Shown: positions 1-64,000 of the stretch, piece by piece
How positions within the stretch are numbered: the stretch's first letter is position 1
How the letters are laid out: each line of letters opens with the position of its first letter
Assembly (NCBI GenBank): GCA_016714165.1
Contig: JADJNU010000001.1
Coordinates: 1,411,536-1,475,535 of the forward strand
Length of the DNA stretch: 64,000 bases
Reading direction: 5' to 3'
Source of the DNA: Bdellovibrionales bacterium
GTDB lineage: Bacteria > Bdellovibrionota > Bdellovibrionia > Bdellovibrionales > UBA1609
The notes under the pieces: model-generated
The model's database searches: none
The model's input: the letters and a program-made list of their open reading frames with translations, nothing else
Told to the model about the DNA's origin: nothing
Made by a program: the position numbers and the translations under genes

Positions 1-166
1 GGATGTGTCTTTTCCTCCATTGCGGCCCATATTGCAAAGGATTTGCCTCCTCGAGGGACGACTCCAGACGATGATGCGATCAAGTCCAGGAAAGAAAAAG
101 AGAGCCAACCGCATCAGGCCCCACTTTCTTGAAGTTTTTTCAAACAGCCAATTAAAACTCTATGAT

Positions 167-1024
167 TCAACCACAGGCATCGAGACTGCCGGTTTTGTTA
201 CACAAAAGACTTTTTTTAATTTTGGAGCGGAATTTCTTCCATTCTTTTAGCTGACCTGCTGAGAAAGGCAAAGCAAAGCTGCGTGAATCGGCAGGAGTAT
301 CATCGAGCCACAAGTTTAGAATTTCCAATATTTGTCTGCGCAAAAATCCATAACCCGATTTTCTGACAACATTCAATACGAAGTGCTCAGGCTCAATCTT
401 CAAAAAGAAACTCACTATACCGACATAGTAGATTGACAAATGGTTGGCCAAATACCTCTGATGTTCATTGCCATCCATATAGCAAAAGACATACTTTTGA
501 TAGTTGTCCCGCCAATCATGAGGCTTCATTTTTATCAATATTGAAACAAATTCAATGAGCAACTCATAATCTGTCTTCAGTTGTGGATCCAATTGAACTT
601 TGATTTGGTTCGTTGCCAGCACACGCAAATCCTCCTTCGTGGTTCCCGTCGCCAAATCCTCTACCGCCGCATGGCGAATACTGGGGATGGGTCTCATTGC
701 GTAGGTTATCTTAGATACGTCTGGTACCAAGCCAAACCCCAGACCTGGAAGTCTGGAAGCTGCGAAATCCAGGTGAGACTGGTCACCTGGAAAAGTGCCT
801 GATCTGCCATAAATTTCGAAAATCTCGTTCTTACCAGTGACCAAAAGTTCTCCTGCTGATAGAACCTGTGCCCTTACGCCGTTAGGCAAGCGACGCAAGA
901 CTTCCTGCCAAAGTCCCTCGTGGGAACCAAAGTATCCATTCTGAAGATTTCCTTCGATCAATGAGTCTTTGAGATTGAACTCCGGAACAGTGAAGGCTCT
1001 GACCTGCCCTTCAATCTCAACCAA
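167..1024 (-). CDS. hypothetical protein (285 aa), no confidently recognisable domain
   Basis: Long ORF on minus strand; no signal peptide; no motif I can assign from memory; function unknown. Confidence 0.35.
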   Translation of the reverse strand: MVEIEGQVRAFTVPEFNLKDSLIEGNLQNGYFGSHEGLWQEVLRRLPNGVRAQVLSAGELLVTGKNEIFEIYGRSGTFPGDQSHLDFAASRLPGLGFGLVPDVSKITYAMRPIPSIRHAAVEDLATGTTKEDLRVLATNQIKVQLDPQLKTDYELLIEFVSILIKMKPHDWRDNYQKYVFCYMDGNEHQRYLANHLSIYYVGIVSFFLKIEPEHFVLNVVRKSGYGFLRRQILEILNLWLDDTPADSRSFALPFSAGQLKEWKKFRSKIKKSLLCNKTGSLDACG

Positions 1025-1443
1025 AATAAAGAGATGGCGACCGTAGCTAAGGTTCGGGTCTCCTTCAATGACGTATCGACCCCCAAAATCATGCGTAGAA
1101 GCGTTTGCAACAATGTCACCGAAAGAGCGATCTCTCTTCTCGATAGCCGAGGGAAAAGGGACACCTCCTCCCCCCTCTTATACTCGTCCGAATTTCGCCA
1201 GAAGAGGGAAACATCACAATTTTCCTACACCCAGCACTTGCCACGCCTAGGTCCCATAATCCCATCAGAAAGAAAAAAACAAATCTAAGCAAAGCTCGCT
1301 CCCAAGAAATCCAGCTAGCCAAAGTTTCAGCACCCGAATCAGATAAAGAAATCTTAATAAAATAACCCTTATTGGTGATTTATTAGCCCAAGTGCGTCAA
1401 AATGGGAAGAAAAATATGTGGGATCTCCGAAAAATGAAAACCC

Positions 1444-2952
1444 CTATTGCGGAATAACGAGCTCGCTCCCAATCATGATATTAGATCGATTGGACAGCTG
1501 GTTGGCCAGGGCAATTTTTGTGATATTCACACCATATTGACGGGCAATATTTGTGAGAGTTTCTCCACGACGAACAACATGCACGCGCCCCTTTTCAGCT
1601 TTTACGGCAATCTTTTGACCCACAAATACCACCCCTCGGCGGCTCAAATTATTCAATAGTTTCAAATTCTCAGTTGTCGTTCCGTACCTCTTGGCAACGA
1701 GATTCAGATTTTCACCCCGTTTCATCACGTGGTACTTGATGTCAGGGGTTAAAGAGTTGCTCTGGCCGCTCTTTTCCAAAGAAGCCGTATCGCGATGACT
1801 GAGGTAAACATCCGGCTCACGCTCGGGAACACGAATCCTCTGGCCAATGCGGAGAAGGCTTCGATTTGAAAAATCATTGAGACGACGAAGCGTTGCAACC
1901 GACGTGTGGTAGCGACGTGCTATAACAGAAAGAGAATCACCTCTTCGGATTCTATATCTGCCCGATTCTGAGGCAACAAATACAGGGGGAATCGAATCAC
2001 TCAGATCAATCGCCGCCAAAGCCTTTTCCCGTGACCCAATGGGAACTCTCAGGGTCACTGTACTGCCCGGCTCAACGGGTACGTAATAGGTACGAAACAT
2101 CGGATTCAATCGTTGAAGATCTTCATAGCTCGCTGACGACATCCCGCTTGCCAATTTTTGGAGACTTATGGGCTTCGTGATCTCAATTGTCTCGTATCCA
2201 AACTCGGCCTCATACGAAAGCTTGTGAAAACCATAATCCTCTGGATTTTTCGCAATGAGAGTGGCCGCGATAAATTTTGGCACGTAATTAGCTGTCTCGC
2301 GCGGCAGACGACGATTCTTGGAAAGCTCCCAAAAATCCCTTGTGTAGTGTCTCATCACAGCTCGCTTGACCCTGTTTTCTCCGGTGTTGTAAGAAGCAAG
2401 AGCGAGGTACCAATTTCCAAAAAGATTGTGAAGAGCTTTAAAATATCTACCCGCAGCCTGTGTTGAAAGAACGGGGTCCCGTCTTTCATCAACAAATGGG
2501 TCAATCCGCAATCCGTATATTTTACCGGTCTCTCGAATGAACTGCCAATACCCAACCGCTGCGGCATGGCTATTTGCTTTGTGACTAAACCCAGACTCAA
2601 TCAAAGAAACATAAACGAGATCGTCTGGCAAACCCTGGCTACGCAACTCCGCCTTCATCATGGGCAGATACCTTGAAGATCGCTCCAGATAGGTTTCCAT
2701 GTAGCGACGACCTCGACCCTGAAAATAATTAACCCATTTCTGAACCTGCTTATTTACTTCGATTGGAATATTCTCGACTTGAACAGGCGAGTCAGAAAGA
2801 TTGTCGTTTGCACCCTTGATAACGGCGAGAGATTCTGGACTTTCACTCTCTGCAGATGAACTGTCATTTTTTACTTGAGGGGATTGAAAATGACCACAAG
2901 CAGTCAGGCCCACCCATGCCACTAAGACAAGACCCGTACTGCATTTTCGCAT
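1444..2952 (-). CDS. mltD: membrane-bound lytic murein transglycosylase D-like lipoprotein (SLT catalytic domain + 3 C-terminal LysM repeats)
   Basis: Lipoprotein signal MRKCSTGLVLVAWVGLTAC; SLT motif LIESGFSHKANSHAAAVGYWQF; three LysM-like repeats (YRIRRGDSLSVIARRY..., HVMKRGENLNLVAKRY..., HVVRRGETLTNIARQY...); RBS AGGGAGG upstream of ATG at 2952. Confidence 0.8.
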   Translation of the reverse strand: MRKCSTGLVLVAWVGLTACGHFQSPQVKNDSSSAESESPESLAVIKGANDNLSDSPVQVENIPIEVNKQVQKWVNYFQGRGRRYMETYLERSSRYLPMMKAELRSQGLPDDLVYVSLIESGFSHKANSHAAAVGYWQFIRETGKIYGLRIDPFVDERRDPVLSTQAAGRYFKALHNLFGNWYLALASYNTGENRVKRAVMRHYTRDFWELSKNRRLPRETANYVPKFIAATLIAKNPEDYGFHKLSYEAEFGYETIEITKPISLQKLASGMSSASYEDLQRLNPMFRTYYVPVEPGSTVTLRVPIGSREKALAAIDLSDSIPPVFVASESGRYRIRRGDSLSVIARRYHTSVATLRRLNDFSNRSLLRIGQRIRVPEREPDVYLSHRDTASLEKSGQSNSLTPDIKYHVMKRGENLNLVAKRYGTTTENLKLLNNLSRRGVVFVGQKIAVKAEKGRVHVVRRGETLTNIARQYGVNITKIALANQLSNRSNIMIGSELVIPQ

Positions 2953-3096
2953 TCAGCCTCCCTTTAGTACCTCTGCACATGCATATGTATAAATTTAGCC
3001 CACCGGACTGAAAACCGCAACAAGACGTGGCGTCTTTGGGCCTAAGACGGAGGACCAAGGTCGCACTGTCTAACAAATTGACAGTTCCAGGTCAAC

Positions 3097-5040
3097 CTAT
3101 TGGATGGCTCCCTCCCAAATGGATTGAGATATTACGAGTTCGCGGGATTCTAACACTCGGTAGATCAAAAAATTGCGCATAACGGCCTTCACATAAAAAC
3201 TTGTCTCAATCCAAGGCAGTTCATCAATCCAAAGGTCATCGAAAGGGTCTGCAGATCCACGCAAACTCAACTTGGCTAAGTCTTCCCGAAAAGCCATCCA
3301 CTTTCTGAGGCGACCAATTCCAAGATTGTAACTGCCCAAGGCGAGCAGCAAATGTCCATCAAAGGCTCTGATCATTCTTCTCAAATAACTTGTCCCAAAC
3401 ATAATGTTCAATTCAGGAGAGAAGAGATCTTCTGGAAGCGAAAGCTTCTTTTTGTAATTGGTGTATTGGGCCGAATCTCGCGCGGTAATGGGCACAATTT
3501 GCATAAGTCCCACTGCGTTTGCAGGGCTCACAGCATCAGGGCGAAAAGAACTCTCCTGTTTGATCAACCCAAGAATCAAGGCCGAATCGAGTCCTTGTTT
3601 GGCAGCCATTTTCTTTACCAAAGATTGAAACTCGCGAGGAAAAGAAAGACCATAGAGCCCAGATCTCAAGAGCCCACGATCTTCCTCCCAGGCCTCATTC
3701 ATCAAGGAAATGGCCCCGAAATGATCGAATGCCAAAGACATGAGCCTTGCTCTTACAACTTTTTCCTCTGGAGACTGCGGTGCAGGCAATAACCCAAGTT
3801 CTGCTTGGGCTTCCTTAAACCATCCCGCCTGCAACAGAACTTGAAATCTTTCCCAAGCCTGATATTCGACTTCGCTAAGCCAGAGCTGAATCTTGACTGG
3901 TCCCTTCGAATCAGGTTCAAAGCTCAGACGGTTTTCGTTTGTTTCAATTTTGGTTCTCAACCCATAATAAGTTAAAGGGAAACGATCGATCAAGATCTTG
4001 GCTTCCTGCGTAGCGCGTTCAGAATTGAATTTTTGAAGAGATCGGTACAGCCAATAGCGAGCCTGTAGCTCCCATTGCTTCCCCTTCGGAAGAGCCAACA
4101 ACCGCTCAAACGAGGCCACGCCAGCCGGGTATTTTTGCTGACGAAGGTGGGTGAGACCCAGTCTGAAAAGGGCTTCAGCTGCGATATCTGTTCCGCCATG
4201 CTCCTGGATCAGTTTCTCGAAACTTTGTTCTGCTTTTTTATAATTACCCAAAAAAAAGGACGACTGGGCCAAAACGTAAAGAGGCGTCGCGGTTGACTTC
4301 CCCTTCATTTCGGACAGACTGGAGTCAGCAAGACGAAGACTTTCAAGGTAATAACCACGGCCAAAAAGATTTTTGGCCCATTCAGCCTGACGCCCACCAT
4401 CCACTTTGTCTAATTGATCAAGAATTCTTTCTTTCAAAAGTCGAAGCTTAGTATCCGAATTGGAAATTACACTCGTCAGAACCTCAATGATTTTATCACT
4501 GGCCCAATCAGACCTTCGCCCTCCGGGAAATTTCTTGATCAATTTCACACAGTCCTCTACGGCAGCAAGAAAATCACCACCGCTCAAAGCAACCCCTATC
4601 CTCTGCTGAAGCTCTGTCTCCTCTTGAGAAACTTCAACAGTGAGATCAGAATTAGTTGCCGGCCCCTGTTGAGCAACCGTGACTTTGCTATCAGATTTGG
4701 ATAAGACTCCCCGAAGGGATTCAATCCGTTGACGCATTTCTGGTTGCGGCAGAGCACGGTAACTTCTTCCAAAATAGTCGGCCGCTGCACTCAGATTTTG
4801 TTGAATAAACGCCAAATCTCCTGCTGACCGATAAAGTTGCGCCTGAGCTGCTTGATCAAGCCAAGACTTTTTCTGCATGATACGATCAATTGTATTCCAT
4901 GCCTGACGTCGGTTGGATTTAAGTTGCTTACCCAGAAGGTGCAGAAGTGCTTTGACATAAGCTTGCCGAAGCTCATTCACCTGAGGGCCCTGTAAAAACC
5001 AATCAGAGTTTTTATCTATTTTATCGACAATGGAGCTCAA
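3097..5040 (-). CDS. slt: soluble lytic murein transglycosylase (Slt70-like), main fragment: superhelical N-domain + C-terminal SLT domain; lacks its own signal peptide; starts at TTG in ORF track
   Basis: C-terminal SLT motif ILGLIKQESSFRPDAVSPANAVGLMQIVP ... GSYNLG; alpha-helical TPR-like N-terminal region; frame is continuous with upstream ORF 5021-5386 if A8 tract were A7. Confidence 0.75.
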   Translation of the reverse strand: MSSIVDKIDKNSDWFLQGPQVNELRQAYVKALLHLLGKQLKSNRRQAWNTIDRIMQKKSWLDQAAQAQLYRSAGDLAFIQQNLSAAADYFGRSYRALPQPEMRQRIESLRGVLSKSDSKVTVAQQGPATNSDLTVEVSQEETELQQRIGVALSGGDFLAAVEDCVKLIKKFPGGRRSDWASDKIIEVLTSVISNSDTKLRLLKERILDQLDKVDGGRQAEWAKNLFGRGYYLESLRLADSSLSEMKGKSTATPLYVLAQSSFFLGNYKKAEQSFEKLIQEHGGTDIAAEALFRLGLTHLRQQKYPAGVASFERLLALPKGKQWELQARYWLYRSLQKFNSERATQEAKILIDRFPLTYYGLRTKIETNENRLSFEPDSKGPVKIQLWLSEVEYQAWERFQVLLQAGWFKEAQAELGLLPAPQSPEEKVVRARLMSLAFDHFGAISLMNEAWEEDRGLLRSGLYGLSFPREFQSLVKKMAAKQGLDSALILGLIKQESSFRPDAVSPANAVGLMQIVPITARDSAQYTNYKKKLSLPEDLFSPELNIMFGTSYLRRMIRAFDGHLLLALGSYNLGIGRLRKWMAFREDLAKLSLRGSADPFDDLWIDELPWIETSFYVKAVMRNFLIYRVLESRELVISQSIWEGAIQ

Positions 5041-5386
5041 GGAAACAAGATGACCTTGATTTTTTTTCAGACAACTTCATGGCACAATTCAACTCTGTGA
5101 TCGCCAACCAGGCTCGCAATCCCTGAGCAATCTTGTCGAGTTTGGCAGCTGTTCCCAAGCACCTCTCAGCATTATTTTTTTTATCTTCCTGTCTCAAGGT
5201 TATCAACAGACGAGCAACTGATGCTCCCCCCTTTGGAACTGGAGAATCATCGTAGTTCCACCTTGAGGCCGGTAAATCAAAGTCACTTGTCAGTATCACC
5301 TGGCGAAGATTTACTTGGGCCTCGCACAAAGCAACCGTGCAGACTGCAAAAAAGGCAAGCGTCCTACGGAAGGATTTTAACATCAA
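5021..5386 (-). CDS. N-terminal signal-peptide-bearing fragment (121 aa) probably belonging to slt, separated by -1 frameshift in A8 tract (plus-strand T8 at 5057-5064)
   Basis: Signal peptide MMLKSFRRTLAFFAVCTVALCEA; ORF overlaps slt ORF by 20 nt in different frame; manual translation shows removal of one A in A8 run joins the frames; start ATG overlaps batD-like stop (ATGA). Confidence 0.45.
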   Translation of the reverse strand: MMLKSFRRTLAFFAVCTVALCEAQVNLRQVILTSDFDLPASRWNYDDSPVPKGGASVARLLITLRQEDKKNNAERCLGTAAKLDKIAQGLRAWLAITELNCAMKLSEKKSRSSCFLELHCR

Positions 5387-7296
5387 GCCTTACCTTTGTC
5401 GGATGCTGTTTCCTGAAGAGAAACAAGAGCAAGATCAAGAGTGTGGCTCAGAAGTTTATCTAATTCACTCACTGTCTTTCTGAGCTCTTTTTTATCCCTC
5501 AGCGATCCGGTCAATGCCTCTGGAGCAAATCCCAAGGCCTCTAGAGTATTCATGATCTTGCGGAGAGGAGCTTCCACCTCTCGGCGGACGCTTGGAGGGG
5601 CTTTCATGACAAGCTTTTCCAGTTCCTGATATCCTCCCCGCGATCCTGAAATTTCTCCCAAGATCAGATAAATGAGGTTGGTTCCTTCGACGCCAACTGA
5701 GCGCCAATCTCCCTTGTCCGCAAGCTTAGTGATGCGAAGAATCCTCTTCTTGTAAAGAGCACGCAAATCTCTGCCCTTTCGCCAAATACCAAATTGCATC
5801 ATTGTCCAGAACCCCAGGGCAATGAATATCGCCAGATAAACAACAGGCCAAAATATCAGAGGCTGAAAAGGAAAGCCTCCGCCGCTCGCTTCCCATCCCA
5901 AAGCCAGTTCAGGCATTCCACTACGAGCTTCCTTCTCTTTTTCCTTCGCCTCTTCCTTTGATTCTCTTGGAGCCGAAGCAATGGTCTGATCGCCACTGCT
6001 CGGTGTTACGGTTAACAGAATCTCAGAAGTCCCCTTTTTGTAAAACTGCCCGGTATTGGGATCGAAAAGACTAAAGCTAAGAGCAGGTATGGTAACTGAT
6101 CCTGCCTCCCGCGGGATCAATAAGACTTCAAATTCTTTATAACTCTGTCCGTTTTTAAAAAATTTTGATTCACTCTTTGTATCGTAAACTTCAATTGAAG
6201 AGGGAAGACCCAGCTTTGGCAGATCAATCAGCTTCGCATTGCCGCGACCATCAAACCTAACCTTCAATGTTACGGGTTGGTTAGCAGCAACCGTCTGCTC
6301 TGAAATCCCTCCCGTCACTTCAAATTGCCCGACAGCGCCCGTGTAATCAGCCGGTCGGCCCTCTGAGGGTACGGGTAAGACTTGAATTTCCACAGGTTTG
6401 CTGGCCTTCGTGTAAACATATTGACGACCAAATCCAAAGGTGGAGTCTGCCATGACTGAGCATTTTGCTTTGTATGGATCTATAACCGCTTTTCCTTGCT
6501 TGATAGGAAATAGGGCATAAGACACAAGCAAAGCCTTCTTATAAACCAAGCCATTGATCACCTCATCTTGCCACTCGAGGCGGGTCGCCAGATCAATCTC
6601 TTCTTTCCAAAATCCATTGAGAGATGGATATTGAAGCGTGTCGATATCACGGATCAGGCTACGCGTGTAAAGATACCACGAGGCAGTCACTTGCTGTCCC
6701 TCATAGACCTTCTTATTATCCACATCGACTTGAATAAAAAATGCTTCATCTGGGTTAATCGGTTGCGACTTGAATCCCGGCATCCGCCTGCGCAGCAATT
6801 GAGAGAATAGCTCGTCGGCATCATCTAAGGGATCAACGGGCTGCCCCGGAGGCGTTTGAGCCTTTGGCCGAGTGGGAACAGAACCCGCCTTCTTCACATC
6901 AATATCCAGAGACTTGGTTCTGTAGGAATTTCCATTCACAACGACCTCAACAGGATCGATTCGTTGTTTTCCCGTCGAATTGGGGGCTAGCATATAATTG
7001 AAAATCCGAGACTGTTGAACCTGAAACTGTCCATTGGCGTACGTGCTACTTGTCTCCGATGATGACCAGGAATTAATAAGATCAAGATTTTTAAAACTTG
7101 GCAGTCGGGGCTCCTCAACCGTTACGCTTCCCTTGCTCGATACCGAAATCATCAGGGTGAATGTATCCCCTTCCTCCATTGACTCTCGATCCACGGAGGC
7201 TGTGACGCTGACTCCTTCAGACGCGACTGCCCGAGCAAAATTCAACCCCGCCACAGCGAAGACAAACAGCAACCAGAATTTACCAATCTTTGCCAT
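5383..7296 (-). CDS. BatD-like (oxygen-tolerance family) protein: signal peptide, large extracytoplasmic domain, single C-terminal TM helix and cytoplasmic tail
   Basis: N-terminal signal MAKIGKFWLLFVFAVAGLNFARA; C-terminal TM FPFQPLIFWPVVYLAIFIALGFWTMMQF; position as last gene of MoxR/vWA/TPR operon matches Bat operon order. Confidence 0.6.
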   Translation of the reverse strand: MAKIGKFWLLFVFAVAGLNFARAVASEGVSVTASVDRESMEEGDTFTLMISVSSKGSVTVEEPRLPSFKNLDLINSWSSSETSSTYANGQFQVQQSRIFNYMLAPNSTGKQRIDPVEVVVNGNSYRTKSLDIDVKKAGSVPTRPKAQTPPGQPVDPLDDADELFSQLLRRRMPGFKSQPINPDEAFFIQVDVDNKKVYEGQQVTASWYLYTRSLIRDIDTLQYPSLNGFWKEEIDLATRLEWQDEVINGLVYKKALLVSYALFPIKQGKAVIDPYKAKCSVMADSTFGFGRQYVYTKASKPVEIQVLPVPSEGRPADYTGAVGQFEVTGGISEQTVAANQPVTLKVRFDGRGNAKLIDLPKLGLPSSIEVYDTKSESKFFKNGQSYKEFEVLLIPREAGSVTIPALSFSLFDPNTGQFYKKGTSEILLTVTPSSGDQTIASAPRESKEEAKEKEKEARSGMPELALGWEASGGGFPFQPLIFWPVVYLAIFIALGFWTMMQFGIWRKGRDLRALYKKRILRITKLADKGDWRSVGVEGTNLIYLILGEISGSRGGYQELEKLVMKAPPSVRREVEAPLRKIMNTLEALGFAPEALTGSLRDKKELRKTVSELDKLLSHTLDLALVSLQETASDKGKA

Positions 7297-8023
7297 TCGG
7301 TGCCTCCTTTAATCCCTGTTCATTTTCTTCTGCACGAATTTTCTGCTCCTGATTTTTCAACTCTTCTAAAATAGCTTGAATTTGTTCCTTTGTTAAAGAC
7401 CCTCCGCCAAGTTTCTGTTTTGTGGGCTTAGAGTTCTGATACTCTTGGTCCTCGCTCTGATCTCGCTTGTCTTTGCCTTTGTCTTTGTCTTTGTCTTTGT
7501 CTTTGCCTTGTCCCTCGCCCTTTTCTTTTCCGTTTGGATCTTCTTTTTGATCCTTCCCTTCTCCCTTTCCCTTGCCTTGGCCTTCTCCTTGCCAGAGCAG
7601 CTCTATATTTGTTTTTACTTCGACAGAATCGGGGCGAAGCTCCAGGGCATTTTGGTAGTTCTGAAGAGCCGCCTCAATCTGACCCTCTTGGGCCAAGGCA
7701 ACGGCAGCATTAAAAAAACCGTAAAATTGCAATTCAGGATTCCTTTCAGCCAAACGAACCACCGTACCAAAAGCCTTCACTGCTTTTTCAGGTTCCTTAT
7801 TGAGTAAAAAAGCCAAGCCCAAATTGAGTTGAACGTACAAATTAAATGGATCCTCAGCAAGAGCCGCCACAAAACTCTTGTAAGCCGGATAGCTATTTTC
7901 CTGTTTAAGACTAGCGACCCCCTGATTGTTGAGCTCGATGGCCTTCACGCTTAAATTTCTGGCAATGACCGCCGTTGCCGCCAAACACAAACAAAGAATG
8001 AATCCAACAACTAGACCTCTCAT
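7280..8023 (-). CDS. TPR-repeat protein with K/D/E/G low-complexity segment (BatC-like)
   Basis: Signal/TM N-terminus; TPR-like helices (AIELNNQGVASLKQENSYPAYKSFVAALAEDPFN...); low-complexity GEGQGKGKGEGKD...KDKDKDKDKGKDK encoded by (CTTTGT)n microsatellite; start overlaps upstream vWA gene stop. Confidence 0.6.
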   Translation of the reverse strand: MRGLVVGFILCLCLAATAVIARNLSVKAIELNNQGVASLKQENSYPAYKSFVAALAEDPFNLYVQLNLGLAFLLNKEPEKAVKAFGTVVRLAERNPELQFYGFFNAAVALAQEGQIEAALQNYQNALELRPDSVEVKTNIELLWQGEGQGKGKGEGKDQKEDPNGKEKGEGQGKDKDKDKDKGKDKRDQSEDQEYQNSKPTKQKLGGGSLTKEQIQAILEELKNQEQKIRAEENEQGLKEAPNGKDW

Positions 8024-9090
8024 TGTTCAGCGACCTCGAATCGCCCTTTCCAAATCCGGCCCGAGCGACGGCGTTCGCTGATTGCCAATTCGATCAGCAA
8101 GAAAATTAATCCTGCGACAAGGAATCCCTGGTATTTCTCATCGTAATTTGTCACAATCGCAGAACCAAACTGCGACTTTTCAAGTTTCTGTATATCCTCA
8201 TACAAAGCCCGGGGGGCGTTTCCTCCAAATGTGGCGTGATAAAAACTTCCCTTCCCTTCGCGGGCCAGCTCCTTCAAGGGTGTTCCTTTCGTTTGTGTGA
8301 GTATCACCTTTCCACTTTGATCCTTGCGATATCCACGAAGATTTCCAAATTCATCTCGCAGAGGAATTGGACCCCCCTTTTCTGTTCCCACTCCCAAAGA
8401 AAATATTCGGATGCCTTCATCAGCCAATTCCTTTGCTACTTTCAGAGCTCCTGGCTCTTGATCCTCGCCATCCGAAACAATCAGAATAGCTCGAGTCACC
8501 GATGAATCCTCATCTGCTTCAATTCCCCCGCGACGAAAAGCATCCTTTGCTTCTCTAAGAGCCTTGGCAAACTCAGTGCCTTGAGTTGAGACCGATTTAG
8601 GAGAAAGAGATTCAACAAACATCTTTATCGCCGACAAATCGGTGCTCACGGGAGATAGCACCACCGCCGAGCTCGCAAAAGCTATCAATCCGACGCGATC
8701 TCCGGACATCAGATCGAGAAGACGTCCCACCTCTTTCTTAGCCAATTCTAAACGGCTTGGTTTCACGTCCTCAGATTCCATGCTGTTGGACACATCAAAA
8801 AGAATGACGATCTCAATGCCCTCGCTTTTTACTTTCTGTCGTGACTGCCCAGCTTGGGGACGCGCCAACGCAAAGATAAAACAACCAATGGCAGAGAGCT
8901 CTAAAACGAGTTTCCAGCGACGCCGCAGGGTCGATACACTCGAGGTGAGAAAAGGGGCCAGTTTTGAACCCAGAGCCTTGGCTATTTTTCTGGTCTGAGC
9001 TCGAGTTAAGTAAATAGAAAAAACAAAAAATACCGGCAAAAGCCAGAGCAGTTGCAGAGCTGCGGGGTCAGCAAAACGATATTCGCTCAT
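8020..9090 (-). CDS. von Willebrand factor A domain membrane protein (BatB-like)
   Basis: N-terminal TM helices; vWA MIDAS-like DVSNSM motif; translationally coupled to neighbours. Confidence 0.75.
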   Translation of the reverse strand: MSEYRFADPAALQLLWLLPVFFVFSIYLTRAQTRKIAKALGSKLAPFLTSSVSTLRRRWKLVLELSAIGCFIFALARPQAGQSRQKVKSEGIEIVILFDVSNSMESEDVKPSRLELAKKEVGRLLDLMSGDRVGLIAFASSAVVLSPVSTDLSAIKMFVESLSPKSVSTQGTEFAKALREAKDAFRRGGIEADEDSSVTRAILIVSDGEDQEPGALKVAKELADEGIRIFSLGVGTEKGGPIPLRDEFGNLRGYRKDQSGKVILTQTKGTPLKELAREGKGSFYHATFGGNAPRALYEDIQKLEKSQFGSAIVTNYDEKYQGFLVAGLIFLLIELAISERRRSGRIWKGRFEVAEQ

Positions 9091-10094
9091 CAGGGCCCCC
9101 TTCTCAAAACAGTTCTACCTAAAAAGGAAGAAACAATGAGCAGCACCAAGCCCGCCTCTAAGTAGGGTGGATACAATTCTGAATATCTTGTGAACTCATT
9201 GACCTCAACTTTGGTTTTTTCCAATCGATCAATATCCTTAAATACATTCTCGAGAGCCTGACCATCAATAGCTCGATAATATTTTCCGCCAGTCTCCGAA
9301 GCCATTCGACCCAGGAGTTCATCATTAACGGCACTGTGTATGGGACGATAGCGTTTAACCTTTCCTCCCCTGCCATCATCAAGGTACACAGGCAACTGGG
9401 CCTGTCCGTCCCGACCCATCCCAATGCTGTAGGTCTTAATACCCAAGTCCCGGGCCAATTCAATTGCTGTCTGAGGATCAATTGTTCCGCTGTTATTTTC
9501 TCCATCTGTTAAAAATATAACAACTCGAGATTTTGCCGTGGAGTCCTTCAATCGGCCTACCGCATTGGCCAAGCCCACCCCGATGGCAGTTCCCATCTTG
9601 ATGTTGCGCGAAGTCTGGACCTGCGCCAGATTATTCATGAGGAGAGGGTAGTCGAGTGTCATGGGCACCCGAGTGTAGGATTCCCCAGAAAACACAATCA
9701 GCCCAATGCGATCTGAAATCCGCCCTTTGATAAAATCATGGATCACTTTCTTCGAGGACTCCAAACGATTTTCCGGCTGCATGTCCTCTATCAGCATACT
9801 ATCTGAAATATCTAGAACGATCATGATATCAATGCTCTCAACATTTCTCTTCATTTTTGTGTCACTCCTTTGAGGACGCGCCAATGCGACAACCACAAAG
9901 AGAAGACCAAACAGTTTCAGAACAGATGGAATGCCGACGAGCCGAGCCCGAAGTGTACCTCCAGCAGCCTTAAGAATTTTGATCGAGCTGAATTGGACTG
10001 ACGGCCTCTGCCTCTTGCGCATGAACCATCTCCAAATAAAAATCAAAATTAGCGGAGCAAGAAAGCCAAAGGCCCAAGGAGATGCCCACGTCAC
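9090..10094 (-). CDS. von Willebrand factor A domain membrane protein (BatA-like)
   Basis: Two N-terminal TM helices; vWA motif LDISDSM ... FLTDGENN; stop/start overlap with flanking genes. Confidence 0.75.
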   Translation of the reverse strand: MTWASPWAFGFLAPLILIFIWRWFMRKRQRPSVQFSSIKILKAAGGTLRARLVGIPSVLKLFGLLFVVVALARPQRSDTKMKRNVESIDIMIVLDISDSMLIEDMQPENRLESSKKVIHDFIKGRISDRIGLIVFSGESYTRVPMTLDYPLLMNNLAQVQTSRNIKMGTAIGVGLANAVGRLKDSTAKSRVVIFLTDGENNSGTIDPQTAIELARDLGIKTYSIGMGRDGQAQLPVYLDDGRGGKVKRYRPIHSAVNDELLGRMASETGGKYYRAIDGQALENVFKDIDRLEKTKVEVNEFTRYSELYPPYLEAGLVLLIVSSFLGRTVLRRGP

Positions 10095-11008
10095 TTCGAA
10101 CCCCTTCCCGCCAATTGGTGCTCGATTCGGTCCGCCACCTGTCGAGTCATTTCCATCAATTGTTCCGCATCCACTCGCGAGACGGTGGTCGCCGATTTCG
10201 TCTTTCTCAATTCATTGAAGAGTCGACGCAAATCAGAGGCTGTTGTTTTATAAACCTGCTTGTAACGATACTTAATTTCGTTCATCACCGCCCGATCGCC
10301 CCACTCAAGAGCCGGCACCAGAAGTCGTCTCACCAGATAGAGTCGAAAAAGCTGATCCAAATCATACACAAAACTGTTTAAACTATCCGCTTGGTCCGGG
10401 CGCAGTTTTCGCAGCAGACCCCGTATCCCTTTATTCATTTCATTGAATGGAGAAAGAGCCGTCTTGTTGGTGGCTAGCTTTTCAAGCAAGCGTTTACGGG
10501 AGTAATATCGACGGCTCTGCCGCCAAATGAAGCCAAGAACAATTAAACCAAGCAGTACCCATACACCGTACAACCAAGGCGGATAGCCCATTTGAAAGGG
10601 TCCAAAAGGTGGCACCATCTGAGCCTGTGTTTTTCCTTCTAAAACAGATTTCACTTGCCACTCAATTTTGCTCATTTTCACTGTGTTTGTGCCATCAGAG
10701 AGAACAAGATCATCTCCCACATAATTTCCAGGTTTATATCCTGTTACCACCATTTGAATTTGATCGGGAGACTGAGTGACTACTTTCAAAGGGTAGAGGG
10801 AGTATTGCTGCTCTTGTTTACTAAATCGAATACTCGGTTGAGCTTTCCATTCGCCGACGGGCTCCCCACGACACGTGAGCAGGTACTTGCTTCCAACTGT
10901 AAAGGAGTCTAGCTTTGCCGCCCCCGCTTGAGAGGCCTCTTCAAGATTGCAATTCCAGATCGGAGCGTTTGCACTGTCAGAAGCCAAACTTTCCGGATTT
11001 GAATTCAC
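10091..11008 (-). CDS. hypothetical single-pass membrane protein of the MoxR/vWA operon
   Basis: ORF translationally coupled on both sides (4-nt overlaps); central TM helix LYGVWVLLGLIVLGFIW; no recognisable catalytic motif. Confidence 0.5.
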   Translation of the reverse strand: MNSNPESLASDSANAPIWNCNLEEASQAGAAKLDSFTVGSKYLLTCRGEPVGEWKAQPSIRFSKQEQQYSLYPLKVVTQSPDQIQMVVTGYKPGNYVGDDLVLSDGTNTVKMSKIEWQVKSVLEGKTQAQMVPPFGPFQMGYPPWLYGVWVLLGLIVLGFIWRQSRRYYSRKRLLEKLATNKTALSPFNEMNKGIRGLLRKLRPDQADSLNSFVYDLDQLFRLYLVRRLLVPALEWGDRAVMNEIKYRYKQVYKTTASDLRRLFNELRKTKSATTVSRVDAEQLMEMTRQVADRIEHQLAGRGSK

Positions 11009-11880
11009 CGTCGACTCCTTCTTTTGAAGAAGGCGATCAAGGGTTCGACAATATCCTCACCCGCTTTTAAATCAATCCGATCCACCTGGGCCCTCTTCAA
11101 AGCCAATTCCCGACTGCTTGTCTTTTCTTTTGAGGACTCCAAAAAAGCTTTCCGAAACGCAGGAGATGAGGTGTCCACGGTATAGATCTCACCAGATTCT
11201 GCGTCATGAAAATCAATGATTCCCATAGCTGGGATCTCCCTCTCAGCCGGATCCTGCACCACGGCTGCAACCGTGTCATGCTTGCGCCCCAACATTCGCA
11301 GAGGACCATCAAATCCTTCATCCATAAAATCGCTAAAGATAAAAATATGCGACTTCTTTTTTAGGACCCCTTGTAAAAACTCGAGAGCCACTTTGAGTCC
11401 TGTCCCCTGAGATTTGGGTTTAAAATAATACAAATCACTCATGATGCGATGAATGTGTCCCCGTCCTTTTTTAGGCGGAACATAGTGCTCCACCTGATCG
11501 CTAAACAAAAGCAAACCCACTGGGTCCTTGTTTTTGGCGGCAGAAAAACTGAGCAAGGCCGCCAAATGCGTCACGATTTCGCCCTTGAAATACTCCTTTG
11601 ATCCAAAATTAACAGAACCGCTCACATCAACTGCCAACATGACTGTCATCTCACGCTCTTCATCAAATTTCTTGATAAAGGGCTTTCCCGCCCGCGCGGT
11701 GACGGGCCAGGAGATCGCGCGAACATCATCGCCCGGGACGTATTCGCGAAATTCTGAAAAAGTCATCCCCTGCCCACGAAAAGCAGAATGATATTCTCCG
11801 GCGAACAGATTATTCACGAGACGCCGTGTGCTCAGTTCAAGCAACTTCACTTTTTTAAGTATCTCTGGAGGTAAACTCAA
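11005..11880 (-). CDS. DUF58 family protein (vWA-like MoxR partner)
   Basis: Typical DUF58 N-terminus LSTRRLVNNLFAGEYHSAFRGQGMTFSEFREYVPGDDVRAISWP and MIDAS-like VDVSGS; immediately downstream of MoxR ATPase. Confidence 0.8.
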   Translation of the reverse strand: MSLPPEILKKVKLLELSTRRLVNNLFAGEYHSAFRGQGMTFSEFREYVPGDDVRAISWPVTARAGKPFIKKFDEEREMTVMLAVDVSGSVNFGSKEYFKGEIVTHLAALLSFSAAKNKDPVGLLLFSDQVEHYVPPKKGRGHIHRIMSDLYYFKPKSQGTGLKVALEFLQGVLKKKSHIFIFSDFMDEGFDGPLRMLGRKHDTVAAVVQDPAEREIPAMGIIDFHDAESGEIYTVDTSSPAFRKAFLESSKEKTSSRELALKRAQVDRIDLKAGEDIVEPLIAFFKRRSRR

Positions 11881-11881
11881 A

Positions 11882-12871
11882 CTAGGGCACCTCGATATGA
11901 CTGAGCAGCTCCTTAATGATCTCTTCGGAACCGACTTCTTCGGCCTCAGCTTCGTAGGTTAAAATCAGTCGGTGGCGCAAAACATTGTAAGCAACGGCCT
12001 TAATGTCTTCAACTGTCACAAAGCCACGCCCCCTCAGAAACGCATGGGCTCTGCCGGCACGAGCCAAATTGATTGTCGCTCGCGGAGAAGCGCCTACCGC
12101 CAATAAGCTCTGAATGTGACCCAAACCATAATCGCTCGGGCTGCGAGTTGCCATGACCAATTCCACAATATAATTTTTCAATTTTTCGTCGACGTAAATG
12201 GAGTCAATTCTCTCTTTGGCTCTCATCAATTCTTCTCTTCCGATTACCGACTCAATCTGTGGTGAATGATCTGTCGACATTCTATCCAGAATCAAGGCCT
12301 CTTCTTCTTTTTTTGGATAGGTCACAATTACTTTGAACATAAATCGATCGAGTTGGGCTTCGGGCAGCGGATAAGTTCCTTCTTGTTCCAATGGATTTTG
12401 AGTTGCCAGAACCAGAAAAGGTCGCGCCAAAGGGTAGGTTTCGTCTCCAATCGTCACCTGCTTCTCAGCCATGGCTTCAAGCAGGGCACTCTGAACTTTC
12501 GCTGGAGCCCGATTGATTTCATCGGCCAAAACGATATTGGTAAAAATAGGTCCCTTTTTCGGCATAAACTCATTGGTCTTCATATTGAAAATCATCGTTC
12601 CAATGAGATCTGTAGGCAAAAGGTCGGGGGTGAATTGTATTCTTTGAAATTGCAAGGAAGTGGCTCGACCGATCGAGGAAATAACCAAGGTTTTTGCCAA
12701 GCCTGGCACACCCTCCAGCAAAACATGGCCTCCAGTTAAAAGACCCATAATTATGCTCTCGACCATTTCTCTCTGACCGACAATGATCTTGCCTACCTCG
12801 ACGATAACTTTCTCGACAAATTTGCTTTCTTGTTTGATCGCTTCGTTTAGCGCCAGTATGTCCACTTGCAC
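11882..12871 (-). CDS. MoxR-family AAA+ ATPase
   Basis: Walker A GVPGLAKT, Walker [11 protein letters not shown], typical MoxR length 329 aa. Confidence 0.9.
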
Positions 12872-13129
12872 GGCGTGTCTCCTCTCCGCTGACCGACCAA
12901 AAATGTATCCCGTCCACGAAAAAGCGAAATATTCTCATGGCATGGGGCTCCCATTCTCACAGGATGATCACGGAGTGACAAGAAATTCTTGAAGTTTCTC
13001 ATTGGGCGAACAGGATTTTCGCTATACACTTGCCATGAAGCAAATCAGTTGCCAGTTCGATTCTACTTGGCAATATTAGAACAATCCACGCAAGACGAGG
13101 AGCCAGAATGGGACCTCACTTCCTGAGAG

Positions 13130-14005
13130 ATGTGGGCAGACCTTAGAGGCGGGAAAATAGAAATGAATGGATCGACCAAAACATGGTTTTTGCTCTCAGT
13201 GGTTTCGATATCTGTGATCTCAGCCTTTCATTCCTGGGCTGGCAGGCAAGGCCTGCTGTGGGGCGTTATCATCTCGCTCAGCGTAAATTGCCTGATCTAC
13301 TTCTACAATGAGGTCCACCTTGGAAATGTCTTTCTGGGACAGTTGATCGAAGGTCAGAACCCTTGGGGTCTTTTAGACACTGTTCAAAAACTCGCAAAGA
13401 CGGCCAGAATTCCCGTTCCAAAAGTGGTGGTGCTTGCCTCTCTTTCCCCTCAAGCCGTGGTGATGGGGCGAAGCTGGAATTCCGCTACTCTCTATTTGAC
13501 TGAGGGCCTCCTCCGAACTCTCTCGGCTGATGAGAGAGAGGCGGTAATTGCCTACCAGATTTCTTGTATTAAAAAAATGGATACTCTTATCTTTACTTTT
13601 GCTTCTGCGATAGTAGGCGTGATTTTCACCTGCTCAAGAATAATCGATTTTTTGCTCCGTGGAATAATGGGGGCCAAAGCCGATCCAAATTCTCGACAGA
13701 ATCACCTTTGCAGTTGGCTCTTCGCGCCCATAGCCACTGCAATTGTGAAAATTTCAATCGGTTCGAGTCGGTATCTCACCAATGATGCCATAGCAGCTTC
13801 CTGGCTCAAAGATCCAAAGGCCCTCGCCCAAGCTCTCTGGAAACTGGATTCTTATGCCTCTACAATGCCCTTGGCCGTTCCCCCCTCTACGGCGCCTCTC
13901 TTTGTGGTCAACCCCTTGACTGGACGTGGTTGGACTCGTTACTTTCATGTCCATCCAAGCGTTGAAAAACGAATTAGAAATATCATCGGATACTATCCAA
14001 TTTAG
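13130..14005 (+). CDS. HtpX (peptidase M48)-like membrane protein with degenerate active site (predicted inactive pseudoprotease)
   Basis: Aligns by eye to E. coli HtpX: ...SADEREAVIAYQISCIKKMD vs ...[20 protein letters not shown] (HExxH replaced by YQxxC); third ligand region RYLTND vs REFHAD; C-terminal HVHPSVEKRIRNI vs THPPLDKRIEAL; N-terminal TM helices; alternative start at 13163. Confidence 0.65.
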   Translation: MWADLRGGKIEMNGSTKTWFLLSVVSISVISAFHSWAGRQGLLWGVIISLSVNCLIYFYNEVHLGNVFLGQLIEGQNPWGLLDTVQKLAKTARIPVPKVVVLASLSPQAVVMGRSWNSATLYLTEGLLRTLSADEREAVIAYQISCIKKMDTLIFTFASAIVGVIFTCSRIIDFLLRGIMGAKADPNSRQNHLCSWLFAPIATAIVKISIGSSRYLTNDAIAASWLKDPKALAQALWKLDSYASTMPLAVPPSTAPLFVVNPLTGRGWTRYFHVHPSVEKRIRNIIGYYPI

Positions 14006-14028
14006 TTTTCCGAGACGAATGAGATTTT

Positions 14029-14064
14029 AAAAATAGAAAAATAGAAAAATAGAAATATAGAAAG
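14029..14064. repeat. tandem 9-mer array approx (AAAATAGAA)x4 in promoter/5' region of DUF1844-like gene
   Basis: Direct reading: aaaaatagaaaaatagaaaaatagaaatatagaaa. Confidence 0.8.
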
Positions 14065-14070
14065 GGGAAT

Positions 14071-14346
14071 ATGGGCACAGAAATCAAACAAGACAACGCC
14101 AAGGGTTTGAAGGCGGACTTTTCAACTCTCATTCTTTCCATTGCCTCTTCTGCGGCCATGGCAATGGGTCTCACACCAGACCCCGCAGGGAATAAAACAG
14201 AAAAGAATCTTGAAATGGCCAGTTTTAATATTGACCTGCTCATCCTTCTCCAACAGAAGACAAAAAACAACCTGGATGCTGAAGAATCCCGCTTTCTTGA
14301 ATCACTGATTCGTGATCTTCAGGTGAAATTTATACAAATTAAATAG
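14071..14346 (+). CDS. small conserved protein, DUF1844-like (assignment from memory of family consensus)
   Basis: FSTLILSIASSAAMAMGLTPDP...IDLLILLQQKTKNNLDAEESRFLESLIRDLQ resembles DUF1844 consensus as I recall it; RBS AAGGGGA upstream. Confidence 0.45.
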   Translation: MGTEIKQDNAKGLKADFSTLILSIASSAAMAMGLTPDPAGNKTEKNLEMASFNIDLLILLQQKTKNNLDAEESRFLESLIRDLQVKFIQIK

Positions 14347-14507
14347 AGAAAATTATCACAGTGTTCCCATCTTGACGACAACGAATGTCGGCATCAAACT
14401 GCCGGTACGTGTGAAGGAAATCCATCGATATGGTGGTCTGGCGTAGCGGTTGCTTTCGCGAGGGTTTCATTGCGTGTTTGAGAAACGACCATTGGGAGGT
14501 AGTTAGT

Positions 14508-15980
14508 ATGCGTAGGACAAAGCAGAGATGGCTGATCATGGGAGCAATTTTTTTTGGCTTGTCATTGGCAGGGCTGATGGTCGGGTACTTGCCGACAGGA
14601 AATGCACAGCTTCCTAAATCACCGATTAGAGCCGGAGACCCCTTACCCGCCAATCTATTTATTGAACTCAATAAAGTGATCAATCCAACTGTCGTTAACA
14701 TTTCTACCAGTCAAACTCCCCGTCAGACGGGAAGAAGAATGCCAGGATACCCAGATCCTTTTTTTGATCTCTTCCAGCAATTCATGGGCCCCGGCCCCTT
14801 TTATCAAGAACAACAGCCGCGCCAGTCCCTGGGAACAGGATTTGTCATTCGCGAAGACGGCTTGATCCTTACCAATAACCACGTCGTCGACAAAGCTGAT
14901 GTCATCAAAGTCCAGCTCAACGAAAATGATAAGGAAACATACGATGCAAAAGTGATTGGAAAAGATGCCAGTACTGATGTTGCCTTGATCAAAATTGAAG
15001 CTAAAAAGAAACTTCCGGCTGCAAAATTAGGTTCAAGTGCAGATCTTCAGGTGGGTGAGTGGGTTGCCGCTTTTGGAAATCCTTTTGGACATGGGCACAC
15101 AATCACCAAAGGCATTATCTCAGCCTTGGGACGAGAGATTGATGAGCTCAATCGATTTCCCTTTTTGCAGACAGACGCCAGCATCAATCCGGGTAATTCT
15201 GGTGGACCTCTGGTGAATTCCCTTGGGTTCGTGGTTGGAGTTAATACAGCTATAGACGCGCGTGCACAAGGGATAGGTTTTGCTATTCCAATTGACGATG
15301 TAAAATCCATTGTCTCCGTTCTTGAAAAAGATGGAAGTATCAAACGCGGCTTTCTTGGCGTCCTTATGCAAGATCTGGATAAGGAGTCAGCGAATTCTAT
15401 CGGAATTGATCGGACCGACGGAGCTCTGTTGACTCAAATTATCCCCGAAAGCCCCGCACAAAAGGGAGGCCTTAAGCCTTACGACTTAGTCATTCAGATA
15501 AATGGAAAGAAAGTATCCAGTACACGCGATTTAAGTCGGAGCGTTTTGGGACTCAAGGCGGGAGACAAAGTCGAAGTGACTGTGGTTCGCGATAAGAAGG
15601 AAAAAAAGCTCCAAGTGACGATCGGCAAACATCCTGACGAGACAGATGAGGATCAGTTGGGCCAATCGATGAAGCGCTACAACGGTCAGAAGGCGCCCTT
15701 TGATTTGGGATTTAGAGTTGGTGATTACTCGAGGGAACTCGCCGCCGAACTTGGACTCCCCCTGCTCAGCGAACCTCGTCCCATCATTCTCGATGTGGAA
15801 AGAAACTCACTGGCCGCTGTATCGGGCTTGGCACCCGGGGACATCATCCTTGACGTGAATCGTCAGGAAGTGATCAAGGCTCGCGATGTACTGAAGACGC
15901 TCCGAAAAGACGGCATCAACGTCTTGCGGGTGCTGAAACAAAACCGAGTGGTATTGATTTATTTGAAGTCTCAGAAGTAA
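14508..15980 (+). CDS. htrA: HtrA/DegP/DegQ-family periplasmic serine endoprotease (trypsin domain + 2 PDZ)
   Basis: Catalytic triad context HVV...D...GNSGGPL; two PDZ-like regions; signal/TM MRRTKQRWLIMGAIFFGLSLAGL; start chosen at ATG 14508 after GGGAGG RBS rather than ORF-track 14430. Confidence 0.9.
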   Translation: MRRTKQRWLIMGAIFFGLSLAGLMVGYLPTGNAQLPKSPIRAGDPLPANLFIELNKVINPTVVNISTSQTPRQTGRRMPGYPDPFFDLFQQFMGPGPFYQEQQPRQSLGTGFVIREDGLILTNNHVVDKADVIKVQLNENDKETYDAKVIGKDASTDVALIKIEAKKKLPAAKLGSSADLQVGEWVAAFGNPFGHGHTITKGIISALGREIDELNRFPFLQTDASINPGNSGGPLVNSLGFVVGVNTAIDARAQGIGFAIPIDDVKSIVSVLEKDGSIKRGFLGVLMQDLDKESANSIGIDRTDGALLTQIIPESPAQKGGLKPYDLVIQINGKKVSSTRDLSRSVLGLKAGDKVEVTVVRDKKEKKLQVTIGKHPDETDEDQLGQSMKRYNGQKAPFDLGFRVGDYSRELAAELGLPLLSEPRPIILDVERNSLAAVSGLAPGDIILDVNRQEVIKARDVLKTLRKDGINVLRVLKQNRVVLIYLKSQK

Positions 15981-16013
15981 GAGAGAATTATGAAGAAGTA
16001 AGAAGCTCGTGCA

Positions 16014-16074
16014 GTCAGAGTACAGTACCGGCAGTACCGGCAGTACCGGCAGTCCCACTGTGCTCTGACTTTTT
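16014..16074 (+). terminator. putative rho-independent terminator downstream of htrA; stem GTCAGAGTACAG/CTGTGCTCTGAC with large loop made of (CAGTACCGG)x3 then T5
   Basis: Inverted repeat with one mismatch followed by TTTTT at 16070-16074. Confidence 0.45.
16023..16056. repeat. tandem 9-mer (CAGTACCGG)x3 plus partial
   Basis: Direct reading cagtaccggcagtaccggcagtaccggcagtccc. Confidence 0.85.
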
Positions 16075-16303
16075 CGGCACCGCGACGACTCCGCGCGTTT
16101 TTCATTCCAAAGGCCGGCCGAGGTCCTAAGCTAGGTCCTAAATTGAGACATTCCCCAACTATTTTGGCCTGCTCAAGACTTTTGTCTTAAGTCTTTTGTT
16201 TGGTCTGCCGTAACTGTATGTAATGGGGAGTGCGTTGAAAAACTTGCTCCCCCTTTGACGCGTCTCAAGAGATGCATAAGAGACCCACACTGGGAAGGAG
16301 CAG

Positions 16304-16609
16304 ATGATGAAAATCACCGATGTTAAGGTATTCCCCGTTAACGAAGAACGCCTCAAAGCCTACGTCACTATCACCATCGACGATTGTTTTGTTGTTCGAG
16401 ACCTGAAAGTCATCAAGGGAAATGATGGCCTCTTTGTAGCCATGCCCAGCAAGCGGCGCAAAGACGGACAATTTAAAGACATTGCCCATCCACTCAATCA
16501 GGAAACCAGAAACGAAATCGAGAAGGCCATTTTTGATGAATTCGAGAGAGAAATTCGATCACTGGGCAGCAGCCTCGATGATTTGAACCAAGAAGACCAC
16601 GAAGAATAG
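16304..16609 (+). CDS. spoVG: SpoVG family protein
   Basis: MMKITDVKVFPVNEERLKAYVTITIDDCFVVRDLKVIKGNDGLFVAMPSKRRKDGQFKDIAHPLN matches SpoVG family consensus. Confidence 0.85.
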   Translation: MMKITDVKVFPVNEERLKAYVTITIDDCFVVRDLKVIKGNDGLFVAMPSKRRKDGQFKDIAHPLNQETRNEIEKAIFDEFEREIRSLGSSLDDLNQEDHEE

Positions 16610-16698
16610 TCCTCGAATTCTGACCATATCTATTGGTTTTACCTTGATTTCCCGGCCTTTCTTGATACCTTACTGGGCTCAGTTTTCCCATTATCGAT

Positions 16699-16773
16699 TG
16701 GGGTGTCGCCAAGTGGTAAGGCATCGGATTTTGATTCCGACATTCGCAGGTTCGATCCCTGCCACCCCATCCA
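16699..16773 (+). tRNA. tRNA-Gln (anticodon UUG)
   Basis: Manual cloverleaf: acceptor TGGGGTG/CACCCCA, anticodon stem TCGGA/TCCGA with loop TTTTGAT (anticodon TTG), T-arm GCAGG TTCGATC CCTGC, discriminator T then encoded CCA. Confidence 0.8.
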
Positions 16774-16778
16774 ATTTC

Positions 16779-16806
16779 AACCGCTTAACAGGCGGTTTTT
16801 TATTTT
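16779..16806 (+). terminator. rho-independent terminator after tRNA-Gln (AACCGC-loop-GCGGTT + T-run)
   Basis: aaccgcttaacaggcggttttttatttt. Confidence 0.6.
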
Positions 16807-16836
16807 CTAGGGTCATCAGGAAAATCAAATAGTTGC

Positions 16837-16908
16837 GGTTCTACGGTTCTACGGTTCTACGGTTCTACGGTTCTACGGTTCTACGGTTCTACGGTTCTAC
16901 GGTTCTAC
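16837..16908. repeat. microsatellite (GGTTCTAC)x9, directly abutting IS terminal inverted repeat
   Basis: Nine perfect 8-bp units counted; unit also occurs at 18465-18478 (gggttctacggttcc). Confidence 0.9.
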
Positions 16909-18240
16909 TCGGTTCATGGTGGGTAATTCAAAAAAGTCATTTAAGCACAAGCATTTAGGTATCTGAGTCTATACAATTTAAAACTTTTAACGCCGTAAGC
17001 CCTCTTCTGGATTAGCTTTGCGACGTTGTTAAAGCCTTCTGTTCTGGCATTGGTAATGCGGTTGACGAAGTAATTCAAGATTTCATTTCTCCATTTCATG
17101 AGGGTGCGCCTGAGGGTTTTTATTTCGGGGATTTGGCTTAAAGCCATTTGATCTGTAATTCGAATTAACACTTTGGCAGCTGTTCTGTTTCCTTTGATTC
17201 GGTAAAATCCATGGAGGGCTTCTTTGTAATGATAAATTTCTTTTAGCTGGGGATGAAGATTGAGCCATTCATAAAGGGCTCTTCGTTCATAGGACTCAAG
17301 CTTTTACCATTTCTAAGTAGGAGTTTTCGAAGGGGACTGGTTCTTTTGTCGCCAGTGACTTGTTTTCGGTAGCGATTAAGAGCTGGATTTAAAAGCCTGA
17401 GCACATGGAACTTATCAGCAATCATCTGGGAGTTAGGAAAAAACTCTCGAACAAAGCTTTTATAGCTATCTGACAAATCTAGAACGACGTTTTTTACATT
17501 TTCTCTACCAGGGATATGTTTAAGTTGTTCAATGAGTTGCCCCTTTTACTTTTCCATGAGCGAGTTCACGAACACGCTTATTGTTGTAATCAACGAGTAC
17601 GGTTGCAAACTCTCTAAACCCATTGGCTCGAGAGAAAAGTGTTCATCTATGCCAATGGTTTTTGGCCACGGATAATTGATATGCCTCTTGAGGTTCGTCT
17701 CTAACCTCTCATAAAGAGTCTGATAGACCGTCCACGTTGAACATGCATAGGCCCTTCTGACCTTACTGAGATCCGTAAAGTTCTCACAGGCCCAAAGAAC
17801 ACCTCGTTTAAACCTCTCGGTGGTTCTTTTTCCTTTTCTGATTCCTTGAACTGGTTCGGTGAAAGGCTTTCGGCAGGTCTTACAATAGAATCTGCGTTTT
17901 AAAACATGGAGCCAGACTTGATTGCCGTGGATGGGAGCATCGTGTGCTTTGGCCCACCTTCGATCATAAACAGTCTTAGAAGGTGTCGCACACTTTGGAC
18001 AGATTTCAAAGCTGGATACTTTTTCAACCTGTTTGTGCTTTCGGCCAGATCGATCTCTCCCAAATTTTAAAAGTTTTAATTCTGGTAATAATAGAAATTG
18101 TGATATTTTTTCGTGCTGAGGCATAAGTTCTTTTCCTTTCAAAGGTTTGAGTTGTCAGGCACCCAAATCTTAGCTTGAAAAAGTCTTAGGCCTCTTCTTT
18201 TTTGACTTACCGCATCCCACCTCCAACCGTGGAGAACCAA
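16901..18240 (-). mobile_element. ISL3-family insertion sequence remnant (~1.34 kb) with imperfect terminal inverted repeats
   Basis: Left end ggttctactcggttcatggtgggtaattcaaaaaag vs reverse complement of right end ggttctccacggttggaggtgggatgcggtaagtcaaaaaag; transposase fragments inside; no clear target-site duplication found. Confidence 0.65.
16941..18142 (-). pseudogene. ISL3-family transposase disrupted into three ORFs (198+77+76 aa) by frameshifts
   Basis: N-fragment has zinc-finger CPKC...CKTC and IGIDE (first D of DDE); middle fragment IADKFHV; C-fragment TEGFNNVAKLIQKRAYGVKSFKLYRLRYL matches ISL3 C-terminal signature. Confidence 0.75.
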
Positions 18241-18471
18241 AATACCTCGGTCGATGGCGCCGCCATCGCCGAGGCTCGTCCGAACCTTCAGTCCGATTAT
18301 GGCATCCAGGATAAGGTTGAGGACGAATGTTCCAAAAGTCAAAATTTACAAAATCAAAAATCGGAGGTGGCAATCAAAGAGCTGATGAACTAAGTTGTGA
18401 ATCGTCTCGACCGAGAGAGTCATGTCCACGCAACTAAAAACTTCCGCAACTAAATTTGTTTATTTCGGGTT

Positions 18472-20100
18472 CTACGGTTCCATACCCCTACACTCCAATT
18501 GCAGACCTAAATTTTCAGCCAAGAATGGCAAGACACTCTTATCCCGTAAACTTTCAGAGCACAGATAGTTGCGAGCCTTATCCCTTCCCACATTAGACTG
18601 ACCATCTTTTACTATAAAACCAAGAGCGGCGACGAAACTTCCCAAACGTGAGTCTTTGGGAGCAAGCGCCTTATAAACGTCCCAACCAACGACAAGACTC
18701 CACACCCCTAGAATGTTTGCATTTGCGATAAGCCAATCGGTGCTATTTCCGACTGACCACATCAAACACTCAGGAATTTTCTTACGCCAAAATTTTCCAT
18801 CGTAAGTGGGTTCAATATCTAAGTCTCCGCAAAACGGTTTCGTAGGCACATTTGGACTTCCCAAATAGAGCGATTGAAAGTTCTCTCTATCCATCTCGCC
18901 AAGATGAACAAACTTCGACGTGAGATTAAATGGCGGATAACCCATTACTGTTCCCAGAGAGGGATCACTCAGCCAAGCTCCAGCGAAGTTGTGATTCCAG
19001 CCTAAAAAATGTCCCATCTCATGAAGCAAAAGCCACATAACCAAACCTTCTGGATCTGGCCTCAAGATTTGTGAATACTTGCCAATCCGTGAGAAACCCA
19101 ACGCTGTCTGTATAAGAGTCGAAGGATTTTCTACTAACGCAAGCTCGCTGGCCGTCCCCAATCGGCGCGCGACTTGGCTTGAATCGTTGTAGAGATAAAT
19201 AATTCCTCCCATGACTCTGCCTGTTCTCGGATCAGCCGTCACAGTGGATGTTCCATGTTCACCCGTCCATGTGAATTCTTCGCCGCCATGCCACTGGATA
19301 CACAAAATGTTTTCCGTTAGGCAATCCGTGACATTTAGGTCCTGTTTCCCACCAAAGAAATAGTAGTTATGTCCAAAAAGTTGATTCCATTCACCAAGGG
19401 CTCTTTTCAAAACGTCGATAAATCGATTCGGAAAATTTGGATTTACAAGCACTCTCCGTGAACCAGTGCGAACGGGATGATTAAAGAAATAACGTGGTCC
19501 TGGAAACGGCCGAGTATCAATTCCGAAGAGAGCCTGGATCGACAAATCGCCAATCATTCTCTCATTGTTTGGGGTGAAACTAAGGCCCGGAAATATTTTT
19601 GATCCCACAAGGTATTTGGTCTCTATTTCCTCAATCTTGGTCGGCATCAGAACAAGAACGAATTGTCTTTCAGAAAAATTCAAAATAATTTTGTCTTCGC
19701 CGGAACGTGAAAGAGTGAATGCGTCAGCTCCAGATCTCACCCCCCAGACGAAAGGTTCCAAAGTAGGAGACTCAGAGAGGTTTACCGCACTGAACGTCCA
19801 CTCGATAACGCCGCCCCGTTTCGGATCTGAGGGATTTTTAAAAATGGCTCTTTGATTGAGCGGCAATTCTTCCGAAAGTACCAGATCACCGTTTACTGAT
19901 TCTACTTTCCAACTCTTGACCACAAGACCTGATGCCTCGCTGCCAGATGCATCGTAGGCAACTGACGTAATGTTTTTCCATTTTGCTAGGGAGGCTTTAA
20001 CTTCCGAGGGCCACGTCCGAACTTCCGCCCAAGACCCTCGGCAACAAATCGACATAAAAATGAGTGTCAAAATTTGGCAAAAACGCATATCGCTGATCAC
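18472..20100 (-). CDS. secreted zinc metalloprotease, metzincin-like (HEMGHFLGWNH = HExxHxxGxxH)
   Basis: Signal-like N-terminus; extended zinc-binding motif LLLHEMGHFLGWNHNF; possible start at 20088 (MRFCQILTLIF...). Confidence 0.6.
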   Translation of the reverse strand: MISDMRFCQILTLIFMSICCRGSWAEVRTWPSEVKASLAKWKNITSVAYDASGSEASGLVVKSWKVESVNGDLVLSEELPLNQRAIFKNPSDPKRGGVIEWTFSAVNLSESPTLEPFVWGVRSGADAFTLSRSGEDKIILNFSERQFVLVLMPTKIEEIETKYLVGSKIFPGLSFTPNNERMIGDLSIQALFGIDTRPFPGPRYFFNHPVRTGSRRVLVNPNFPNRFIDVLKRALGEWNQLFGHNYYFFGGKQDLNVTDCLTENILCIQWHGGEEFTWTGEHGTSTVTADPRTGRVMGGIIYLYNDSSQVARRLGTASELALVENPSTLIQTALGFSRIGKYSQILRPDPEGLVMWLLLHEMGHFLGWNHNFAGAWLSDPSLGTVMGYPPFNLTSKFVHLGEMDRENFQSLYLGSPNVPTKPFCGDLDIEPTYDGKFWRKKIPECLMWSVGNSTDWLIANANILGVWSLVVGWDVYKALAPKDSRLGSFVAALGFIVKDGQSNVGRDKARNYLCSESLRDKSVLPFLAENLGLQLECRGMEP

Positions 20101-20276
20101 TACTCTGCACTTGAGATCGTTTTAATTGCTCACGCTTGTTATAGGAATATGCTATTCAAAGTTTGTGCCCTTGGCTTCTTTCCGTGTCGAGGAAATACGT
20201 AAACACGAAGTTGCGTAGTCAATTGTAGTCACTCACATCACGATCCCAGTAAAATCAATGGCTTAGAGCGCCCCGC

Positions 20277-20297
20277 ACAACCCCATCCAATTTAACC
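20277..20297. repeat. imperfect direct repeat of tRNA-Gln 3' end/downstream sequence (caaccccatccaatttaaccc vs caccccatccaatttcaacc at 16763-16782); followed by terminator-like hairpin CCCGCtttgtGCGGG + T7 (20295-20317)
   Basis: Direct comparison of the two sites; 14-nt perfect core ACCCCATCCAATTT. Confidence 0.55.
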
Positions 20298-20394
20298 CGC
20301 TTTGTGCGGGTTTTTTTGTGCCTTCGATTAGATTTCATTGACTTTTTATTGGGCAAACCTGCAACTTGAAATTTGCAATAGGTGGGATTACTCG

Positions 20395-21780
20395 ATGGCA
20401 TCAAGCAGTTTGGTTTCAAAAGGTCTGATTTCGCTCGTCCATTTACCTCAGTGGTGCGTTGAACAGCCACCACTCGGAATCGCGTACTTGACTGGGTTTC
20501 TAGAAGCAAAAGGCTACCGCGTTCGTCAGGTCGATTACTCCGTTCGACTTTTTGCCGAATTGCCGGACGAGCAAAAGCATTTTCTTGATTCACACTTTCA
20601 TCTGAACTGGATTCATGAACACAATTACCGAACGAAGGTGGTCCCGGTGATTGAGGCATGGCTTCAGCGCTGGGCTGAGGAGTTAGCGGCGACGGCCGAT
20701 AGAATCGTTGGATTTACTGTTTTGACGACGTCAATGCTCTGCACCCTTGATGTGGTGGCGCGACTCAAGAAACTTCGGCCAGATTTGACGATTGTTTTGG
20801 GCGGACCACACTGCACACGTTATGAGGGTGGACCCGAGATGATCAAACACCCAGACGTGGACATGGTCGTTCCTGATGAGGGTGAAGAAACCTTTCATGA
20901 TTATCTCCAAGCCATTGACGAAGGGCGACCCCTTGATAGCGTTAAGGGACTGCTCTTTAAGAGAGAAGGTCAGGTAATTGACACCGGAACGCGAGATTTG
21001 ATTAAAGATATTAACGCACTTCCGATCCCCGTTTTCTCTGGATTTGATTTGCATCAGTACCGCTCACTCAGCCTGCCGCTCTTGGGAAGCCGTGGTTGCA
21101 TTTATCGATGCAGTTTCTGTTCTGAGACTGTGTTGTGGAAGAAATTCCGCTATCGCTCTGGCGACAATATGTTCCTTGAATTCAAGCAGCACAGCGAGAA
21201 CCTAGGGGTGCACGGATTTTATATTGTTGATTCGCTTATCAACGGCAACTTACGTGAGCTTGAGCGAATGTGTGATTTAATTATCGAATCGGGTTTGAAG
21301 GTTTGGTGGAGTGGAAAGGCCTCGTTCCGTCGGCATATGACCAAAGAGCTCTTAATGAAGATGGCAAAGGCAGGGTGTTTTGGTTTGGACTACGGACTTG
21401 AAAGCGGTTCACCGAAGGTCATTTCTGATATGAAGAAGGGTTTTGAAATTCCGGTCGCAGAACGCCTGATTCGCGAAACCAATGAGGTTGGAATTAAGGT
21501 GGGACTTTTCCTGCTTGCTGGATTTCCTACCGAGACTGAAGATAACTTCCAAGAGACACTCGATTCTTTGAAAGCTCAGGAATCTCATATCGATCATGTG
21601 ACTGCTGGCTACGGCATGGGACTGCAAGCCGGCTCTGATGTGCAATTGCACCAAGAACAATATGGCATCTACTGGAAGGGCAATGATTGGTACTCGGAAC
21701 ACACGACTCCTGAAATTCGTCGGGATCGGGTCGAGCGCCTCCATAAGTACTGCAGCACCCTCAAATTCGGAGTCATGTGA
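20395..21780 (+). CDS. B12-binding domain-containing radical SAM protein
   Basis: CxxxCxxC motif GCIYRCSFCSE; N-terminal region resembles cobalamin-binding domain preceding radical SAM core; start set at ATG 20395 after AGGTGGG. Confidence 0.75.
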   Translation: MASSSLVSKGLISLVHLPQWCVEQPPLGIAYLTGFLEAKGYRVRQVDYSVRLFAELPDEQKHFLDSHFHLNWIHEHNYRTKVVPVIEAWLQRWAEELAATADRIVGFTVLTTSMLCTLDVVARLKKLRPDLTIVLGGPHCTRYEGGPEMIKHPDVDMVVPDEGEETFHDYLQAIDEGRPLDSVKGLLFKREGQVIDTGTRDLIKDINALPIPVFSGFDLHQYRSLSLPLLGSRGCIYRCSFCSETVLWKKFRYRSGDNMFLEFKQHSENLGVHGFYIVDSLINGNLRELERMCDLIIESGLKVWWSGKASFRRHMTKELLMKMAKAGCFGLDYGLESGSPKVISDMKKGFEIPVAERLIRETNEVGIKVGLFLLAGFPTETEDNFQETLDSLKAQESHIDHVTAGYGMGLQAGSDVQLHQEQYGIYWKGNDWYSEHTTPEIRRDRVERLHKYCSTLKFGVM

Positions 21781-22252
21781 TGGCCCGAGTTTTCATTGAG
21801 GCACACATTTGAGAGGCGTCCCTGAAGCTCACCACGAATCTCCGCCACAATTAGATACTTGGATGGCTCTCTCAAAATCAACTCTTGTGTCCCAATTCGG
21901 CCCGCCTCTCTATTTGAAAGTTCAAATCAATCAGAAAAATTTGCTCTTGTATCCAATTTGATAAAGGACATTCTTAAATCGCCCCCGCTTTTGTCCGATA
22001 AGAACACAATGGTACTTGAACCACTCCCCCATGGCTATTGAACTCTCTTGGATTGCAGGCGGAGGCCTGACCTCAACCTATCTTATCAACTACCAAGTGG
22101 GGACAATTGCTCCCACTCATTGGGGTTCGGGTGATCTGGTCGACCGATAAAGAAATTGAGCCCAACTTATTGAAACTCGCTTAACATTTAGAAAGAACTA
22201 TACAAAATACTTTGAACACGGCTAGGTTAGCCACATCAATTCATTGATTTTT

Positions 22253-23839
22253 TCATGGCTTGCGGGATCGCCACCCAGAATCAGGCACGAGCGACATCGC
22301 GTATTCTGAAATAGCAGTAATCGATAAACTGGGATTGACTCCTAGGTTGGCAGAAATCACCGATGCATCTAGCACATAAAAATTATCATAGCCATTGAGC
22401 TGAAACTTGTCGTTGATCACGCCAGTTTCTATTTCAGATCCCATCGGACAGCCTCCCAATATATGTGCGGTGGAGGGCAAATTATAGAACACCTCGTGAA
22501 TGGCGTTCACGGAAAGTCCATTCACCTTTCTCGAAAATCTATGCATGACCTCTTGACCAACCTCGATATAAGTGGGAACAGCCAGACCTTTAGCCTCTCG
22601 CATTTTCATATTCCAACCAAAAATTGACTTTTCTAGAACCATTTTCATCGAGCTATCAATTGTCTGCATCACTAAAAAGAATACAGATGTTTCTGCAAAT
22701 CTCCGAACGAAAAAATACCTCATCGCAGAGAGGGGGTTTGATAAAATCTGCGCCAAACATTTTAAGATTCGGACTGGAGCCGGCCCAGGTCCTGCGGCCA
22801 ACACCCCTAGACGACCCATCAAACCGCTGCCGTTAGGATATTTGCAAATCTCAATAAATGTTTTGTCGTCGGGGTGAAAGACAGAGGAGATCGCCACGCC
22901 ATTGTTCAGCTTACGATCAGCCAATGCTGTCCCACACAAAGACTCAGAATTGGTTCGAAGATCTCCACCCAAATGATCTGAAACTTTTGGCAGCGTTTGA
23001 AACTTATATTTTTGCTCTAACAATATCTTCATCGTTCCTAAAACGCCAGCTGAGAGAACAACACCTTTACTGCGAAAAATATCCGTCTTCCAAATTTTCC
23101 AACTGGTGCTTTTTCGAGTGTGAATCCAGTATTCATCGCCTTTAATCTCAATTTTAGTCACCAAAGTTTCAGCTCTGATTTGACAACCCTTCTTCTGTGC
23201 CAAATAAAGATAATTCAAATCCAAAGTGTTCTTGGCCAAATGCTGGCATCCTACCATGCAGCCCGCACATTGGGTGCAGGGCTTTCGCAATGGACCTTCG
23301 CCATCAAAATAGGGGTCAACTTGCTCATTTGATTCTGAAAAATAGACTCCGACCTCGACCGGAGCAAACGTGTGTCCCATTCCCAAATCTGTGGCGACTT
23401 CATGAAATATTTGATCTTCGACGTGCAACTTCGGAACAGGAACGGTTCCCAACATCTTTCTTGCCAAGGCAAAAAATGGCTTTAATTTTTCCTCCCAATC
23501 TCCGAATCGCACCCAAGAACCTTGTCGAAAAAACTCTTTATCGGGATACATATGGGTGTTGGCGTAAACAAGACTACCTCCCCCAACCCCAACTCCGCTC
23601 AAAATAAAAGCTTTGTTAAAAAAGTGAATTTGCTGAATCCCAAAGCATTTTAAGAGTGGCCACCAGAGATATTTTTTAATATGCCAATTGCTCTTTGCGA
23701 AATCCTCGGCCCTAAATCGTTTCCCCTTTTCCAAAACGAGAACAGAATATTTTTTTTCAATGAGTCTCAGTGAGCTCACACTCCCACCAAAGCCAGAGCC
23801 TATCACTATGTAATCAAAAATCGGATGACTATCGGCCAT
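22253..23839 (-). CDS. GMC-family FAD-dependent oxidoreductase (cholesterol oxidase-like)
   Basis: N-terminal FAD fold DYIVIGSGFGGSVSSLRLIEKKYSVLVLEKG; length 528 aa; C-terminal GMC-type region. Confidence 0.75.
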   Translation of the reverse strand: MADSHPIFDYIVIGSGFGGSVSSLRLIEKKYSVLVLEKGKRFRAEDFAKSNWHIKKYLWWPLLKCFGIQQIHFFNKAFILSGVGVGGGSLVYANTHMYPDKEFFRQGSWVRFGDWEEKLKPFFALARKMLGTVPVPKLHVEDQIFHEVATDLGMGHTFAPVEVGVYFSESNEQVDPYFDGEGPLRKPCTQCAGCMVGCQHLAKNTLDLNYLYLAQKKGCQIRAETLVTKIEIKGDEYWIHTRKSTSWKIWKTDIFRSKGVVLSAGVLGTMKILLEQKYKFQTLPKVSDHLGGDLRTNSESLCGTALADRKLNNGVAISSVFHPDDKTFIEICKYPNGSGLMGRLGVLAAGPGPAPVRILKCLAQILSNPLSAMRYFFVRRFAETSVFFLVMQTIDSSMKMVLEKSIFGWNMKMREAKGLAVPTYIEVGQEVMHRFSRKVNGLSVNAIHEVFYNLPSTAHILGGCPMGSEIETGVINDKFQLNGYDNFYVLDASVISANLGVNPSLSITAISEYAMSLVPDSGWRSRKP

Positions 23840-23982
23840 AGAGATTATTAAATCCCCTCACCCGATAGAAGATCAAGGCCTAAAATGTACAGGGTTTTAC
23901 CCAACAAGCAGATAAAACCATATTGACCCATAACTGCAAAGCCCGCGTTAGTCCACGCAAAGACCAAGGATTTCCAAAACCC

Positions 23983-26553
23983 TCACCGTCCCGTCGGCCA
24001 CGTTTCAGGAAGCAGTCCCTTTTCGTAAGCAACAGGCAAGGCCCTGAGCGGGCTTGTCCTATCAACGAACACAAAGGCATCATAACGATGAGAGAGCTCC
24101 GTCGGAACATAGTTTCTGCCATGAGATTCAAAAACGGGTTGATAAACAACCCCTACCGCTCGATGGCCTTTGCGTAAACTCAACGAGTCTTCACCGTTCA
24201 TCACAACGTAAAATTGAGGGGCCTCTATTTGCTCAGATGCTTTGTGAAAGTAATCTTCATAGCTGCTGTTTACAGCTGGAGGAAGTTTCATGATTTCAGG
24301 TTTGGCTTCCCAAGCTCGCCCCGCCAAAACCTCTCCCTGATAGGTTCCAAAGCCTATCAATACCACGTTATCCATCCCATATCTCTCTCTGGCGAGCCCA
24401 CCCAAATTGACGTATCCCTCTCTAACCATATCGGTTGCATGATAGTCGCCTATGTGAGTGTTATGGGCCCAAACAATGGCCTTCGCTCCTTCGCCGTGAT
24501 AGCGCAAAAGCGCGTCCAAAGAATCCATCATGTGTTCATCACGAATATTCCAGGACTCAGCTCCCCCAATCATCATGGCCCGATAGTATTTTTCCGCGTT
24601 ACGAACTATTTTGGCATTTTGCTGAACATCAAAAAGTTCATGTTCATATAGACGAGTTTCTTCAAGTCGAAGTCGTAAAATATCACGCAAACTCCGAGTT
24701 ATTTCCTTTTCGCATCCTGCCGGCCACTTCATCAGGGATTTGGCATATTCCTTTTCATTTCGGCTATAAAAGTCGAAACAAGAATAGGATTCCAAAACAC
24801 GCTTTTCCAATTCCGGGTCGAGTCTTTTTGCATGGGATCTGACTCGATCTAGAGACTCATAAAGTGAATAAACGTCAAGACCATAAAATCCTGCGCCACG
24901 ACCCCTCATCCATTCAACCAGATCAGCCACTTGTTCATTAGCCCACATCCAAGTGGGCCACCTGTTAAAATCATGCATGACTTCCTCAGCACTTTTTCCG
25001 GCTCGTAGCTGAACATATTGATTGAGGCGATAGCAATCCGGCCAGTCTCCTTCAACGGCTACGAAACTGAAGCCATAATCTTCTATTAAATTTTGCGAAA
25101 TAACTTTTCTAATTTGATAAAACTCCTCTGTGCCGTGGGTGGACTCACCGAGCATGACCACTCTGGCCTGGCTTATTTTTCTTAGGAGTGGGTGATAGCT
25201 TTCCTCCGAGGTTATGGAATGAGCCAGACTTGAAATCTTTTGCACGACAGCTTCATGAGGTTTTGCGGTGAGGTCGATACTTTCTTTGGTCAAAGTATTT
25301 AAAAACCAATCTCCCGCGTATTCGACGACCTCATCAATGGCCCCCGGCTCATCAAATAAATGCGTCGCCCCAGGAACAATGACCAACTCGCAATGCTTCA
25401 GATGTCTCTTGGCTTGTTGATTTAACTCAATAACAGCAAAATCACTTCCGCCGACGATAAGAAGTGTTGGACACTGAACCTGGCCTAAGGCTTCTTCTGC
25501 CAAATCAGGCCTGCCACCACGACTCACCACCGAAGAAATACTCCTCTCCTTGGAAGCCGCAACAAGAGCTGCGGCCGCCCCAGTGCTCGCACCAAAATAA
25601 CCGATTGAAAGCGACTTCAATGTGGCATTATTTTGAATCCACTGAGTGGCGATTTGAAGCCTTTCACTCAACAGCGGAATGTTAAACACCTGAGACCGAT
25701 CCTCCGCCTCTTTAAAGGTTAAAAGATCAAAAAGAAGAGTGGCGAAGCCCAATTTATTGAGGGCCTTTGCGACAAACTGGTTGCGTGGGCTTTTATGGGA
25801 ACTGCCGCTTCCATGGGCGAAGATCACAACCCCCTTTGGTTCTCTGGGAACCGAGAGGTCACCAGACAGACTGAATTTTTGAACGGGAATCTTAACGGTC
25901 TTAGAACTTTCTTCTGCCTGAATCTTCCCAGCCAGAATATTGGTAACAACCTCATCAGTGACCTGTGTGAAATCTTCGTACCACTGCCCCACCGAAAAAA
26001 ACGGCTCTGGAATTTGCAACACGACAATTTGGTCAACCTTGGTCTTAAACGAATCCACTGCGGATCGAGAAGCCACAGGCGCAGCGATTATGATCTTCTT
26101 GACTTCCCTGCGTTTTAAAAATTCAACGGCTGCATGCATGGTCATCCCCGTAGCCAAACCATCGTCTACCAGAATGATCGTTTTGCCCTTTACGGCTAAC
26201 GGAGCACGTCCATTGCGCCATTTGCTTGTTTGCTCCATGATTTTCTTTCGGGTCTTCTCAGCCAAATCGTGAAGTTTCCTCTTTTCAAGACCAAGGAAAG
26301 AGATGGATTCTTGATTCCAAATTGGATGTTCGTCCTCAGATACTGCACCAATTGCAAATTCGGGCTGATCAGGCGCCCCAATTTTTTTAACTAACAAGAC
26401 ATCCAAAGGAAGTTTGAGTTCTTTTGCAATCTCCCAAGCGAGTGGGACACCCCCTCTTGGAAGTGCAAGAATGGATGCCTTTTTCCAATCTGCGTCTTTA
26501 AGTTTTTCAGCTAGTAACTGACCAGCAGTTTCGCGATCTTTTAAATTCTTCAT
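23983..26553 (-). CDS. three-domain fusion protein: N-terminal type I phosphoribosyltransferase, central alpha/beta (dienelactone hydrolase-like) hydrolase, C-terminal erythromycin esterase (EreA/ChaN)-like domain
   Basis: PRTase PRPP loop IILVDDGLATGMTM; hydrolase region VVIFAHGSGSSHKSPRN...GFATLLFDLL; Ere-like region ARVVMLGESTHGTEEFY and following ~400 aa. Confidence 0.65.
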   Translation of the reverse strand: MKNLKDRETAGQLLAEKLKDADWKKASILALPRGGVPLAWEIAKELKLPLDVLLVKKIGAPDQPEFAIGAVSEDEHPIWNQESISFLGLEKRKLHDLAEKTRKKIMEQTSKWRNGRAPLAVKGKTIILVDDGLATGMTMHAAVEFLKRREVKKIIIAAPVASRSAVDSFKTKVDQIVVLQIPEPFFSVGQWYEDFTQVTDEVVTNILAGKIQAEESSKTVKIPVQKFSLSGDLSVPREPKGVVIFAHGSGSSHKSPRNQFVAKALNKLGFATLLFDLLTFKEAEDRSQVFNIPLLSERLQIATQWIQNNATLKSLSIGYFGASTGAAAALVAASKERSISSVVSRGGRPDLAEEALGQVQCPTLLIVGGSDFAVIELNQQAKRHLKHCELVIVPGATHLFDEPGAIDEVVEYAGDWFLNTLTKESIDLTAKPHEAVVQKISSLAHSITSEESYHPLLRKISQARVVMLGESTHGTEEFYQIRKVISQNLIEDYGFSFVAVEGDWPDCYRLNQYVQLRAGKSAEEVMHDFNRWPTWMWANEQVADLVEWMRGRGAGFYGLDVYSLYESLDRVRSHAKRLDPELEKRVLESYSCFDFYSRNEKEYAKSLMKWPAGCEKEITRSLRDILRLRLEETRLYEHELFDVQQNAKIVRNAEKYYRAMMIGGAESWNIRDEHMMDSLDALLRYHGEGAKAIVWAHNTHIGDYHATDMVREGYVNLGGLARERYGMDNVVLIGFGTYQGEVLAGRAWEAKPEIMKLPPAVNSSYEDYFHKASEQIEAPQFYVVMNGEDSLSLRKGHRAVGVVYQPVFESHGRNYVPTELSHRYDAFVFVDRTSPLRALPVAYEKGLLPETWPTGR

Positions 26554-26893
26554 AGACCACCCCGGTATCCCTTAATTCAAACACGCCGCCATCAACTCAA
26601 GGAGCAGATTTCATGCCATCAGCAAGTGCGGTAAATTCGTTCCCTATTCGATCTGAGGAACATCAAAGGATGCGGTGCGGGACATTTTGAGCAATTGAAA
26701 GTGGATCGAGTCCCAAAATGAATTCATTTATTGAATTGATGTAGTGATTTCGCATTCCCATTTTCCTTTTTTTATAAAACTCGTACCACCGCAGGCAATC
26801 ATTCATTTTTGCTGTTCCAATCTGAGACAAAAATGGCAAGCCTCTTTGGCGGATTCTTATTACTGTGCGAGAATGTCAGGATGAGGGTCGTTC

Positions 26894-27403
26894 ATGACGA
26901 AGGTATCTAGATGGCTGATTCTGATTGTAACAACAATTCCAATGCTTCTCAGTTTTCAGAATTGCGGAGATAGATATTTACCCAAGGTTCACATCGCTTC
27001 GCAAAAATCGGATATCAAGTTTTCAAAATTGAATGCTGTCAGAAAAGTCGAGGCCAATTGCCTTTCAGGCTCTTCCTACCTGTGTCGAATCAATCGTTAT
27101 TCTCCAGGACTTGCCGATGGCCGCCGTGTCAATCACGTTTGTGTTTCAGTAGAGAATAATGAAGTTTGCGTTGATGGAGATGACTGGAGTTATGATTCGT
27201 CTGAGGCCCTCCAATTTTGTCCAGATTGCTCCGCTGCCGATGGCCTTCCTGGAGGACGATATGATTACGCAGAGATTGCCTGTTCCTTTGGAGATGAGGC
27301 GAAAATCTATTCGCGCGCAGAAAGCTCCGAGGCGAAGATCGAAGAGTACTTGAAAACGTCCGTAGAGCTGTGTCTATTTGAGGCAAGGCAACAAATACGT
27401 TAA
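26894..27403 (+). CDS. small secreted cysteine-rich protein (169 aa, ~10 Cys), hypothetical
   Basis: Signal peptide MTKVSRWLILIVTTIPMLLSFQNC; many Cys; no recognisable domain. Confidence 0.45.
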   Translation: MTKVSRWLILIVTTIPMLLSFQNCGDRYLPKVHIASQKSDIKFSKLNAVRKVEANCLSGSSYLCRINRYSPGLADGRRVNHVCVSVENNEVCVDGDDWSYDSSEALQFCPDCSAADGLPGGRYDYAEIACSFGDEAKIYSRAESSEAKIEEYLKTSVELCLFEARQQIR

Positions 27404-27427
27404 TTGTTGAGGTAAATACTTGAGCAT

Positions 27428-28177
27428 TTGCCAGGAAACGACGAAGAGGCTATTGTGAGACTATTGTTATTTTTCTTTCTCTTCGCTCTTGCTCCCATCG
27501 ACAGTCACGCACATGTGGCTCTGACATCTCCCACTCCACGACCCGGCACCACAGATAGCACGAAGACAGCTAACTCTACAACCAATCCCTGTGGCGGCGT
27601 TAACAGAGGGGCAAATTCAGTTACATTTGCGGCAGGATCTAATTTGACATTCTCATGGAGAGAAACAATCGAGCACCCTGGAAGATTCTTGGTGCAGTTC
27701 TCACCGGCGAATGATCAGTCCTTTGAACTTCCTGCCAACGAACTCTTTCGCAAAGAGGACACAGAGACCAGGGGAACCCATTCAGCGACCGTAAAGCTGC
27801 CAAATACAGCCTGCGAAGCCTGCACACTCAGGTTGGTTCAAGTAATGGATGACCAACCCGGAGAACTCTACGTCAATTGCGTGGACATTCGCTTGACCTC
27901 TTCATCTGAAACGGCTCCACCCAATTCGGGATCGCCAGAAAACACAAGCCAGGCCTCACAGGGGGGAAGCGATGGTGGAAAGACTAAAATGCCGGCTGGT
28001 TGCGCGCTCGCCTCGGGGCGACTCAATCAAATTGGAGACAATCGGCCAACCGGTGGGGGGCATTTCGGAAACCCATCTTGCGGCCTCATCACTCTTATGT
28101 TATGGACTTTGCCACTCCTCGCCTTGCTGATGCTGAAGGTGCAATCAAGAAGATTTCGATTCACACGTCAGCAGTAA
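27428..28177 (+). CDS. secreted compact AA10-LPMO-like protein (predicted N-terminal His after signal cleavage) with low-complexity linker and C-terminal Cys + TM + basic tail anchor
   Basis: Predicted cleavage ...SHA|HVALTSPTPR (cf. AA10 HGYVESPASR); FSWRETIEHPGRFLVQF (cf. FTWKLTARHSTTSWRYFIT); LVQVMDDQPGELYVNCVDIRL (cf. [21 protein letters not shown]); C-terminus CGLITLMLWTLPLLALLMLKVQSRRFRF. Confidence 0.45.
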   Translation: MPGNDEEAIVRLLLFFFLFALAPIDSHAHVALTSPTPRPGTTDSTKTANSTTNPCGGVNRGANSVTFAAGSNLTFSWRETIEHPGRFLVQFSPANDQSFELPANELFRKEDTETRGTHSATVKLPNTACEACTLRLVQVMDDQPGELYVNCVDIRLTSSSETAPPNSGSPENTSQASQGGSDGGKTKMPAGCALASGRLNQIGDNRPTGGGHFGNPSCGLITLMLWTLPLLALLMLKVQSRRFRFTRQQ

Positions 28178-28224
28178 TACCGACTCTTGCACTTCAAAAA
28201 ATATAAGAGTATGTAGTATGACTA

Positions 28225-29604
28225 ATGAAAATTGGAAAACGGGTTCTCATCACCGGAGCCACTGGATTAGTCGGAGTCGAGCTTTCCAAGGCCTTGATTG
28301 CCGCGGGATATGATTTGGTTATTCTTGGACGGCGACAGGAAATGGAATTTAGGCAGTCCTTTACTCTGCCTTGCGAATACCATGTTTGGAACGATTCCTC
28401 TCTCACTTTACCTCCCAAGGAAGCACTCAATGTTGATTACGCCATCAACTTGATGGGCGAATCCATAGCCAAAGGACGGTGGACAAAATCACAAATGAAG
28501 CGAATTTGGGATTCAAGAGTCCCTTCAACGAAAAATCTCGTGACTGCACTCAACCAGCACACACCTCATCTATCAGCTTTCATCTCGGCTTCTGCGATTG
28601 GCTTTTATGGCGATCGGGGCGACGAAATCTTGTCAGAAAGCACTGGGCCTGCAGATGATTTTATGGCCCGCCTTTGCGTCGATTGGGAGGCGGCTTCAAG
28701 AAAAATTCAATCTCGTTGCGTTCAAATTCGCATTGGTCTCGTGTTGTCCAATAGGGGCGGAGCTTTGGCCCAATTGGCTCCCCTATTTGAGAATAATCTG
28801 GGAACAACAATCTCTGACGGGCAACATTGGCTCAGTTGGATTCACATCGACGATCTCGTAAATATTATTCTCTTCGCTTTAATAAATGAAGAAGCGAGAG
28901 GACCAATCAACGCTGTAAGTCCCAATCCTGTGACCAACGCAGAATTCACGAAAGAGCTTGCGCGTGCCTTAAAGACAAAGGCCCTTTTTAAAGCACCCTC
29001 ATTTGCCCTTAAATTGGTTCTTGGTGAAATGGCCAAAGTCATACTTAGCAGTCAGAAGCTAACACCATCAGTCCTTACGAGCTTTGGATTCACGTTTGAA
29101 TTTCCAGAAATCGCCGATGCACTCCAAAATTTGTACAGCTGGAAGCGTTCAAGGCATGATCGTTTGTTTCAGGCAGAACAATGGGTCCCAAAGTCCAGGG
29201 AGTTTGTCTTTGGTTTTTTTGCGGACGAGAGAAATCTGGAAGAATTGACTCCAGACTTCTTGGATTTTCATATTGTCGGAAAAACAACTGAGCAAATTTC
29301 AGAAGGAACTCAAATCGAATACAGGTTAAAAATACACGGAGTTTCAACTCGGTGGAAAGCCCAAATCACCTCTTGGCGTTTTGGGGAAGAGTTCAAGGAT
29401 ATCCAGATTGTGGGCCCATATAAGGTCTGGGAGCACAGGCATATGTTTTTTGATTTAGCCGGGGGCACTCTATTGAAAGATCAGGTTGTGTATCAGCTTC
29501 CGTTGGCGAAGATTGGCGGAAATATTTTAGGACCCCTCATAGCGCGAGATATTGTGAGAATATTTGAGTTTAGGAAGTTAAAAATAATTGAAAGTTTCAG
29601 ATAG
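28225..29604 (+). CDS. fusion of TIGR01777/YfcH-type NAD-dependent epimerase-family protein (with DUF1731-like end) and C-terminal SRPBCC (polyketide cyclase/Bet v1-like) ligand-binding domain
   Basis: Rossmann LITGATGLVGVELSKALIAAGYDLVILGRR; ~150-aa C-terminal extension with beta-rich START/SRPBCC-like pattern. Confidence 0.65.
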   Translation: MKIGKRVLITGATGLVGVELSKALIAAGYDLVILGRRQEMEFRQSFTLPCEYHVWNDSSLTLPPKEALNVDYAINLMGESIAKGRWTKSQMKRIWDSRVPSTKNLVTALNQHTPHLSAFISASAIGFYGDRGDEILSESTGPADDFMARLCVDWEAASRKIQSRCVQIRIGLVLSNRGGALAQLAPLFENNLGTTISDGQHWLSWIHIDDLVNIILFALINEEARGPINAVSPNPVTNAEFTKELARALKTKALFKAPSFALKLVLGEMAKVILSSQKLTPSVLTSFGFTFEFPEIADALQNLYSWKRSRHDRLFQAEQWVPKSREFVFGFFADERNLEELTPDFLDFHIVGKTTEQISEGTQIEYRLKIHGVSTRWKAQITSWRFGEEFKDIQIVGPYKVWEHRHMFFDLAGGTLLKDQVVYQLPLAKIGGNILGPLIARDIVRIFEFRKLKIIESFR

Positions 29605-29725
29605 GTTTGATAGTTCAGATTCTGACCCGGACATTTCCGGCGTCTGTTCCCAAAAAAAATCGAATGGTGTGGCGAACTTCACTTTTTTGGAGACGAATGC
29701 CCACTAGGTTTGAGATACTCCTGCC

Positions 29726-30817
29726 ATGAGCTCCGCCGACCAATTGTTTACCTTACTGTCGTTGTTTCTTTCCGCAGTTTTGATTCTGGTCCTTACTGCC
29801 GTACTGATCGGATCAAAGGTCCCACGGCTTTCCACAACTCTTTTGCTCTCGCTCATTTGCTGCCGATTCCTTTCCCAGCTTTCGATCACTATGTATGTGA
29901 ATGAACCTCTTATTCTTCTGTGGCCAAGTCTTTATCGATCAGCCTATCCATTTGAATTGTCTTCCCCACCATTACTTTATCTTTATGTTTGCTCGCTAAC
30001 TAAAAGTGCTTTTCGATTGAAGGACATTCATTGGTATCATGGCATTCCATTTCTCATCGGTTTGGCTTGGTACTTATTTGGCACTCTTATTCCACTTCAA
30101 TTATCTCTTGATAAGTATCTCAGATACTTTGTCGGATTTATCCTGATGATTCCCTATTTGTGGAATACGAGGCAACTGATCACTGAAGTCAAAAATCAAG
30201 CAAAAAATCAAAGATCCAGTCTTGTTGAATTGCATTTACCATGGCTATATTTTTTGCTGAACGTCTGCTATCTCTCAACATTGCTCACTTTTTTTGATCT
30301 CTTGACGGGACCAGATATTCAACTCTGGATATACGGCGGAGGAATAACCAATCTCGCCCTTTTGGGTCTCACATACTATGGGCTTAAAGCCTCAGACTTT
30401 TTCGAGCTTGATGTCAAACCACCTCCTCACGACACTACTCAACTTAATTTAGAGGAGTTGACGTCACTGAGCTCAGCTCTGCTTAAGCTCTTAAAGGAAA
30501 ACCATCTTTATCTCACGCCGCAGATTCGACTGGCCGATATCGCCTCCAGAATGGGAATAAAAAGCTACAAACTGTCTCAAGTGATCAATCAAGGGTTGAA
30601 TACCAATTTCTATGACCTCATCAATGGCATGCGCATTGAGCATGCATTGCGTTTGATGCATGATCCAACGAATGACCATTTAAATCTACTCGGAATTTCC
30701 ATGGATTGCGGATTTAATTCCAAATCGGTTTTTAATGACTATTTTAGGCGAAAAACGGGAATTACCCCTTCCAAATTTCGTCAGCTGAGGTCAAATTTGC
30801 CTGAATCCTTGAGTTAA
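29726..30817 (+). CDS. membrane-integrated AraC-family transcriptional regulator (polytopic N-domain + C-terminal AraC HTH)
   Basis: Multiple predicted TM helices in first ~230 aa; C-terminal HTH LADIASRMGIKSYKLSQVINQ...GFNSKSVFNDYFRRKTGITPSKFR. Confidence 0.75.
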   Translation: MSSADQLFTLLSLFLSAVLILVLTAVLIGSKVPRLSTTLLLSLICCRFLSQLSITMYVNEPLILLWPSLYRSAYPFELSSPPLLYLYVCSLTKSAFRLKDIHWYHGIPFLIGLAWYLFGTLIPLQLSLDKYLRYFVGFILMIPYLWNTRQLITEVKNQAKNQRSSLVELHLPWLYFLLNVCYLSTLLTFFDLLTGPDIQLWIYGGGITNLALLGLTYYGLKASDFFELDVKPPPHDTTQLNLEELTSLSSALLKLLKENHLYLTPQIRLADIASRMGIKSYKLSQVINQGLNTNFYDLINGMRIEHALRLMHDPTNDHLNLLGISMDCGFNSKSVFNDYFRRKTGITPSKFRQLRSNLPESLS

Positions 30818-30888
30818 GGCGACCGGACTGCCCAATACCGACGACTGCTACGAAAAAATTCATATACTGCCTTCACTAGGAGGCTAAT

Positions 30889-31270
30889 GTGAAGACAGAA
30901 ACTCAACACAAAATTCTACTGGTGGATGATGATCATCTGTTTTGTGAGATGGCTTCAGACCTGATTTTCCATTTTATTGGAGCCAGAGTGAGAGTGGCCC
31001 ACAATGGAGCTGAAGCAGAGGACATCGTCAAAGATTGGTGCGCAGACGTAGTTATCACCGATACCAACATGCCAATTAAAAATGGAGTAGAACTCATTCG
31101 ACAGGTACATTCAAATTACCCCAAATTGTGATATTTTCATTCTTTAACGGACTTAATGGCTCGTCAATCACCGCCAAAGATATCGAAGCACTTGGAGCCT
31201 TTATGGTTTTGAGTAAGTTCGAACTCTGCTCGCGATTACTGCCAGCACTGAAGCAAATTATTGACCTATA
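30889..31270 (+). pseudogene. degenerate CheY-like single-domain response regulator: intact first 80 codons, then in-frame TGA (31129-31131), further stop/frameshift
   Basis: KILLVDDDHLF...VVITDTNMPIKNGVELIRQVHSNYPKL stop; read-through continues receiver-like YFHSLTDLMARQ...; next frame gives FELCSRLLPALKQIIDL resembling receiver alpha5. Confidence 0.45.
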
Positions 31271-31308
31271 AAACAGATCTCATCACAACGAAACTTTCTC
31301 GCCTCCTA

Positions 31309-31590
31309 CTATTTTGATTCGTCTGGAGTATTTGTCACGCTATGTGTGACGTCGCGGATGTGCTGGGCACCGAAGGATTGACTGTCACTTTGCTCCCTCG
31401 ATAATTGCCTCCTTGATTTTACGACTCTCCATCCCGCAATGAACGCTGGCAAGAGAATCCACCAGTATCCACGAATTGCCAGAACGAGAAATTGAATCAA
31501 TCGAAGAATAAGAGGAAAAAATCGAACGGAAATAAAAACAACCAAAGCCAATATCGCATATCGATAAATTCCGCTCCCTAGAGATTTCAT
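31309..31590 (-). CDS. small two-TM membrane protein co-transcribed with SPFH protein
   Basis: 4-nt start/stop overlap with upstream SPFH gene; two hydrophobic helices. Confidence 0.45.
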   Translation of the reverse strand: MKSLGSGIYRYAILALVVFISVRFFPLILRLIQFLVLAIRGYWWILLPAFIAGWRVVKSRRQLSREQSDSQSFGAQHIRDVTHSVTNTPDESK

Positions 31591-32414
31591 CTGGATTTAA
31601 GCCCTTCTACAGGAAGTAAAATATTGGCCCCACTGCCCCCACCAACAACAAGAGGAGAAATTCCGTTCCATTTCTCAACGATCTGCAGTTGAACAAGCCC
31701 CGGATTTTCTTGGACGGCGCGCCCGCGAACCCGAATTGCCTCCGCCTCACCTTTTGCACGAATAACCGCCGTCTGAGCTTCAATCTCCGTCTTTACTTGA
31801 GTAAACTTCGCCTTTGCTGCCTCTTGCTCCTGAACCATTTTTGCTTCAATTGCCGTCTCAAGTTCTTTAGAAAGCGCCACATTCTGGATAACCACGTCCT
31901 CTATGACCAGGAGATCTCCCACTTTCTTTCGAGCGCCTTCAAGAGTTCTGGCCTTAATCTCCTCTCGCTTCTTCACAATCTGCTCGGCACTCTGCAAGGC
32001 GGTCACTTCCTTGAGCGCTTCGCTCACTCGAGGCGATATCAAACTATCGAAAGGATCGCCGTAGTAGTCACGAAAGACAGTCACTACCCCATTCTCAGGA
32101 ATACGATAGAGAATCCTCAACTCGACATTGATCTGCTGAAGGTCAGATGAGTAGCATTCCGACTTCGCACTCACCGATTGCTGACGCACAGAAACCGGCA
32201 TGACTGTCGTGACAAATGGAAGTTTAAATCCAAACCCCTCTGGAGCAAACACGGGAGAAACCTTTCCCATGGTAATCAGAATCCCTCGATGCCCCGGAGG
32301 AATGATAAATGTTCCGCTGATCATCAAAACAATCAGAACAACCAGAATAACAACAAGTTTAAATGAACCCAAATTGCCCTTTATGTTTCGATAGAACTCT
32401 TCTGCTGGATCCAT
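31587..32414 (-). CDS. SPFH/band 7 (prohibitin/HflC-like) domain protein
   Basis: N-terminal TM then SPFH core and coiled-coil region typical of HflK/C-stomatin family. Confidence 0.8.
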   Translation of the reverse strand: MDPAEEFYRNIKGNLGSFKLVVILVVLIVLMISGTFIIPPGHRGILITMGKVSPVFAPEGFGFKLPFVTTVMPVSVRQQSVSAKSECYSSDLQQINVELRILYRIPENGVVTVFRDYYGDPFDSLISPRVSEALKEVTALQSAEQIVKKREEIKARTLEGARKKVGDLLVIEDVVIQNVALSKELETAIEAKMVQEQEAAKAKFTQVKTEIEAQTAVIRAKGEAEAIRVRGRAVQENPGLVQLQIVEKWNGISPLVVGGGSGANILLPVEGLKSR

Positions 32415-32577
32415 GAAATTCCTCCGCTAATCAGTTGAAATGCATTCATAGACCATACTACAACGAAGAGGCAACAAGTTCTCTCTGATTGCTCATTCCT
32501 TCCAGGTTTTACTTACGTCACTGTCTATTTCAGTGTTTATAGTACCGGTTATTTTACTGGTTATTTTACTGTTCATC

Positions 32578-34170
32578 TCACTGTTTATGAATTCGATCTT
32601 CGTAGGCCGCCAGTGCCGTTTTGGCTCCCTCTCCCATGGCAATGATAATTTGCTTGTAGGGAGTTGTCGTCACATCTCCGGCAGCATAGATTCCAGGTAC
32701 CGAAGTGCGACCCTTGCCATCTACGATCACTTCACCAAATTTGCTCAATTCTACCACATCTTTTAAAAACGCACTGTTCGGAACCAAGCCAATCTGAATA
32801 AAAATGCCATCAAGATCAATTTTCATCATCTCGTCTGATTTTCTATCCAAATATTCCATCGAATGCACTTTTTGGCCATCTCCCAAAATTTGATGGGACT
32901 TGGCATTGGTTATCACAGATACGTTAGGAAGGGATTTTAATTTTTCGATCAAAATATTGTCTGCTTTTAACTGGTCCATGTACTCTACCAATACGACTTC
33001 GCGCACGATTCCTGCAAGATCAATTGCAGCTTCAACTCCTGAATTACCCCCTCCGATAACAGCAACCTTTTTGCCCTTATAGAAGGGGCCGTCACAGTGA
33101 GGACAGAAAGCAACTCCTCGCCCAAGGTATTCTCGCTCTCCTGGTATGCCGAGCTCTCGCCATTTTGCCCCGGTCGCAACTATCACCGAATCACTTGAGA
33201 GAGTCTCGCCACTCTCTAATTGGATTTCCCTTTTCTCATTACTTTTAAGACCTCGAATTTTTCTATTCTCGAAAACTTGGATGGGATAAGAGGCCACATG
33301 TTGATTTAAATTTGCGGCCAATTGGGGACCTTCCGTATACGGAATCGATATGAGATTTTCAATCCCTTTGGTTTCCTGGACCTGACCGCCAAATTTGTCT
33401 GCTATTAAAGCTGTTTTAAGACCTTTTCGCACACTGTAAATGGCCGCGGAAACTCCCGCCGGACCTCCTCCGATCACAGTCATATCAAAGTGACCCAAAT
33501 CCAAGTCGACGGACTCCTCTGCCGCCTCACTTATTCCAAATTCCTTCTCAAGTTTGGTTAACAAATCCAAAAGGCCAATTCTGCCTGAATGAATCAGTTT
33601 TCCATTGGATACAAGACTCGGAACTCCCTGAATGCCAATCGCATCGATCTCATCTTGAGCATAGGCACCATCTATGATTTCGTGACGAAAGTTCCCATGC
33701 AGCAGAGACATTTGATTGAGCGCCTGCACCACATCGGGACAATTTTCGCATGTCAGAGAAATATAGGACTTGATTGAAATAGGTCCCTTCAGTTTCTTAA
33801 TTCGCTTGATCAAGATTGAATCTGGAAATTTCCCTTTCCCGTCGGCATTTAATATGGCCAGAACGAGAGTGCTGAACTCGTGACCGCCGGGAATCCCCCT
33901 AAAAGAAATTCCCGTGCGGTTTCCCTTATATGCCAGATGAAACTGTGGAACTCTGGACTGTCGTCCATCAGAGGGGACGCTTAGCTGAGACGAGACATTT
34001 GAACTGGTCGCAGCAACCCCATCCAGTAACTCAATCAATTGAGCCTGATCCTGATGAGAACTTGGCTCATACATGAGTTCCACCGATCCCTCAAGATCTG
34101 AAAAAAGGGATTTCAACTGCTCATTCAACTGGGTCTCTAACATAAGCGCCTCCTTCTCAGGCTCACTCAA
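32578..34170 (-). CDS. ahpF: alkyl hydroperoxide reductase subunit F
   Basis: Redox CPHC motif, FAD/NAD GxGxxG motifs (VIGGGPAG, VIGGGNSG), N-terminal thioredoxin-like CxxC; adjacent to ahpC. Confidence 0.9.
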   Translation of the reverse strand: MSEPEKEALMLETQLNEQLKSLFSDLEGSVELMYEPSSHQDQAQLIELLDGVAATSSNVSSQLSVPSDGRQSRVPQFHLAYKGNRTGISFRGIPGGHEFSTLVLAILNADGKGKFPDSILIKRIKKLKGPISIKSYISLTCENCPDVVQALNQMSLLHGNFRHEIIDGAYAQDEIDAIGIQGVPSLVSNGKLIHSGRIGLLDLLTKLEKEFGISEAAEESVDLDLGHFDMTVIGGGPAGVSAAIYSVRKGLKTALIADKFGGQVQETKGIENLISIPYTEGPQLAANLNQHVASYPIQVFENRKIRGLKSNEKREIQLESGETLSSDSVIVATGAKWRELGIPGEREYLGRGVAFCPHCDGPFYKGKKVAVIGGGNSGVEAAIDLAGIVREVVLVEYMDQLKADNILIEKLKSLPNVSVITNAKSHQILGDGQKVHSMEYLDRKSDEMMKIDLDGIFIQIGLVPNSAFLKDVVELSKFGEVIVDGKGRTSVPGIYAAGDVTTTPYKQIIIAMGEGAKTALAAYEDRIHKQ

Positions 34171-34210
34171 ACACCATTTGTCGTCATCTGTTCCAATTTT
34201 TCGAATCTAT

Positions 34211-34777
34211 TTAGATTTTTCCAACGAGATTTAAGCCAGGCTTTAACGTTTTATCTCCGGGCTGCCACTTTGCTGGACAAACTTCGCCAGGATGACTTGC
34301 AACATACAAGGCCGCTCGAGTTTTTCTGACCAACTCATCAGCATTTCGACCGATACCGTTGTCTTGGACTTCCGCAAGCTTAATGTTTCCGTCTGGATCT
34401 ACGAGAAATGTCCCACGATAGGCCAAACCAGCTTCTTCAATGTGCACGCCAAAGGCACGTGAAAGGTGACCTGTCGGATCAGCTAACATAGGGTATTTGA
34501 TCTTTTTGATCGTTTCCGAAGCATCGTGCCAGGCCTTGTGAACAAAATGCGTATCAGTGCTGACCGAATAGACTTCTACACCCATCTCTTTTAATTGGCT
34601 GTATTTGTCAGCTAAATCGCCCAATTCGGTCGGACACACAAAAGTGAAATCAGCTGGGTAGAAAAAAAATATCGACCACTTACCAGTGAGATCAGCTTTG
34701 CTCACTGTTTTAAAACTATCATTGTGATAGGCTTGGACTGTGAAATCCGGAATTTTTGTATTGATTAGTGTGTTCAT
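34211..34777 (-). CDS. ahpC: peroxiredoxin AhpC
   Basis: FTFVCPTE peroxidatic Cys motif and C-terminal resolving Cys (EVCPAKW); start at ATG 34777 with AGAGGAG RBS. Confidence 0.9.
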   Translation of the reverse strand: MNTLINTKIPDFTVQAYHNDSFKTVSKADLTGKWSIFFFYPADFTFVCPTELGDLADKYSQLKEMGVEVYSVSTDTHFVHKAWHDASETIKKIKYPMLADPTGHLSRAFGVHIEEAGLAYRGTFLVDPDGNIKLAEVQDNGIGRNADELVRKTRAALYVASHPGEVCPAKWQPGDKTLKPGLNLVGKI

Positions 34778-34858
34778 ATTATCTCCTCTTTTGTCGTTTG
34801 TGGGCTCTGCACCCGATTTCATCTTTTTTCACAGTAAGCCAAAATCATGTGATTTGTA

Positions 34859-34891
34859 AAATCGATAAAATATATTTATTGATCGATTTTA
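34859..34891. promoter_or_regulatory. perfect 9-bp inverted repeat AAAATCGAT-N15-ATCGATTTT in oxyR/ahpC divergent intergenic region; candidate operator
   Basis: Direct reading aaaatcgataaaatatatttattgatcgatttt followed by further atcgatcg. Confidence 0.3.
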
Positions 34892-34940
34892 TCGATCGTG
34901 TTAAAAAAAGGGAAATAGAGGCTCCAAATAATTCTAGAAC

Positions 34941-35930
34941 GTGCCAAATTGTCACAAGGAGTTATTCATCAAGTCAAAACTCAACTTTTCTTTGACGCAG
35001 CTCGAATATGTTCTTGCAGTTCATAGACTTGGACACTTTGGAAAAGCGGCAGAGGCTTGCCATGTCACTCAATCAACTCTCAGCATGCAAATTCAAAAGC
35101 TGGAGGAAGAGTTTGGGGTTGGCTTATTTGACAGAAGTTTAAAGCCATGTCTCCTCACTGAATCTGGAGAAAAACTCATTGAACAAATACAAACTGTTCT
35201 TTTTGAAGCAAGAAAGATCGTGGATTTAATCGGCTCGAGCCAAGCAGGTGCAACGAAGGGAAGCCTCAGTATTGGAATTATACCAACGGTGGCACCCTAT
35301 CTTTTGCCACGTCTGTTGCCAACATTGGAAAAAAATTTTCCACATCTGGAGCTGCAAATTTCAGAGATGCAAACTCACCGCATAATCGAAGAGTTGGAAC
35401 GCGACAGTCTCGACGTTGGCTTGCTCGCAACTCCCCTTGAAATATCAAAAATTCACGAGCAAATACTCTATTACGAGCCATTTTATGTCCTTTGTGGAAA
35501 TAGCCACGAACTTAGTCAACGAAAACGAATCCGACAGGCAGAACTGAAGCTAAAAGATATCTGGTTACTCGCAGAGGGACACTGTTTGCGCAATCAAATT
35601 TTAGATGTCTGCACAATTAAGCAAGAAAGGGGATTCCGAATGAAGTACCGATTTGAAAGTGGAAGTCTTGAAACCCTGAAGCAATTGGTCGACTCCTATG
35701 GAGGATATACTTTGCTCCCCTTTCTCGCAACAGAATCAATTGGGCAAAATTCTCGAGTTATCCCCTTTGAACGCCCCATTCCTGCACGGGAAATCGGACT
35801 TGTCTATCGGCGGCAACACTACAAGACAAGCCTCATCGGATCCCTTACCAAAGGGATCTCTGATTGCCTTCCTTCCGATTTGAGAAAAATGCGTCAGAAG
35901 GATTTAGATGTCTTGCCCGTCGATCAGTAG
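34941..35930 (+). CDS. oxyR: LysR-family regulator, OxyR-like (divergent from ahpCF)
   Basis: LysR HTH LTQLEYVLAVHRLGHFGKAAEACHVTQSTLSMQIQKLEEEFG; classic divergent arrangement with ahpCF; true start uncertain. Confidence 0.7.
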   Translation: MPNCHKELFIKSKLNFSLTQLEYVLAVHRLGHFGKAAEACHVTQSTLSMQIQKLEEEFGVGLFDRSLKPCLLTESGEKLIEQIQTVLFEARKIVDLIGSSQAGATKGSLSIGIIPTVAPYLLPRLLPTLEKNFPHLELQISEMQTHRIIEELERDSLDVGLLATPLEISKIHEQILYYEPFYVLCGNSHELSQRKRIRQAELKLKDIWLLAEGHCLRNQILDVCTIKQERGFRMKYRFESGSLETLKQLVDSYGGYTLLPFLATESIGQNSRVIPFERPIPAREIGLVYRRQHYKTSLIGSLTKGISDCLPSDLRKMRQKDLDVLPVDQ

Positions 35931-35970
35931 GTAAATTGACGTAATCAATCACAGAAACTTTTCCCAGAAA

Positions 35971-36909
35971 TCAATTGCACTGACTAAGAGTGACCGACGA
36001 CACCGAAGCATCTGTATCCGTAAAATTCGCCTCTCCACAGGTTGTGGTGAAAGACAAACTCACCGTGCCACTCCGGCTACCCTCCAAGGTCGAAGACACC
36101 GACCCCGAGGTTGGATAACAGCAAGTTGAGGCCCTCCAAGTAACTGTGGTAAATGTGTGGGTCGCCTTATATTCGGCAAGGTTGTGATAATGAACACTTG
36201 TTCCAGAAACAACTCGATTGCCACCGCTCCTCGTCCCGGTAACTGTTAAACCAGATGACGTCAATGTGTGATTAAACCACGTACGCCCTCTTGGACCTAC
36301 GAGAACCTTGTGAAGGCCATTGATGACCACAGTGCGAGTTCCACCACTATTTGAAATCGTGATTCCCGTGCCGGGAATAGAGGTGCCGTCATAGGTCGTG
36401 TGGGCGACTGTATCTGTAGTTAAAGTCGCTCCTGATGCAAAGGTCAAAACCTGACCTGAAGGTGATGTGCGAGTGACCGAGGTCCCGTTGGTCAAAGCAG
36501 TTGGCTGACTGCCATCACTGCAGAATCCTGCTGACCAAGCTTCGCTCCAGCCACCTGTGAGTGTCACAGTCCCAATTGTGCAGCCACCCCAAGAGATAGT
36601 GCTAACATTGCTGGAGCAAGTGCTTCTTGCCGCAGAAAATGTGCACGCGGACAATGGTCTCAACGCATCCTGAGGGTCAAGAAAATCCATCAATTGAAAA
36701 TCGGTCGATAGTCCCTCTCCTGAAGTAAAGGAGGGAGAACTGGCACCTTCGGAGGCGGTCGATTGTTGTCCCGCCTCTGCCATCGCCGATTCAGAAATAT
36801 TGGAGATCGCTTCGGCCCCGTCCGACGAGTCCGCCTCGTCCTTGGTACAGGAGAAGAGTGCAGTAATCATAAGCAAACAAGTAACTGCTCGAACAGAAGT
36901 TCTCACCAT
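35971..36909 (-). CDS. Ser/Thr/Gly-rich secreted lipoprotein, hypothetical
   Basis: Lipobox LFSC after signal; low-complexity T/S/G-rich beta-strand-like sequence. Confidence 0.5.
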   Translation of the reverse strand: MVRTSVRAVTCLLMITALFSCTKDEADSSDGAEAISNISESAMAEAGQQSTASEGASSPSFTSGEGLSTDFQLMDFLDPQDALRPLSACTFSAARSTCSSNVSTISWGGCTIGTVTLTGGWSEAWSAGFCSDGSQPTALTNGTSVTRTSPSGQVLTFASGATLTTDTVAHTTYDGTSIPGTGITISNSGGTRTVVINGLHKVLVGPRGRTWFNHTLTSSGLTVTGTRSGGNRVVSGTSVHYHNLAEYKATHTFTTVTWRASTCCYPTSGSVSSTLEGSRSGTVSLSFTTTCGEANFTDTDASVSSVTLSQCN

Positions 36910-37177
36910 CTAAAAATCCTCACCGATTTATTAAAATTGTATAGGAATTATCTTCTGATCACTTTTGCGCATTCGCAAATTATTTTTGAAATTCAAGGCC
37001 TAAGGAGAGCTGAGCACTTGACTCTTTGAGAGCTGACATCCTTGGCTCTTGTTGACCACCTGGACTTTTGAAGACCACCCAGAACCCAGACCTTTCTTGA
37101 GTTCGGCTACCCCGAGAGGCCAACGAGAAAAATCTGAAATGTGGGAAAAGCGAGTGAGGTTCTTGGTTAAAATCTGA

Positions 37178-38494
37178 TCACAAACAACGAGGGTCTTTAT
37201 CGTAAACTTCGATCTCGCCGAATTGCAAATAAATGCCGCCCCCGCTGTCTGGTGACAATTCAATTGGGTTGATGAGAATACCAAAATAGCCGGATGTTCC
37301 AGCATAGCTCAGAGTGACTGGAGCACTTCCAGCGGGTTGAGTCGTATAAATGCCGAGTCTTTGCCAATTGTTAAATGTGTTATCCAGAGCACCGTAGATT
37401 TCATAACGAGCGGGAAAGCAATTTGGCTGCGTTCCATTTAAGCGGGGATATAATTTGACTGACTTCAAGTTTTTGGCTGCAGAAAATCGCGACTGAATCT
37501 GAAAGGCTCCTGGATTTGATCTCTCTGTCCTTGCCGAACTATACGCAGAATTGGGATTATTGTCGACGAGATTGCTAACTGGCCAACCAGCCAATACACT
37601 GTTAGCGATTGTATTGGAGGCGCCGAACTTGATCCCGGTGGCAACACAGTCCGTGACCGTGAGCTTAGCCGCACGACTAGATACACTTCCGACATTATTT
37701 TGAACAAGGACGCTATAAATGCCGGACATCGCTGGCGTCGCCCCGTACACCCTCAGTGTCGGTCCGGTTTCGTTTGCTATAGGAGCTCCCTGATAGTACC
37801 ACTGATAAGTTGGGGCTGGATTTGCGGATACAGTGACCGCAAATGTGGCCGTCTGATTGGTATTGACAGTAACGTCACTTGGCTCTTGAGTCAGAATGGG
37901 CTGAAAGAAATTTGTCGCTGGGACGACACTCACAGCAATGGGGTTTGACAATTTTATCCCGCCGTACCCATCGGATATCGCTACGTGATAACTACCAGCT
38001 AAGCCAGGGTCAGTCGATGAAATACTCAATCCTGAATTTGTCTGCTGCGCAATTGACTGGGAATCTTTGTACCATTGATAGGTCAGCTGGTAGCCCTGAG
38101 CCAATACAGAGATCGTCAAGGGGCTCCCTTCTACAACTTGGATCGATGCTGGGCTCTGGGAAACTATTTTGATTTCCGAAGGACAAGGCGGATTGGTGCC
38201 TTTTCCACATACAGAAGACTGATCATTGCTTCCCCCTTTGAGGGAAGCATCCAAGGGTTTCGCACAAGAAAGGACAAACAATGACAATGACCCGATCGGA
38301 ACAGCCATCGCAAGGGCTATCAATCGAATCAGACCAAGAATGAATTGAGTTGTTAAATTGGAGTGCAGACCCATTCCTTTCGTACTTTCCGTTGTGTTTG
38401 GCCTTGAGATTCTCAAAATATCCAATGCTTCAAGTTTGCCAAAACAAAATACCCTGCCTTCCAATGAGCAAATTTGGGCCCATTCAGAGCTCAT
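37178..38494 (-). CDS. secreted protein with tandem Ig-like domains and C-terminal discoidin (F5/8 type C)-like domain
   Basis: Signal/lipoprotein-like N-terminus; repeated YQWYKD/YQWYYQG Ig-like modules; C-terminal galactose-binding-like segment ending ...IYLQFGEIEVY. Confidence 0.5.
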   Translation of the reverse strand: MSSEWAQICSLEGRVFCFGKLEALDILRISRPNTTESTKGMGLHSNLTTQFILGLIRLIALAMAVPIGSLSLFVLSCAKPLDASLKGGSNDQSSVCGKGTNPPCPSEIKIVSQSPASIQVVEGSPLTISVLAQGYQLTYQWYKDSQSIAQQTNSGLSISSTDPGLAGSYHVAISDGYGGIKLSNPIAVSVVPATNFFQPILTQEPSDVTVNTNQTATFAVTVSANPAPTYQWYYQGAPIANETGPTLRVYGATPAMSGIYSVLVQNNVGSVSSRAAKLTVTDCVATGIKFGASNTIANSVLAGWPVSNLVDNNPNSAYSSARTERSNPGAFQIQSRFSAAKNLKSVKLYPRLNGTQPNCFPARYEIYGALDNTFNNWQRLGIYTTQPAGSAPVTLSYAGTSGYFGILINPIELSPDSGGGIYLQFGEIEVYDKDPRCL

Positions 38495-38623
38495 ATTAAA
38501 TCATTGATTTTACGGGAGAAGGTAACCTCAACCGAGGCTGCCAATCGACGACAACCTAGCAAGCTGTTCAGGATTTTGACTCTTTTCGAGAATAACTTTG
38601 TTTCTAAATGAGACATATCATCC

Positions 38624-38671
38624 GGCCCCACCATTGGCCCCACCATAGGCCCTACCATTGGCCTTACCATT
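38624..38671. repeat. tandem 12-mer array (GGCCCCACCATT)x4 with stepwise point variants; overlaps stop codon of 38664-39557 gene and lies upstream of 37178-38494 gene
   Basis: ggccccaccatt ggccccaccata ggccctaccatt ggccttaccatt. Confidence 0.85.
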
Positions 38672-39557
38672 CAAGCAGCCACTTCTGGTAGGTCCCAGGC
38701 TCAGAGATCGACTCGATCATAAGTACCTGGTCTCGCGTTTCACCGTGGGGATGACAAACAATGTACACCCGCTTTCCATATCTTTCCAAGATGAGTTCAA
38801 AACTATTGCGAGGAATCCAATATGGCAGCTTTCCCTCGACCTGAATGGACTTCATAGAGACAGTAACAGTGTATGTAAGATGCTCGCTACCATCTATATT
38901 AATAATAACCTTATAGCGGCGCTTATACCGGGCAACTTCGCGTCTTTCTATCGTTTCTTGGTTGTCGACCTCGATCAATGACCCGACTTCAGTGCTTTCA
39001 GGAAATTCAAAAATATTTTCCCCAGGTATTTCAACTTTTCGCTCCCTTAAAATCGCCTCATTTTGAAAAGTGCCTGCCTCATCTTCTTTGTCTTCCAAAG
39101 TGTCGACTTGCGCCACAACTGTCTCCAAGGCTAAGGCCTCTTCATCCCCCTCACTCCCCTCTAGAGTTATCACTTGTTCACCATCCTCAGGATTTTCGAC
39201 ACTGCTCTCTTGATATCCTGGTGGCTTAGGGGGCACCACAGATTCTCGCGCTTTAGAAAGAGGTCGCATGGCGATAGCACAATCCGAAAGGGGAATCCAA
39301 TCTTTGAACCCGCTTCGCCAGATCCAATACCCCGCGAGAGCCTCGGGTGCCATGATCTTGACAAAAGCACGGATCTGTAAAAGACTGAGTTCCTTGGTCA
39401 GACGCCTGATCGGAAGATAATACAGACACCATTCTCGATCATGAATCTCCTCCAACAACGGCCTCCTTTTTACTCTTAGTTGAAACCATACAATATATTC
39501 TGAGATACGATAGCACAAGGACCAAGCCCATCGCATACAAACGCACAAAAATGACAT
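38664..39557 (-). CDS. hypothetical protein with N-terminal domain paralogous to 47036-47725 and degenerate PilZ-like C-terminus
   Basis: N-terminal W/LY-rich segment similar to the PilZ protein at 47036-47725; C-terminal RYKRRYKVIINIDGSEH resembles PilZ RxxxR region but DxSxGG not intact. Confidence 0.45.
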   Translation of the reverse strand: MSFLCVCMRWAWSLCYRISEYIVWFQLRVKRRPLLEEIHDREWCLYYLPIRRLTKELSLLQIRAFVKIMAPEALAGYWIWRSGFKDWIPLSDCAIAMRPLSKARESVVPPKPPGYQESSVENPEDGEQVITLEGSEGDEEALALETVVAQVDTLEDKEDEAGTFQNEAILRERKVEIPGENIFEFPESTEVGSLIEVDNQETIERREVARYKRRYKVIINIDGSEHLTYTVTVSMKSIQVEGKLPYWIPRNSFELILERYGKRVYIVCHPHGETRDQVLMIESISEPGTYQKWLLEW

Positions 39558-39716
39558 GAGGCCTTTAGAATCTTCTCACGGGGAACAAAATAGGGTCATG
39601 TTTCCATTTCTAGAATCCCTGCGGCGTGGCGTTGATTTGCAAGCATTAAGGGGTTGGTCGCCAATTGTGAAAGTGTTATTGTGGCTCGCCTTGGCAAACT
39701 TACCTACGGAGTCAAA

Positions 39717-40619
39717 ATGAAATCACTGTGCGTTGCTATTGTTTTTATCCTGGTCATTTTCAATTCCGCATGGTCGGAAACGGTTTTTGTCGAACCGCTG
39801 GTAGGTTCGGGAGTAAGCGAAAGTGACCTGAAAACCATGAGTGAGCTTGTGCGAGTCTCCGCCTCTGAAATGGAGAACTATGAAGTCGTCGACACAGATC
39901 AGAATGGTGCTCAGATTACCTTAAAGGGAAAGGTTTTGAAGCTGGGAGAGTCGTACATCATCTCGCTGATGAAATACGTCAATGGACAAAAGGTTTTTGC
40001 CAGCAAAATGAAGGCAACTAACATGGAAGACATCGATAACGTGTCGTCGCGTCTTGTGCGTGCCGTCCTCACCGACGTACGCGTCGAGAAAGATGCCCGA
40101 GTCAGCGATCTCACTCAGACTGAGGCCAATGCGGGAACCCTGCGGAGAGAAGCCTTGAGACAGTGGGAAATTGGTTTCGGCCCCGCATTCCCAAGCGGGC
40201 TCAACTCGAGGGGAAGCGGAACCAACTGGCGATTTGGCTATGTTTGGGGAATTGATCCCCAAGTTGATTTGCGCTTTGGATGGGAATTTCTCAGCGTCAA
40301 AGACTATGGAGACGTCAACTATACAGATGCTCATATCGGACTCAATTATTATCTCAAAGACACAAATATCTCGCCCTACATAACTGGGGACGTCGGATAT
40401 GGTGCGACAACTGCTCATCGAGATAACAACAACGCTTTTTTTGGCTCCAGTGACGACGCTTCGGGTTTCGTTCTCGGAATAGGAGGAGGAATCAAGTTTT
40501 TTCGAATCAGCAACGTCAACCTGGGCCTTCAACTTCGCTACTCACGGATTCTTGAAAAAACTAAACTCACCAAAGAAAGTCCCAGCGTGACAAACTTGAA
40601 TCTTTCTGTTTATTTCTAG
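39717..40619 (+). CDS. predicted outer-membrane beta-barrel protein, hypothetical
   Basis: Signal peptide MKSLCVAIVFILVIFNSAWS; alternating amphipathic strands; C-terminal ...LNLSVYF (terminal Phe). Confidence 0.5.
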   Translation: MKSLCVAIVFILVIFNSAWSETVFVEPLVGSGVSESDLKTMSELVRVSASEMENYEVVDTDQNGAQITLKGKVLKLGESYIISLMKYVNGQKVFASKMKATNMEDIDNVSSRLVRAVLTDVRVEKDARVSDLTQTEANAGTLRREALRQWEIGFGPAFPSGLNSRGSGTNWRFGYVWGIDPQVDLRFGWEFLSVKDYGDVNYTDAHIGLNYYLKDTNISPYITGDVGYGATTAHRDNNNAFFGSSDDASGFVLGIGGGIKFFRISNVNLGLQLRYSRILEKTKLTKESPSVTNLNLSVYF

Positions 40620-40665
40620 CTCCCAAGCCTATTGAAACTCTCTTTTGAACCGGAGGGACTCCTAC

Positions 40666-41616
40666 ATGTTGTTTGATAACGTTCTTGAAGCTATTGGACG
40701 AACCCCTTTGGTTCGACTCAATCGAATCACTTCATACTTAAAGTGCAATGTTTACGCAAAACTTGAATTTTTGAATCCTGGCGGATCGGTGAAAGATCGC
40801 ATTGGATATCAGATGGTTCTCGACGCTGAAAAAAGCGGTAGAATAAAACCTGGGGATACGCTGATTGAAGCCACGAGTGGCAACACAGGCATCGGCATTG
40901 CCTTGGCAGGAGCTGTCAGGGGCTATAAGGTCATCATCACACTCCCTGAAAAAATGAGTCATGAGAAGGTTGTCACCCTGGCCGTATTGGGCGCAAAAAT
41001 CATTCGTACCCCATCTCAGGCGGCTTCCGACGCACCTGAAAGTCACATAGGGGTCGCCAAGAAGTTGCAAAAAGAGATTCCGAACTCTCATATTCTTGAC
41101 CAATACTCAAATCCCTCTAATTTTAATGCTCATTATCACGGTACTGCTCAAGAAATTCTCGATGATCTAAACGGTCAAGTGGACATGGTTGTCATGACAG
41201 CTGGAACGGGCGGCACAATCACGGGAGTTGCTAAGCGGCTGAAAGAGGCAAATCCAAATGTGAAGATCGTTGGCGTGGATCCCGTGGGTTCAATTCTGGC
41301 AGGCCCCGGCGAGCTCAAACCCTATTTGATCGAGGGCATTGGCTACGATTTCGTTCCCGAGGTCTTGCATCGTGAACTCGTTGATCTCTGGGTAAAATCA
41401 GAGGACAAGCCCTCGTTCCAATTGGCGCGTCGCTTGATTTGCGAGGAAGGTATCCTCTGCGGGGGATCCAGTGGGGCCGCTATGTTTGGAGTCTTGAAGG
41501 CGAGTGAATCCCTCAAAGAAAATCAAAATTGCGTTGTCATTATACCCGACGGTATCAGAAACTACATGACCAAATTCGTTGATGATAAGTGGATGAGGGA
41601 GCACGCTTTTCAGTAA
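40666..41616 (+). CDS. PLP-dependent cysteine synthase / cystathionine beta-synthase family protein
   Basis: PLP-lysine motif GGSVKDRIG; TSGNTGIG; PEKMSHEK characteristic of CBS-like subgroup; start at ATG 40666 after GGAGGG. Confidence 0.85.
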   Translation: MLFDNVLEAIGRTPLVRLNRITSYLKCNVYAKLEFLNPGGSVKDRIGYQMVLDAEKSGRIKPGDTLIEATSGNTGIGIALAGAVRGYKVIITLPEKMSHEKVVTLAVLGAKIIRTPSQAASDAPESHIGVAKKLQKEIPNSHILDQYSNPSNFNAHYHGTAQEILDDLNGQVDMVVMTAGTGGTITGVAKRLKEANPNVKIVGVDPVGSILAGPGELKPYLIEGIGYDFVPEVLHRELVDLWVKSEDKPSFQLARRLICEEGILCGGSSGAAMFGVLKASESLKENQNCVVIIPDGIRNYMTKFVDDKWMREHAFQ

Positions 41617-41664
41617 ACACGTGCAAAGCCTCATCCATCTTTTCCAAGACAATTATTGTCGTGC

Positions 41665-43395
41665 TTATTTTGCGACCAATAATTTTAGCTGCTCTAAGAT
41701 TTTCTTTTTGTATGGCGCAAAACCATTCTTCATATCCTCAGCCGTCAGGGGATATTTCACGTCAGGTGTGACCCCCAGATTTTCGATTGGATTCAGGTCA
41801 ACCCTTTCAGCAATGGATCCTGTGAATGAAAAACCGGCAACTCCCAAAAGATTGGGAAACTCAACCCCATTCACATAGCCTCCGGCCCCTGCCGTACGAA
41901 CGCCCAGTAGGGTCGCACGGTGATTGTCTTGTAAAATAGCTGGAAAAAAATCACCTCCGGAAAAGTCAAATTCATTGATCAAGACAAGTATTGGCTTTGT
42001 GTAACTTCCTTCGGGATGAGGCATAATTTTGTCTATGCCCAAATAAAATGGTGAGCTCAAATGCACTCCCTGATTCCACTGCTCCACAATAAATTGCATG
42101 TATTCCTTAAAAAATTGGGAGAGCTGATAAGAAACGGGATATCCCCCTATGCTTGCTCCTAATACTTTTTTTGCTTCTTCTTCGTTTGATACTTTTTCGA
42201 GGCTCTTCAGGGTTTCCAGCGCATTTGCAACATCGGCTTGAGTAATGATCATTCGGTGCTTTGGAGTCAGCATCGGTTTGTTGGTCAGCATCGCCACCAA
42301 ACTGTAAAGATAAAATACGGATCCACCAGGATTATTCAATTGGTCGATGACCATGGCATCTGTGCTTTCCTCCATCCGTTTAACGATGGATAGAAATTCC
42401 TTCACTTCATCATCTCCAGCCATGTATGAGGGAATGCGGACGTACCCGTAAATCCCCCCGCCCTCTGCTCTAAAGATGTAGGCGTGGAATTTATTTTCCT
42501 TTTCTGTCTGCCAAAATATCTGACCCAAAGAAGGAACAAAACTCTGCTTGGCTCCCAACATATGCGGATTTGTCTGATTCAAACTTTTTGAGGATCCGAG
42601 TCCCTTCAAAAAGGCGGGCACCATCTGCCAGCTGGCAAGAGAATGGGTTCCGCTAGGAGTCTCAAGGTTTTGAGAGTCCTGTGCTAAACTATTGTATTTG
42701 ATTTTCTCTTCCTGATACTCCCAGGTCAGTTGATGAATGAGAGTCTGTACTTTTCCATCTTTATTTCGTGTCACTTCGAGTTCGACAGGCCCACGTGGAA
42801 CCGCAATCCCTCTATTTGCCACGCGTCGGGTTAGGTACATCTCAGCAAGGACTTGGTCTGTTTCAAACACGTTTTGATCGATCTCTGTCAGGATTTGATT
42901 GCGTTCCTCGACAATCGGCTTGCCATTAAATCCCGTGATTTCATCCCCTACCAAAATGGGAAATGATTTCTCAGGAAGCTTATCTCGATCAATCCAAACG
43001 ATAAAAAACTTCCCCTCGGCCGAGCGAATTTCGATTGGCAATGTGGCCCTTTCAGAGGCGTGAAACGAAATGCCAACATGATAATCTCTGGTGCTACCAA
43101 CGAGTTTTCTTAAAATCCTTTGCGCACTCTTTATATTTAGATCGGAACCCAAACCAAGAACTGAAGCTCTCGCCTTATTCGCTTCATCCTCAATCCTCCA
43201 CCCACTTTGCTTTGCCTTCCAATCCCGAGGCGCATAAGAAGAACTAAAAACGTTCTCGATAAACTCGATCGTACTTAACGTCTGCTTTTGATATATAGAG
43301 TCGGCGTGAAGCGCCTGCGACAAAACTGCGCTTAAAAAGAAAATCCCGGCCCCTATCTTTGATTTCCCATTCTTGATTGCCATTTCCATTTGCAT
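41665..43395 (-). CDS. secreted S41-family peptidase (C-terminal processing/tail-specific protease-like)
   Basis: Signal peptide; S41 motif VIDQLNNPGGSVFY; PDZ-like central region. Confidence 0.7.
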   Translation of the reverse strand: MQMEMAIKNGKSKIGAGIFFLSAVLSQALHADSIYQKQTLSTIEFIENVFSSSYAPRDWKAKQSGWRIEDEANKARASVLGLGSDLNIKSAQRILRKLVGSTRDYHVGISFHASERATLPIEIRSAEGKFFIVWIDRDKLPEKSFPILVGDEITGFNGKPIVEERNQILTEIDQNVFETDQVLAEMYLTRRVANRGIAVPRGPVELEVTRNKDGKVQTLIHQLTWEYQEEKIKYNSLAQDSQNLETPSGTHSLASWQMVPAFLKGLGSSKSLNQTNPHMLGAKQSFVPSLGQIFWQTEKENKFHAYIFRAEGGGIYGYVRIPSYMAGDDEVKEFLSIVKRMEESTDAMVIDQLNNPGGSVFYLYSLVAMLTNKPMLTPKHRMIITQADVANALETLKSLEKVSNEEEAKKVLGASIGGYPVSYQLSQFFKEYMQFIVEQWNQGVHLSSPFYLGIDKIMPHPEGSYTKPILVLINEFDFSGGDFFPAILQDNHRATLLGVRTAGAGGYVNGVEFPNLLGVAGFSFTGSIAERVDLNPIENLGVTPDVKYPLTAEDMKNGFAPYKKKILEQLKLLVAK

Positions 43396-43546
43396 AACTC
43401 CCCCAGAAGATAGTTGTGTTTGTCTCGCGAAGAAACAGTCAAAGTCCCCTCAATGTTGGCTTCTCATTTAAAAAGAGACAAAAAGTGGAAGCACAAAATC
43501 CTTTTCACGCTCCCACACAAAAACCACATCGACCCAACTAGAATCA

Positions 43547-45202
43547 TCAAAACCCCGAACCCGTTGGCAAAAGAAATTCAATTCCCAGCGCCTTGTTGAC
43601 CGCTGCTTGAGCGTCAATTAACCCAGATCCATTTTGATTGGCATCGTTCGGAGATAGCGCTTGAGCTGTCGACACGATAATCTCACGCACCTGATCGGGA
43701 GTGAGAGCTTTGTTAACCCCTCTTATAAGAGCCGCCACGCCCGCAACATGAGGAGAAGCCATAGATGTTCCCGCCATCTTTTCGAAATCGCTGGATCGAG
43801 AATGAAGGCTAACCGAGATAGGACCCTTTGCAGCAAGTTCAAGACCAGCTTCCTGCGTGATAGATGCGACAGGAATAGCAACACTGACTCCATCCCCTAG
43901 GCTCGCACCCAGAACTCCGGGTTGATTGTTATAAATGATAACACCAGTCGCTCCTGCTTGGAGGGCATTTTTCACTTTGTCTACAAAAGTAATTTCACCT
44001 CTCAAAATCAAAGCGATTTTGCCTTGTACAGAGAGACCACTGTAGTCTTCTGGTTTTCCAAGTCCAACAGGAATAAGTTCTCCAACCAATGGATCCACCT
44101 GAACGGCGGCACCCTGCACGGGCAAACTGTCAATGCGAACCATCCCCTGTCCATCACCAAGATCCACCTTCAGATCAGTTGTGACTCCTGATCCGCGCGG
44201 GACACTAGAGACAACGTTTACCCCTGGCGCCATCACATCTAATTCAGGACCCCAATTTGAAAAATCGGCTTTCACCAAATTTTCGTCAACCGCACCCACC
44301 GCAATATTTGAATCATAGGCCGCAGGAAAGGAAACCTGACCAACTCCGTCGTTTCCGGACGCACAAACCACAACAACACCCGCAAGTTTTGCTGCCTCAT
44401 AAGCCCTCGCGCCAGCGGGCGAATCAAAAGGTCCGCCCAATGACAAGTTCATCACATCTACCTTTTCCTGTATGCCCCAGTTGATTCCACTCAAAATCGA
44501 TATTGACGAGCACCCCTTTTTTGAGCAAACACGAGCAGATAAAAGCTGAGCCTCGGGGGCCACTCCGACCAAACCAGTCACTTTGCCATCCGCTAAGATC
44601 GTGCCCGCAACATGAGTTCCGTGGGAAATATTATCGTAGTAATCGTAGGGAGGCTCTGGCTCATCAACGTCAGAAAAATTCTGCCCTTTTTCAAACCGAC
44701 TCGCAAGATCCGGATGGTCTCGATCTATTCCCGTGTCTAGAACTAACACTCTCGCTCCGCGGCCGGAATTAGCGCTGGTCCAAGCATCAGGTGCGCGAAT
44801 GGCCTTTATCCCCCATGGTACTTCCACATGCTCCATCAATCCCGCAGTCATCACTGACTGAGGAAGGCCCTTGGGCGCTGGAATAAAAAATTCTTCTTCG
44901 ATATCAGCAATTCCATGTTCGCCTTTGAGAGACACCAATGTCTGATCCGATTCGGACTCCACAACGACCATTTGGATTTTATCAAACAAGAGCTGAACAC
45001 GAGCGCCCGATTGAGAAAACATCTGAAGCGCCGGAGAGTTGACTGGAACACCCAGTTGGGCCAGTTTGAGAGACTGATAGGCCAGAGGCGAGTCTATAGT
45101 AACAACAAAACGTTTTGCCGCGAAAGAAGTGGCCATCCCCCAAACTGCAAAGACCAAAACAAACAAACCTCTTAAGCCCCATTTCAACGCCGGAAGTGCC
45201 AT
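43547..45202 (-). CDS. secreted subtilisin-family (S8) serine protease
   Basis: Catalytic motifs VLDTGID (Asp), HGTHVAGTI (His), GTSMASPHVAGVAAL (Ser); signal peptide MALPALKWGLRGLFVLVFAVWGMATSFA; start set at ATG 45202. Confidence 0.85.
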   Translation of the reverse strand: MALPALKWGLRGLFVLVFAVWGMATSFAAKRFVVTIDSPLAYQSLKLAQLGVPVNSPALQMFSQSGARVQLLFDKIQMVVVESESDQTLVSLKGEHGIADIEEEFFIPAPKGLPQSVMTAGLMEHVEVPWGIKAIRAPDAWTSANSGRGARVLVLDTGIDRDHPDLASRFEKGQNFSDVDEPEPPYDYYDNISHGTHVAGTILADGKVTGLVGVAPEAQLLSARVCSKKGCSSISILSGINWGIQEKVDVMNLSLGGPFDSPAGARAYEAAKLAGVVVVCASGNDGVGQVSFPAAYDSNIAVGAVDENLVKADFSNWGPELDVMAPGVNVVSSVPRGSGVTTDLKVDLGDGQGMVRIDSLPVQGAAVQVDPLVGELIPVGLGKPEDYSGLSVQGKIALILRGEITFVDKVKNALQAGATGVIIYNNQPGVLGASLGDGVSVAIPVASITQEAGLELAAKGPISVSLHSRSSDFEKMAGTSMASPHVAGVAALIRGVNKALTPDQVREIIVSTAQALSPNDANQNGSGLIDAQAAVNKALGIEFLLPTGSGF

Positions 45203-45205
45203 AAT

Positions 45206-45221
45206 CCCCCCCCCTTTTTTT
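45206..45221. repeat. homopolymeric C9 (45206-45214) + T7 tract = G9 A7 on minus strand forming the RBS 3 nt upstream of subtilisin start
   Basis: Direct reading ataat ccccccccc ttttttt. Confidence 0.9.
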
Positions 45222-45417
45222 AGAACTCGACCAACGGCCAGAATTCTTTGGTAATGAAAAATATTTATATAAGGATATATATTTTGCAAGAGATTTGGTT
45301 CCAAACTGGAACTTATTTTTTTATATCTGGTATCAAACAGTTTGTTGGATTCTTGAGATGGTCCGCCAGCGCGAAGAATTGTATTTCCGTTAATGATTCG
45401 ATGGCTTGAAAAGCCTT

Positions 45418-46185
45418 TTAGCCACCATCTACATCCAATTCCAATTTGGAAATCTGAACCAAATACTCTGATTTCGTATCATCGCCGTCAGAGGACAACC
45501 ACAAGGCCAACACCTCCTTGATCTCGGAAAACCGATGGTCCAACGCAAAATCACCGTCTTCAGGGAGGCGCCACAAAACTCTTTCTTCAATGAGGTCGCT
45601 GACTGGGTGTTTGCGATTTCTACCCAGAGAGCTGGCGATTTGAGTTGCCTTGAGAAAATAGATCTTGTCAATGCCTACCTCAGGAGGCGCAAGCTCATAG
45701 AGTTTAACAATCCAGTCCGCTGCCAACATTTTCTGGATAGGATTCAGCCTCTTTTGTCCTTTTAAGACAAATCCCACACGAACCTGATAATCGTCAGCCA
45801 ACTGATCGCCCTGAGCAGTTCCTTTGGGAATATTAAGATGACCAGTCACCCGTCCCAAAATCCTCACTCCACGGACCTTTTGAACCTTCGGCAATGGATA
45901 AATCACCGGACTTGCAGACTGGCTGACTTTCATCTCAAGGCCGGAAGCGCTGAACATAACTTTGTTGCTAACAAGCTTTCGATATTTCAAAACCTGCCAG
46001 GCACCCTGCTCATTCAAAGGAATCATGAAACTAGCAAACAAAAAAAATGATGCAGCCAATGAACCGGCTTCAGACTTGGCACATTCACTTTTAATATCAA
46101 TCACATCACTTATTTTGCCTCTAAGACGAGTATCCTTGGCACGAATTCTTGCCTTAAAAAGACTAAAAATTGAAAATGGAAACAA
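45418..46185 (-). CDS. hypothetical protein (255 aa)
   Basis: ORF only; hydrophobic segment near N-terminus; no assignable motif. Confidence 0.4.
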   Translation of the reverse strand: MFPFSIFSLFKARIRAKDTRLRGKISDVIDIKSECAKSEAGSLAASFFLFASFMIPLNEQGAWQVLKYRKLVSNKVMFSASGLEMKVSQSASPVIYPLPKVQKVRGVRILGRVTGHLNIPKGTAQGDQLADDYQVRVGFVLKGQKRLNPIQKMLAADWIVKLYELAPPEVGIDKIYFLKATQIASSLGRNRKHPVSDLIEERVLWRLPEDGDFALDHRFSEIKEVLALWLSSDGDDTKSEYLVQISKLELDVDGG

Positions 46186-46221
46186 AGAATACCACCCTTT
46201 TAATTTGATGACAGGACTTCG

Positions 46222-46995
46222 GTGACTTCATATTCTAACTGCGGGGAGACCACAATGACAAGATGGTGGAACAAAACTGGAGGAATCGGCTACCACTACT
46301 TAGCCCTGCGATTTCGGCATAATCTTTGGCAGGAATATCTGAATTTTATCGAAGAATTTTTATTTTCAATTCAGTGGCTTTCATCAAACAAACCTAAGAA
46401 ACTTTTACTGCTTGGTCCCAGCGCTGGGTACACGCTCCCAACCCTTTGGCTAAAGGAATTTACTGAGATCCTCGCTATCGACTTCGATCCCCTTGCACCG
46501 TTTCTATTTAAACGAATTCACGGTCCATTGCCCATTCTTTGGACAAGGGAAAACTTTTTTTCTGACTCCTCCGATGCCTGGAGAATTGATCGATTGCTTC
46601 GCCTTCGTCAGTCTTTTCCCGACCATCTCTGGTTTTTTACAAATTTAATTGGACAGCTACCGCTCACTCTGAAAAAAATGAGTCTCCATGAAGAAGACCA
46701 ATGGTTTCATTGGCAACAGGATTGGCATCAGGTACTTCTCGAACGAAGCTGGGTTTCTCTCCACGATATTTTTTCAGTTCCTTTTGGGATCCGGTCAATC
46801 ACTCCTTTTTCTCAAACATGGCAGACTGCAAGCAAAGAGGAATTGCTTCAGAATATTTTCAAAAAAAATGAAAAAGCAGTTGTAACGGACCATCTCACTC
46901 ACGGACTACTCCCGCTTCACACAAGAAAGGAACTCGCGCTCTGGCGAATTCAACCTCATCAAACCCAAATAATCGAAGCTGTAACAAATGTCTGA
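46222..46995 (+). CDS. hypothetical protein (257 aa)
   Basis: ORF only; no assignable motif. Confidence 0.4.
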   Translation: MTSYSNCGETTMTRWWNKTGGIGYHYLALRFRHNLWQEYLNFIEEFLFSIQWLSSNKPKKLLLLGPSAGYTLPTLWLKEFTEILAIDFDPLAPFLFKRIHGPLPILWTRENFFSDSSDAWRIDRLLRLRQSFPDHLWFFTNLIGQLPLTLKKMSLHEEDQWFHWQQDWHQVLLERSWVSLHDIFSVPFGIRSITPFSQTWQTASKEELLQNIFKKNEKAVVTDHLTHGLLPLHTRKELALWRIQPHQTQIIEAVTNV

Positions 46996-47035
46996 GAGAA
47001 ATGAGAGGCAATTCAAAAGTAATAGGAATCAAGCA

Positions 47036-47725
47036 TCAAGCGACTGATAACCAAGCATGAAGACGTGATTGATCCGCCCTTTTTTTCAGAGGGGAAAGAG
47101 CGACTCGAAAGCGCTTCTGCGGAAGCTGATTTTCTACAATAGAGCAGGTCAACTGAACCGACTCGCCATTTCTCGGTTTGATAATGGTGATAGTGCAATA
47201 CCCAAACACCCAATCGGGCAAAGGATCGATGAGCAACAGACCGCCTACAGAGACATCAACAGAGGTTGTTTCAAATTTTTTCCGGTTGCATTCTATCAAG
47301 ATTTTATAGCTGCGTTTGATTCGCTGATGTGCACGCTGAACAAATTCGGCACCCTCAGATTCGACTGGTAAATCCGGTATCTCACCAATGGCTACCACCT
47401 CGGCGTTAGTTGAAATCTCCTCCGCGACATCATTGCCCTGGTACAGTCTTTTAATCTCAATAATACTCTGATCTTCACGATACTCTTCCGGAATCTCCGG
47501 AGGCGGCTGTTTCATCGAGCGCAAGGAAATCTTTAGAAGCTCTGGCAAAGTCGTGACTACCTTCCAATGCGCCCAATCCTCACGCCACACCAACCAATGC
47601 ATGCGATCTGGGATTGGCAATCGAGACATCAGAATCCGCACCTCATCCCGAACGAGTCCCTCCAAAAGCTCCTCGCTCTCTGTATTGTAGAGACACCACA
47701 AATATTTTGAATCCTCATTAACCAA
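47036..47725 (-). CDS. PilZ-domain protein (c-di-GMP effector candidate) with N-terminal domain paralogous to 38664-39557
   Basis: PilZ motifs QRAHQRIKR (RxxxR) and VDVSVGGLLL (DxSxGG). Confidence 0.65.
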   Translation of the reverse strand: MVNEDSKYLWCLYNTESEELLEGLVRDEVRILMSRLPIPDRMHWLVWREDWAHWKVVTTLPELLKISLRSMKQPPPEIPEEYREDQSIIEIKRLYQGNDVAEEISTNAEVVAIGEIPDLPVESEGAEFVQRAHQRIKRSYKILIECNRKKFETTSVDVSVGGLLLIDPLPDWVFGYCTITIIKPRNGESVQLTCSIVENQLPQKRFRVALSPLKKRADQSRLHAWLSVA

Positions 47726-47743
47726 ATGCTCTCCTTAGAACAC

Positions 47744-49102
47744 TCAAAAGCAAGTCTTTGCCACAAAAGCTTCCTTCTTGCCTTTTATATGCACCTTCAT
47801 CCAAACCCCGTTGTGTTGACTCACAACCAGTTCTTGACCTTGATGAACAGCTTGAACAACTCGTCCATTTGCCGATGCGGCATCTCTCAAATTACAGTCC
47901 TTGCTGAGGGACATTTTCTTTGAAGATGCTTCTTTTCGCGTTGTCGAAACCTTCATTCCATTATCCTGACGGGCGGCAATAGCATCATTTGCATTTTCTA
48001 CAGCTACAGCACTCATTCTCGCTCGAGATTCAAGGGAAGCCGATTTGCGCTCTTGGCCGTGAGCCTTTTCCTTTCGAGTCCCCAGCTGAGCAAGCCTCTG
48101 GCGCTGACCTGCCTTAAGTTCATTAAGGTGAGCTTGAGCATCAGCGGCCCTTCCTTTAGCCTGATCCGCCTCAGCCTCTGCCATCCCTACCTCTTCCTCC
48201 TTCAATTCCAATTCCTTACGGAGCTTGCGCATCTGCAGTTCAGCCTTATTCACAATGCTATTTGATGCGTCCATCTGTTCCTTAAAGTGAGACTTTTTGG
48301 TTTCAGCATCGCGTGTCTCCTTTCTGAGTTTTTCTTCCGTCTGCCTTATTCTTGCGAGACTGCTTTTTTCGGCTAACTTGGACTCAGCCAAGTCCTTTTT
48401 TGCTTTTGTCACTGTTTCCTTTGTTTTTTGTATTTGATATTCTATCTCTCGAATCTGATTCATGTTCCCGCTCACTTTTTCGTTGATCATATTGCGGTCT
48501 CGCAATGTTTTATCTCTCGCGTCAATCATCTCAGCGTGTTGGTTTTTCTTATTTGCAATATCTTGATTTAATTTCTTGATCTGGGCCTCTGATCTCTGGA
48601 TATCCTTTTGGTAGGCCTCTTTTTCCTGCCTGGCCGCAACAATTTTTTTATCGTATTCCGAAATTTGAGCTTCGGCATCTCGAGATTTGCTGCGCGCTCT
48701 CGCAATGGCCCCCTGAGCTTCCTCTTTAGCTTTGTCGGCGGCCTTCCTTTCATTTTCAGCCCGATTTCTGGAAGCCTTTGCCTCTTCAGTCGCGGCGTCC
48801 GACTCTTGGAGAGTGTCTTCCATTTCGGATTCGACATCATCCAGATCCGCAACCATAATGCCACGGGAATCAGAGGCTTCAACTTCGCTCACCATCATCA
48901 TCGTCATCTGAAACAAGAGAAAGAGATGGACCCCCCCAAGACATGTGACTTTGATGAATGATTTAACTGACATTCCTCGATCTTTACATACCCCATGCCC
49001 TCCGCCATGCCCACAAATGGGAGCATCTCCCAAGAATGGGTCGAATCCAGATTTCAGAAATAAGCCACGCTTCAATGATGAATCATACCTTAGAGATGGC
49101 AT
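47744..49102 (-). CDS. long coiled-coil K/E-rich protein with C-terminal SH3-like domain; start uncertain (alternative ~48907)
   Basis: Heptad-like charged repeats over ~300 aa; C-terminal GRVVQAVHQGQELVVSQHNGVWMKVHIKGKKEAFV resembles bacterial SH3. Confidence 0.45.
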   Translation of the reverse strand: MPSLRYDSSLKRGLFLKSGFDPFLGDAPICGHGGGHGVCKDRGMSVKSFIKVTCLGGVHLFLLFQMTMMMVSEVEASDSRGIMVADLDDVESEMEDTLQESDAATEEAKASRNRAENERKAADKAKEEAQGAIARARSKSRDAEAQISEYDKKIVAARQEKEAYQKDIQRSEAQIKKLNQDIANKKNQHAEMIDARDKTLRDRNMINEKVSGNMNQIREIEYQIQKTKETVTKAKKDLAESKLAEKSSLARIRQTEEKLRKETRDAETKKSHFKEQMDASNSIVNKAELQMRKLRKELELKEEEVGMAEAEADQAKGRAADAQAHLNELKAGQRQRLAQLGTRKEKAHGQERKSASLESRARMSAVAVENANDAIAARQDNGMKVSTTRKEASSKKMSLSKDCNLRDAASANGRVVQAVHQGQELVVSQHNGVWMKVHIKGKKEAFVAKTCF

Positions 49103-49615
49103 TCCTCGTCCCCTCCCGCCTGGGATGTCTCTAACTTATCGGCAATTGGATAGAATATTGAAATGAATGGGCCTCGACCCCAACAAGTAAATGATGAATT
49201 TTATACATGTACCGGACCGCTTTTGGAACCTCTGTCAAAGAGCCTTTCAAACTGCTTACATATCAATAAATATCAAGTAATTACAATGGGTTAAATTAAA
49301 ATAAGTTTCTTGGCTCACACCAGGCCGAGAACGCTGGACCATTTTGGCCTGTTAAATTTTCCATTAGAGATAATTTGGCGTTCTCAAATCAAAACAAATG
49401 GGTCCAGACCACAAGATCACTTGGCACTGACCTTGCTATAGAGGATGTGCATCCCCCCTTAGCGGCCTGGTCCCCCTCCTTACCCTCCAGGTCGCTATTT
49501 TTTTGTTCAAATCCCAAAAATGAGAATCCCCCGAAGGAGCGAACTCCATAGTCCTTTGCACTGAATCCCTTCTGGACCCTTTTCGGTTCACTGGAAACGA
49601 CATAAACTGTGGCGG

Positions 49616-50419
49616 ATGGCTCCAATAATTGTCTTTGTTTGGCGGGATAGATTCCTTCGACCCTTAGCAGCTATGTTGTCGGGAACTCTCCTCTTTCATT
49701 TGCCCTTCTCGCTTTGCTATGCTTCGGCTAAAATCATCATTGATCCTGGGCACGGAGGGCAGGACAAAGGGGCCGTTTTCAACGGCACAAAAGAGTCTGA
49801 CCTCACCCTCCAGATATCCACCCGGCTCCATAGCCTTTTGCGTCAGCGCGGATTTGAAGTGGTCATGACAAGGGAAACAGACCGGCATGTCTCTCTCGCC
49901 GAGAGGGCCCGAATAGCAAGAGAACACGAGGGCCATCTGTTTTTGAGTATTCATACAAACTCCTCAGGAGACACCAAGGCACACGGCATGGAAGTGTATT
50001 TTGAGAATCAGCTTCCCGCGGACGAGGAATCCATGTTTCTCGCTAACAAAGAGAATAGTGACCTCAAACAAAAGGAAGAAACGGGGTGGCCGCTCCGACC
50101 TATCGCCGAAGCCGATCATCTGAGCGGAGATCTGCTCAATATTGTTCAGGACCTTCAGCGAAATTTTCGAATTCAAACCAGCTCCCAATTTGCCCTCCAA
50201 TTGGCTGAGAATTGGCGAGGAAGGAAGCGCCCCGCAGAAAACACCGTTCATCAAGCCCCATTTTATGTCCTAAAAAACGTCAATATGACGAGTGCCCTTA
50301 TTGAGGTTGGTTTCATCTCTAATATCAGCGAAGCAGAAGATCTCAAATCTGCGAGCTACCAAAATGAAATTGTCCGGGGAATTTTGCATGGAATCGAAGG
50401 TTTTACTCAAAAGAAATGA
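49616..50419 (+). CDS. N-acetylmuramoyl-L-alanine amidase (Amidase_3 family)
   Basis: IIIDPGHGGQDKGAV ... LFLSIHTNS ... EVGFISN motifs of Amidase_3. Confidence 0.85.
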   Translation: MAPIIVFVWRDRFLRPLAAMLSGTLLFHLPFSLCYASAKIIIDPGHGGQDKGAVFNGTKESDLTLQISTRLHSLLRQRGFEVVMTRETDRHVSLAERARIAREHEGHLFLSIHTNSSGDTKAHGMEVYFENQLPADEESMFLANKENSDLKQKEETGWPLRPIAEADHLSGDLLNIVQDLQRNFRIQTSSQFALQLAENWRGRKRPAENTVHQAPFYVLKNVNMTSALIEVGFISNISEAEDLKSASYQNEIVRGILHGIEGFTQKK

Positions 50420-50455
50420 TAGACAAATTGGCGGCCGAGGACCTAAGGTACCGCC

Positions 50456-51178
50456 ATGCGTACAGATGGAAGAAAATTCTACGAACTCAGAAAAGTCACG
50501 ATTGAGCCGGAGGTCCTCCGCTATGCGGAAGGAAGTGCTCGGATACAAATGGGTGAAACCGTTGTCCTATGCACCGCCACAGTAGAAGATGGAATCCCCA
50601 AGTGGTTGCAGGGTTCTGGGGCCGGGTGGATCACAGCAGAATATGGAATGCTCCCTCGAAGCACTCATACCCGCATCAACCGCGATAAAGCCCTCAACGG
50701 CGGTCGAACTCAGGAAATTTCCCGCCTCATTGGGAGAAGCCTTCGAAGTGCCGTCGATTTGAAGGCTCTTGGAGAAAGGCAGCTGACAATTGATTGCGAT
50801 GTATTGCAGGCAGATGGAGGGACTCGGACTGCCGCTGTCACAGGCGGGTTTGTGGCTCTCGCTCTAGCTCTGAAGTTTATGAAAAATCAGGGTCTCATCA
50901 GTTCAATTCCGATCATTCATTACATCTCAGCCGTCAGCGTTGGGCTTCAAAATGGACAGGCGCTTTTGGATCTGAACTATGATGAGGACTCCACCATCCA
51001 TACGGACATGAATTTTGTGATGACCCATTCTGGCAGCTTAGTTGAAATTCAGGGGACAGCTGAGGCTTGCACATTTACGCGAAAAGAACTTGATACAATG
51101 CTTGACCTGGCGACAAAGGCTTGCCGTGAATTGACGGAGTTCCAAAAGAATATTTTAGGCGACCTAGGGAAAGTTTGA
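50456..51178 (+). CDS. rph: ribonuclease PH
   Basis: Full-length match to RNase PH pattern (MRTDGR..., GSARIQMGETVVLCTA, DCDVLQADGGTRTA). Confidence 0.9.
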   Translation: MRTDGRKFYELRKVTIEPEVLRYAEGSARIQMGETVVLCTATVEDGIPKWLQGSGAGWITAEYGMLPRSTHTRINRDKALNGGRTQEISRLIGRSLRSAVDLKALGERQLTIDCDVLQADGGTRTAAVTGGFVALALALKFMKNQGLISSIPIIHYISAVSVGLQNGQALLDLNYDEDSTIHTDMNFVMTHSGSLVEIQGTAEACTFTRKELDTMLDLATKACRELTEFQKNILGDLGKV

Positions 51179-51187
51179 GGCAGAATA

Positions 51188-51787
51188 ATGGTCATTTGGG
51201 TTGCCACTGAAAACAAAGGAAAACTGAGTGAATTCAAACTGCTACTTGATCCACTCAAGTTGGATATACACTCGCAGTCAGAGCTCTCTTATTTTTCCCC
51301 GCCCCCTGAAAATGGGGACAGTTTTCTAGCCAATGCTCGAATAAAAACTCGAGCACTTAAAGCCTTAAAAAAGGAGTTTTGGGTTGTTGGCGAAGACTCT
51401 GGCCTTGAAGTAGAGGGACTCGGTAACCTGCCAGGAATTCATTCCGCCAGGTACGCAGGCCCAAAAGCGGGTGACCGAGAAAATGTCGCAAAGCTTTTGA
51501 AAATGATGGAGCTGCGGTCTTTTACCAATCGAAAAGCAAGATTTAAATGTGTCATGGTTGCCTATTCCCCCGATGGTCAGGAGCACGTCATGGAGGGACT
51601 CTTGCAGGGCGAACTTGCCAAAAAAGCCACCGGCACATCCGGATTTGGATATGATCCCGTCTTTATCCCAGAAGGGCAGACCAAAACCATCGCAGAACTT
51701 GGGCTTGCGTTCAAAAATCAAGTCTCTCACCGCGCCCAGGCGCTCCAGCAACTGGTGAAAATCCTCGAAGGCCCGACGACAGTTTAA
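51188..51787 (+). CDS. rdgB: dITP/XTP pyrophosphatase (Ham1/RdgB family)
   Basis: Ham1 motifs ...FKCVMVAY..., GFGYDPVF; conserved rph-rdgB adjacency. Confidence 0.9.
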   Translation: MVIWVATENKGKLSEFKLLLDPLKLDIHSQSELSYFSPPPENGDSFLANARIKTRALKALKKEFWVVGEDSGLEVEGLGNLPGIHSARYAGPKAGDRENVAKLLKMMELRSFTNRKARFKCVMVAYSPDGQEHVMEGLLQGELAKKATGTSGFGYDPVFIPEGQTKTIAELGLAFKNQVSHRAQALQQLVKILEGPTTV

Positions 51788-51865
51788 ACAGTCTTTTCCG
51801 CCTGATCACGGCAAGCCACACTATTTTTACTATTTTTTTGTTATTTTTGGGTATTTCGCTGCCAT

Positions 51866-52273
51866 TTAGGAACTTGAAACATCGGTCTCTTCTGGTTCCC
51901 TTCTGACCAAAGATTCTCTCACAAATGGAACTGGCTCTCCGTCTGTTCGCTCCAAATCAGCCCAACTTCGAAATAATTTCATTTCTTCAAGGGAAGCGTA
52001 GATGTGAATTTGACGTTTGATTTTCTCCGAGGGAGCCAGCAGAGCCAGAGATCCTCCCAGTTTTCCGATCTGATCCGCAACGACGGCGAGATATTTTATA
52101 CTTGGCAAACTGAGAAAAATTGCCTGCCTAAGATCAATAACCAAATAAAGCTCCCTCTTTTGGAGCAAATGATCTATCTGACTTTGCAATTTCCTAAAAT
52201 TGACAGAGTCGACCCGATCACCGACCGAAATAACACTCCAATTAGCAGATTTTCGGATCTCAAAAGCAGACAT
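51866..52273 (-). CDS. STAS-domain protein (anti-sigma-factor antagonist-like); start could alternatively be 52378 giving N-terminal TM
   Basis: LVIDLRQAIFLSLPSIKYLAVVADQIGKLGGSLALLAPSEKIKRQI typical SpoIIAA-like STAS. Confidence 0.55.
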   Translation of the reverse strand: MSAFEIRKSANWSVISVGDRVDSVNFRKLQSQIDHLLQKRELYLVIDLRQAIFLSLPSIKYLAVVADQIGKLGGSLALLAPSEKIKRQIHIYASLEEMKLFRSWADLERTDGEPVPFVRESLVRREPEETDVSSS

Positions 52274-52410
52274 GGGTTCATTATCGACGGCAGGCCGGGA
52301 CAGTGTCAATCTGGAGACTTCTCGCCCAACCGAAGGCCAGAAAACGAAACACAGGATCAAGCGGATCCAACTGGACAAGGCCTCTTAACTAGGCTACAAA
52401 ATCGGCATCT

Positions 52411-53358
52411 ATGACAGACTTGAAGATTTTTTCTGGAACATCAAATCAGGACCTCGCGGGCAAGATAGCAAGCGAAGCAGGTGTAGAGCTTGGTCGTTGC
52501 GATATCAAGCGCTTTGCCGATGGTGAGATTCAGGTGGAAATCCACGAAAGTGTGAGGGGTTGCAACGTATTTTTCGTTCAGAGCACTTGCCCACCAGTAA
52601 ATGAAAACTACATGGAGTTATTTATTGTCCTGGATGCCTTTCGAAGGGCATCGGCCAATGAGATCACCTCTGTGATGCCATATTATGGATATGCGCGCCA
52701 AGATCGTAAAGTTGCACCCCGCGCCCCAATATCGGCTAAATGTGTCGCCCAGCTGTTGAAAACGGCGGGAGCTGACCGTCTCGTTGTTGTGGATCTCCAT
52801 TCCTCTCAAATTCAGGGTTTTTTTGATGGACCCTTTGACCACTTGTTTGCGATCCCTACCCTTGCACGAACATGGCGAGAGAAATTTGGAACGGGAGAAG
52901 AATTTGTGGTGGTCAGCCCTGACGCAGGTGGAGTTGAGCGAGCTCGTGCCTTTGCGAAACGGCTGGAGTGTTCTATTGCCATTGTTGACAAGCGCAGAAC
53001 TGGGCCAAATGTTGCGAAAGCCGTCCACCTGATCGGTGACGTCAAAGGAAAAACAGCGATTGTCCTGGATGATATGATTGATACTGCTGGAACATTATGT
53101 CAAAGTGTTGACAGCCTGATTAAGAATGGTGCAAAAAGGGCGTTTGCCGTTGCGACTCATCCAGTCCTTTCTGGACCCGCTATCAGCAGAATTATGGAAA
53201 GTGGACTGGAGAAGGTTTTGGTAACGGATACGATTCCCTTGCGCCCTGAAGGGGTCGCATGCCCGAAAATAGAGGTGATTTCCGTTGCACCTTTGGTTGC
53301 TGAGGCGATTAAGAGAATTAATAGTAAAGATTCTGTAAGTGCTTTATTTGAAGTTTAG
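52411..53358 (+). CDS. prs: ribose-phosphate pyrophosphokinase
   Basis: Full-length PRPP synthetase pattern incl. DLHSSQIQGFF and PRPP-binding IVLDDMIDTAGT. Confidence 0.95.
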   Translation: MTDLKIFSGTSNQDLAGKIASEAGVELGRCDIKRFADGEIQVEIHESVRGCNVFFVQSTCPPVNENYMELFIVLDAFRRASANEITSVMPYYGYARQDRKVAPRAPISAKCVAQLLKTAGADRLVVVDLHSSQIQGFFDGPFDHLFAIPTLARTWREKFGTGEEFVVVSPDAGGVERARAFAKRLECSIAIVDKRRTGPNVAKAVHLIGDVKGKTAIVLDDMIDTAGTLCQSVDSLIKNGAKRAFAVATHPVLSGPAISRIMESGLEKVLVTDTIPLRPEGVACPKIEVISVAPLVAEAIKRINSKDSVSALFEV

Positions 53359-53372
53359 GAGAGACCTATAAA

Positions 53373-54074
53373 ATGACATCACAACAATCCGTAGATATTA
53401 AAGTTTCTGGACGTAAGCCTGGCAAGGGCGCATCTCGATCCTTGCGAAGTTCAAAGTTGGTACCGGCCGTCGTGTACGGACCCAAAACAGGCAATCTGCC
53501 ATTCTGTCTCTCCGAAGTTGAGGCAGAAAGATATTCAAAACATAGATTCGACAATATCATTTTCACCTTAAAATCGGACGACCCTAAGTTGAATAACTTG
53601 AAGGTCTTGCGGAAGGATTTTGCCGTTCACCCTCTTTCTCGGCGCCCCATTCATTTTGACTTTTATGCGATCGATTTAACTCAAGAAGTGACGATCAAGG
53701 TAGAATTGCGTTTTGACGGTAAACCACTTGGAGCAGCAGGAGGCGGCGTGCTCAACGTCATTCGTCGTGATGTGGAGATTCGATGTCTGCCGGGCAATAT
53801 CCCCGACTCTCTTCCTGTTGATGTTTCAGGTCTTGGTCTGGGCGAGTCTATCCACGTATCTGACCTGAAACTCCCTCCAGATATTACTATTATCACAGAC
53901 GGATCTGACACCCTCGCAACTTGCGCTGTCGTGAAAGAAGAAACTGCCCCTGCGGCCGCAGCAGGAGCCACAGAAGCGGCAGCGGGTGCTGTTCCCGCAG
54001 CTGGCGGAGCAGCAGCAACAGCAGCTCCTGCGGGCGGCGGTGGAAGTTCACAAGCTGGTGACAAGAAGGGCTAA
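53373..54074 (+). CDS. rplY: 50S ribosomal protein L25 / general stress protein Ctc, with Ala/Gly-rich C-terminal tail
   Basis: L25/Ctc N-domain and beta-barrel C-domain; located in prs-rplY-pth cluster. Confidence 0.85.
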   Translation: MTSQQSVDIKVSGRKPGKGASRSLRSSKLVPAVVYGPKTGNLPFCLSEVEAERYSKHRFDNIIFTLKSDDPKLNNLKVLRKDFAVHPLSRRPIHFDFYAIDLTQEVTIKVELRFDGKPLGAAGGGVLNVIRRDVEIRCLPGNIPDSLPVDVSGLGLGESIHVSDLKLPPDITIITDGSDTLATCAVVKEETAPAAAAGATEAAAGAVPAAGGAAATAAPAGGGGSSQAGDKKG

Positions 54075-54121
54075 AGAGCCCTCTTGTTGTTAGGCTGCAA
54101 CTTTGATGGACATATGAATTC

Positions 54122-54685
54122 ATGAAACTCATTGTGGGGCTGGGTAATCCCGGGGATAAATATAAGCTGACCCGGCACAATATAGGATTCATGGCGATTG
54201 ACGCCATGACTCAGTCTTTCGGTGCAGATTCATATAAAAATGAACATAAATCATTGACCACCAGGATCTCTGTTAACTCCGAGGTTATCCTTTTGGCCAA
54301 ACCGCAGACATTTATGAACCTCTCAGGGGAAGCCGTTCAATCTCTCATGGCTTATTACCGAATTGAAATTCAAGATTTGATGATTGCACATGATGAGATC
54401 GACCTTCAGTATGGAACCATGCGCTTCCAAACCCATCGCGGCCACGGCGGACACAACGGAATACGGAGTATTCATCAAACACTCGCGACCAACGAATACA
54501 AAAGGATCAGACTTGGCGTTGGCCGTCCACCACATGAACACATAGAAATAGCCGATTATGTTTTGCAGAACTTCAACTCCAGTGAAATGAATTTGCTTCC
54601 TGATTTTTTAAATTTGATTTGTGAAGGGGTTGAGTGTTCTATCAAGGATGGTTTTGAAAAGGCGGCGAGCCGCTATAACCGCTGA
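54122..54685 (+). CDS. pth: peptidyl-tRNA hydrolase
   Basis: MKLIVGLGNPG...TRHNIGF ... conserved Pth motifs. Confidence 0.9.
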   Translation: MKLIVGLGNPGDKYKLTRHNIGFMAIDAMTQSFGADSYKNEHKSLTTRISVNSEVILLAKPQTFMNLSGEAVQSLMAYYRIEIQDLMIAHDEIDLQYGTMRFQTHRGHGGHNGIRSIHQTLATNEYKRIRLGVGRPPHEHIEIADYVLQNFNSSEMNLLPDFLNLICEGVECSIKDGFEKAASRYNR

Positions 54686-54702
54686 GCGGAAAGGACATCG
54701 TC

Positions 54703-55803
54703 ATGGGTTTGCAAGTTGGAATCGTTGGGCTCCCGAACGTTGGAAAGAGCACTCTCTTCAATGCTCTCACGAGCGCTCAAGCGGAGGCGGCAAATTATCC
54801 TTTCTGCACCATCGATCCCAATGTTGGGGTTGTCGCAGTTCCAGATCCCCGCCTACCGAAAATTGCCGAAATTTTTAAATCTGAAAAAATTCTGCCGACG
54901 GCTATGGAATTTGTGGACATTGCAGGACTCGTAGCTGGAGCCAGCAAGGGAGAGGGCCTTGGTAATCAGTTCCTCGCCAACATTCGCCAGACAAATGCCA
55001 TCCTCCACGTTGTTCGCTGTTTTGACGAATCAAATGTTATTCATGTGGCCGGAAGCGTGAATCCACTGCGCGACATCGAAACAATCAATACAGAACTGAT
55101 GCTCGCCGATTTGGAGTCCGTTGAAAAGCGCCTCCAGAAAGTTGAGAAAACTGCTCGAACTTCAAAGGACAAGAAGATTTTGGCTGAAGCTAGCCTCGCT
55201 AGCAAGTTTCGTGGTGCACTAGCCGCAGGCAAAGCAGCCCGAACGGTTGAAGCCTCAGAAGATGAAAGCCCGCTCCGTCACGAATTTCATCTCCTGTCTG
55301 ATAAACCCGTTCTCTATGTTTGTAATGTGGGAGAATCAGAAATCTCTGGACCAGACAGTCAGTGGGTCCAAGACGTGAGAAAGCATGCTGCTACCGAGCA
55401 CAATCACGTCATTAAGATATGTAGCTCAATGGAAGCTGAAATTGCACAGCTTCCGGAAAGTGAGAGGGTGGAGTTTTTGGAATCCCTTGGAATCGAAGAA
55501 CCAGGACTCCATCGTTTGATTCGAGAGTCTTATCATCTATTGGCCTTAAGCACCTATTTTACGGCTGGACCCAAGGAAACCCGCGCCTGGACCATTTCAA
55601 TTGGAACCAAAGCACCCCAGGCTGCCGGCGTTATTCATACCGACTTTGAAAGAGGATTCATTCGGGCAGAAACTTACCATTGCAGCGACCTCTTTGCTCT
55701 TGGAACAGAGGCGGCCGTTAAGAATGCTGGAAAGTATCGCGTTGAGGGCAAGGACTATGTTGTCAAAGATGGTGACGTCTTGTTTTTTCGGTTCAATGTC
55801 TAA
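54703..55803 (+). CDS. ychF: redox-regulated ribosome-binding ATPase YchF
   Basis: [16 protein letters not shown]-loop, TGS C-terminal domain, 366 aa. Confidence 0.95.
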
Positions 55804-55965
55804 GTTATTGTCTAAGTAAATGTCTAAGTCCCTGATATCCACTTTTTAGATTCCCCTTCCCAGGTTCAGATATCACGATTTCTCATGGTTTTGGTCAGTG
55901 GTCCAGGCGACCTTGTGCCTCTATCAATCCAGAGGTTATGATATCTAAAACGGAGGTAATGAATT

Positions 55966-56475
55966 GTGTCCTCGATAGAGATTTCTTATGAGTTGGGCCC
56001 AAATCACCCAACAGCAAAAATTATAGGCAATATTGGTGAACGCATTGATTTGTACGGTATGCCCTTGTCTGGAATCGACGAACTTACAATTGATTTTAAA
56101 AAAGTTAACTATATTAACTCCATTGGAGTTAAAAATTGGATTAATTGGATCTCTCGCGTTCCCAAAAAACTGAAATTGAATCTCATCAATTGTATCCCAG
56201 CCGTGATAAACCAACTCAACAGTGTGACTGGTTTCATTCCTGCAAATGGAGTTGTCGAATCTTTTTTTATCCCCTACGCATGTGACAAATGTGGCCATGA
56301 AGAATTGAGTCTTGCTAAAAGAGGGACAAGCTACGAATATCCAGCCCTATCCAGGCCTCCAAAGCATTTGGTTCCAGAAAACATCGTTTGTCCAAAGTGC
56401 GGTGAAAAAATGGAGATGGACATGCTACCAATGCGCTATTTTTCGTTTCTTTCAGGTCCCAATCCACAAAGGTAG
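55966..56475 (+). CDS. hypothetical protein with C-terminal zinc-ribbon (CDKCG...CPKCG); GTG start
   Basis: Two CxxCG pairs separated by ~40 aa; N-terminal ~100 aa of unknown fold; GGAGGT RBS. Confidence 0.4.
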   Translation: MSSIEISYELGPNHPTAKIIGNIGERIDLYGMPLSGIDELTIDFKKVNYINSIGVKNWINWISRVPKKLKLNLINCIPAVINQLNSVTGFIPANGVVESFFIPYACDKCGHEELSLAKRGTSYEYPALSRPPKHLVPENIVCPKCGEKMEMDMLPMRYFSFLSGPNPQR

Positions 56476-56500
56476 AATCTGAATTTCCTCTCTTGTTTTT

Positions 56501-57409
56501 CTATTGTGACCAGGATTTCAGATCGCAGAGCACACCGTCTTTGAGACCAACTGAAGGCATTTCCACTGAACCATATCCAAATCCAATCATGAATTCATAA
56601 ACTATAATGGCAGCCGGCAAAATCACATCAGCCCGGTCTGGCTTCAGTCCCAATTCCTCTTGTCGCGACTTTATTGACATCGACTGAAGGAGAGTGATGA
56701 GCATCTCCAATTCGGAAAAGCTCATTCTCAGATGTGTGCGAATGCCCAAAAACTGGAAAGCCAGACGACCAAGGCAACGAGCGTTACCACCTGTCACGAT
56801 TAAATCTTCTGATAATTTGGATTCAGAAAAACCATGGCGTCTGATAAACCCCCTCACCACCTGGCGAATTCGCCTTCGCATCTGTTCAAAATCGCGGTCA
56901 GGACTATAGTCTTTGATCAACCTCACCGTTCCCATTCGCAAACTATCAATAACGGTAACCTTTCCTTTTCGAGATAAAATCGTCTCAACACTTCCTCCAC
57001 CAATATCAATAATCAGCGCATCCAACTTTCTCGAACCAAAGAAGCGAGATATCGCCATTTGCACCAGACGAGCCTCCTCTCGCCCGTTAATCACCTCAAT
57101 TTTTATTTGGCTTGAAGTAAAAATTCGCATGATGAGATCTGATGCATTGCGAGCTTCCCTAAAAGCACTCGTTGCCACTGCCTTGTGTTGAATAACGCCG
57201 TAGAAATCCATTATTTTCCTGAATCTTTGAAAGGCCTGGATAAGCTCAGAGGCCGTTTTTCTCTTTATAGAGCCGGTTGAGAAAACATCTTTTCCAAGAC
57301 GAATGGGAATTCGGACAACCTCAATCGCTCGAGGAGATTGTCCCCTTGCGCATTTCCCAATCACCATGCGAATGGCATTTGAACCTGTATCAATTCCCGC
57401 CACGAACAC
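56501..57409 (-). CDS. ppx: Ppx/GppA-family phosphatase (exopolyphosphatase-like, N-terminal two-domain core only)
   Basis: ASKHA-fold N-terminus MFVAGIDTGSNAIRMVIG; translationally coupled downstream of ppk1. Confidence 0.8.
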   Translation of the reverse strand: MFVAGIDTGSNAIRMVIGKCARGQSPRAIEVVRIPIRLGKDVFSTGSIKRKTASELIQAFQRFRKIMDFYGVIQHKAVATSAFREARNASDLIMRIFTSSQIKIEVINGREEARLVQMAISRFFGSRKLDALIIDIGGGSVETILSRKGKVTVIDSLRMGTVRLIKDYSPDRDFEQMRRRIRQVVRGFIRRHGFSESKLSEDLIVTGGNARCLGRLAFQFLGIRTHLRMSFSELEMLITLLQSMSIKSRQEELGLKPDRADVILPAAIIVYEFMIGFGYGSVEMPSVGLKDGVLCDLKSWSQ

Positions 57410-59604
57410 TAAAACTCCTCTTCTTCACTGAACTGATCTTTGGACCGAACTGCCAATCGCTGCCTTGCAAAGTCCATAAAAATTTTCTGGGAATTAACTT
57501 CAGGATCGGGATCTGAATTCGCGCGCAAAACATAAGTTCCGTCAGGAGACATATCCCAAGCCAGGCGAGTATCAGAAACTTGAGTTTTCAGAATACTCCA
57601 TAACCGTTTCTTCAATTGAGGATCTTCAATCGGCGCAGCAACTTCCACTCGACGGAGCAGATTTCTCGACATCCAATCCCCGCTGCCAATATAAAATATT
57701 CCTTCTACTTCTTCAGCAGCTCCGGATCGAAAGTAAAAAATTCTCGCATGCTCCAAAAAGGGGCCAACTATCGAAATGATTCGAATTGTTTCACTGAGAC
57801 CGGAAACTTGAGGTCGTAAACAGCAAAATCCGCGAACAATCAAAGTGATTGGCACGCCCTCTTTTGAGGACTCATAAAGGGCATCAATGACATCTCTGTC
57901 TTCCAGACTGTTCATCTTAGCTATGATTCCAGTTGGAAGGCCCTGTTTGGCGTTCTCACGCTCGCAGGCGATCAAGTCCAAAAATCGCTTTTTCATGGAC
58001 ACAGGGGAAACCAACAGTTTTTTATAATCAGACTTTAGACTGCGACCCGTAAGAAAGTGGAACACTTCGACTAACTCACTCGTTATCTCATGATTGCATG
58101 TGAACAACCCCAGATCTGTGTAGGCAGAAGCAGTTGTTGCGTTGTAATTTCCAGTTCCCACGTGGGCGTAAAGTCTAAAATCACCACTTTCTTGTCTGAC
58201 TACCAGGGCTATCTTTGAGTGAATCTTAAGCCCCACCATTCCATAAATAACGTGGACCCCAGCTTTTTCGAGCTCCTGTGCCCACCGAATATTTCTCTCT
58301 TCATCAAAACGTGCCTTCAATTCAACAAGACAAACCACCTGTTTGCCTCGTTCCGCTGCCTCAATCAAAGTCTTGATAATTGAGCTGTCCTTGTCAGTTC
58401 GATACAATGTCATTTTTATCGTCACGACATTTGGATCCTCGGCCGCCGACTGCAAAAATTTTTCTACCGTAGCTGAAAAACTCTCATAGGGGTGATGTAC
58501 CAAAATATCCCGGGACTTAATCACCTGAAAAACAGGGTTCTCTTCCTGTCCAAAATAAGGGGAAATAACTGGGCTCCATGGAGCAAATCTCAGTTCAGGA
58601 ATATTGAGATCTGGCAAAGGATCAAAATCTCGAAAACGCAGCTCCAGAGGAAATGGCAAGATTTCATCATCAGAAATATCTAAATGCTCCTTCAAAAATC
58701 CAAGGAGAAATTCGTCCGGCTGTGGACCGTGCTCCAATCGAACAATTTCTGAAAATTTTCGGCTCTTTAACTCAGCCTGTATCAGATCCATCAGGTCTTC
58801 TGCGTCGTCCTCGTCTGTCTCAACATCAGCGTTTCTAGTTATTTTAAATGGCATGACCCTTTCGATCTGCATTTTTGGGAATAAATCTTGAAAATGAGCC
58901 GTGATGATATCGATAAGATGAATGAAAAAATACTCTCCCTTCACCCGTTTATCCTCAACAAAAACCCAGCCGGGGAGATACTTGGGAACCTTTACCCTCG
59001 CAAATAATTCTTCAGACTCGCCCGGTACTCGAATCACCGCAGCCAAAGAAGTCGACAAATTCGACAAGAGAGGAAACGGATGCCCCTGATCAACAATCAT
59101 GGGAGTCACCACGGGAAAAATGCGCTTTTTGAAAAATTCCCGACACCAAGACTTTTGCTCGTTATCTAGCTCCTCCCAGGAAGACAAGTGAATGCGCTTT
59201 TCCTTCAACTGGGGCAAAATAGATGTTCTCAAGAGTACTTCGACCCGATCAAATAGACCCAGAACCTGAAAGCGAATATTTTCAAGTCGATCTTCGACCG
59301 ATAATCCCGTGGAAAGAATTGGAATATTCGCAAGCTTCTTTTGCTGAAGACCTCCGACCCGTTTCATATAAAATTCGTTGAGGTTATTTTGAAAAATATT
59401 GAGAAAACGAACACGCTCAAGGAGAGGTGTTCTCTCGTCTTCTGCCTGAAAGAGAACTCTCTCATTAAACCTCAACCAACCAATGTCGCGATCTAAATAC
59501 AATTCCATGCCTTGAACCCAATGTATATGATACTCGTACAATCTTTCAAAACAATCTTTCAAAACAAAGTCTTGATGCACATATTCAATCCAGGAGGGCC
59601 TCAC
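57409..59604 (-). CDS. ppk1: polyphosphate kinase 1
   Basis: 731 aa; PPK1 domain order incl. two PLD-like HKD regions (…HSKIALV…, …HARIFYF…). Confidence 0.9.
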   Translation of the reverse strand: MRPSWIEYVHQDFVLKDCFERLYEYHIHWVQGMELYLDRDIGWLRFNERVLFQAEDERTPLLERVRFLNIFQNNLNEFYMKRVGGLQQKKLANIPILSTGLSVEDRLENIRFQVLGLFDRVEVLLRTSILPQLKEKRIHLSSWEELDNEQKSWCREFFKKRIFPVVTPMIVDQGHPFPLLSNLSTSLAAVIRVPGESEELFARVKVPKYLPGWVFVEDKRVKGEYFFIHLIDIITAHFQDLFPKMQIERVMPFKITRNADVETDEDDAEDLMDLIQAELKSRKFSEIVRLEHGPQPDEFLLGFLKEHLDISDDEILPFPLELRFRDFDPLPDLNIPELRFAPWSPVISPYFGQEENPVFQVIKSRDILVHHPYESFSATVEKFLQSAAEDPNVVTIKMTLYRTDKDSSIIKTLIEAAERGKQVVCLVELKARFDEERNIRWAQELEKAGVHVIYGMVGLKIHSKIALVVRQESGDFRLYAHVGTGNYNATTASAYTDLGLFTCNHEITSELVEVFHFLTGRSLKSDYKKLLVSPVSMKKRFLDLIACERENAKQGLPTGIIAKMNSLEDRDVIDALYESSKEGVPITLIVRGFCCLRPQVSGLSETIRIISIVGPFLEHARIFYFRSGAAEEVEGIFYIGSGDWMSRNLLRRVEVAAPIEDPQLKKRLWSILKTQVSDTRLAWDMSPDGTYVLRANSDPDPEVNSQKIFMDFARQRLAVRSKDQFSEEEEF

Positions 59605-59632
59605 TTCACGGGGACCTCACTTCACGGGAGCC

Positions 59633-61105
59633 TCACTCAGAGTCGCTGCAATCATAGGTGCGGTACTCGAAATCCTTCTGACTCTCACCCTGCCAAATCA
59701 AGAGATAGGAGGATCCTCCAAGATTTTGCCATATTAAGCGGGCTGGTCTGTCCCCTCCTTCCTCAAGGATTATTTGATCCTGCATTTTTTCAAGATCTAT
59801 TCGAGAAATACGTATTAAGCCGGATGAAGTCTTTTCAGACTCCAAAATCATCACTTCCCTTTTTCCGCTCGATCCCTGAATGACTCTGGGATTTTCCTTG
59901 TCCTTTAACTCCAGAAGAGACTTTGGCCTTTTGTCATCTGGATCTAAACTAAAAATAATTGCTTTCCCAGTTGAACTCAGTAGCGATCTTAAAAAAACCA
60001 TATAAATCCTCTTGGCCACCAAGTCCATCCGTTCGATTCGGGAATCAAAATTCTCACTCGATAACAAAGCCTGAGTTTCAAGAAGCGATCCAACTTTTCT
60101 CTCCCCGATCCAAAATTGCTTCGAAAACCCCTTTTCACCAGTCAATAGAACTTCCTCTCCGAGGACTGAAATATCTTCGAATCCCGTATGCCCGCTGTCT
60201 TTGCATTTGAATCCTTGAACGCCTTCATCCGATATCACCTGGATAAGATCGGCCTGCTTTGGAACATAGCGCTCACTTGGAAGACCTCGTGCTTTTCTCA
60301 AATCAAATGTACCAACAGTTCCCCTGTCTGGGTTCAGGTACACAATCTTCTCAACCTGATCGGTCACTATACCAAATTTGCTCTTCGCCCCGAAGTCCTC
60401 CCCACATTCACCAATAAAACTCAAGACTCTGGCGGCCTCAGATCGGCCTTGCTCGCTTGCGATCCCTACTGAGGAATCAGTCCTCATGAGAGACTCAGTC
60501 TTCGCCCCTCCCATTTTTGGGCTCCCTGAATGTCCCAAATCAAGAATCAGAAATGAATTTCGCCGTCCCCACTGAAGATTCCAGATCAAGTTAGAACTTC
60601 CAAAAGCTACGACTTTGCTGCTCTTTAACTCGCTCTTTATGCCGCTTGAATTAAGACAATATCTATCACCGGAAGGGGGACACAAGATATCCTTTCGTCT
60701 CGCCAGTGAGGTCGAAAGCTTCCATTGATTGTCAAAAACCAGTTGATGCTGAAGAAGTGCCAAATCATTTTCGGAGTAGGTCCACAGGGACATTTCGCCA
60801 CCAAAATTTCCCCAAACTAAAAGTTGCTGAGAACTTGGTTTAAGGTCTCCAAATTGCAGCTGACCCTGACTTTTCAAGGAACAGAGCCTAGAGATTTTTG
60901 ACTTTTTATCTGGCAATTTATTATCTGGCTTTTCCAAATATCGACTTTTCGTCTCAGGCCCAGTCCGCTCCTTGTTTGAGCTCAATCTGTTGAAGATATC
61001 AGGATATTTCTCCTTTAGTATGCCAACGAAAAGAGCCATCGCAACAATCAGCGACGCCCCCATTAAAATCCAGAACACTTTCGGTAACTTTCTATTCTTA
61101 CTCAT
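59633..61105 (-). CDS. hypothetical N-terminally membrane-anchored protein (490 aa)
   Basis: N-terminal TM VFWILMGASLIVAMALFVGIL; no assignable catalytic motif. Confidence 0.45.
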   Translation of the reverse strand: MSKNRKLPKVFWILMGASLIVAMALFVGILKEKYPDIFNRLSSNKERTGPETKSRYLEKPDNKLPDKKSKISRLCSLKSQGQLQFGDLKPSSQQLLVWGNFGGEMSLWTYSENDLALLQHQLVFDNQWKLSTSLARRKDILCPPSGDRYCLNSSGIKSELKSSKVVAFGSSNLIWNLQWGRRNSFLILDLGHSGSPKMGGAKTESLMRTDSSVGIASEQGRSEAARVLSFIGECGEDFGAKSKFGIVTDQVEKIVYLNPDRGTVGTFDLRKARGLPSERYVPKQADLIQVISDEGVQGFKCKDSGHTGFEDISVLGEEVLLTGEKGFSKQFWIGERKVGSLLETQALLSSENFDSRIERMDLVAKRIYMVFLRSLLSSTGKAIIFSLDPDDKRPKSLLELKDKENPRVIQGSSGKREVMILESEKTSSGLIRISRIDLEKMQDQIILEEGGDRPARLIWQNLGGSSYLLIWQGESQKDFEYRTYDCSDSE

Positions 61106-61124
61106 TGTATCTCTGCTCGAATAT

Positions 61125-62648
61125 TTAAAAAATTGAAATTCCGGTCATAACCAAAAATCGAAGGTCTTTGTAAGAACTCGCGTCCCGAAAAATAAGATCT
61201 GAAGCGATATCAGATCTCAACTCAGCAAAAAATCCAAGTTTCTTGCGAAGAGGATGCTGATAGGTTGCCGTCACTGACATCAGAGTTCCGCTAAGATCAG
61301 AGGTAGGACTAGCTACAATACCAGTACCCAAGACCTCCGCGCGAAGAGAATAAACTGCCTCCTTCTGTCCCAGGTAATTCATTGCACTTATCAGACCCCA
61401 GCTAAAACCTGTTGATAACTCAGATCCCGAATCATAAAAAAATTGGCCCATGACAGCCATTAATTCAACATCCAGCTTTGTAGGAACTATTTGATATCGG
61501 GACCTCAACACAAAGGAATCTCGAGATTTGATTCTCACGTTGTCCTCTGAATCTCGAACATGAAATCCCCCCAAGCCAATATCGAATTGAGGGGTCAGTC
61601 GAGAACTATAATTAAATCCACCGCCCAAATCACCTTCACTGTTTGCGATCTCATTCCATCCATTAAATATGGTTCCAGAGATTTCAGAATAACTCCAAAT
61701 TCGAGAATACATGATCCCTGTCAATCGTTGTGGCAATATGAGGCTGTCAACAAAACTAGGAGTGTAGAATCCTTTCAACAAGCCTTTTCCTTCACTCATA
61801 TGCCAGGACCCTCGAAAACGGCCAGCAACAAATTCGCTCGTTGATGATCTCCCAATTTTTACATTTGCCTCAGAAAATAGATGCTCCAAGCTTGGCTCCG
61901 TGGGAGAACCGTCCATATTTCGCCATAGGACGCTAGCTCGCGATCCAGATTCTAATGAGACAAAATAGGAAAAATCATCTTGTGCAGAACTCTCCACGAC
62001 AGCTTTGATCTGTCCCAATCCGAATCCATGATGCGGGACTCCAACATCAAGAGCTGAGAATTCGTTCTCCTCTCCGCTCACAAACGAATAAACGGCATCC
62101 ATAAAAAAGCTAAATCTGTCCGACGATGACAGAGAATTAACAGAGGAACCAGCCTTAACTGAAGCACCCTTCTCTTCTGCGAGACGCTCGGCACTTAAGA
62201 CATTTTCTGCAGGAGGTTGAGGTGTCTGGCTTGAAACCGCTCGCGACACTTGTGATTTGTCTTTCTGTTCAAATTGGTTCCCTGCCAACTCCCAAACATC
62301 CACTCCCTTCGTCGGCAATTTTTGGGCCAAAATTTTCACCTCATGACCCTTCCATGGAAGAATCAATTGTGCAGATCGCGAAGTACACTGCTTCAGTTTA
62401 GCCATGAGACGATGCCTCGAAAGCTCCGTCCTCTTTCGACAATCCAAATGCAAGATCTGCAAAGCTGTTGACTCGCACTGGCTGGTATTAACCAGTCCGC
62501 CAACCAAACTCACATCAAGGCAATCTTTCCCATGCTCCATCTTCAAACCAAATGCCTCAAAACTAAACCCTGCCACGAGAAATAAAAAAACGGATAAAAA
62601 ATTTGGTTGAAATTTACGACAGCTCTTCAAGAAGATTCCCCAGGTCAC
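61125..62648 (-). CDS. hypothetical secreted protein, probable outer-membrane beta-barrel (C-terminal ...GISIF)
   Basis: Signal-like N-terminus; terminal aromatic residue; 4-nt overlap with upstream vWA gene. Confidence 0.45.
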   Translation of the reverse strand: MTWGIFLKSCRKFQPNFLSVFLFLVAGFSFEAFGLKMEHGKDCLDVSLVGGLVNTSQCESTALQILHLDCRKRTELSRHRLMAKLKQCTSRSAQLILPWKGHEVKILAQKLPTKGVDVWELAGNQFEQKDKSQVSRAVSSQTPQPPAENVLSAERLAEEKGASVKAGSSVNSLSSSDRFSFFMDAVYSFVSGEENEFSALDVGVPHHGFGLGQIKAVVESSAQDDFSYFVSLESGSRASVLWRNMDGSPTEPSLEHLFSEANVKIGRSSTSEFVAGRFRGSWHMSEGKGLLKGFYTPSFVDSLILPQRLTGIMYSRIWSYSEISGTIFNGWNEIANSEGDLGGGFNYSSRLTPQFDIGLGGFHVRDSEDNVRIKSRDSFVLRSRYQIVPTKLDVELMAVMGQFFYDSGSELSTGFSWGLISAMNYLGQKEAVYSLRAEVLGTGIVASPTSDLSGTLMSVTATYQHPLRKKLGFFAELRSDIASDLIFRDASSYKDLRFLVMTGISIF

Positions 62649-63997
62649 TTGTTCTGAATTATGCTAGCATCTGGCTTAGCATCGGCACAACTTAAATCCC
62701 TAATCCCGCTTTCGGAACCGCTGATGCCCACATTTTTTAAAAAGCAAGATTTTTCAAGATAGAGCTTGTAGAAGCCATTCTTTAAGATCAAAGGAAAATT
62801 AGAAATATAGGGCCCCACCAAACTGTCCTTGGCATCGTAGACGTAGTAACCAACGGTTTTTGGATAATTGAGCTGCACAACACCCGCTGAGGCAACTTCA
62901 TAATCATGAACTCCCTTAGGCACAACTAAAAAGGAAGGAATGATCTCGTCAAAGTAAGGCTTCTTAAATAAATGCAATTTATATTTACCTGTTTTAGCCA
63001 AATAGGCCTTGTCACTTTTGAAACGATGAATGACTTTTGCGTTCACGTCAAGCAGCTCAACATCCATGAGTCCCTTTACGAATTGCACATTTACCGTACC
63101 GCTCCCATCCACCCGCAGAGTGACCTTATTGTTAGCCTCGATCGTGAATTTTGGAAATCGATAGTAGGGATTGAGTGCAACTTCAGCATCATAAATTCCT
63201 GGAGGAACTCGAATTGACCACCGTGCCGTGAAAGATCTGAAAAAAACTCTCTTTCCGTCTTCCCAGCGATAAAGGTTAACCATTGCTGCAGGCTCCGGAG
63301 AGACGACCTGAAGATTATTTCCAGTTTTGATATGGTTAGAGATTTTCGAAACTGCATCAAACAGCTCCTCTTCGTTATTTGCTGTCGTACTAAAATTGCC
63401 CAGACATTTGACCTTTTCGTAATCCTTGGAACGAGGATCGAAGCCAATCCCCACAACAAATATTTTGATGTCCAGGTTTGGATTTTGTTCAACCTTTTTT
63501 GCCAATTTACAAGGATCACCTCCGCAGGTTTCCTTCCCATCTGTAAAAATGACGATTCTTTTAGGTCCGTCGTATTTTTTCAAGTCATCAATAGCTGCCT
63601 CCATGCTGTCATTGAGAGGGGTGCGACCGATTGGCATAATGACCCCCATCTTTCGTTCAATTTCTCCCATATTTCTTTCCTGAAAAGGGATGGCCAGATA
63701 ATTATCCTTGCAATCGTTCCTGAGCTTAGATCCATAAACACGTGTCCCAACCATGGCTTTTTCCTTCCACTGGTCAATCAGATAGTGGGACAGAACCTTT
63801 TTTGTGATATACATCTTGGTCTTACTGCTATCCATCAACTGCCCCATAGAACCAGACTTATCCACAATCAATTCGACCTTCGGCAATTTGACCTCGGTCA
63901 AATCAGGACTCTGTTCTAAACTGACACTCGCTTCTGAATTCACCTCAATGTCTTCTTCGGACTGTGCGGGCGCATGATACTTGTCCTCGTCCGACAA
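62645..63997 (-). CDS. von Willebrand factor A domain protein (N-terminus at window edge, may extend beyond)
   Basis: MIDAS motif LIVDKSGSMG ... IFTDGKETCGG; ORF reaches last codons of window. Confidence 0.55.
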   Translation of the reverse strand: MSDEDKYHAPAQSEEDIEVNSEASVSLEQSPDLTEVKLPKVELIVDKSGSMGQLMDSSKTKMYITKKVLSHYLIDQWKEKAMVGTRVYGSKLRNDCKDNYLAIPFQERNMGEIERKMGVIMPIGRTPLNDSMEAAIDDLKKYDGPKRIVIFTDGKETCGGDPCKLAKKVEQNPNLDIKIFVVGIGFDPRSKDYEKVKCLGNFSTTANNEEELFDAVSKISNHIKTGNNLQVVSPEPAAMVNLYRWEDGKRVFFRSFTARWSIRVPPGIYDAEVALNPYYRFPKFTIEANNKVTLRVDGSGTVNVQFVKGLMDVELLDVNAKVIHRFKSDKAYLAKTGKYKLHLFKKPYFDEIIPSFLVVPKGVHDYEVASAGVVQLNYPKTVGYYVYDAKDSLVGPYISNFPLILKNGFYKLYLEKSCFLKNVGISGSESGIRDLSCADAKPDASIIQNK

Positions 63998-64000
63998 AGT

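Follow-up and report, generated by a model that had tools for sequence, protein, structure and literature searches.

The region analyzed here (the window) is a 64-kb stretch of a Bdellovibrionales MAG, in which one slt-like gene on the minus strand is represented by two overlapping open reading frames that were deposited as separate genes. The downstream fragment (3097..5040, minus strand; MBK7843298.1, "transglycosylase SLT domain-containing protein") encodes 647 aa from a TTG start and was recovered by protein search as a 100% identity match (P0003). The upstream fragment (5021..5383, minus strand) corresponds by exact look-up to MBK7843299.1, a 120-aa "hypothetical protein IPJ71_06315"; the ORF list gives it as 121 aa from a TTG (5386..5021, minus strand), and in our own translation the ATG at 5383 yields 120 aa. 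According to the ORF list, the two frames overlap by 20 nt. Three-frame translation places the downstream ORF in the +1 frame relative to the upstream one, and this translation together with the open-frame limits leaves 5024..5076 (minus strand) as the sole interval in which both frames are open; thus, any shift joining them must fall inside it. The interval includes a run of eight A's (5060..5067, minus strand; T8 on the plus strand) that carries an extra base, as judged from DNA alignments. Removal of one A from this run merges the two frames into one ORF that starts at the ATG at 5383 and spans 761 codons, with a junction that reads ...AMKLSEKNQGHLVSLSSIVDK... and a fused protein that carries ...MKLSEKNQGHLVSL... 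across it. The whole gene after this repair (3097..5383, minus strand; 761 codons plus stop) is colinear with two database proteins, P0001 and P0002, and also with slt in the related genomes L138 and L140.

A sequence-only reading of the same DNA had proposed that one Slt70-like transglycosylase gene is broken by a one-base change in an A8 run, and the colinearity of the repaired ORF with intact 761-aa orthologues bears this out. It had also described the 647-aa ORF as starting at TTG and lacking a signal peptide, in agreement with the hydrophilic N-terminus of our translation (MSSIVDKIDKN... / MSSIVDKIDKNSDW). Several of its details needed correction. The run had been located at 5057-5064, three bases off its actual position. 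A signal peptide had been assigned to a 121-aa upstream ORF; the signal peptide is retained (as predicted by inspection) and the length is not, as the TTG start gives way to the ATG at 5383. Likewise, the fusion into one secreted protein is upheld and its size of ~765 aa becomes 761 aa from the ATG. Finally, the lesion had been called a -1 frameshift, which is right in that a single base is changed and loose in its sign: the window has one base too many, and a ribosome would need a +1 shift. The split gene is a single-base insertion (+1 nt) in the window, and "-1" fits the repair, not the lesion.

The repaired gene opens with an ATG (5383-5381) and a predicted Sec signal peptide (5318..5383, minus strand), read from the sequence as MLKSFRRTLAFFAVCTVALCEA followed by Q. 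Inspection of the start of the upstream ORF (MMLKSFRRTLAFFAVCTVALCEA followed by QVNL) suggests a basic n-region followed by a hydrophobic core and a cleavage site of small residues (CEA/Q), and the aligned orthologues have the same start Met and comparably hydrophobic N-termini. Across 20 family sequences C75, W92, and C100 are invariant, all of them within the first ~110 residues and hence within the 120-aa fragment; the two invariant cysteines would fit an exported protein. The 120-aa "hypothetical protein" is thus a conserved part of the slt-like family. Further along, the putative N-terminal superhelical region contains TPR-like helical repeats (approximately 4087..4290, minus strand; Pfam TPR_2/6/16/12 at residues 365-432), and the C-terminal part contains an SLT catalytic domain (PF01464; 3280..3621, minus strand; Pfam E = 5.2e-29, residues 589-702 of the repaired protein). 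The catalytic motifs of the window protein are QESSF...GLMQI...SYNLG, with the catalytic Glu (E610) of the QESSF motif encoded at 3553-3555 (minus strand), and the residues Q609/E610/S611, G625/M627/Q628, and Y685/N686/G688 are invariant in the same 20 sequences.

A profile of the family matched Pseudomonas aeruginosa Slt (5OHU) at 1e-40 and Escherichia coli Slt70 (1QSA) at 1e-33, the latter over Slt70 residues 322-608 (linker and catalytic domains, with the L domain included). In the Pfam search of the repaired protein, SLT_L (PF14718) gave no match and TPR families matched instead, and the NCBIfam Slt equivalog (NF008631, PRK11619) was not reached, with 75.5 bits against a cut-off of 536. 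Since the score lies far below the equivalog cut-off and the N-terminus is clade-specific, the repaired protein, Slt70-like in architecture and presumably in mechanism, is a Bdellovibrionales-specific relative and not an orthologue of E. coli Slt70.

The slt-like gene closes an operon that encodes a MoxR ATPase, a DUF58 protein, a 305-aa protein, BatA, BatB, a TPR protein, and BatD. Its ATG shares one base with the stop codon of batD (TGATG), and in 42 of 132 distant loci BatD is encoded just upstream, on the same strand. A LysM/SLT (MltD-like) gene follows slt, and the gene order is kept in close relatives.

Comparison with orthologous slt genes, a check suggested by the sequence-only reading, returned single ORFs of ~760 aa that start at the same Met and align across the junction. 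In the protein search, the fused protein matched P0001 (761 aa) at 96% identity with 100% of the query covered (E = 0) and P0002 (761 aa) at 90% identity, again over 100% of the query. Further matches comprised proteins of 759-762 aa at 51-57% identity and many of ~750 aa at 31-40%. The alignments at 96, 90, and 51-57% identity pass straight over the junction, and full-length matches at E = 0 imply that the fused reading is not a product of chance. MBK7843299.1 and MBK7843298.1 would therefore be pieces of one 761-aa putative secreted enzyme. The repaired gene, at 2286 nt, has exactly the slt length found in L001, L004, L138, and L140, and has no other defect. To a wider range of relatives, scans of one-genome-per-species and metagenome collections added 132 distant Bdellovibrionales loci, among them that of cultured Bdellovibrio bacteriovorus. 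None of the 132 had matches in more than one frame, and of the 116 not cut at the 5' end, 110 had an open frame of at least 700 codons (median 766 codons). Overall, slt is conserved as one ORF throughout the Bdellovibrionales. One locus, L026, was considered as a naturally frameshifted orthologue and rejected, as its break coincides with a masked run of N and is uninformative. Protein search, exact-product look-up of P0003, and genome and metagenome scans turned up no second, independent assembly of this strain: the protein search returned nothing above 96% identity besides the deposited fragment, the look-up gave no contig, a metagenome scan with the protein gave no match, and the alignment-based scans of genomes and metagenomes recovered only orthologues whose identity was 27-55%, or no higher than 43% when measured over the full length.

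At the run itself, DNA alignments show GAAAAAAAAT in the window (wider context CTGAAAAAAAATCAAGG). The closest relative, L001 (94% nucleotide identity), has an interrupted run, GATAAAAAT (wider context CTGATAAAAATCAAG), while L138, L139, and L140 share GAAAAAAAC, an A7 (wider context CTGAAAAAAACCAAG), and L004 has GAAAAAAAAC, an A8 that is in frame and encodes Lys-Lys (wider context CTGAAAAAAAACAAGG). On this pattern, the lineage of the window would be expected to read GAA AAA AAT (Glu-Lys-Asn), so that one A is in excess (A7 to A8). The slt branch leading to the window has 35 synonymous and 10 non-synonymous substitutions, compared with 31 and 11 on the intact L001 branch. There is no sign of relaxed selection on slt, the ratio on its branch being indistinguishable from that of L001.

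To place the insertion in its context, syntenic DNA was aligned to the window from L004 (ENA), L138 and L141 (a 1.69-Mb JGI contig), L139, L142, and L143 (Logan assemblies of public runs), and L140 (the sister MAG JADJVA, from the same Nanopore project). The comparable stretches (167-16623, 20326-21857, 22152-35926, and 37719-49491) amount to 43.5 kb and ~37 genes. Within them, all intragenic indels are multiples of three with three exceptions, each a single-base homopolymer change: the A7 to A8 in the slt-like gene (5060-5067, minus strand), a G5 to G6 at 1170-1175 that splits a lipoprotein-like gene into 1322..1116 and 1024..167, and a C5 to C4 at 31119-31122 that cuts a 127-aa response regulator to 80 aa. 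Removing one G at 1170-1175 gives ...SIRGGGGVPFPSAIEK..., which matches an intact database protein (P0065, 93% identity, ...SIRGGGGIPFPSAIEK...), and inserting one base at 31119-31122 makes the response regulator fully colinear with L141 and L142. The sister MAG L140 has a private frameshift of its own, a G6 to G7 in the lipoprotein gene relative to L138 and L139; these two are 100% identical to each other and L140 is ~99% identical to both. No coding frameshift was found when L004, L138, and L139 were compared with each other (L004 and L139 are Illumina-derived, L138 is the JGI contig). In total, four frameshifts occur in ~65 kb of Nanopore MAG sequence versus none in ~67 kb of sequence from relatives, a difference that is marginal by a rough estimate (p about 0.06).

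Some further candidates did not qualify. A fourth apparent split, with overlapping open frames at 45418-46185 and 43547-45304, was rejected because the subtilase starts with a Met and signal peptide of its own (MALPALKWGLRGLFVLVFAVWGMATSFA) and the two are separate genes in L143. The indels near 38402, 40659, and 20371/21784, whose lengths are likewise no multiples of three, were set aside as lying upstream or downstream of coding regions or in variable N-termini. An ISL3 transposase was likewise rejected as an assembly error, as it combines an in-frame stop with a frameshift away from any long homopolymer, and we treated it as genuine decay. The window assembly is not riddled with errors: ~45 other runs (A/T of at least 7 or G/C of at least 6) sit within intact ORFs. 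The breakage of ~8% of genes, each at a short homopolymer, is the signature of residual Nanopore error, not of gene decay.

The source MAG is EsbW_18-Q3-R4-48_MAXAC.295 (JADJNU000000000; GTDB Bdellovibrionales, family UBA1609), with a coverage of 7.55x by Illumina and 12.78x by Nanopore (Singleton et al., 2021, PMC8012365, Supplementary Data 3). Its reads were generated on PromethION R9.4.1 and basecalled with Guppy 2.2.3, and were assembled with CANU 1.8 followed by Racon on the Nanopore reads, medaka 0.6.5 (two rounds), and one more Racon round, this time with the Illumina reads (Singleton et al., 2021, PMC8012365). Frameshifting homopolymer indels are a known failure mode of such Nanopore assemblies (PMC9262707).

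Taken together, we consider it likely that the split of slt is a residual homopolymer consensus error and that the cells carry A7 and an intact secreted Slt-like enzyme. Sequencing error had been among the causes named by the sequence-only reading, and it gains from the source being a low-coverage R9.4.1 MAG with two more homopolymer frameshifts in the same window. It is also favored because the orthologues are intact with an A7 or an interrupted run and the repair restores exactly 2286 nt, because the sister Nanopore MAG L140 has its own private homopolymer frameshift, and because the 35:10 substitution ratio is the same as on the intact L001 branch. Against it, the ~45 other long runs lie in intact ORFs, homopolymers are also preferred sites of real indel mutation, Illumina polishing might have confirmed the A8, and the frameshift contrast with the relatives is only marginal. 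The additional A, the intact state of the orthologues, the way the MAG was sequenced, and the nearby homopolymer frameshifts are observations; that the reads, and hence the cells, have seven A's is what we infer from them. The organism would then have one intact gene, last in a bat-type operon, for a 761-aa periplasmic Slt70-like lytic transglycosylase. Its parts would be a Sec signal peptide, a conserved N-terminal region that includes both invariant cysteines, a TPR-like superhelix, and, at the C-terminus, the SLT domain and its catalytic Glu. The low-coverage Nanopore R9.4.1 consensus would have called seven A's as eight, and the single Illumina polishing round at 7.6x would have left the extra A uncorrected.

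The alternatives all take the A8 as real. A very recent A7 to A8 replication-slippage mutation could have inactivated slt in this strain, leaving the cell with a 120-aa secreted stub and a probably useless cytoplasmic 647-aa fragment. The sequence-only reading had listed recent pseudogenisation as well. Indels arise preferentially in homopolymers, the assembly had been polished with Illumina reads and most long runs of the window are in frame, and the decayed ISL3 transposase with its in-frame stop shows that some real decay is present. The second lytic transglycosylase directly downstream (LysM/SLT, 1444-2952) could compensate for the loss, and the lack of any other lesion in the gene is consistent with a recent origin. 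However, that same lack of a second lesion, along with the absence of a non-synonymous excess on the window branch, also speaks against inactivation, as does the conservation of the gene as one ORF throughout the Bdellovibrionales. Moreover, 3 of ~37 genes broken at short homopolymers is far above the expectation for pseudogenes in a 4.2-Mb genome of free-living type, the lesion pattern fits the error profile of the platform, and the sister Nanopore MAG has the same type of lesion elsewhere. We thus regard a real mutation as unlikely. Phase variation, which the sequence-only reading had also raised, would make the A run a contingency tract: by slipped-strand mispairing, an enzyme that remodels the cell wall or a prey wall would be on in cells with A7 and off in those with A8. 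This proposal has no support, as the relatives are all in frame and do not maintain the tract (they have GATAAAAAT, an A7, or an in-frame A8 and differ by substitution and not by length), even though the run is long enough for low-frequency slippage, the product is an envelope enzyme, and the polymorphic rate of the MAG (0.02) may indicate strain heterogeneity. An A8 is short for an A/T contingency tract, and the other two frameshifts of the window, in unrelated genes at G/C runs of 4-6, argue for a technical cause; phase variation is in our view very unlikely.

Programmed recoding would instead have the cell read through the A8, by a +1 ribosomal slip of tRNA-Lys or by transcriptional slippage, to make the full-length protein along with a short secreted product. 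Poly-A tracts are a cause of both polymerase and ribosome slippage, and on G AAA AAA AAT, tRNA-Lys could slip by +1 from AAA to AAA and so produce exactly the orthologous ...SEKNQGH.... Yet A8 gives only low slippage in the systems studied, and programmed sites are conserved together with their frameshift, whereas a shift is unnecessary in all of the ~9 close orthologues and in the 132 distant ones, which makes recoding extremely unlikely. A real A8 in a population of A7 and A8 alleles would mean that this uncultured UBA1609 bacterium turns a conserved periplasmic transglycosylase, linked to the bat operon, on and off by slippage, or alternatively rescues it at a low level by a +1 slip on the Lys codons; we give this reading very little credence. 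What had been flagged here, a transglycosylase split by a frameshift or subject to phase variation, is most likely no real feature of this organism; the gene behind it is ordinary and well conserved, and its enzyme class is known.

On the preferred reading of a consensus error, the biological importance of the locus is small and its value is practical, namely the correction of two database entries and a caution on the MAG collection. On that reading, at least two further genes of this 64-kb stretch are misannotated through the same kind of error. Those who mine this MAG set for pseudogenes, phase variation, secretomes, or "novel small proteins" should reckon with breaks at short homopolymers in roughly 8% of the genes of low-coverage bins. 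Were the A8 real, the locus would gain some mild interest, as a cell-wall enzyme that is conserved in the Bdellovibrionales would then have been newly lost or be subject to switching.

Compared with known systems, the locus resembles the phase-variable genes of Neisseria, Haemophilus, and Campylobacter in that a homopolymer in the 5' part of an envelope-protein gene sets the reading frame by its length. Unlike in those genes, the tract in the window is short, of the A/T type, and unconserved, with no length polymorphism among relatives and no out-of-frame orthologue. The likeness to Nanopore R9.4.1 homopolymer consensus errors is closer: a one-base error in homopolymer length makes one gene be called as two, coverage of the MAG is low and its short-read polishing was limited to one round, and there are several lesions per ~40 kb, none of them present in short-read assemblies of relatives. 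As compared here from assemblies alone, nothing sets such artefacts and the slt lesion apart. The protein itself resembles Slt70 and Slt (family 1A; 1QSA, 5OHU) in being predicted to be periplasmic, in a putative alpha-helical superhelix that would make up its long N-terminal part, and in an SLT domain (PF01464; goose-lysozyme-like) at the C-terminus with the ES, GLMQ, and YN.G motifs. Unlike Slt70, it is about 120-140 residues longer, its N-terminal region scores as TPR and not as SLT_L (PF14718), and its first ~110 residues are clade-specific, with two invariant cysteines.

The lipoprotein-like hypothetical gene at 167-1322 (minus strand), which carries the lipobox LGVASAGC, is broken by one surplus G in a G-run at 1170-1175 (G6 in place of G5) into ORFs of 68 and 285 aa, the latter deposited in GenBank as MBK7843296.1. 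An unbroken gene of 372-374 aa is found at two syntenic loci of relatives (L004 and L138) and in P0065, an intact protein 93% identical to the repaired product. The same gene is also affected in L140, the locus of a sister Nanopore MAG from the same project as the window: a private G6 to G7 insertion at L140 position 16198 (JADJVA010000020.1), not shared by L138 and L139 (~99% identical), leaves a called product of 315 aa instead of 372. A single-domain response regulator of 127 aa (30889-31272, plus strand) is cut down to 80 aa by the absence of one C from a C-run (C5 to C4, 31119-31122) and is whole in the related loci L141 and L142. The gene for a secreted subtilase with S8 and PA domains has an A7G9 tract (45206-45221, minus strand) directly 5' of its ATG, in the ribosome-binding region; this tract is 2 bases shorter in the related locus L143. 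This length difference could be a further Nanopore error or reflect a naturally variable spacer.

Synteny between the window and its relatives stops at an ISL3-family transposase (16941-18142, minus strand) that adjoins tRNA-Gln (16699-16773). An in-frame stop at 17546-17548 and a frameshift near 17250-17300, where there is no long homopolymer, split the transposase into three ORFs. This looks like a truly decayed insertion sequence next to a tRNA gene. Tandem repeats also differ in length from those of relatives. In the intergenic region flanked by the genes for DUF1844 and the M48 peptidase, a TATTTTTC-type repeat (14032-14056) is 24-25 nt longer than in L004, L138 and L140, and at the 3' end of a 297-aa ORF (38664-39557) in-frame growth has added 36 nt of a GGxCCAATGGT-type repeat (~38628-38664).

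In the repaired Slt-like protein, C75, W92 and C100 (residues 75-100, window 5084-5161, minus strand) are invariant across 20 family members sharing 31-96% identity, and Pfam gave no match in the N-terminal ~110 residues that hold them. This region may be a clade-specific module stabilized by a disulfide.

On the minus strand, a bat-type operon (5383-12871) encoding MoxR, DUF58, a 305-aa protein, BatA, BatB, TPR and BatD proteins runs into slt without a gap, with stop and start overlapping by 1 nt, and slt is followed by the gene for an MltD-like LysM transglycosylase (both within 1444-5383). Within the operon, the BatC-like TPR gene (7280-8023) has gained 24-30 nt of in-frame GACAAA (Lys-Asp) repeats relative to relatives (~7465-7495). 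Of 132 more distant Bdellovibrionales loci, 42 have BatD upstream of their slt orthologue at a distance of no more than 600 nt.

Follow-up and report, generated by a model that had tools for sequence, protein, structure and literature searches.

A predicted HtpX pseudoprotease clade of the Bdellovibrionota encoded beside DUF1844 and HtrA

Analysis of a 64-kb window (the whole stretch of 64,000 nucleotides studied here) from a Bdellovibrionales bacterium revealed an HtpX ortholog, hereafter pHtpX, that is a predicted pseudoprotease. As judged from its alignment with active relatives, pHtpX keeps the scaffold of HtpX and is predicted neither to bind zinc nor to hydrolyze peptides. The initial annotation had treated it as a single odd protein; according to the homologs retrieved, the degenerate form is instead a clade that extends across the Bdellovibrionota. 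With modest confidence, we favor the reading that this HtpX ortholog has been selected as a non-catalytic adaptor working in envelope quality control together with HtrA and the DUF1844 protein.

The longest open reading frame at the locus, read directly from the sequence, covers positions 13130-14005 of the plus strand and encodes 291 amino acids. The true start is most likely Met12 (nucleotide 13163), because the homologs are 280 residues long and begin with MNGSTK or MSGSTK; residue numbers given here nevertheless follow the 291-residue frame. The protein is 100% identical to NCBI entry MBK7843307.1, annotated as "M48 family metalloprotease," and the clade proteins in public databases carry either this name or "heat shock protein HtpX." Since degenerate members are thus annotated as proteases, the proteolytic capacity of the whole phylum is over-counted. 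Hydropathy peaks at residues 7-27, 29-49, 136-171 and 181-201 and the helices of an AF2 model (3-46, 140-169 and 178-199) outline a pair of hydrophobic helices at the N terminus, then a soluble domain, a second hydrophobic pair and a helical domain at the C terminus, i.e. the 2 + 2 arrangement of hydrophobic helices around the catalytic-domain segment that is typical of HtpX. The active site of HtpX is cytoplasmic, and by homology to the E. coli protein the soluble domains of pHtpX would also face the cytoplasm. The features of the locus are collected in Table 1.

Table 1. Positions of the pHtpX gene, its motifs and its neighbors in the window
Feature	Coordinates	Strand	Remarks
Bat-type operon, divergent from pHtpX	5383-12871	-	MoxR divergent in 30/30 loci
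BatD	5383-7296	-	
TPR protein of Bat-type operon	7280-8023	-	
BatB-like vWA	8020-9090	-	
BatA-like vWA	9090-10094	-	
Hypothetical protein of Bat-type operon	10091-11008	-	
DUF58 protein	11005-11880	-	
MoxR AAA+	11882-12871	-	
Divergent intergenic region moxR/pHtpX, 291 bp	12872-13162		
pHtpX (degenerate HtpX/M48 ortholog)	13163-14005	+	280 aa from Met12
Degenerate HExxH, Y-Q-I-S-C (Y142, Q143, C146)	13553-13567	+	Aligned with E. coli H139-E140-x-x-H143
Third-ligand region Y-L-T-N-D	13772-13786	+	Tyr215 for the zinc-ligand Glu by sequence alignment
C-terminal HPSVEKR (H275...R281)	13952-13972	+	HPxxEKRI retained
DUF1844 protein, 91 aa	14071-14346	+	Directly 3' of pHtpX in 29/29 loci
HtrA/DegP-family serine protease	14508-15980	+	Two PDZ domains, intact GNSGG; after DUF1844 in 28/29 loci
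SpoVG homolog	16304-16609	+	Also after HtrA in L001, L003, L029 and L031

The similarity to HtpX had been proposed by eye along the whole protein, including the C-terminal HPxxEKRI signature, and the NCBIfam, Pfam and MAFFT alignments bore this out. The NCBIfam HtpX models aligned end to end, the best of them (NF002826, 160.5 bits) placing residues 14-284 of pHtpX on profile positions 3-274 of 285, and Pfam Peptidase_M48 (PF01435) matched residues 83-285 above the family threshold (50.4 bits versus a cutoff of 20.3, E = 3e-13). When compared with the HtpX equivalog models (NF002826, NF002363, NF002839, NF003425, NF003965 and others), pHtpX stayed below the cutoff (at best 160.5 bits versus 369), a limit so strict that neither P0021, a canonical relative scoring 329 bits, nor the intact in-locus member P0105 (234 bits) reached it. 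The NF002826 scores stepped down from 329 in canonical P0021 to 200-234 in the in-locus members with an intact site and to 150-160 in the degenerate members. A HMMER comparison with the PDB set AVIAYQISCIKKMD of pHtpX against AVLAHEVSHIANGD in 3cqb, the HtpX domain from Vibrio, and the register was the same in MAFFT alignments that included canonical relatives and the E. coli HtpX. The AF2 model (pLDDT 88.6, pTM 0.86) predicts the M48 fold: all the Foldseek matches in the PDB at E ≤ 1e-3 were Ste24 (4il3), ZMPSTE24 (4aw6) and the HtpX domain (3cqb), followed below significance by the M48 protein BepA (6ait), with the related sensor protease BlaR1 also among the next matches.

In this common register the HExxH motif of active M48 peptidases is lost. 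In each of three independent alignments YQISC took the place of the motif, and the profile and structure-based alignments put the degenerate motif exactly where HExxH is expected, with H139, E140 and H143 of E. coli HtpX (Ec) replaced by Y142 (nucleotides 13553-13555), Q143 and C146 (nucleotides 13565-13567), respectively. The Glu that provides the third zinc ligand within the REFxAD helix (Ec E222) is Tyr215 (nucleotides 13772-13774). Loss of this ligand had also been recognized, by setting EFHAD against RYLTND, and the loss stands, but the register has to be corrected: R-E-F-H-A-D corresponds to R-Y-L-T-N-D, and the equivalent of the Glu is the Tyr rather than the Arg. Reading of the full sequence of pHtpX detected no second HExxH and no HxxEH, and neither a displaced HExxH motif nor signs of a spurious HtpX similarity emerged from the sequence, the profiles or Foldseek. 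Asp219 (Ec D226) is retained and is invariant across the clade and canonical HtpX, and R281 (Ec R282) is invariant as well; pHtpX also has the His equivalent to Ec H276, where 80 of the 146 clade members have a Gln. pHtpX thereby combines homology to an enzyme family with loss of its catalytic residues, as expected of a pseudoenzyme.

A profile search returned 787 matches below 1e-30; among the best 150, about 130 belonged to the degenerate clade. These approximately 130 clusters (50% identity) have intact full-length open reading frames, and all the named members are Bdellovibrionota; in the homolog search and the cluster look-ups no cultured carriers were found, the matches being metagenome-assembled genomes and metagenome contigs. 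One candidate member, P0251, was rejected as a canonical HtpX in an unrelated gene context. At least one catalytic residue was missing in 129 of 134 de-replicated members (none of the four kept in 56, one in 49, two in 23, three in 1 and all four in 5), and the catalytic columns held 12, 10, 16 and 14 different residues, with entropies of 2.25-3.21 bits in the clade (column mean, 2.47) versus 0 in canonical HtpX. Other positions that are invariant in canonical HtpX were also relaxed, i.e. N105 of PNAFATG and T275 and H276 of THPP, and the structural residues Ec P94, D226, P277 and R282 were fixed along with the lineage motifs GRQGL, LEGxDPW, LWKL and a C-terminal GYYP-COOH. Whether orthologs share the YQxxC state received a divided answer, since degeneracy was clade-wide but YQISC plus the Tyr was strictly kept only in the closest relatives (62-98% identity). 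The alignments indicate that the clade trait is the relaxed constraint at the site and not the YQxxC state itself.

This variability bears on the idea that pHtpX is still a hydrolase, with a non-canonical site formed by Tyr142, Gln143, Cys146, Tyr215 and His275 and perhaps another metal, which we regard as very improbable. Tyr, Cys and His are able to ligate metals, YQISC and the Tyr are strictly conserved at 62-98% identity and the helper His of HPxxEKRI is present in pHtpX; nevertheless, proteins this closely related would be expected to share these residues from their overall identity, and across the clade the catalytic positions are highly variable, with an entropy equal to the column average. 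Moreover, no alternative conserved set of His, Cys, Asp or Glu was found across the clade columns, and hence no shared chemistry is under selection. In the members that retained the catalytic Glu, the second His was replaced by Arg or Lys in 40 of 49 cases, compared with 13 of 80 otherwise (odds ratio 23, p = 1e-13, with kinship ignored), and this association suggests that the basic residue may provide charge compensation in a metal-free pocket.

Comparison of pHtpX with its 98% identical relative L029 gave a dN/dS of 0.06-0.10 (36 codons differed synonymously and 7 nonsynonymously); in distant pairs (34-68% identity) dS was saturated and dN was 0.24-0.74. pHtpX is under purifying selection and is not a pseudogene. 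The earlier view of a scaffold conserved while its chemistry was lost agrees with the register, with the large degenerate clade and with this selection, and the upkeep expected of a pseudoenzyme was seen in the dN/dS, in the approximately 130 intact clusters and in the invariant non-catalytic residues. The median identity among homologs was 37% for pHtpX, 53-55% for HtrA and DUF1844 and 74% for MoxR, and the faster evolution of pHtpX relative to its operon partners fits a less demanding role. Although this rate and a score far under the HtpX equivalog cutoffs might be expected of a decaying relic (a pseudogene in progress) or of a spurious similarity, both explanations are effectively refuted by the consistent full-length profile alignments, the confident AF2 model with significant structural matches to M48 proteins only, the clade size with full-length open reading frames, the invariant residues and lineage motifs and the low dN/dS.

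Orthologs with an intact site were found at the same operon position, namely P0087 (HEISH...REFEAD) and P0028, which has HEISH plus Asp; both of them, as well as P0105, already bear the lineage motifs. The ancestor at the locus was therefore an active HtpX, and the comparison of these sequences (with a neighbor-joining tree that carries no support values) indicates that catalysis was lost stepwise, possibly beginning with the third-ligand Glu. These orthologs also bear on a different role for the dead protein. Inactive subunits in other protease families form mixed oligomers or act as competitive substrate sinks, and pHtpX could, by either route, pair with or regulate an active M48/HtpX paralog encoded elsewhere in the genome. 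The conserved scaffold and structural residues would suit such a role, and pseudoenzymes often regulate their active cousins according to a recent review (PMC11266112). We nevertheless consider it improbable, because the intact in-locus orthologs imply that the dead form replaced the active HtpX of the locus and did not originate as an additional copy next to it, and no second M48 gene was found in the 64-kb window or within ±10 kb of the related loci scanned.

The initial annotation had described a divergent MoxR/vWA operon upstream of the gene and DUF1844 and HtrA genes downstream, and this neighborhood turned out to be conserved, with the layout Bat/MoxR operon <- -> pHtpX-DUF1844-HtrA(-SpoVG) and with MoxR, DUF1844 and HtrA present in 30/30, 29/29 and 28/29 related loci, respectively. 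Part of this synteny might stem from a core genome that is on the whole stable in the phylum. The DUF1844 protein is a predicted three-helix bundle (pLDDT 76) without a signal peptide; its fold search gave only generic helical-bundle matches, none at E ≤ 1e-3, and its homolog search matched only close Bdellovibrionales relatives. The HtrA open reading frame opens at 14430, with Met27 as its probable start. A sigma-70-like match in the moxR/pHtpX intergenic region (13049-13077, plus strand) was weak, and the first strong terminator-like hairpin on the plus strand was located 3' of spoVG (16779-16797), which lends weak support to the operon structure; promoter and terminator matches at the locus were no more numerous than the shuffled expectation.

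The same arrangement leaves room for pHtpX to serve the MoxR-vWA (Bat) system rather than HtrA, for example by anchoring BatA/BatB in the membrane or helping to assemble them, given that MoxR is divergent in every related locus and shares the intergenic region of about 290 bp. This seems quite improbable, because pHtpX lies in the same orientation as DUF1844 and HtrA, with short gaps between the genes and no plus-strand terminator ahead of spoVG, and because E. coli shows a functional link between HtpX and DegP, whereas we know of no link between HtpX and Bat. In an exploratory mirror-tree comparison that ignored kinship, the divergence of pHtpX also followed that of HtrA (r = 0.84) better than that of MoxR (r = 0.65), and, with MoxR controlled and kinship again ignored, the partial correlation was 0.69 with HtrA and 0.24 with DUF1844.

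According to the adaptor reading that we favor, the ancestral HtpX would already have been a partner of periplasmic HtrA and of the small DUF1844 protein of the cytoplasm, the three serving the quality control of envelope and membrane proteins, and after the loss of zinc binding pHtpX would keep the non-proteolytic half of that job. It might recognize or hold misfolded membrane-protein segments, or scaffold or regulate its partners, and would deliver substrates to catalytically active proteases, namely HtrA facing the periplasm and FtsH facing the cytoplasm. Aromatic Tyr or Phe residues would fill what used to be the zinc pocket and, where the catalytic Glu persists, Arg or Lys may take the place of the metal cation. 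Because the soluble domains would be cytoplasmic by homology and HtrA is periplasmic, contact between pHtpX and HtrA would be limited to short periplasmic loops, where the conserved R28/G30 and D162 are placed by the same homology. The canonical substrate-binding edge strand, PNAFATG, is only partly conserved, and retained substrate binding is therefore not assured.

A more far-reaching version, which we hold to be rather unlikely, is that early in the Bdellovibrionota HtpX was turned into a metal-free scaffold coupling cytoplasmic DUF1844 to periplasmic HtrA, a Derlin/iRhom-like device derived from a metalloprotease. Its pocket would hold Tyr/Phe plus the Arg/Lys cation mimic where Glu persists, damaged membrane proteins would be sensed or handed over across the inner membrane, and the system could be tuned to the envelope remodeling of a predatory life cycle.

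To our knowledge, even in E. coli little is understood of what HtpX does apart from catalysis, and bacterial membrane pseudoproteases are barely documented; our literature search found nothing relevant on inactive HtpX, on M48 pseudoenzymes or on HtpX in Bdellovibrio. With stages that comprise intact HExxH plus Glu, HExxH plus Asp, HExx[RK], HQxxH and a fully scrambled site at one orthologous locus, the clade is a useful system both for the change from enzyme to pseudoenzyme and for the non-catalytic half of HtpX. The invariant pairing with pHtpX likewise offers a first functional handle on DUF1844. The single paper that mentions this domain ties it to D-Tyr-tRNA deacylase in Deinococcus-Thermus, and the HtpX-DUF1844 pairing is therefore not universal.

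When compared with HtpX of E. coli and other bacteria (MEROPS M48B; NF002826/PRK03001), pHtpX belongs to the same length class of about 280-290 residues, shows its hydrophobic helices and soluble segments in the same order as the E. coli protein and, with its clade, conserves the equivalents of Ec P94, E132, D226, P277 and R282. It differs in that HExxH and the third-ligand Glu are replaced, and its clade differs in the relaxed PNAFATG and THPP, in the motifs GRQGL, LEGxDPW, LWKL and C-terminal GYYP[ILV], which canonical HtpX lacks, and in the fixed operon with DUF1844. The pairing with an HtrA/DegP-type protease echoes the situation in E. coli, where htpX and degP are reportedly co-regulated by Cpx. 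BepA, a periplasmic M48 protein of E. coli with a TPR domain, combines a chaperone-like non-proteolytic role with proteolysis in envelope biogenesis. It resembles pHtpX as an M48 member and a weak structural match of its model, but it is soluble, periplasmic and catalytically intact, whereas pHtpX is polytopic, HtpX-type and devoid of the site.

Inactive metallopeptidase homologs of M12, M14 and other families have substituted zinc ligands and act via protein-protein interactions, as described in a 2024 review (PMC11266112), which makes no mention of M48, HtpX or Ste24. Its examples are largely eukaryotic, whereas the pHtpX clade is bacterial, membrane-embedded and phylum-wide, with visible intermediates of decay. 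Pseudoproteases of the rhomboid superfamily (iRhoms and Derlins) take part in membrane-protein quality control (PMC3149277, PMC6451368). The rhomboid superfamily has a serine intramembrane protease fold, unrelated to zinc metalloproteases of the HtpX type with a cytoplasm-facing site, and, in the comparison with YqgP and FtsH, client binding and FtsH contact would apply to pHtpX by analogy only. In function, iRhoms, Derlins and Bacillus subtilis YqgP, a catalysis-independent FtsH adaptor, nevertheless come closest to the role proposed for pHtpX, because in the rhomboid-type arrangement a membrane-embedded scaffold that lacks catalysis, or does not need it, binds clients and passes them to a processive protease (PMC7231995).

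The initial annotation had read an HtpX homologue of 291 residues in what is here called pHtpX; its coordinates are exact, and Pfam, NCBIfam, PDB and MAFFT alignments agree with the assignment. The product scored 50.4 bits against Pfam Peptidase_M48, above the cutoff of 20.3 (E=3e-13), and nearly the whole of it aligned with each of eight NCBIfam HtpX equivalog models, although it scored far below the curated cutoff of each one; the best, NF002826, gave 160.5 bits (cutoff 369) and matched residues 14-284 to positions 3-274 of its 285. When HMMER was run against PDB sequences, AVIAYQISCIKKMD of pHtpX paired with AVLAHEVSHIANGD in the HtpX domain of Vibrio (3cqb), and the register was unchanged when MAFFT aligned pHtpX with E. 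coli HtpX and canonical relatives. Because the homologues have 280 residues and begin with MNGSTK or MSGSTK, translation very probably begins at Met12 (nucleotide 13163), and NCBI entry MBK7843307.1, encoded on a 2.42 Mb contig, is identical to pHtpX counted from that residue. The longest ORF adds 11 residues 5' of the start that NCBI and all homologues share, and a 291-aa version of cluster member P0197 exists at JGI, so that start-codon annotation differs between sources.

Profile alignments show a degenerate motif at the HExxH position. The first His (E. coli H139), the catalytic Glu (E140) and the second His (H143), residues whose roles we take to be those given in the HtpX literature and UniProt P23894, are replaced by Y142, Q143 and C146 in the 291-aa numbering, and the third zinc ligand, E222, by Y215, whereas E. 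coli D226 (D219 in pHtpX), P277 and R282 (R281) are retained. The substitution that the initial annotation saw in the third-ligand region is real, with the register one residue off: REFHAD pairs with RYLTND, and the equivalent of the Glu is therefore Tyr. No HExxH, which could have placed the site elsewhere, occurs in the rest of the protein. An AlphaFold2 model built from a 17-sequence clade alignment was confident (pLDDT 88.6, pTM 0.86), and its long helices at 3-46, 140-169 and 178-199 coincide with four hydropathy peaks, a predicted layout that is the HtpX arrangement. Foldseek searches of the PDB with this model returned only M48 proteins at E<=1e-3 (Ste24p 4il3, ZMPSTE24 4aw6/2ypt/6bh8 and the HtpX domain 3cqb), followed by BlaR1 and BepA, so that the scaffold is M48 and its likeness to HtpX is not spurious.

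A word-indexed search with pHtpX had recovered 22 relatives, and a profile search run exhaustively over 1.84 billion cluster representatives gave 18,141 matches below 1e-3, 787 of them below 1e-30. The catalytic columns were read from an alignment of the best 150 profile matches with E. coli HtpX. Canonical HExxH...SRxREYxAD sequences were confined to the bottom of these 150, and a neighbour-joining tree (no support values) left canonical HtpX outside a group of 146 sequences, the clade (134 once near-duplicates were removed). Its HExxH variants include YQISC, YQLAS, FELAR, LELAK, YELxR, HEVAR, HELAK, HQLCH and QQLxx, among others; the YQxxC state is kept in close relatives (at least 62% identity) and is variable elsewhere. 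The entropies of the four catalytic columns (2.55, 2.25, 3.21 and 2.55 bits) compare with a clade-wide column mean of 2.47 and with 0 at all four in canonical HtpX. None of the catalytic residues is kept in 56 of the 134 de-replicated members, one in 49, two in 23, three in 1, and all four positions in 5, with Asp as third ligand. Near-site residues invariant in canonical HtpX are also relaxed, N105 of PNAFATG being Thr, Gln or others and H276 of THPP being Gln in 80 of the 146 sequences. Invariant in the clade (280-aa numbering) are G64, D208 and R270, and almost invariant R28, G30, D/N66, P86, E124, D162, W226, K227, P251, P265, G276 and P279, together with the lineage-specific motifs GRQGL, LEGxDPW, LWKL and C-terminal GYYP[ILV]. 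Conservation thus lies in the scaffold and these motifs, and not in any alternative chemistry; residual non-canonical catalysis is contradicted by this pattern, as no alternative residues are conserved.

A reference-genome scan with a single peptide pattern found 20 loci, all in MAGs labelled Bdellovibrionales, Pseudobdellovibrionaceae, Bdellovibrionaceae, Bdellovibrio sp., Bdellovibrionia, Bdellovibrionota or Oligoflexia, and the named protein entries of clade members agree with this taxonomy. No cultured carrier appeared in that scan or among the named entries, which, given the single pattern, does not show absence from cultured species.

Homologues with an intact HExxH are encoded in the same MoxR/M48-DUF1844-HtrA arrangement, namely P0087 (HEISH...RRRREFEAD, fully canonical) and P0028 (HEISH; the third-ligand column holds Asp), and in-locus P0105 retains HEISH and the Glu. 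All three already carry GRQGL, LEGxDP[WYF]G, LWK[LIM] and IGxYP, and NF002826 scores fall stepwise from canonical P0021 (329 bits) through P0105 (234), P0087 (201) and P0028 (200) to the degenerate window protein (160) and P0017 (151). It follows that the locus once held an active, already lineage-specialised HtpX, most of whose descendants lost catalysis and kept everything else. That pHtpX regulates an intact M48/HtpX paralogue is a less probable reading: the dead form has taken the place of the active enzyme of this locus and does not sit next to one, and no second M48 lies nearby in the 64-kb window or within 10 kb on either side in the related loci scanned.

Members keeping H139 with E140 or with H143 lack the third-ligand Glu all the same, mostly having Tyr or Phe there, which suggests that the third ligand went first and was followed by decay of the HExxH helix along different routes. 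In the 129 non-redundant degenerate members, Arg or Lys occupies the second-His column in 40 of the 49 with the catalytic Glu vs. 13 of the 80 without it (odds ratio 23, Fisher p=1.3e-13, a statistic that ignores phylogeny), and in the order of the tree the Glu with Arg/Lys state is broken up into about 25 separate runs. Since the first-His and third-ligand columns also favour Tyr/Phe, we infer that the empty metal pocket was structurally back-filled, a cationic residue offsetting the charge of the buried Glu and possibly acting as a cation mimic that stabilises the metal-free pocket. The window protein itself has Gln and Cys and falls in the other group.

The neighbourhood noted in the initial annotation is present in the window and recurs across related loci. 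Divergent from pHtpX lies a Bat-type operon (MoxR AAA+, DUF58, a hypothetical protein, two BatA-type vWA proteins, TPR and BatD), and the strand of pHtpX continues downstream with DUF1844, then a protease of the HtrA family that has two PDZ domains and whose GNSGG motif is intact, then SpoVG; the first plus-strand terminator-like hairpin past pHtpX is a strong one after spoVG, in a scan whose counts do not exceed chance. In the window and 29 related loci MoxR is divergent upstream of the clade gene (30/30), DUF1844 is directly downstream wherever flank is available (29/29), and HtrA is next (28/29). The order also holds in the divergent ExxR subclade and among members with as little as 25% identity, whereas the nearest canonical HtpX sequences (P0019, P0251) sit in unrelated contexts. 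The sole break among the 29 is locus L013, from a Bdellovibrio sp. MAG, where an unrelated ORF replaces HtrA and the contig ends just beyond.

Other features of the stretch are collected in the table. The Bat gene between DUF58 and BatA occurs in every locus, yet is the operon's fastest-evolving (median identity 31%). Two SLT-domain lytic transglycosylases adjoin the operon, and since a TPR+SLT gene lies beside BatD also in locus L001, the conserved block may reach past the Bat genes. Just past the terminator-like hairpin, an ISL3-family transposase in three ORF fragments has the look of an insertion that arrived recently and has since decayed, because a DUF2283 gene follows spoVG there in the 98%-identical relative L029.

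Coordinates of pHtpX and other features in the window and, where a locus is named, in related loci
Feature	Coordinates	Strand	Remarks
SLT lytic transglycosylase	1444-2952	-	three LysM domains
SLT lytic transglycosylase	3097-5040	-	TPR repeats
Bat gene between DUF58 and BatA	10091-11008	-	no Pfam match
pHtpX	13130-14005	+	291 aa, longest ORF
5' extension of pHtpX	13130-13162	+	MWADLRGGKIE
Gln/Cys site of pHtpX	13556-13567	+	
Terminator-like hairpin	16779-16797	+	
ISL3 transposase fragments (16941-18142)	16941-17171, 17243-17476, 17546-18142	-	Zn_ribbon_ISL3 and HTH_Tnp_ISL3 matches
542-aa ORF	18472-20100	-	zincin-like motif LLLHEMGHFLGWNHNF; no Pfam match at E<=1e-5; may be an uncharacterised secreted metalloprotease family
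856-aa product	23983-26553	-	unusual three-domain fusion: phosphoribosyltransferase, dienelactone-hydrolase/alpha-beta hydrolase, erythromycin-esterase-like (PF05139, E=4e-104)
249-aa protein (Bdellovibrionales genome)	27428-28177	+	matches BIM1-like copper-acquisition and LPMO_10 domains
L001, TPR+SLT gene	1-2114		
L013, ORF in place of HtrA	11148-11975	+	275 aa, N-terminal hydrophobic segment
L031, orthologue of the Bat gene between DUF58 and BatA	5993-6919		weak DUF4381 match

Compared with L029, pHtpX differs in 36 synonymous and 7 nonsynonymous codons, with dN/dS of 0.066 (NG86), 0.099 (LWL85) or 0.058 (YN00), vs. 0.022 for moxR and 0 for DUF1844; dS is saturated in more distant pairs. 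Median identity to the window proteins is 37% for pHtpX, 53% for HtrA, 55% for DUF1844 and 74% for MoxR. The gene evolves faster than its neighbours and is under relaxed yet real constraint, as expected of a pseudoenzyme and unlike a pseudogene. That pHtpX is a pseudogene, or resembles HtpX by chance, is effectively refuted by the low dN/dS, the full-length profile and PDB alignments, the large clade and the M48-only Foldseek matches. At the sequence level, pHtpX is established as an HtpX orthologue predicted to lack canonical zinc coordination, kept by purifying selection and locked into one operon together with DUF1844 and HtrA.

We propose that pHtpX still serves the quality control of envelope and membrane proteins without proteolysis, and in that role it would bind or hold clients, or scaffold or regulate partners, cleavage being left to HtrA in the periplasm or FtsH in the cytoplasm. 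Such a role is suggested by the co-regulation of htpX and degP as envelope-stress genes in E. coli. It is also consistent with an exploratory mirror-tree analysis, in which pHtpX divergence correlated more closely with that of HtrA (r=0.84, partial 0.69 given MoxR) than with that of DUF1844 (r=0.53, partial 0.24). A bacterial precedent is YqgP, which serves FtsH as an adaptor independently of catalysis (PMC7231995). Homology would place the soluble domains of pHtpX in the cytoplasm, with no more than short periplasmic loops (conserved R28/G30, D162), and HtrA is periplasmic, which counts against direct contact between the two. DUF1844 is a predicted small three-helix bundle for which a fold search gave no informative structural neighbours. 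Instead, pHtpX may serve the divergently transcribed Bat/MoxR genes, but the co-directional HtrA link is the better supported. We regard it as highly probable that pHtpX is a catalytically inactive, selected HtpX orthologue; a specific adaptor or holdase role together with HtrA is a tentative suggestion, somewhat short of probable, and towards the combination of both we lean slightly.

The finding is solid and broader than the initial annotation held; pseudoenzymes are common, and the role is the part that we infer. The literature that was searched yielded nothing on inactive HtpX homologues, HtpX in Bdellovibrio or DUF1844 function. MEROPS routinely flags non-peptidase homologues, so individual clade sequences may carry that label there; public genome annotation still names clade proteins metalloproteases or HtpX. 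A 2024 review of inactive metallopeptidase homologues leaves M48, HtpX and Ste24 unmentioned (PMC11266112). As far as could be found, this is the first pseudoprotease described for the HtpX/M48B scaffold, one that is phylum-wide, operon-locked and accompanied by visible intermediates.

What the first reader, a model, noticed from the sequence alone, without database searches (positions are those of the whole stretch)
16699..20317. ~3.5-kb segment downstream of tRNA-Gln flanked by an imperfect direct repeat of the tRNA 3' end
The sequence CACCCCATCCAATTTCAACC + hairpin + T-run at the tRNA-Gln 3' end (16763-16806) recurs as CAACCCCATCCAATTT-AACCC + different hairpin + T-run at 20277-20317. This pattern is typical of attL/attR from tRNA-targeted integration. 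The enclosed segment carries an ISL3 remnant and a secreted metzincin-like protease but no integrase, consistent with a decayed islet.
Basis: seen in the sequence. Interest (0 to 1): 0.55.

Follow-up and report, generated by a model that had tools for sequence, protein, structure and literature searches.

The report
Variable islet at tRNA-Gln integration site
A 3.5-kb strain-specific gene islet (an insertion sequence plus a secreted zinc protease) sits directly after a glutamine tRNA gene in a Bdellovibrio-like bacterium and ends in a copy of the tRNA's last bases; this is the ordinary footprint of site-specific insertion at a tRNA gene, at a spot where close relatives carry different cargo.

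Summary
tRNA-Gln lies at 16699-16773. Its last 10 nt plus 4 trailer nt (ACCCCATCCAATTT, 16764-16777) recur exactly at 20280-20293. Each copy is followed by a + strand intrinsic terminator, and no random 64-kb sequence matched as well (0 of 120).

Comparative data back the integration reading. Two metagenome contigs are 94-95% identical to the window on both flanks (L018, L019). Their homology stops at 16778 and resumes at 20328, with unrelated cargo in between. L019 also carries an extra 1.7-kb segment flanked by a perfect 20-nt repeat of the same tRNA end, and L018 is its empty site. Five different sequences abut the same ...CCAATTT in this lineage.

The islet holds a full-length ISL3 element, a conserved metzincin-type secreted protease, and no integrase. 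The ISL3 transposase has three frameshifts, all at homopolymers, so they may be assembly errors.

I found no empty site for the window's own islet. The distal repeat is degenerate left of the 14-mer. The right breakpoint lies 34 nt beyond the core.

Verdict: an ordinary, decayed, integrase-less (CIME-like) tRNA islet in a hypervariable hotspot. It is a new member of a known kind and of modest interest.

The parts
16699..16773 (+). tRNA-Gln (anticodon UUG) with encoded CCA; target gene (attB) of the insertions
   Evidence: ARAGORN; Rfam RF00005, 64.3 bits. The body is 100% identical in L018 and L022.
16758..16777 (+). Proximal core (attL). The 20-nt population core is CCTGCCACCCCATCCAATTT; the last 14 nt (16764-16777) are the part repeated in the window.
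   Evidence: Homology with L018 and L019 ends at 16778/16777.
16779..16805 (+). Terminator A directly after the tRNA (AACCGCTTAACAGGCGGTT + T-run). It is nearly identical to the trailer of the distant contig L017 but differs from the close relatives L018 and L022.
   Evidence: 40/42 to L017 against 36/42 to L018, while the tRNA body is 80% and 100% identical respectively.
16837..16908 (+). Tandem array of 9 x GGTTCTAC; the last unit is the first 8 nt of the IS left inverted repeat
   Evidence: Two to four copies of the same motif lie next to the core or terminator in L018, L019 and L023. L022 instead has an 18-nt tandem duplication of the IS left end.
16901..18238 (-). Full-length ISL3-family insertion sequence. 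The transposase lies in three frames (16941-17171, 17243-17476, 17546-18142). The terminal inverted repeats are imperfect, and there is no 8-bp target duplication.
   Evidence: Pfam DDE_Tnp_ISL3, Zn_ribbon_ISL3, HTH_Tnp_ISL3; IR alignment and 3-frame translation; same left end in L022; lowest GC in the window, 0.413.
18239..18471 (.). 233-nt spacer with no homolog found. It ends in GGGTTCTACGGTTC (18467-18480), which overlaps the protease stop codon.
18472..20088 (-). Cargo gene: 538-aa secreted metzincin-like zinc metallopeptidase (HEMGHFLGWNH, invariant VMGYP). The family is small and confined to Bdellovibrionales-like genomes.
   Evidence: DUF4953 Met-zincin, weak; 8 homologs among 5.8 billion clusters; invariant motif columns; weak fold hits to archaemetzincin, MMPs, snapalysin.
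20278..20293 (+). Distal copy of the tRNA 3' end plus ATTT (attR-like). It is exact over 20280-20293 and degenerate to the left.
20294..20317 (+). Terminator C (AACCCGCTTTGTGCGGGTT + T7). This is an orphan + strand terminator in a divergent intergenic region, inferred to be the displaced original tRNA-Gln terminator.
   Evidence: The gene to its left is on the - strand.
20328..22015 (+). Conserved right flank. Homology with L018 and L019 resumes here (95.4%). It includes the B12-binding radical SAM gene, 20395-21780.

Best explanation
The segment 16779-20327 is a decayed, integrase-less genomic islet. It entered by site-specific recombination at the 3' end of tRNA-Gln.

The proposed sequence of events:
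- A mobile element carried an attP with a copy of the tRNA's last bases plus ATTT.
- It recombined with the chromosomal tRNA end (attB core ...CCTGCCACCCCATCCAATTT).
- This rebuilt an intact tRNA at the proximal junction with an element-supplied trailer (terminator A).
- It pushed the original 3'-end fragment and its terminator (C) to the distal junction, just upstream of the radical SAM gene.
- The recombinase is no longer in the islet. Either it acted in trans (CIME or satellite-like), or it was deleted, possibly together with the ISL3 insertion, which lacks a target duplication.
- What remains is one cargo gene, a secreted metzincin-type protease, plus the IS.

The interval between tRNA-Gln and the radical SAM gene is a population-level hotspot where such small cargo modules are gained and replaced.

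Shown directly: the repeat and its significance, the orphan terminator, strain-specific content with conserved flanks, a filled/empty pair with a perfect 20-nt repeat in sibling contigs, and the absence of an integrase.

Inferred: recombinase involvement, which copy is ancestral, the order of events, and loss of the integrase or its action in trans.
For: - Repeat and terminators.
- Left-flank synteny (M48 peptidase, DUF1844, HtrA, SpoVG, tRNA-Gln) is conserved even in distant relatives and stops at the tRNA.
- L018 and L019 are 94-95% identical on both flanks. The breaks fall at 16778 and 20328, with different cargo inside: Fic and secreted proteins.
- L019 and L023 carry an extra 1.7 kb flanked by a perfect 20-nt repeat of the tRNA end. 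L018 is its empty site.
- Five classes of sequence abut the same ...CCAATTT.
- The window's proximal trailer matches the distant L017 (tRNA body 80% identical) better than it matches the close L018. This fits an imported trailer.
- In the distant relative L001, a weak integrase-like ORF and phage genes lie right after tRNA-Gln.
- Four metagenome contigs break in or just after the tRNA.
- Protease homologs sit in unrelated contexts elsewhere.
- Known analogues are the Dehalococcoides ssrA islands, which include integrase-less ones (PMC3146451), and the CIME concept (PMC5704250).
Against: - I found no contig with the predicted empty site (tRNA-Gln, then terminator C, then the radical SAM gene).
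- The distal copy is exact for only 14 nt. Its left side resembles neither the tRNA nor the right end of the L019 element.
- Against L018, the right breakpoint lies 34 nt past the core. L018 has no distal repeat at all, so whole-segment replacement by homologous recombination between the conserved flanks explains the W/L018 difference equally well.
- There is no integrase in the islet or among the window ORFs that were scanned or that are syntenic with relatives' gene calls.
- No phage attP with this core turned up in IMG/VR.
- The cargo's composition is typical of the genome.
- The sequence shared with L017 extends only about 29 nt beyond the core.
Confidence: 0.65

Rival explanations
1. Cassette replacement by homologous recombination. 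The whole interval between the conserved tRNA/SpoVG flank and the radical SAM flank was swapped in from a related donor. The distal tRNA-end copy is merely a relic carried in that donor haplotype (an older event elsewhere), not the scar of an insertion into this chromosome.
For: - The W/L018 breakpoints (16778 and 20328) enclose the distal repeat and terminator C, and L018 has no distal repeat.
- The flanks are 94-98% identical and would support homologous recombination.
- The cargo has native-like composition, GC 0.456 against 0.459.
- The trailer module is shared with the distant L017 over only about 43 nt.
Against: This rival still needs an earlier tRNA-end duplication to create the distal copy, so it relocates the integration event rather than replacing it. 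The left breakpoint coincides to the base with the end of the core used as a perfect repeat in L019. That points to the core itself being the recombination site.
Confidence: 0.2
2. IS-mediated delivery or rearrangement. The ISL3 element brought in or reshuffled the protease segment by composite or one-ended transposition, or by adjacent deletion. On this view the tRNA-end repeat is incidental.
For: - The IS abuts the tRNA trailer and has no 8-bp target duplication.
- The same IS end lies after the tRNA-Gln terminator in L022.
- GGTTCTAC repeats that match the IS terminus lie next to the core in IS-free relatives.
Against: The repeated tRNA-end sequence is not at the IS ends. There is only one IS copy in the window. 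ISL3 elements duplicate 8 bp of target (established knowledge of the family), not a 14-20-nt tRNA end. The L019 insertion, with its perfect 20-nt repeat, contains no IS.
Confidence: 0.07
3. Chance or convergence. Two unrelated intrinsic terminators happen to be preceded by a similar 14-mer. Alternatively, the distal copy is the last remnant of a duplicated tRNA-Gln gene.
For: 13-nt exact repeats do occur by chance within this 5 kb (family D7). Part of the extended similarity comes from both sequences being GC stems followed by T-runs.
Against: - 0 of 120 random 64-kb sequences reach the observed score.
- The copy sits at a strain-specific breakpoint.
- The same core is a perfect repeat in a sibling contig.
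- There is no residual similarity to the tRNA body upstream of the distal copy: score 14 against a shuffle mean of 15.5. That argues against a decayed second gene.
Confidence: 0.05

Closest known systems
Tandem genomic islands at the Dehalococcoides tmRNA gene (ssrA-GIs; PMC3146451)
   Same: Islands accumulate downstream of a small RNA gene. They are bounded by the gene's 3' end and a roughly 20-bp direct repeat of it. Content differs between strains on conserved flanks. A subset lacks any integration module.
   Different: The target here is tRNA-Gln, not ssrA. The modules are very small (1.7-3.5 kb). No module seen here carries a recombinase. The window has only one distal repeat, and it is degenerate. 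The cargo is secreted proteins or toxins rather than dehalogenases.
CIMEs (cis-mobilizable elements: decayed ICE/IME that keep attL and attR but lost integrase and transfer genes; PMC5704250, PMC6323972)
   Same: The islet is flanked by att-like repeats at a tRNA 3' end, lacks integration and transfer genes, and sits where accretion with other elements occurs (the L019 tandem arrangement).
   Different: I identified no parental ICE, IME or prophage and no cognate integrase. Mobility is untested. The distal site is degenerate and may no longer function.
Prophages and genomic islands that integrate into tRNA 3' ends via tyrosine integrases (general class; sublocation rules of Williams 2002, cited from my own knowledge)
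   Same: The duplicated segment covers the tRNA 3' end. The tRNA gene stays intact. An element-supplied trailer replaces the native one.
   Different: There are no integrase, excisionase or phage genes here. A distant relative (L001) has a phage-like element with a weak integrase match at the same tRNA, but with a different trailer.
ISL3-family insertion sequences
   Same: Transposase with zinc ribbon, HTH and DDE_Tnp_ISL3 domains; length about 1.34 kb; imperfect terminal inverted repeats.
   Different: There is no 8-bp target duplication. The reading frame is broken three times, possibly by sequencing error. The terminal octamer is amplified into a 9-copy tandem array.

Membership tests
tRNA-targeted integrative island (attL/attR) | Lies directly at the 3' end of an intact tRNA gene | tested here: met
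   tRNA-Gln 16699-16773 is intact. The variable DNA starts at 16779.
tRNA-targeted integrative island (attL/attR) | Direct repeat of the tRNA 3' end at the distal boundary | tested here: met
   14 nt exact, 21 of 23 aligned positions; best hit in the window; 0 of 120 random sequences as good. Degenerate left of the 14-mer.
tRNA-targeted integrative island (attL/attR) | Segment absent from close relatives that share both flanks | tested here: met
   L018 and L019 share 94-95% identical flanks but have unrelated content between window positions 16778 and 20328.
tRNA-targeted integrative island (attL/attR) | Unoccupied site (tRNA followed directly by the right flank) in a relative | tested here: inconclusive
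   None found for this islet among L017-L028. A clean empty/filled pair does exist for the neighbouring 1.7-kb module (L018 against L019 and L023). The database scans were capped.
tRNA-targeted integrative island (attL/attR) | Encodes its own integrase or recombinase | tested here: not met
   Only ISL3 transposase fragments and the protease are present. The remaining non-coding stretches are no longer than about 240 nt.
tRNA-targeted integrative island (attL/attR) | Atypical base composition | tested here: inconclusive
   Islet GC is 0.438 against 0.459 for the window. The difference comes from the IS (0.413); the protease gene (0.456) is typical.
CIME (cis-mobilizable element) | No integration or transfer genes, but attL and attR retained | tested here: inconclusive
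   Absence of these genes is shown. attL is intact. attR keeps only a 14-nt exact core, so its function cannot be judged.
CIME (cis-mobilizable element) | Excision or mobilisation by a cognate integrase supplied in trans | not testable with these tools
   This needs the full genome, the reads, or an experiment. No integrase was found among the window ORFs scanned with Pfam or syntenic with relatives' gene calls.
ISL3 insertion sequence | ISL3 transposase domains and terminal inverted repeats | tested here: met
   PF01610, PF14690, PF13542. The inverted repeats align over about 40 nt. The same left end is present in L022.
ISL3 insertion sequence | 8-bp target-site duplication and an uninterrupted transposase frame | tested here: not met
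   The flanks are GGTTCTAC and AAAATACC (or CGGTTCAT and TCCAACCG with the shorter ends). There are three frameshifts at 4-nt homopolymers.
Metzincin zinc metallopeptidase | HEXXHXXGXXH zinc-binding motif and a downstream Met-turn | tested here: met
   H356 E357 H360 G363 H366 and V381 M382 G383 Y384 are invariant in all 8 family members.
Metzincin zinc metallopeptidase | Significant profile or fold match to a curated metzincin family | tested here: inconclusive
   Pfam DUF4953 scores 16.4 bits, below its cut-off of 24.2. No PDB sequence hit. The model has pLDDT 64, and the fold hits to archaemetzincin, MMPs and snapalysin have E of 0.018 or weaker.

The most novel reading that the evidence does not exclude
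The interval between tRNA-Gln and the radical SAM gene in this Bdellovibrionales lineage may act as a cassette-exchange site. Small (1.7-3.5 kb) integrase-less modules, each carrying a secreted protein or toxin gene, would be captured and swapped at the fixed core ...CCACCCCATCCAATTT by a recombinase encoded elsewhere. The GGTTCTAC repeats that sit next to the core in every haplotype would serve as accessory protein-binding sites. This would resemble an integron-like capture system anchored on a tRNA gene, supplying a predator's secreted arsenal.
Probability: 0.1. Interest if true: 0.6.

Novelty: new member of a known kind. Interest (0 to 1): 0.3.

Why it matters
It documents tRNA-Gln as an active insertion hotspot in an uncultured Bdellovibrio-like lineage. 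It identifies a lineage-restricted secreted metzincin as strain-variable, horizontally shuffled cargo, which bears on how predatory bacteria diversify their hydrolytic arsenal. It also supplies a defined core sequence and a filled/empty pair that could be used to look for the responsible recombinase. Mechanistically it is a textbook class of event, so the value lies in annotation and population genetics rather than in new concepts.

Tried and rejected
- Exact-protein look-ups of the window's protease and radical SAM proteins, with two alternative start codons each, found nothing on record.
- The genome-contig scan with HtrA returned only distant relatives of 55% identity or less. They confirm the left synteny but give no empty site.
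- Contexts of protease homologs (L007-L012) and of radical SAM homologs at 87% and 66% identity (L013-L016) are unrelated to this locus. They contain no tRNA-Gln and no core motif.
- IMG/VR scans for the core plus trailer, the 20-nt core, and the GGTTCTAC repeat gave no hits. The 16-nt core gave 28 hits that look like chance matches, mostly inside unrelated sequence with no tRNA context. One of them (L038/L054) is an inverted repeat within a single 145-kb viral contig.
- Rfam found only the tRNA, both in the window region and in the L019 islet.
- I found no further core copies inside the islet or in 20.3-52.5 kb.
- I tested whether the distal copy is a decayed second tRNA gene. There is no similarity to the tRNA body, so I rejected this.
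- I tested whether the right ends of the window islet and the L019 module are homologous. There is no significant similarity.
- I tested whether the 326-aa and 340-aa proteins in the L018 and L019 modules are recombinases. They have signal-peptide-like N-termini and no Pfam or PHROG hits, so I rejected this.
- The PDB sequence search for the protease found nothing.
Full report
**Observation.** tRNA-Gln(UUG) lies at 16699-16773 on the + strand (ARAGORN; Rfam 64.3 bits), downstream of spoVG (16304-16609, Pfam). The 14-mer ACCCCATCCAATTT comprises the last 10 nt of the tRNA, including the encoded CCA, plus 4 trailer nt. It occurs exactly twice in the window, at 16764-16777 and 20280-20293. Each copy is followed at once by a + strand hairpin plus T-run: 16779-16797 and 20294-20312 (folds of -11.4 and -16.9 kcal/mol). 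A local alignment of 16735-16815 against the whole window on both strands scores 36 at the second site, against 25 for the next best hit. None of 120 Markov-1 random 64-kb sequences reached 36.

**Contents.** Five features lie between the two copies.
- Terminator A (16779-16805).
- A perfect 9-copy array of GGTTCTAC (16837-16908).
- A 1.34-kb ISL3-family element (16901-18238). Its transposase carries the zinc-ribbon, HTH and DDE_Tnp_ISL3 domains but is split over three frames. It has imperfect inverted repeats of about 40 nt and no 8-bp target duplication.
- A 233-nt spacer.
- A 538-aa gene on the - strand (18472-20088).

That protein has a signal-peptide-like N-terminus. Its HEMGHxxGWxH motif and a VMGYP stretch are invariant in all eight family members. 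Pfam gives only a weak Met-zincin match, and the fold hits to archaemetzincin, MMPs and snapalysin are weak and recurrent. The label 'metzincin-like' rests mainly on the motif.

There is no integrase, and the remaining non-coding stretches are too short to hide one. All three transposase frameshifts sit at 4-nt homopolymers. The source is a MAG with a 2.42-Mb contig, so these may be long-read assembly errors rather than decay. That is an inference.

**Organism and distant relatives.** The protease and radical SAM proteins match a 'MAG: Bdellovibrionales bacterium'. In distant relatives (HtrA 47-55% identical; L001, L002), about 15 kb of left-flank synteny runs up to tRNA-Gln and stops there. 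This stretch includes the Bat/MoxR operon, an M48 peptidase, DUF1844, HtrA and SpoVG. L001 has a weak integrase-like ORF, an M15 peptidase and a tail-fibre gene directly after the tRNA. L002 has katG and other genes there.

**Close relatives.** These are the decisive comparison. Contigs encoding an identical SpoVG were recovered.
- L018 and L019 are 94-95% identical to the window from 6.2 kb up to 16778 (tRNA + ATTT + C), and again from 20328 through the radical SAM gene.
- Between these points L018 has 3.5 kb of unrelated DNA: Fic, a 77-aa ORF and a secreted 326-aa protein.
- L019 and L023 have the L018 content plus a further 1.7 kb next to the tRNA: a DUF2283 fragment and a secreted 340-aa protein.
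- That extra segment is flanked by a perfect 20-nt direct repeat, CCTGCCACCCCATCCAATTT. One copy is the tRNA end, and the other is followed by the L018-type trailer. L018 is therefore its empty site.
- L022 has the L018-type terminator followed by the same ISL3 left end.
- A sister species (SpoVG 87%; L025-L028) keeps the tRNA and ATTT and then continues with yet another sequence.
- An alignment of all junctions shows that everything up to ...CCAATTT is shared. After it, five sequence classes follow; three of these are variant terminators.
- Four contigs from other samples end in or just after the tRNA (L020, L021, L025, L028), as expected at a heterogeneous or repeat-bearing locus.

**Which copy is ancestral.** The window's proximal trailer (terminator A) matches 40 of 42 positions in L017. 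L017 is a more distant contig, with a tRNA body 80% identical and spoVG 74% identical at the nucleotide level. The same trailer matches only 36 of 42 positions in L018, whose tRNA body is 100% identical. This incongruence fits the integration model, in which the trailer to the right of the core at attL is imported. The distal terminator C is a + strand terminator with no + strand gene upstream of it, lying in a divergent intergenic region. That fits a displaced original tRNA terminator. Upstream of the distal core there is no similarity to the tRNA body, which rules out a decayed second tRNA gene.

**Limits.**
- I found no contig in which tRNA-Gln is directly followed by terminator C and the radical SAM gene.
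- Against L018, the right breakpoint (20328) lies 34 nt to the right of the distal core, and L018 has no distal repeat. The W/L018 difference could therefore equally be a whole-cassette replacement by homologous recombination between the conserved flanks, with the tRNA-end duplication dating from an earlier event in the window's haplotype.
- The distal copy is exact for only 14 nt. Its left side resembles neither the tRNA nor the right end of the L019 module.
- Composition is atypical only for the IS: GC 0.413, against 0.456 for the protease and 0.459 for the window.
- No phage or element with a matching attP was found in IMG/VR.
- The Pfam scans of window ORFs and the gene calls on syntenic relatives revealed no integrase.

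**Mechanism.** The most likely history, at confidence 0.65, is a site-specific insertion at the tRNA-Gln 3' end. It regenerated the tRNA and displaced the old end and terminator. The recombinase was later lost, or was never part of the module (CIME-like, served in trans). The ISL3 element inserted afterwards, and its missing target duplication hints at an adjacent rearrangement. The rivals are cassette replacement by homologous recombination (0.2), which relocates rather than removes the integration event; IS-mediated delivery (0.07); and chance or a decayed duplicate tRNA (0.05).

**Comparison with known systems.** The closest analogues are the tandem ssrA islands of Dehalococcoides. These are bounded by 20-bp repeats of the ssrA 3' end, and several lack integration modules (PMC3146451). 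The other close analogue is the CIME, a decayed ICE or IME that keeps its att sites (PMC5704250). The islet meets four defining features of a tRNA-associated island: position, repeat, variability on conserved flanks, and an intact tRNA. It fails one, having no integrase of its own. CIME membership cannot be settled without testing mobility.

**Verdict.** This is a new member of a known kind. Interest is modest (0.3). It is raised slightly by the population-level picture of small integrase-less modules carrying secreted proteins being exchanged at one fixed core, and by the unexplained GGTTCTAC repeats that accompany the core in every haplotype.

Noticed in passing
window 16837-16908 and 18467-18480; L018 10644-10659; L019 5868-5895 and 7610-7625; L022 about 9998-10033: The octamer GGTTCTAC is repeated 9 times right before the ISL3 element and equals the first 8 nt of its left inverted repeat. 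Two to four copies lie next to the tRNA core or terminator in relatives that have no IS there. L022 instead has an 18-nt tandem duplication of the IS end. These could be IS footprints, a preferred IS target, slippage products, or protein-binding sites. This remains unexplained.
   Followed up: partly
window about 17300-17310, 17540-17550, 17636-17645: All three frameshifts that break the ISL3 transposase lie at 4-nt homopolymers. In a long-contig MAG these may be assembly errors, so the IS may be intact rather than a remnant.
   Followed up: partly
window 16901 and 18238 (IS ends): The ISL3 element has no 8-bp target-site duplication. This suggests an IS-associated deletion or rearrangement next to it, which could have removed other islet genes.
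   Followed up: no
window 52411-55803: prs, rplY (L25/Ctc), a 187-aa ORF (not scanned, probably pth) and ychF lie about 35 kb downstream of spoVG and tRNA-Gln. In many bacteria spoVG and prs-ctc-pth are neighbours (my own knowledge). The whole 16.8-50 kb stretch of accessory genes (radical SAM, GMC oxidoreductase, erythromycin-esterase fusion, LPMO-like, AhpCF, S8 and S41 peptidases) may therefore be older accreted material after the tRNA. I found no further tRNA-end copies there.
   Followed up: partly
window about 22015-22250; L019 12561-15557: A second break in homology follows the radical SAM gene. L019 continues with a 1378-aa CUB/RCC1-repeat protein. The window keeps only about 100-300 nt of that region and then has a GMC oxidoreductase on the opposite strand. 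The radical SAM gene is thus a conserved block between two variable segments. Its 87% homolog in L013 sits in an unrelated three-gene radical SAM cluster.
   Followed up: partly
L019 7150-7561: The right end of the 1.7-kb L019 module is about 410 nt of GC-rich non-coding DNA ending in a tRNA-like 3' half. Its similarity to the tRNA-Gln body from the anticodon arm onward is marginal (p about 0.013). There is no Rfam match and no ARAGORN call.
   Followed up: partly
L017 584-626 and 790-1440: In a more distant Bdellovibrionales contig, the tRNA-Gln trailer and terminator are nearly identical to those of the window, while the tRNA body is only 80% identical. On reading the sequence, ORFs resembling IS66-family accessory proteins follow about 150 nt later; I did not scan them against any family library.
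   Followed up: partly
L026 2342-2823: In the sister species, the sequence after ...CCAATTT contains repeated CCGAAATC motifs and a partial ORF with a weak transposase match (PHROG 2199, E = 0.0015).
   Followed up: no
L001 12264-21464: A distant relative has a 377-aa ORF with weak integrase matches, an M15 peptidase and an S74 tail-fibre chaperone protein directly after tRNA-Gln. This is probably a prophage using the same tRNA as its attachment site.
   Followed up: partly
L010 9648-11623: The 46% homolog of the protease lies 276 nt downstream of a tRNA-Asp gene on the same strand. The orientation differs from that in the window, so this is probably coincidence.
   Followed up: no
window 16023-16053: A perfect 9-nt tandem repeat (CAGTACCGG, 3.4 copies) lies in the intergenic region between the HtrA-like gene and spoVG.
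   Followed up: no

Follow-up and report, generated by a model that had tools for sequence, protein, structure and literature searches.

The locus lies in a window of 64,000 nucleotides (the whole stretch of DNA that was analysed) from a Bdellovibrionales bacterium. A single gene on the minus strand encodes a phosphoribosyltransferase domain (PRT), a dienelactone-hydrolase-like domain (DLH) and an erythromycin-esterase-family domain (ERE) in one chain. The gene, its domains and its upstream region are as follows:

23983-26553, minus strand: whole gene, PRT-DLH-ERE fusion of 856 aa (ORF list and translation, full-length homologues)
25927-26553, minus strand: domain 1, residues 1-209, type I PRT of the TT1426 subfamily (PF00156, 1wd5, Foldseek)
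25291-25908, minus strand: domain 2, residues 216-421, small alpha/beta serine hydrolase of the 2o2g subfamily (2o2g, Foldseek, Pfam)
23986-25260, minus strand: domain 3, residues 432-856, PF05139 family, 'RWPTWMW' subfamily (Pfam, PDB, Foldseek)
26554-26893, no strand: upstream intergenic region of 340 bp, shared divergently with the plus-strand gene at 26894-27403

The ORF list and translation give an unbroken frame of 856 codons with an ATG start, and the stop codon (23983-23985) is within the gene span. An earlier note, made from the DNA alone, had described a single 856-aa ORF with three domains. This description holds: Pfam finds Pribosyltran, DLH and Erythro_esteras, PDB matches agree, and the alignments show that the catalytic residues are kept in all three domains, both in a set of 23 aligned sequences and in versions from other phyla that are encoded by separate genes. 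The N-terminus (MKNLKDRETAGQLLAEKLKD...) lacks any hydrophobic stretch resembling a signal, and from residue 3-4 onward it aligns with the beginning of TT1426, in line with the proposed cytoplasmic protein lacking a signal peptide. A possible Shine-Dalgarno sequence, GGGGTGG, is located at 26557-26563. Promoter and terminator scans gave no match exceeding the shuffled background. Searching positions 23500-27500 of the window for riboswitches or leader RNAs with Rfam at E <= 1 returned one chance snoRNA match only, and nine related loci at the Rfam gathering threshold contained two group II intron matches, both in one locus (L004), and nothing else. The AF2 model has confident domains but a pTM of only 0.52, and low-confidence linkers at residues 210-214 and 424-430; a fixed inter-domain geometry or channel, which we also considered, is unsupported by it.

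Two elements of the PRT domain are of particular relevance:

26383-26457, minus strand: stretch with R33 (26455-26457) and K57 (26383-26385) (alignment to 1wd5)
26140-26181, minus strand: PRPP-binding loop TIILVDDGLATGMT, residues 125-138 (conservation)

Pfam Pribosyltran (PF00156) covers residues 11-165 with E 5e-21 and 75 bits (cutoff 26.3). PDB entry 1wd5 (TT1426 of Thermus thermophilus HB8, a 'predicted phosphoribosyltransferase') matches residues 4-207 with E 3e-38 and a Foldseek TM-score of 0.84 on the target. The two align end to end and share the PRPP loop and a long inserted helix; however, TT1426 is a stand-alone protein of 208 aa, whereas here the PRT is the N-terminal part of a chain with three enzymes. 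The loop VDDGLATGMT, already pointed out in the earlier note, was confirmed at residues 129-138, and its D130, D131, G132, T135 and G136 are invariant, as in type I PRTs. D130, D131, K57 and E65 are conserved in 36 of 36 PRT sequences, while R33 is Arg in 32 and Lys in the other four. Arg32 and Lys56 of TT1426 have been proposed to bind pyrophosphate (PMC2427199); by alignment, R33 and K57 are their counterparts. The C-terminal residues Y192, F195 and Q197 of the domain are likewise conserved. At E <= 1e-30 the subfamily comprises 2,157 representatives of 50%-identity clusters, a number that rises to 14,261 at E <= 1e-3. A role as anti-phage PRTase effector was considered and rejected, the PADLOC matches being short, weak and confined to the PRPP loop (ShosT, E 6.5e-6 at residues 98-158; PRTase_III-A of retron type III-A, E 2e-3). 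As to defence partners, the gene's neighbourhood contains no retron, reverse-transcriptase or ShosA-like gene.

The second domain carries the elements of a serine hydrolase:

25780-25815, minus strand: HGSGSSHKSPRN, residues 247-258, oxyanion-hole HG followed by invariant Ser, Arg and Asn (alignment)
25579-25593, minus strand: nucleophile elbow G-A-S323-T-G, after strand beta5 of the model (conservation, AF2)
25504-25524, minus strand: SRGGRPD, residues 344-350 (motif)
25360-25443, minus strand: triad partners D371 (25441-25443, after beta7) and H398 (25360-25362, after beta8) (AF2)

The Pfam DLH match is weak (residues 235-413, E 1e-6, 29 bits, cutoff 21) and is backed by PDB 2o2g, an Anabaena 'dienelactone hydrolase' which matches residues 219-421 with E 1e-56. 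Foldseek superimposes domain 2 on this Anabaena variabilis protein (YP_324580.1) with 49% identity over the aligned domain, a TM-score of 0.94 and an rmsd of 1.1 A, and both carry the HGSGSS..SPRN, GxSTG and SRGGRPD motifs. The 2o2g protein is a stand-alone product of structural genomics, its entry names no substrate, and it also lacks a Cys nucleophile. S323, D371, H398 and H247-G248, the HG after beta3, occupy the positions expected of an alpha/beta serine hydrolase in the AF2 secondary structure. Conservation is nearly complete for S323 and D371 (32 of 33 sequences each) and complete for H398 (33 of 33), and H247-G248 lies in the same range of 32-33 of 33; the region of the oxyanion-hole motif is invariant in a 23-sequence alignment and across phyla. 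Judged from alpha/beta-hydrolase topology, this motif and SRGGRPD may form a putative anion-binding site. Classical dienelactone hydrolase of Pseudomonas has a Cys-His-Asp triad with Cys as the nucleophile. Domain 2 instead has Ser323, and its likeness to DLH is limited to the fold and the Pfam family. Thus, the initial assignment as alpha/beta hydrolase is upheld, whereas "dienelactone hydrolase" is a family label and not the name of the enzyme.

In the third domain, four sites are listed:

25132-25149, minus strand: G-E470-S-T-H473-G, spacing identical to EreC E47/H50
25051-25053, minus strand: E501, 28 residues after H473, spacing identical to EreC H50 to E78
24937-24963, minus strand: RWPTWMWAN, residues 531-539, subfamily-specific motif absent from Bcr135/136
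24454-24471, minus strand: W-A-H697-N-T-H700, the HNxH motif of the Ere family, aligned with WAHNIH/WGHNGH of 2qgm and 2rad

Pfam Erythro_esteras (PF05139) covers residues 490-833 with E 4e-104 and 349.5 bits (cutoff 26.4). PDB matches are 2qgm and 2rad/3b55 (Bcr135/Bcr136), to which Foldseek adds EreC (6xcq, 6xcs). All share the fold of domain 3 (TM-score 0.68-0.80 on the target), and Bcr135/136 can also be aligned with it at the GExxHG, E-x-D-W and HNxH motifs; however, Foldseek identity to Bcr135/136 and EreC is only 16-21%, and domain 3 has motifs specific to its subfamily. E470, H473, E501, H697, H700 and R671 are conserved in 80 of 80 ERE sequences. In EreC, from which the residue roles including that of H289 are taken, E47, H50 and E78 coordinate the catalytic water, H50 being the catalytic base and E47 positioning H50 (PMC7979712). 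E470, H473 and E501 are mapped to these three by their identical spacing, and either H697 or H700 is probably the counterpart of H289. RWPTWMWAN, GLDVYS, HRAxGVVY and PETWPxG are invariant in the subfamily, although the conservation of RWPTWMWAN in genome loci is partly circular because the motif served as genome search pattern. The scores with the NCBIfam resistance models lie far below the cutoffs (EreB 35 bits versus 750, EreD 17 versus 800), so the domain falls outside EreA/B/C/D and macrolide hydrolysis is unlikely. "Erythromycin esterase" is therefore a family label here and does not name the enzyme. Regarding the former description as an EreA/ChaN-like domain of about 420 aa, membership in the Ere family is confirmed; the ChaN part had to be given up, as Pfam gave no match to this haem-binding family at E <= 0.01, and the protein has neither signal peptide nor lipobox.

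The fusion had been regarded as unusual. In fact, the triple fusion is the usual arrangement in Bdellovibrionota, and its parts adjoin or fuse pairwise in many phyla. More than 120 protein clusters, mostly from Bdellovibrionota, match over the entire length with 49-92% identity; the architecture of 850-870 aa recurs in these independent clusters, complete Bdellovibrio genomes included, and the short linkers are kept in the alignment. JGI and NCBI annotations of the fusion already name the three domains, and the protein is a further member of an annotated, uncharacterised family. That its substrate is not obvious, as stated initially, remains true: the PDB relatives of all three domains have no assigned substrate. 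Literature searches returned no description of all three domains together and nothing functional on COG2312 or 'Ere-like' proteins, nor on Ere in connection with USP, Hsp20 or dormancy.

We surveyed 81 loci, 80 from genomes of several phyla and one from a metagenome (L001); because ERE motifs were used as seeds, the genome survey is biased toward ERE-containing loci. All three subfamilies are encoded by separate neighbouring genes at 20 loci and by a single PRT-DLH-ERE ORF at eight (seven genome loci and L001). Pairwise fusions are PRT-ERE (4 loci), PRT-DLH plus ERE (3) and DLH-ERE (1, at a contig edge). Of the loci found by ERE, about half carry PRT and/or DLH no more than 7 kb away; 39 have neither in this range. 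Among the best 150 representatives of the PRT subfamily there are 23 PRT-DLH, 2 DLH-PRT, 3 PRT-ERE and 2 triple fusions, and 113 are stand-alone in size. Each enzyme is therefore able to exist alone. At the same time, PRT and DLH are fused in both orders in the protein databases, and in several phyla the genes of the three subfamilies are arranged as tight operons or as divergent pairs. This pattern of neighbours and fusions in varied combinations argues that the three enzymes work together. A downstream gene for a cholesterol-oxidase-like GMC oxidoreductase was examined as a pathway partner and discarded, since it is conserved only in L001, a 92%-identical relative.

The most informative context, which the earlier note missed, is this recurrent three-gene module and its link to stress and dormancy genes. 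HSP20, USP, CBS, BON, DUF892, PEBP, PEP synthase or P-type ATPase genes are found near 27 of the 81 loci, a raw count from a survey in which many loci are related Chitinophagaceae. Such neighbours occur at Bdellovibrionota triple-fusion loci (L002-L004), and in B. bacteriovorus an HSP20 gene divergently adjoins the fusion orthologue (CP169237.1, 2904030-2906612). The own neighbourhood of the window gene contains no HSP20, Usp or CBS genes. With HSP20, Usp, CBS and P-type ATPase genes, the surroundings of the surveyed loci resemble the DosR regulon of Mycobacterium tuberculosis. Rv2030c of M. tuberculosis, an uncharacterised member of the DosR regulon in the hspX operon, contains a PRT domain and is placed in the Ere superfamily (PMC4410610). 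Rv0571c, a 'putative phosphoribosyltransferase', is DosR-regulated, starvation-induced and equally uncharacterised. Its C-terminal half is presumably DLH-like. Both are two-domain proteins, in contrast to the triple fusion described here. A look-up of clusters with representatives of 440-680 aa for M. tuberculosis homologues returned only proteins from Bdellovibrionota or metagenomes. We had also taken slr1916 of Synechocystis to be an Ere homologue. The papers name it a 'probable esterase' only, and this lead was dropped.

Several other explanations have to be weighed. The same domains are separate genes in other phyla, as would be expected if a frameshift, mis-assembly or read-through had merged two or three genes at this locus. 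The continuous frame and the more than 120 independent clusters of equal length and architecture, with linkers kept, exclude a frameshift or chimera. Evidence for several genes, by which the three-domain reading was to be refuted, did not emerge, and we regard such an artefact as negligible. Inactivation of antibiotics by an Ere-type macrolide or lactone esterase with accessory domains would agree with PF05139 membership, the intact catalytic Glu and His and the Foldseek matches to EreC. This is nevertheless very unlikely given the failed resistance models, a Foldseek identity to EreC of only 16-17% and a chromosomal gene which occurs across Bdellovibrionota and many soil phyla beside stress genes, not mobile elements. 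Moreover, the structurally closer Bcr136 reportedly hydrolyses model esters and not macrolides.

Two further readings are improbable to a similar degree. PRT-fold domains serve as PRPP sensors in PurR-type regulators, and the PRT domain could accordingly sense a ligand (PRPP, a nucleotide or an alarmone) and switch both hydrolases by nucleotide or energy status. Flexible linkers would suit such a regulatory arrangement, Usp and CBS, which are common neighbours, belong to families that bind adenine nucleotides, and the PADLOC PRTase-effector matches are only weak. Yet the catalytic residues are invariant as a complete set (the DD pair, the Arg/Lys counterparts, Y192, F195 and Q197), and the family consists mostly of stand-alone proteins of about 210-240 aa, in which there is nothing for a sensor to regulate. 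If, on the other hand, the substrates were unrelated and the genes were fused or clustered merely for co-expression in a general stress regulon, no common pathway would be needed. Many loci with just one of the three enzymes, the lack of predicted inter-domain packing (AF2) and the tendency of stress islands to gather functionally diverse genes fit this explanation. It is at odds with three narrow subfamilies that fuse in several combinations, PRT and DLH even in both orders, and that occur as tight operons or divergently paired genes in several phyla, whereas the other nearby stress genes show no such specificity.

We conclude that the gene almost certainly encodes a real, conserved tri-functional enzyme. 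Its three parts probably function together. For a role in stress or dormancy the balance is even, and we lean slightly toward a module that as a whole consists of three enzymes cooperating in a stress-linked role. The gene product would be a cytoplasmic protein that unites a widespread module of three enzymes in one chain, namely a TT1426-type PRPP-dependent PRT, a 2o2g-type Ser-Asp-His hydrolase and a metal-independent Ere esterase activating water by His/Glu, joined by flexible linkers and not by a fixed channel. The three activities would act on one small-molecule pathway. In its most likely form, the PRT would pass the ribose-5-phosphate of PRPP on to an acceptor that is aromatic or heterocyclic, or would bind a phosphoribosyl compound of this kind, and the two hydrolases would then cut ester or lactone bonds in that compound or in a precursor of it. 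Cells would make or need the protein once growth stops, i.e. upon starvation, hypoxia or heat. This specific chemistry, phosphoribosyl transfer or binding combined with two hydrolases on one compound or precursor, is put forward tentatively and with low confidence.

With the same reserve we suggest that the three enzymes might make, remodel or destroy a novel phosphoribosylated ester or lactone metabolite for entering or surviving non-growing states, in a pathway that would extend from Bdellovibrio and Bacteroidota as far as the DosR regulon of M. tuberculosis. The metabolite is possibly a signal or an intermediate of damaged-metabolite repair. The family is large and unsolved; structural genomics has given one structure per subfamily, and by the literature two dormancy-regulon genes of M. 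tuberculosis carry these domains. The pattern of fusions and neighbourhoods yields a concrete and testable claim, namely that of one pathway for all three enzymes, for which the single-chain form in culturable Bdellovibrio is an experimental entry point. Should the suggested metabolite exist, its chemistry would be most conveniently approached through this form.

The fusion gene (window positions 23983-26553, minus strand) is one frame of 856 codons with an ATG start in the ORF list of the window, and a purine-rich GGGGTGG lies close 5' of the ATG. A search with its product against 5.8 billion proteins gave 2,276 matches among 8,000 scored candidates. The best 120 clusters measure 844-907 amino acids, save one 654-aa partial, cover 99-100% of the query in nearly all cases at 49-92% identity, and include complete genomes of Bdellovibrio bacteriovorus, B. 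svalbardensis and Bdellovibrio sp. BCCA. In A1, our alignment of 23 sequences, both short linkers are retained and every domain has invariant motifs, which rules out a frameshift or chimera. The single ORF proposed in the earlier note is thus upheld against a division into several genes, and we are almost certain that it encodes a real, conserved tri-functional enzyme. Homologues carry JGI names such as 'erythromycin esterase-like protein/predicted phosphoribosyltransferase/dienelactone hydrolase', so the architecture had been annotated already. It is common in Bdellovibrionota; the observation is correct and not new, and the fusion cannot be called unusual, as it had been.

The Pfam scan yields the three domains claimed, which do not overlap:

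Residues 11-165: Pribosyltran, 75 bits
Residues ~235-413: DLH and related alpha/beta-hydrolase models, 29 bits (cutoff 21)
Residues 490-833: Erythro_esteras, 349.5 bits

Comparison with PDB sequences places the N-terminal domain (PRT) in the TT1426 subfamily (1wd5, E 3e-38, residues 4-207) and groups the C-terminal domain (ERE) with Bcr135/Bcr136 (2qgm, 2rad/3b55). The middle domain (DLH) is unambiguously identified by its match to 2o2g, the Anabaena 'dienelactone hydrolase' (E 1e-56, residues 219-421). Because the PRT fold begins at residue 3-4, there is no signal-like N-terminus in the protein, in line with the earlier reading. AlphaFold2 run on A1 gave a mean pLDDT of 84.4, a pTM of only 0.52 and low confidence at residues 210-214 and 424-430; these values predict three well-folded domains on flexible linkers and lend no support to a fixed packing. 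Foldseek against the PDB returned 2qgm, 2o2g, 2rad/3b55 and 1wd5, followed by EreC (6xcs, 6xcq).

In the PRT domain (residues 1-209) the PRPP loop is TIILVDDGLATGMT; the VDDGLATGMT first read there is located at residues 129-138. R33 and K57 align with Arg32 and Lys56 of TT1426, for which pyrophosphate binding was proposed (PMC2427199), and Y192, F195 and Q197 are invariant in the C-terminal segment. Searched alone against 1.84 billion representatives, the domain had 14,261 matches at E <= 1e-3 and 2,157 at E <= 1e-30. By size, 113 of the best 150 matches are stand-alone proteins; the longer ones among these 150 comprise 23 PRT-DLH, 2 DLH-PRT, 3 PRT-ERE and 2 triple fusions, as judged by BLAST against the window domains. 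A defence PRTase was rejected: matches to such enzymes are weak and lie over the PRPP loop, and partner genes are absent.

The DLH domain (residues 216-421) is a minimal alpha/beta hydrolase of eight strands. H247-G248 follows beta3, G-A-S323-T-G follows beta5, D371 beta7 and H398 beta8, positions which define a Ser-Asp-His triad. Classical dienelactone hydrolase of Pseudomonas has a Cys nucleophile, whereas here it is Ser. The loops HGSGSSxxSPRN and SRGGRPD are invariant and hold many Arg, Ser and Asn residues; judged from the topology, these loops would flank the active site, and so placed they may hint at an anionic, possibly phosphorylated substrate.

The ERE domain (residues 432-856) carries G-E470-x-x-H473-G, E501 and W-A-H697-N-x-H700. 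The spacings E470-H473 and H473-E501 equal those of E47, H50 and E78 in EreC. The catalytic water of that enzyme is coordinated by H50, E78 and H289; E47 sets the position of H50, and R261 has the task of stabilising the transition state (PMC7979712). The counterpart of H289 is probably one His of the HNxH motif, and that of R261 may be the invariant R671, though the register could be off by one residue. HNxH itself aligns with the motif of Bcr135/136, which lack the invariant motifs RWPTWMWAN, GLDVYS, HRAxGVVY and C-terminal PETWPxG of this subfamily. With respect to active-site residues, each of the three domains is catalytically complete. A macrolide-resistance esterase was rejected (35 bits for EreB, cutoff 750; 17 bits for EreD, cutoff 800). 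The EreA/ChaN-like label holds for the esterase family only; a ChaN-type haem protein was dismissed, there being no such Pfam match and no signal peptide.

To survey the module, one genome per species was searched with two ERE motifs, giving 564 confirmed loci; 80 of these went into the survey. Conservation of residues 531-537, which formed the search pattern, is partly circular. The window domains were placed by tblastn and open frame, and the counts include metagenome locus L001.

Arrangement of PRT, DLH and ERE at 81 loci (separate genes within 7 kb)
ERE only within 7 kb: 39
Three separate genes, all present: 20
PRT-DLH-ERE single ORF: 8 (L001, six Bdellovibrionota/related genomes, one actinomycete)
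ERE and PRT, separate genes: 5
PRT-ERE fusion: 4
PRT-DLH fusion with ERE: 3
DLH-ERE: 1 (contig edge, which may cut off the N-terminus)
DLH and ERE, separate genes: 1

About one in two loci seeded with ERE thus has PRT and/or DLH within 7 kb; for families of roughly one copy in a genome of several Mb, a far smaller share would be expected. Separate genes form same-strand operons at L009, L012 and L034; in many Chitinophagaceae ERE is divergent from the DLH and PRT genes. Separate-gene versions also retain the catalytic residues.

Flanking ORFs of the 81 loci were clustered and representatives scanned against Pfam. Recurrent neighbours are DUF892 (12 loci), PEBP (9) and HSP20 (8), besides Usp, CBS pairs, BON, PEP synthase, P-type ATPase and GAF histidine kinases. 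Of the 81 loci, 27 have one or more stress-type neighbours and several have four or five, an association that we treat as suggestive, the figures being raw counts over loci many of which are phylogenetically related. Such neighbours occur at the Bdellovibrionota triple-fusion loci L002 (CBS directly upstream), L003 and L004; those of the B. svalbardensis fusion are FtsH and mevalonate-pathway genes. In B. bacteriovorus CP169237.1 (L082), HSP20 (8364-8828, minus) divergently adjoins the fusion orthologue (9001-11583, plus). At L004, an Oligoflexia MAG, Rfam group II intron D1-D4-4 matches (11352-11499 and 12822-12970, plus; 67 and 55 bits) lie on either side of the HSP20 gene adjoining the fusion orthologue, and AhpF is ~5 kb from that orthologue.

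Among the well-known orphan genes of the dormancy regulon in M. tuberculosis are putative two-domain relatives; one of them, Rv0571c, presumably has a DLH-like C-terminal half. Rv2030c, a member of the Ere superfamily that also has a PRT domain, is encoded in the Rv2028c-Rv2031c (hspX) operon (PMC4410610), a setting that, by this published description, parallels the stress neighbours found here. The HSP20/fusion adjacency at L082 echoes the reported hspX-Rv2030c adjacency.

The fusion's own neighbours in the window differ from this stress-type set and include an AraC regulator. Its surroundings are:

9090-12871, minus: consecutive genes for a MoxR-type AAA ATPase, a DUF58-like protein and a vWA-domain membrane protein, an arrangement similar to a Bat/MoxR cluster as judged from translations
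17546-18142, minus: 198-aa ORF limited to the zinc-ribbon and HTH domains of an ISL3 transposase, apparently an N-terminal fragment of a member of that family
18472-20100, minus: 542-aa ORF with a HEMGH motif (zinc-metalloprotease-like) and an N-terminal hydrophobic segment, no Pfam match
22253-23839, minus: cholesterol-oxidase-like GMC oxidoreductase, the next gene 3' of the fusion (NCBIfam CholsOxChoxAB, 524 bits, under the cutoff of 850)
27428-28177, plus: BIM1-like/LPMO_10-like copper-binding domain with N-terminal signal-like segment and C-terminal hydrophobic tail, unexpected in a Bdellovibrio-like bacterium, conserved in L001
28225-29604, plus: 459-aa single ORF of NAD-dependent epimerase, DUF1731 and SRPBCC/polyketide-cyclase-like domain
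32578-35930: AhpF-AhpC peroxiredoxin pair, 6-8 kb from the fusion, beside a divergent LysR-type (OxyR-like) regulator

The gap between the fusion and the GMC oxidoreductase is 143 bp, in which no terminator was found, and 19 bp in L001, a 92%-identical relative; this pairing is missing from the other 80 loci. Rfam searches found neither a riboswitch nor any other element upstream of the fusion, in the window or at nine related loci.

Several fusion combinations of the same narrow subfamilies, with PRT and DLH in both orders, are a classical signature of functional coupling, and we consider it likely that the three enzymes act together. They may serve one small-molecule pathway, in which the PRT domain would phosphoribosylate an aromatic or heterocyclic acceptor at the expense of PRPP, or bind such a compound, with the Ser hydrolase and the His/Glu esterase breaking ester or lactone bonds in it or its precursor. 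This specific chemistry is rather unlikely to be right as sketched. The main rivals to the one-pathway reading are a PRT domain that is a sensor, against which its conserved PRPP loop and proposed pyrophosphate-site residues speak, and co-regulation alone, without a shared pathway, against which both the operons and the fusions speak. The module may further serve non-growing or stressed cells; for such a stress or dormancy role the chances seem about even. As the earlier note held, the substrate is not obvious: the fusion belongs to a known, uncharacterised family, and its single-chain form is a practical starting point for finding out what the module does.
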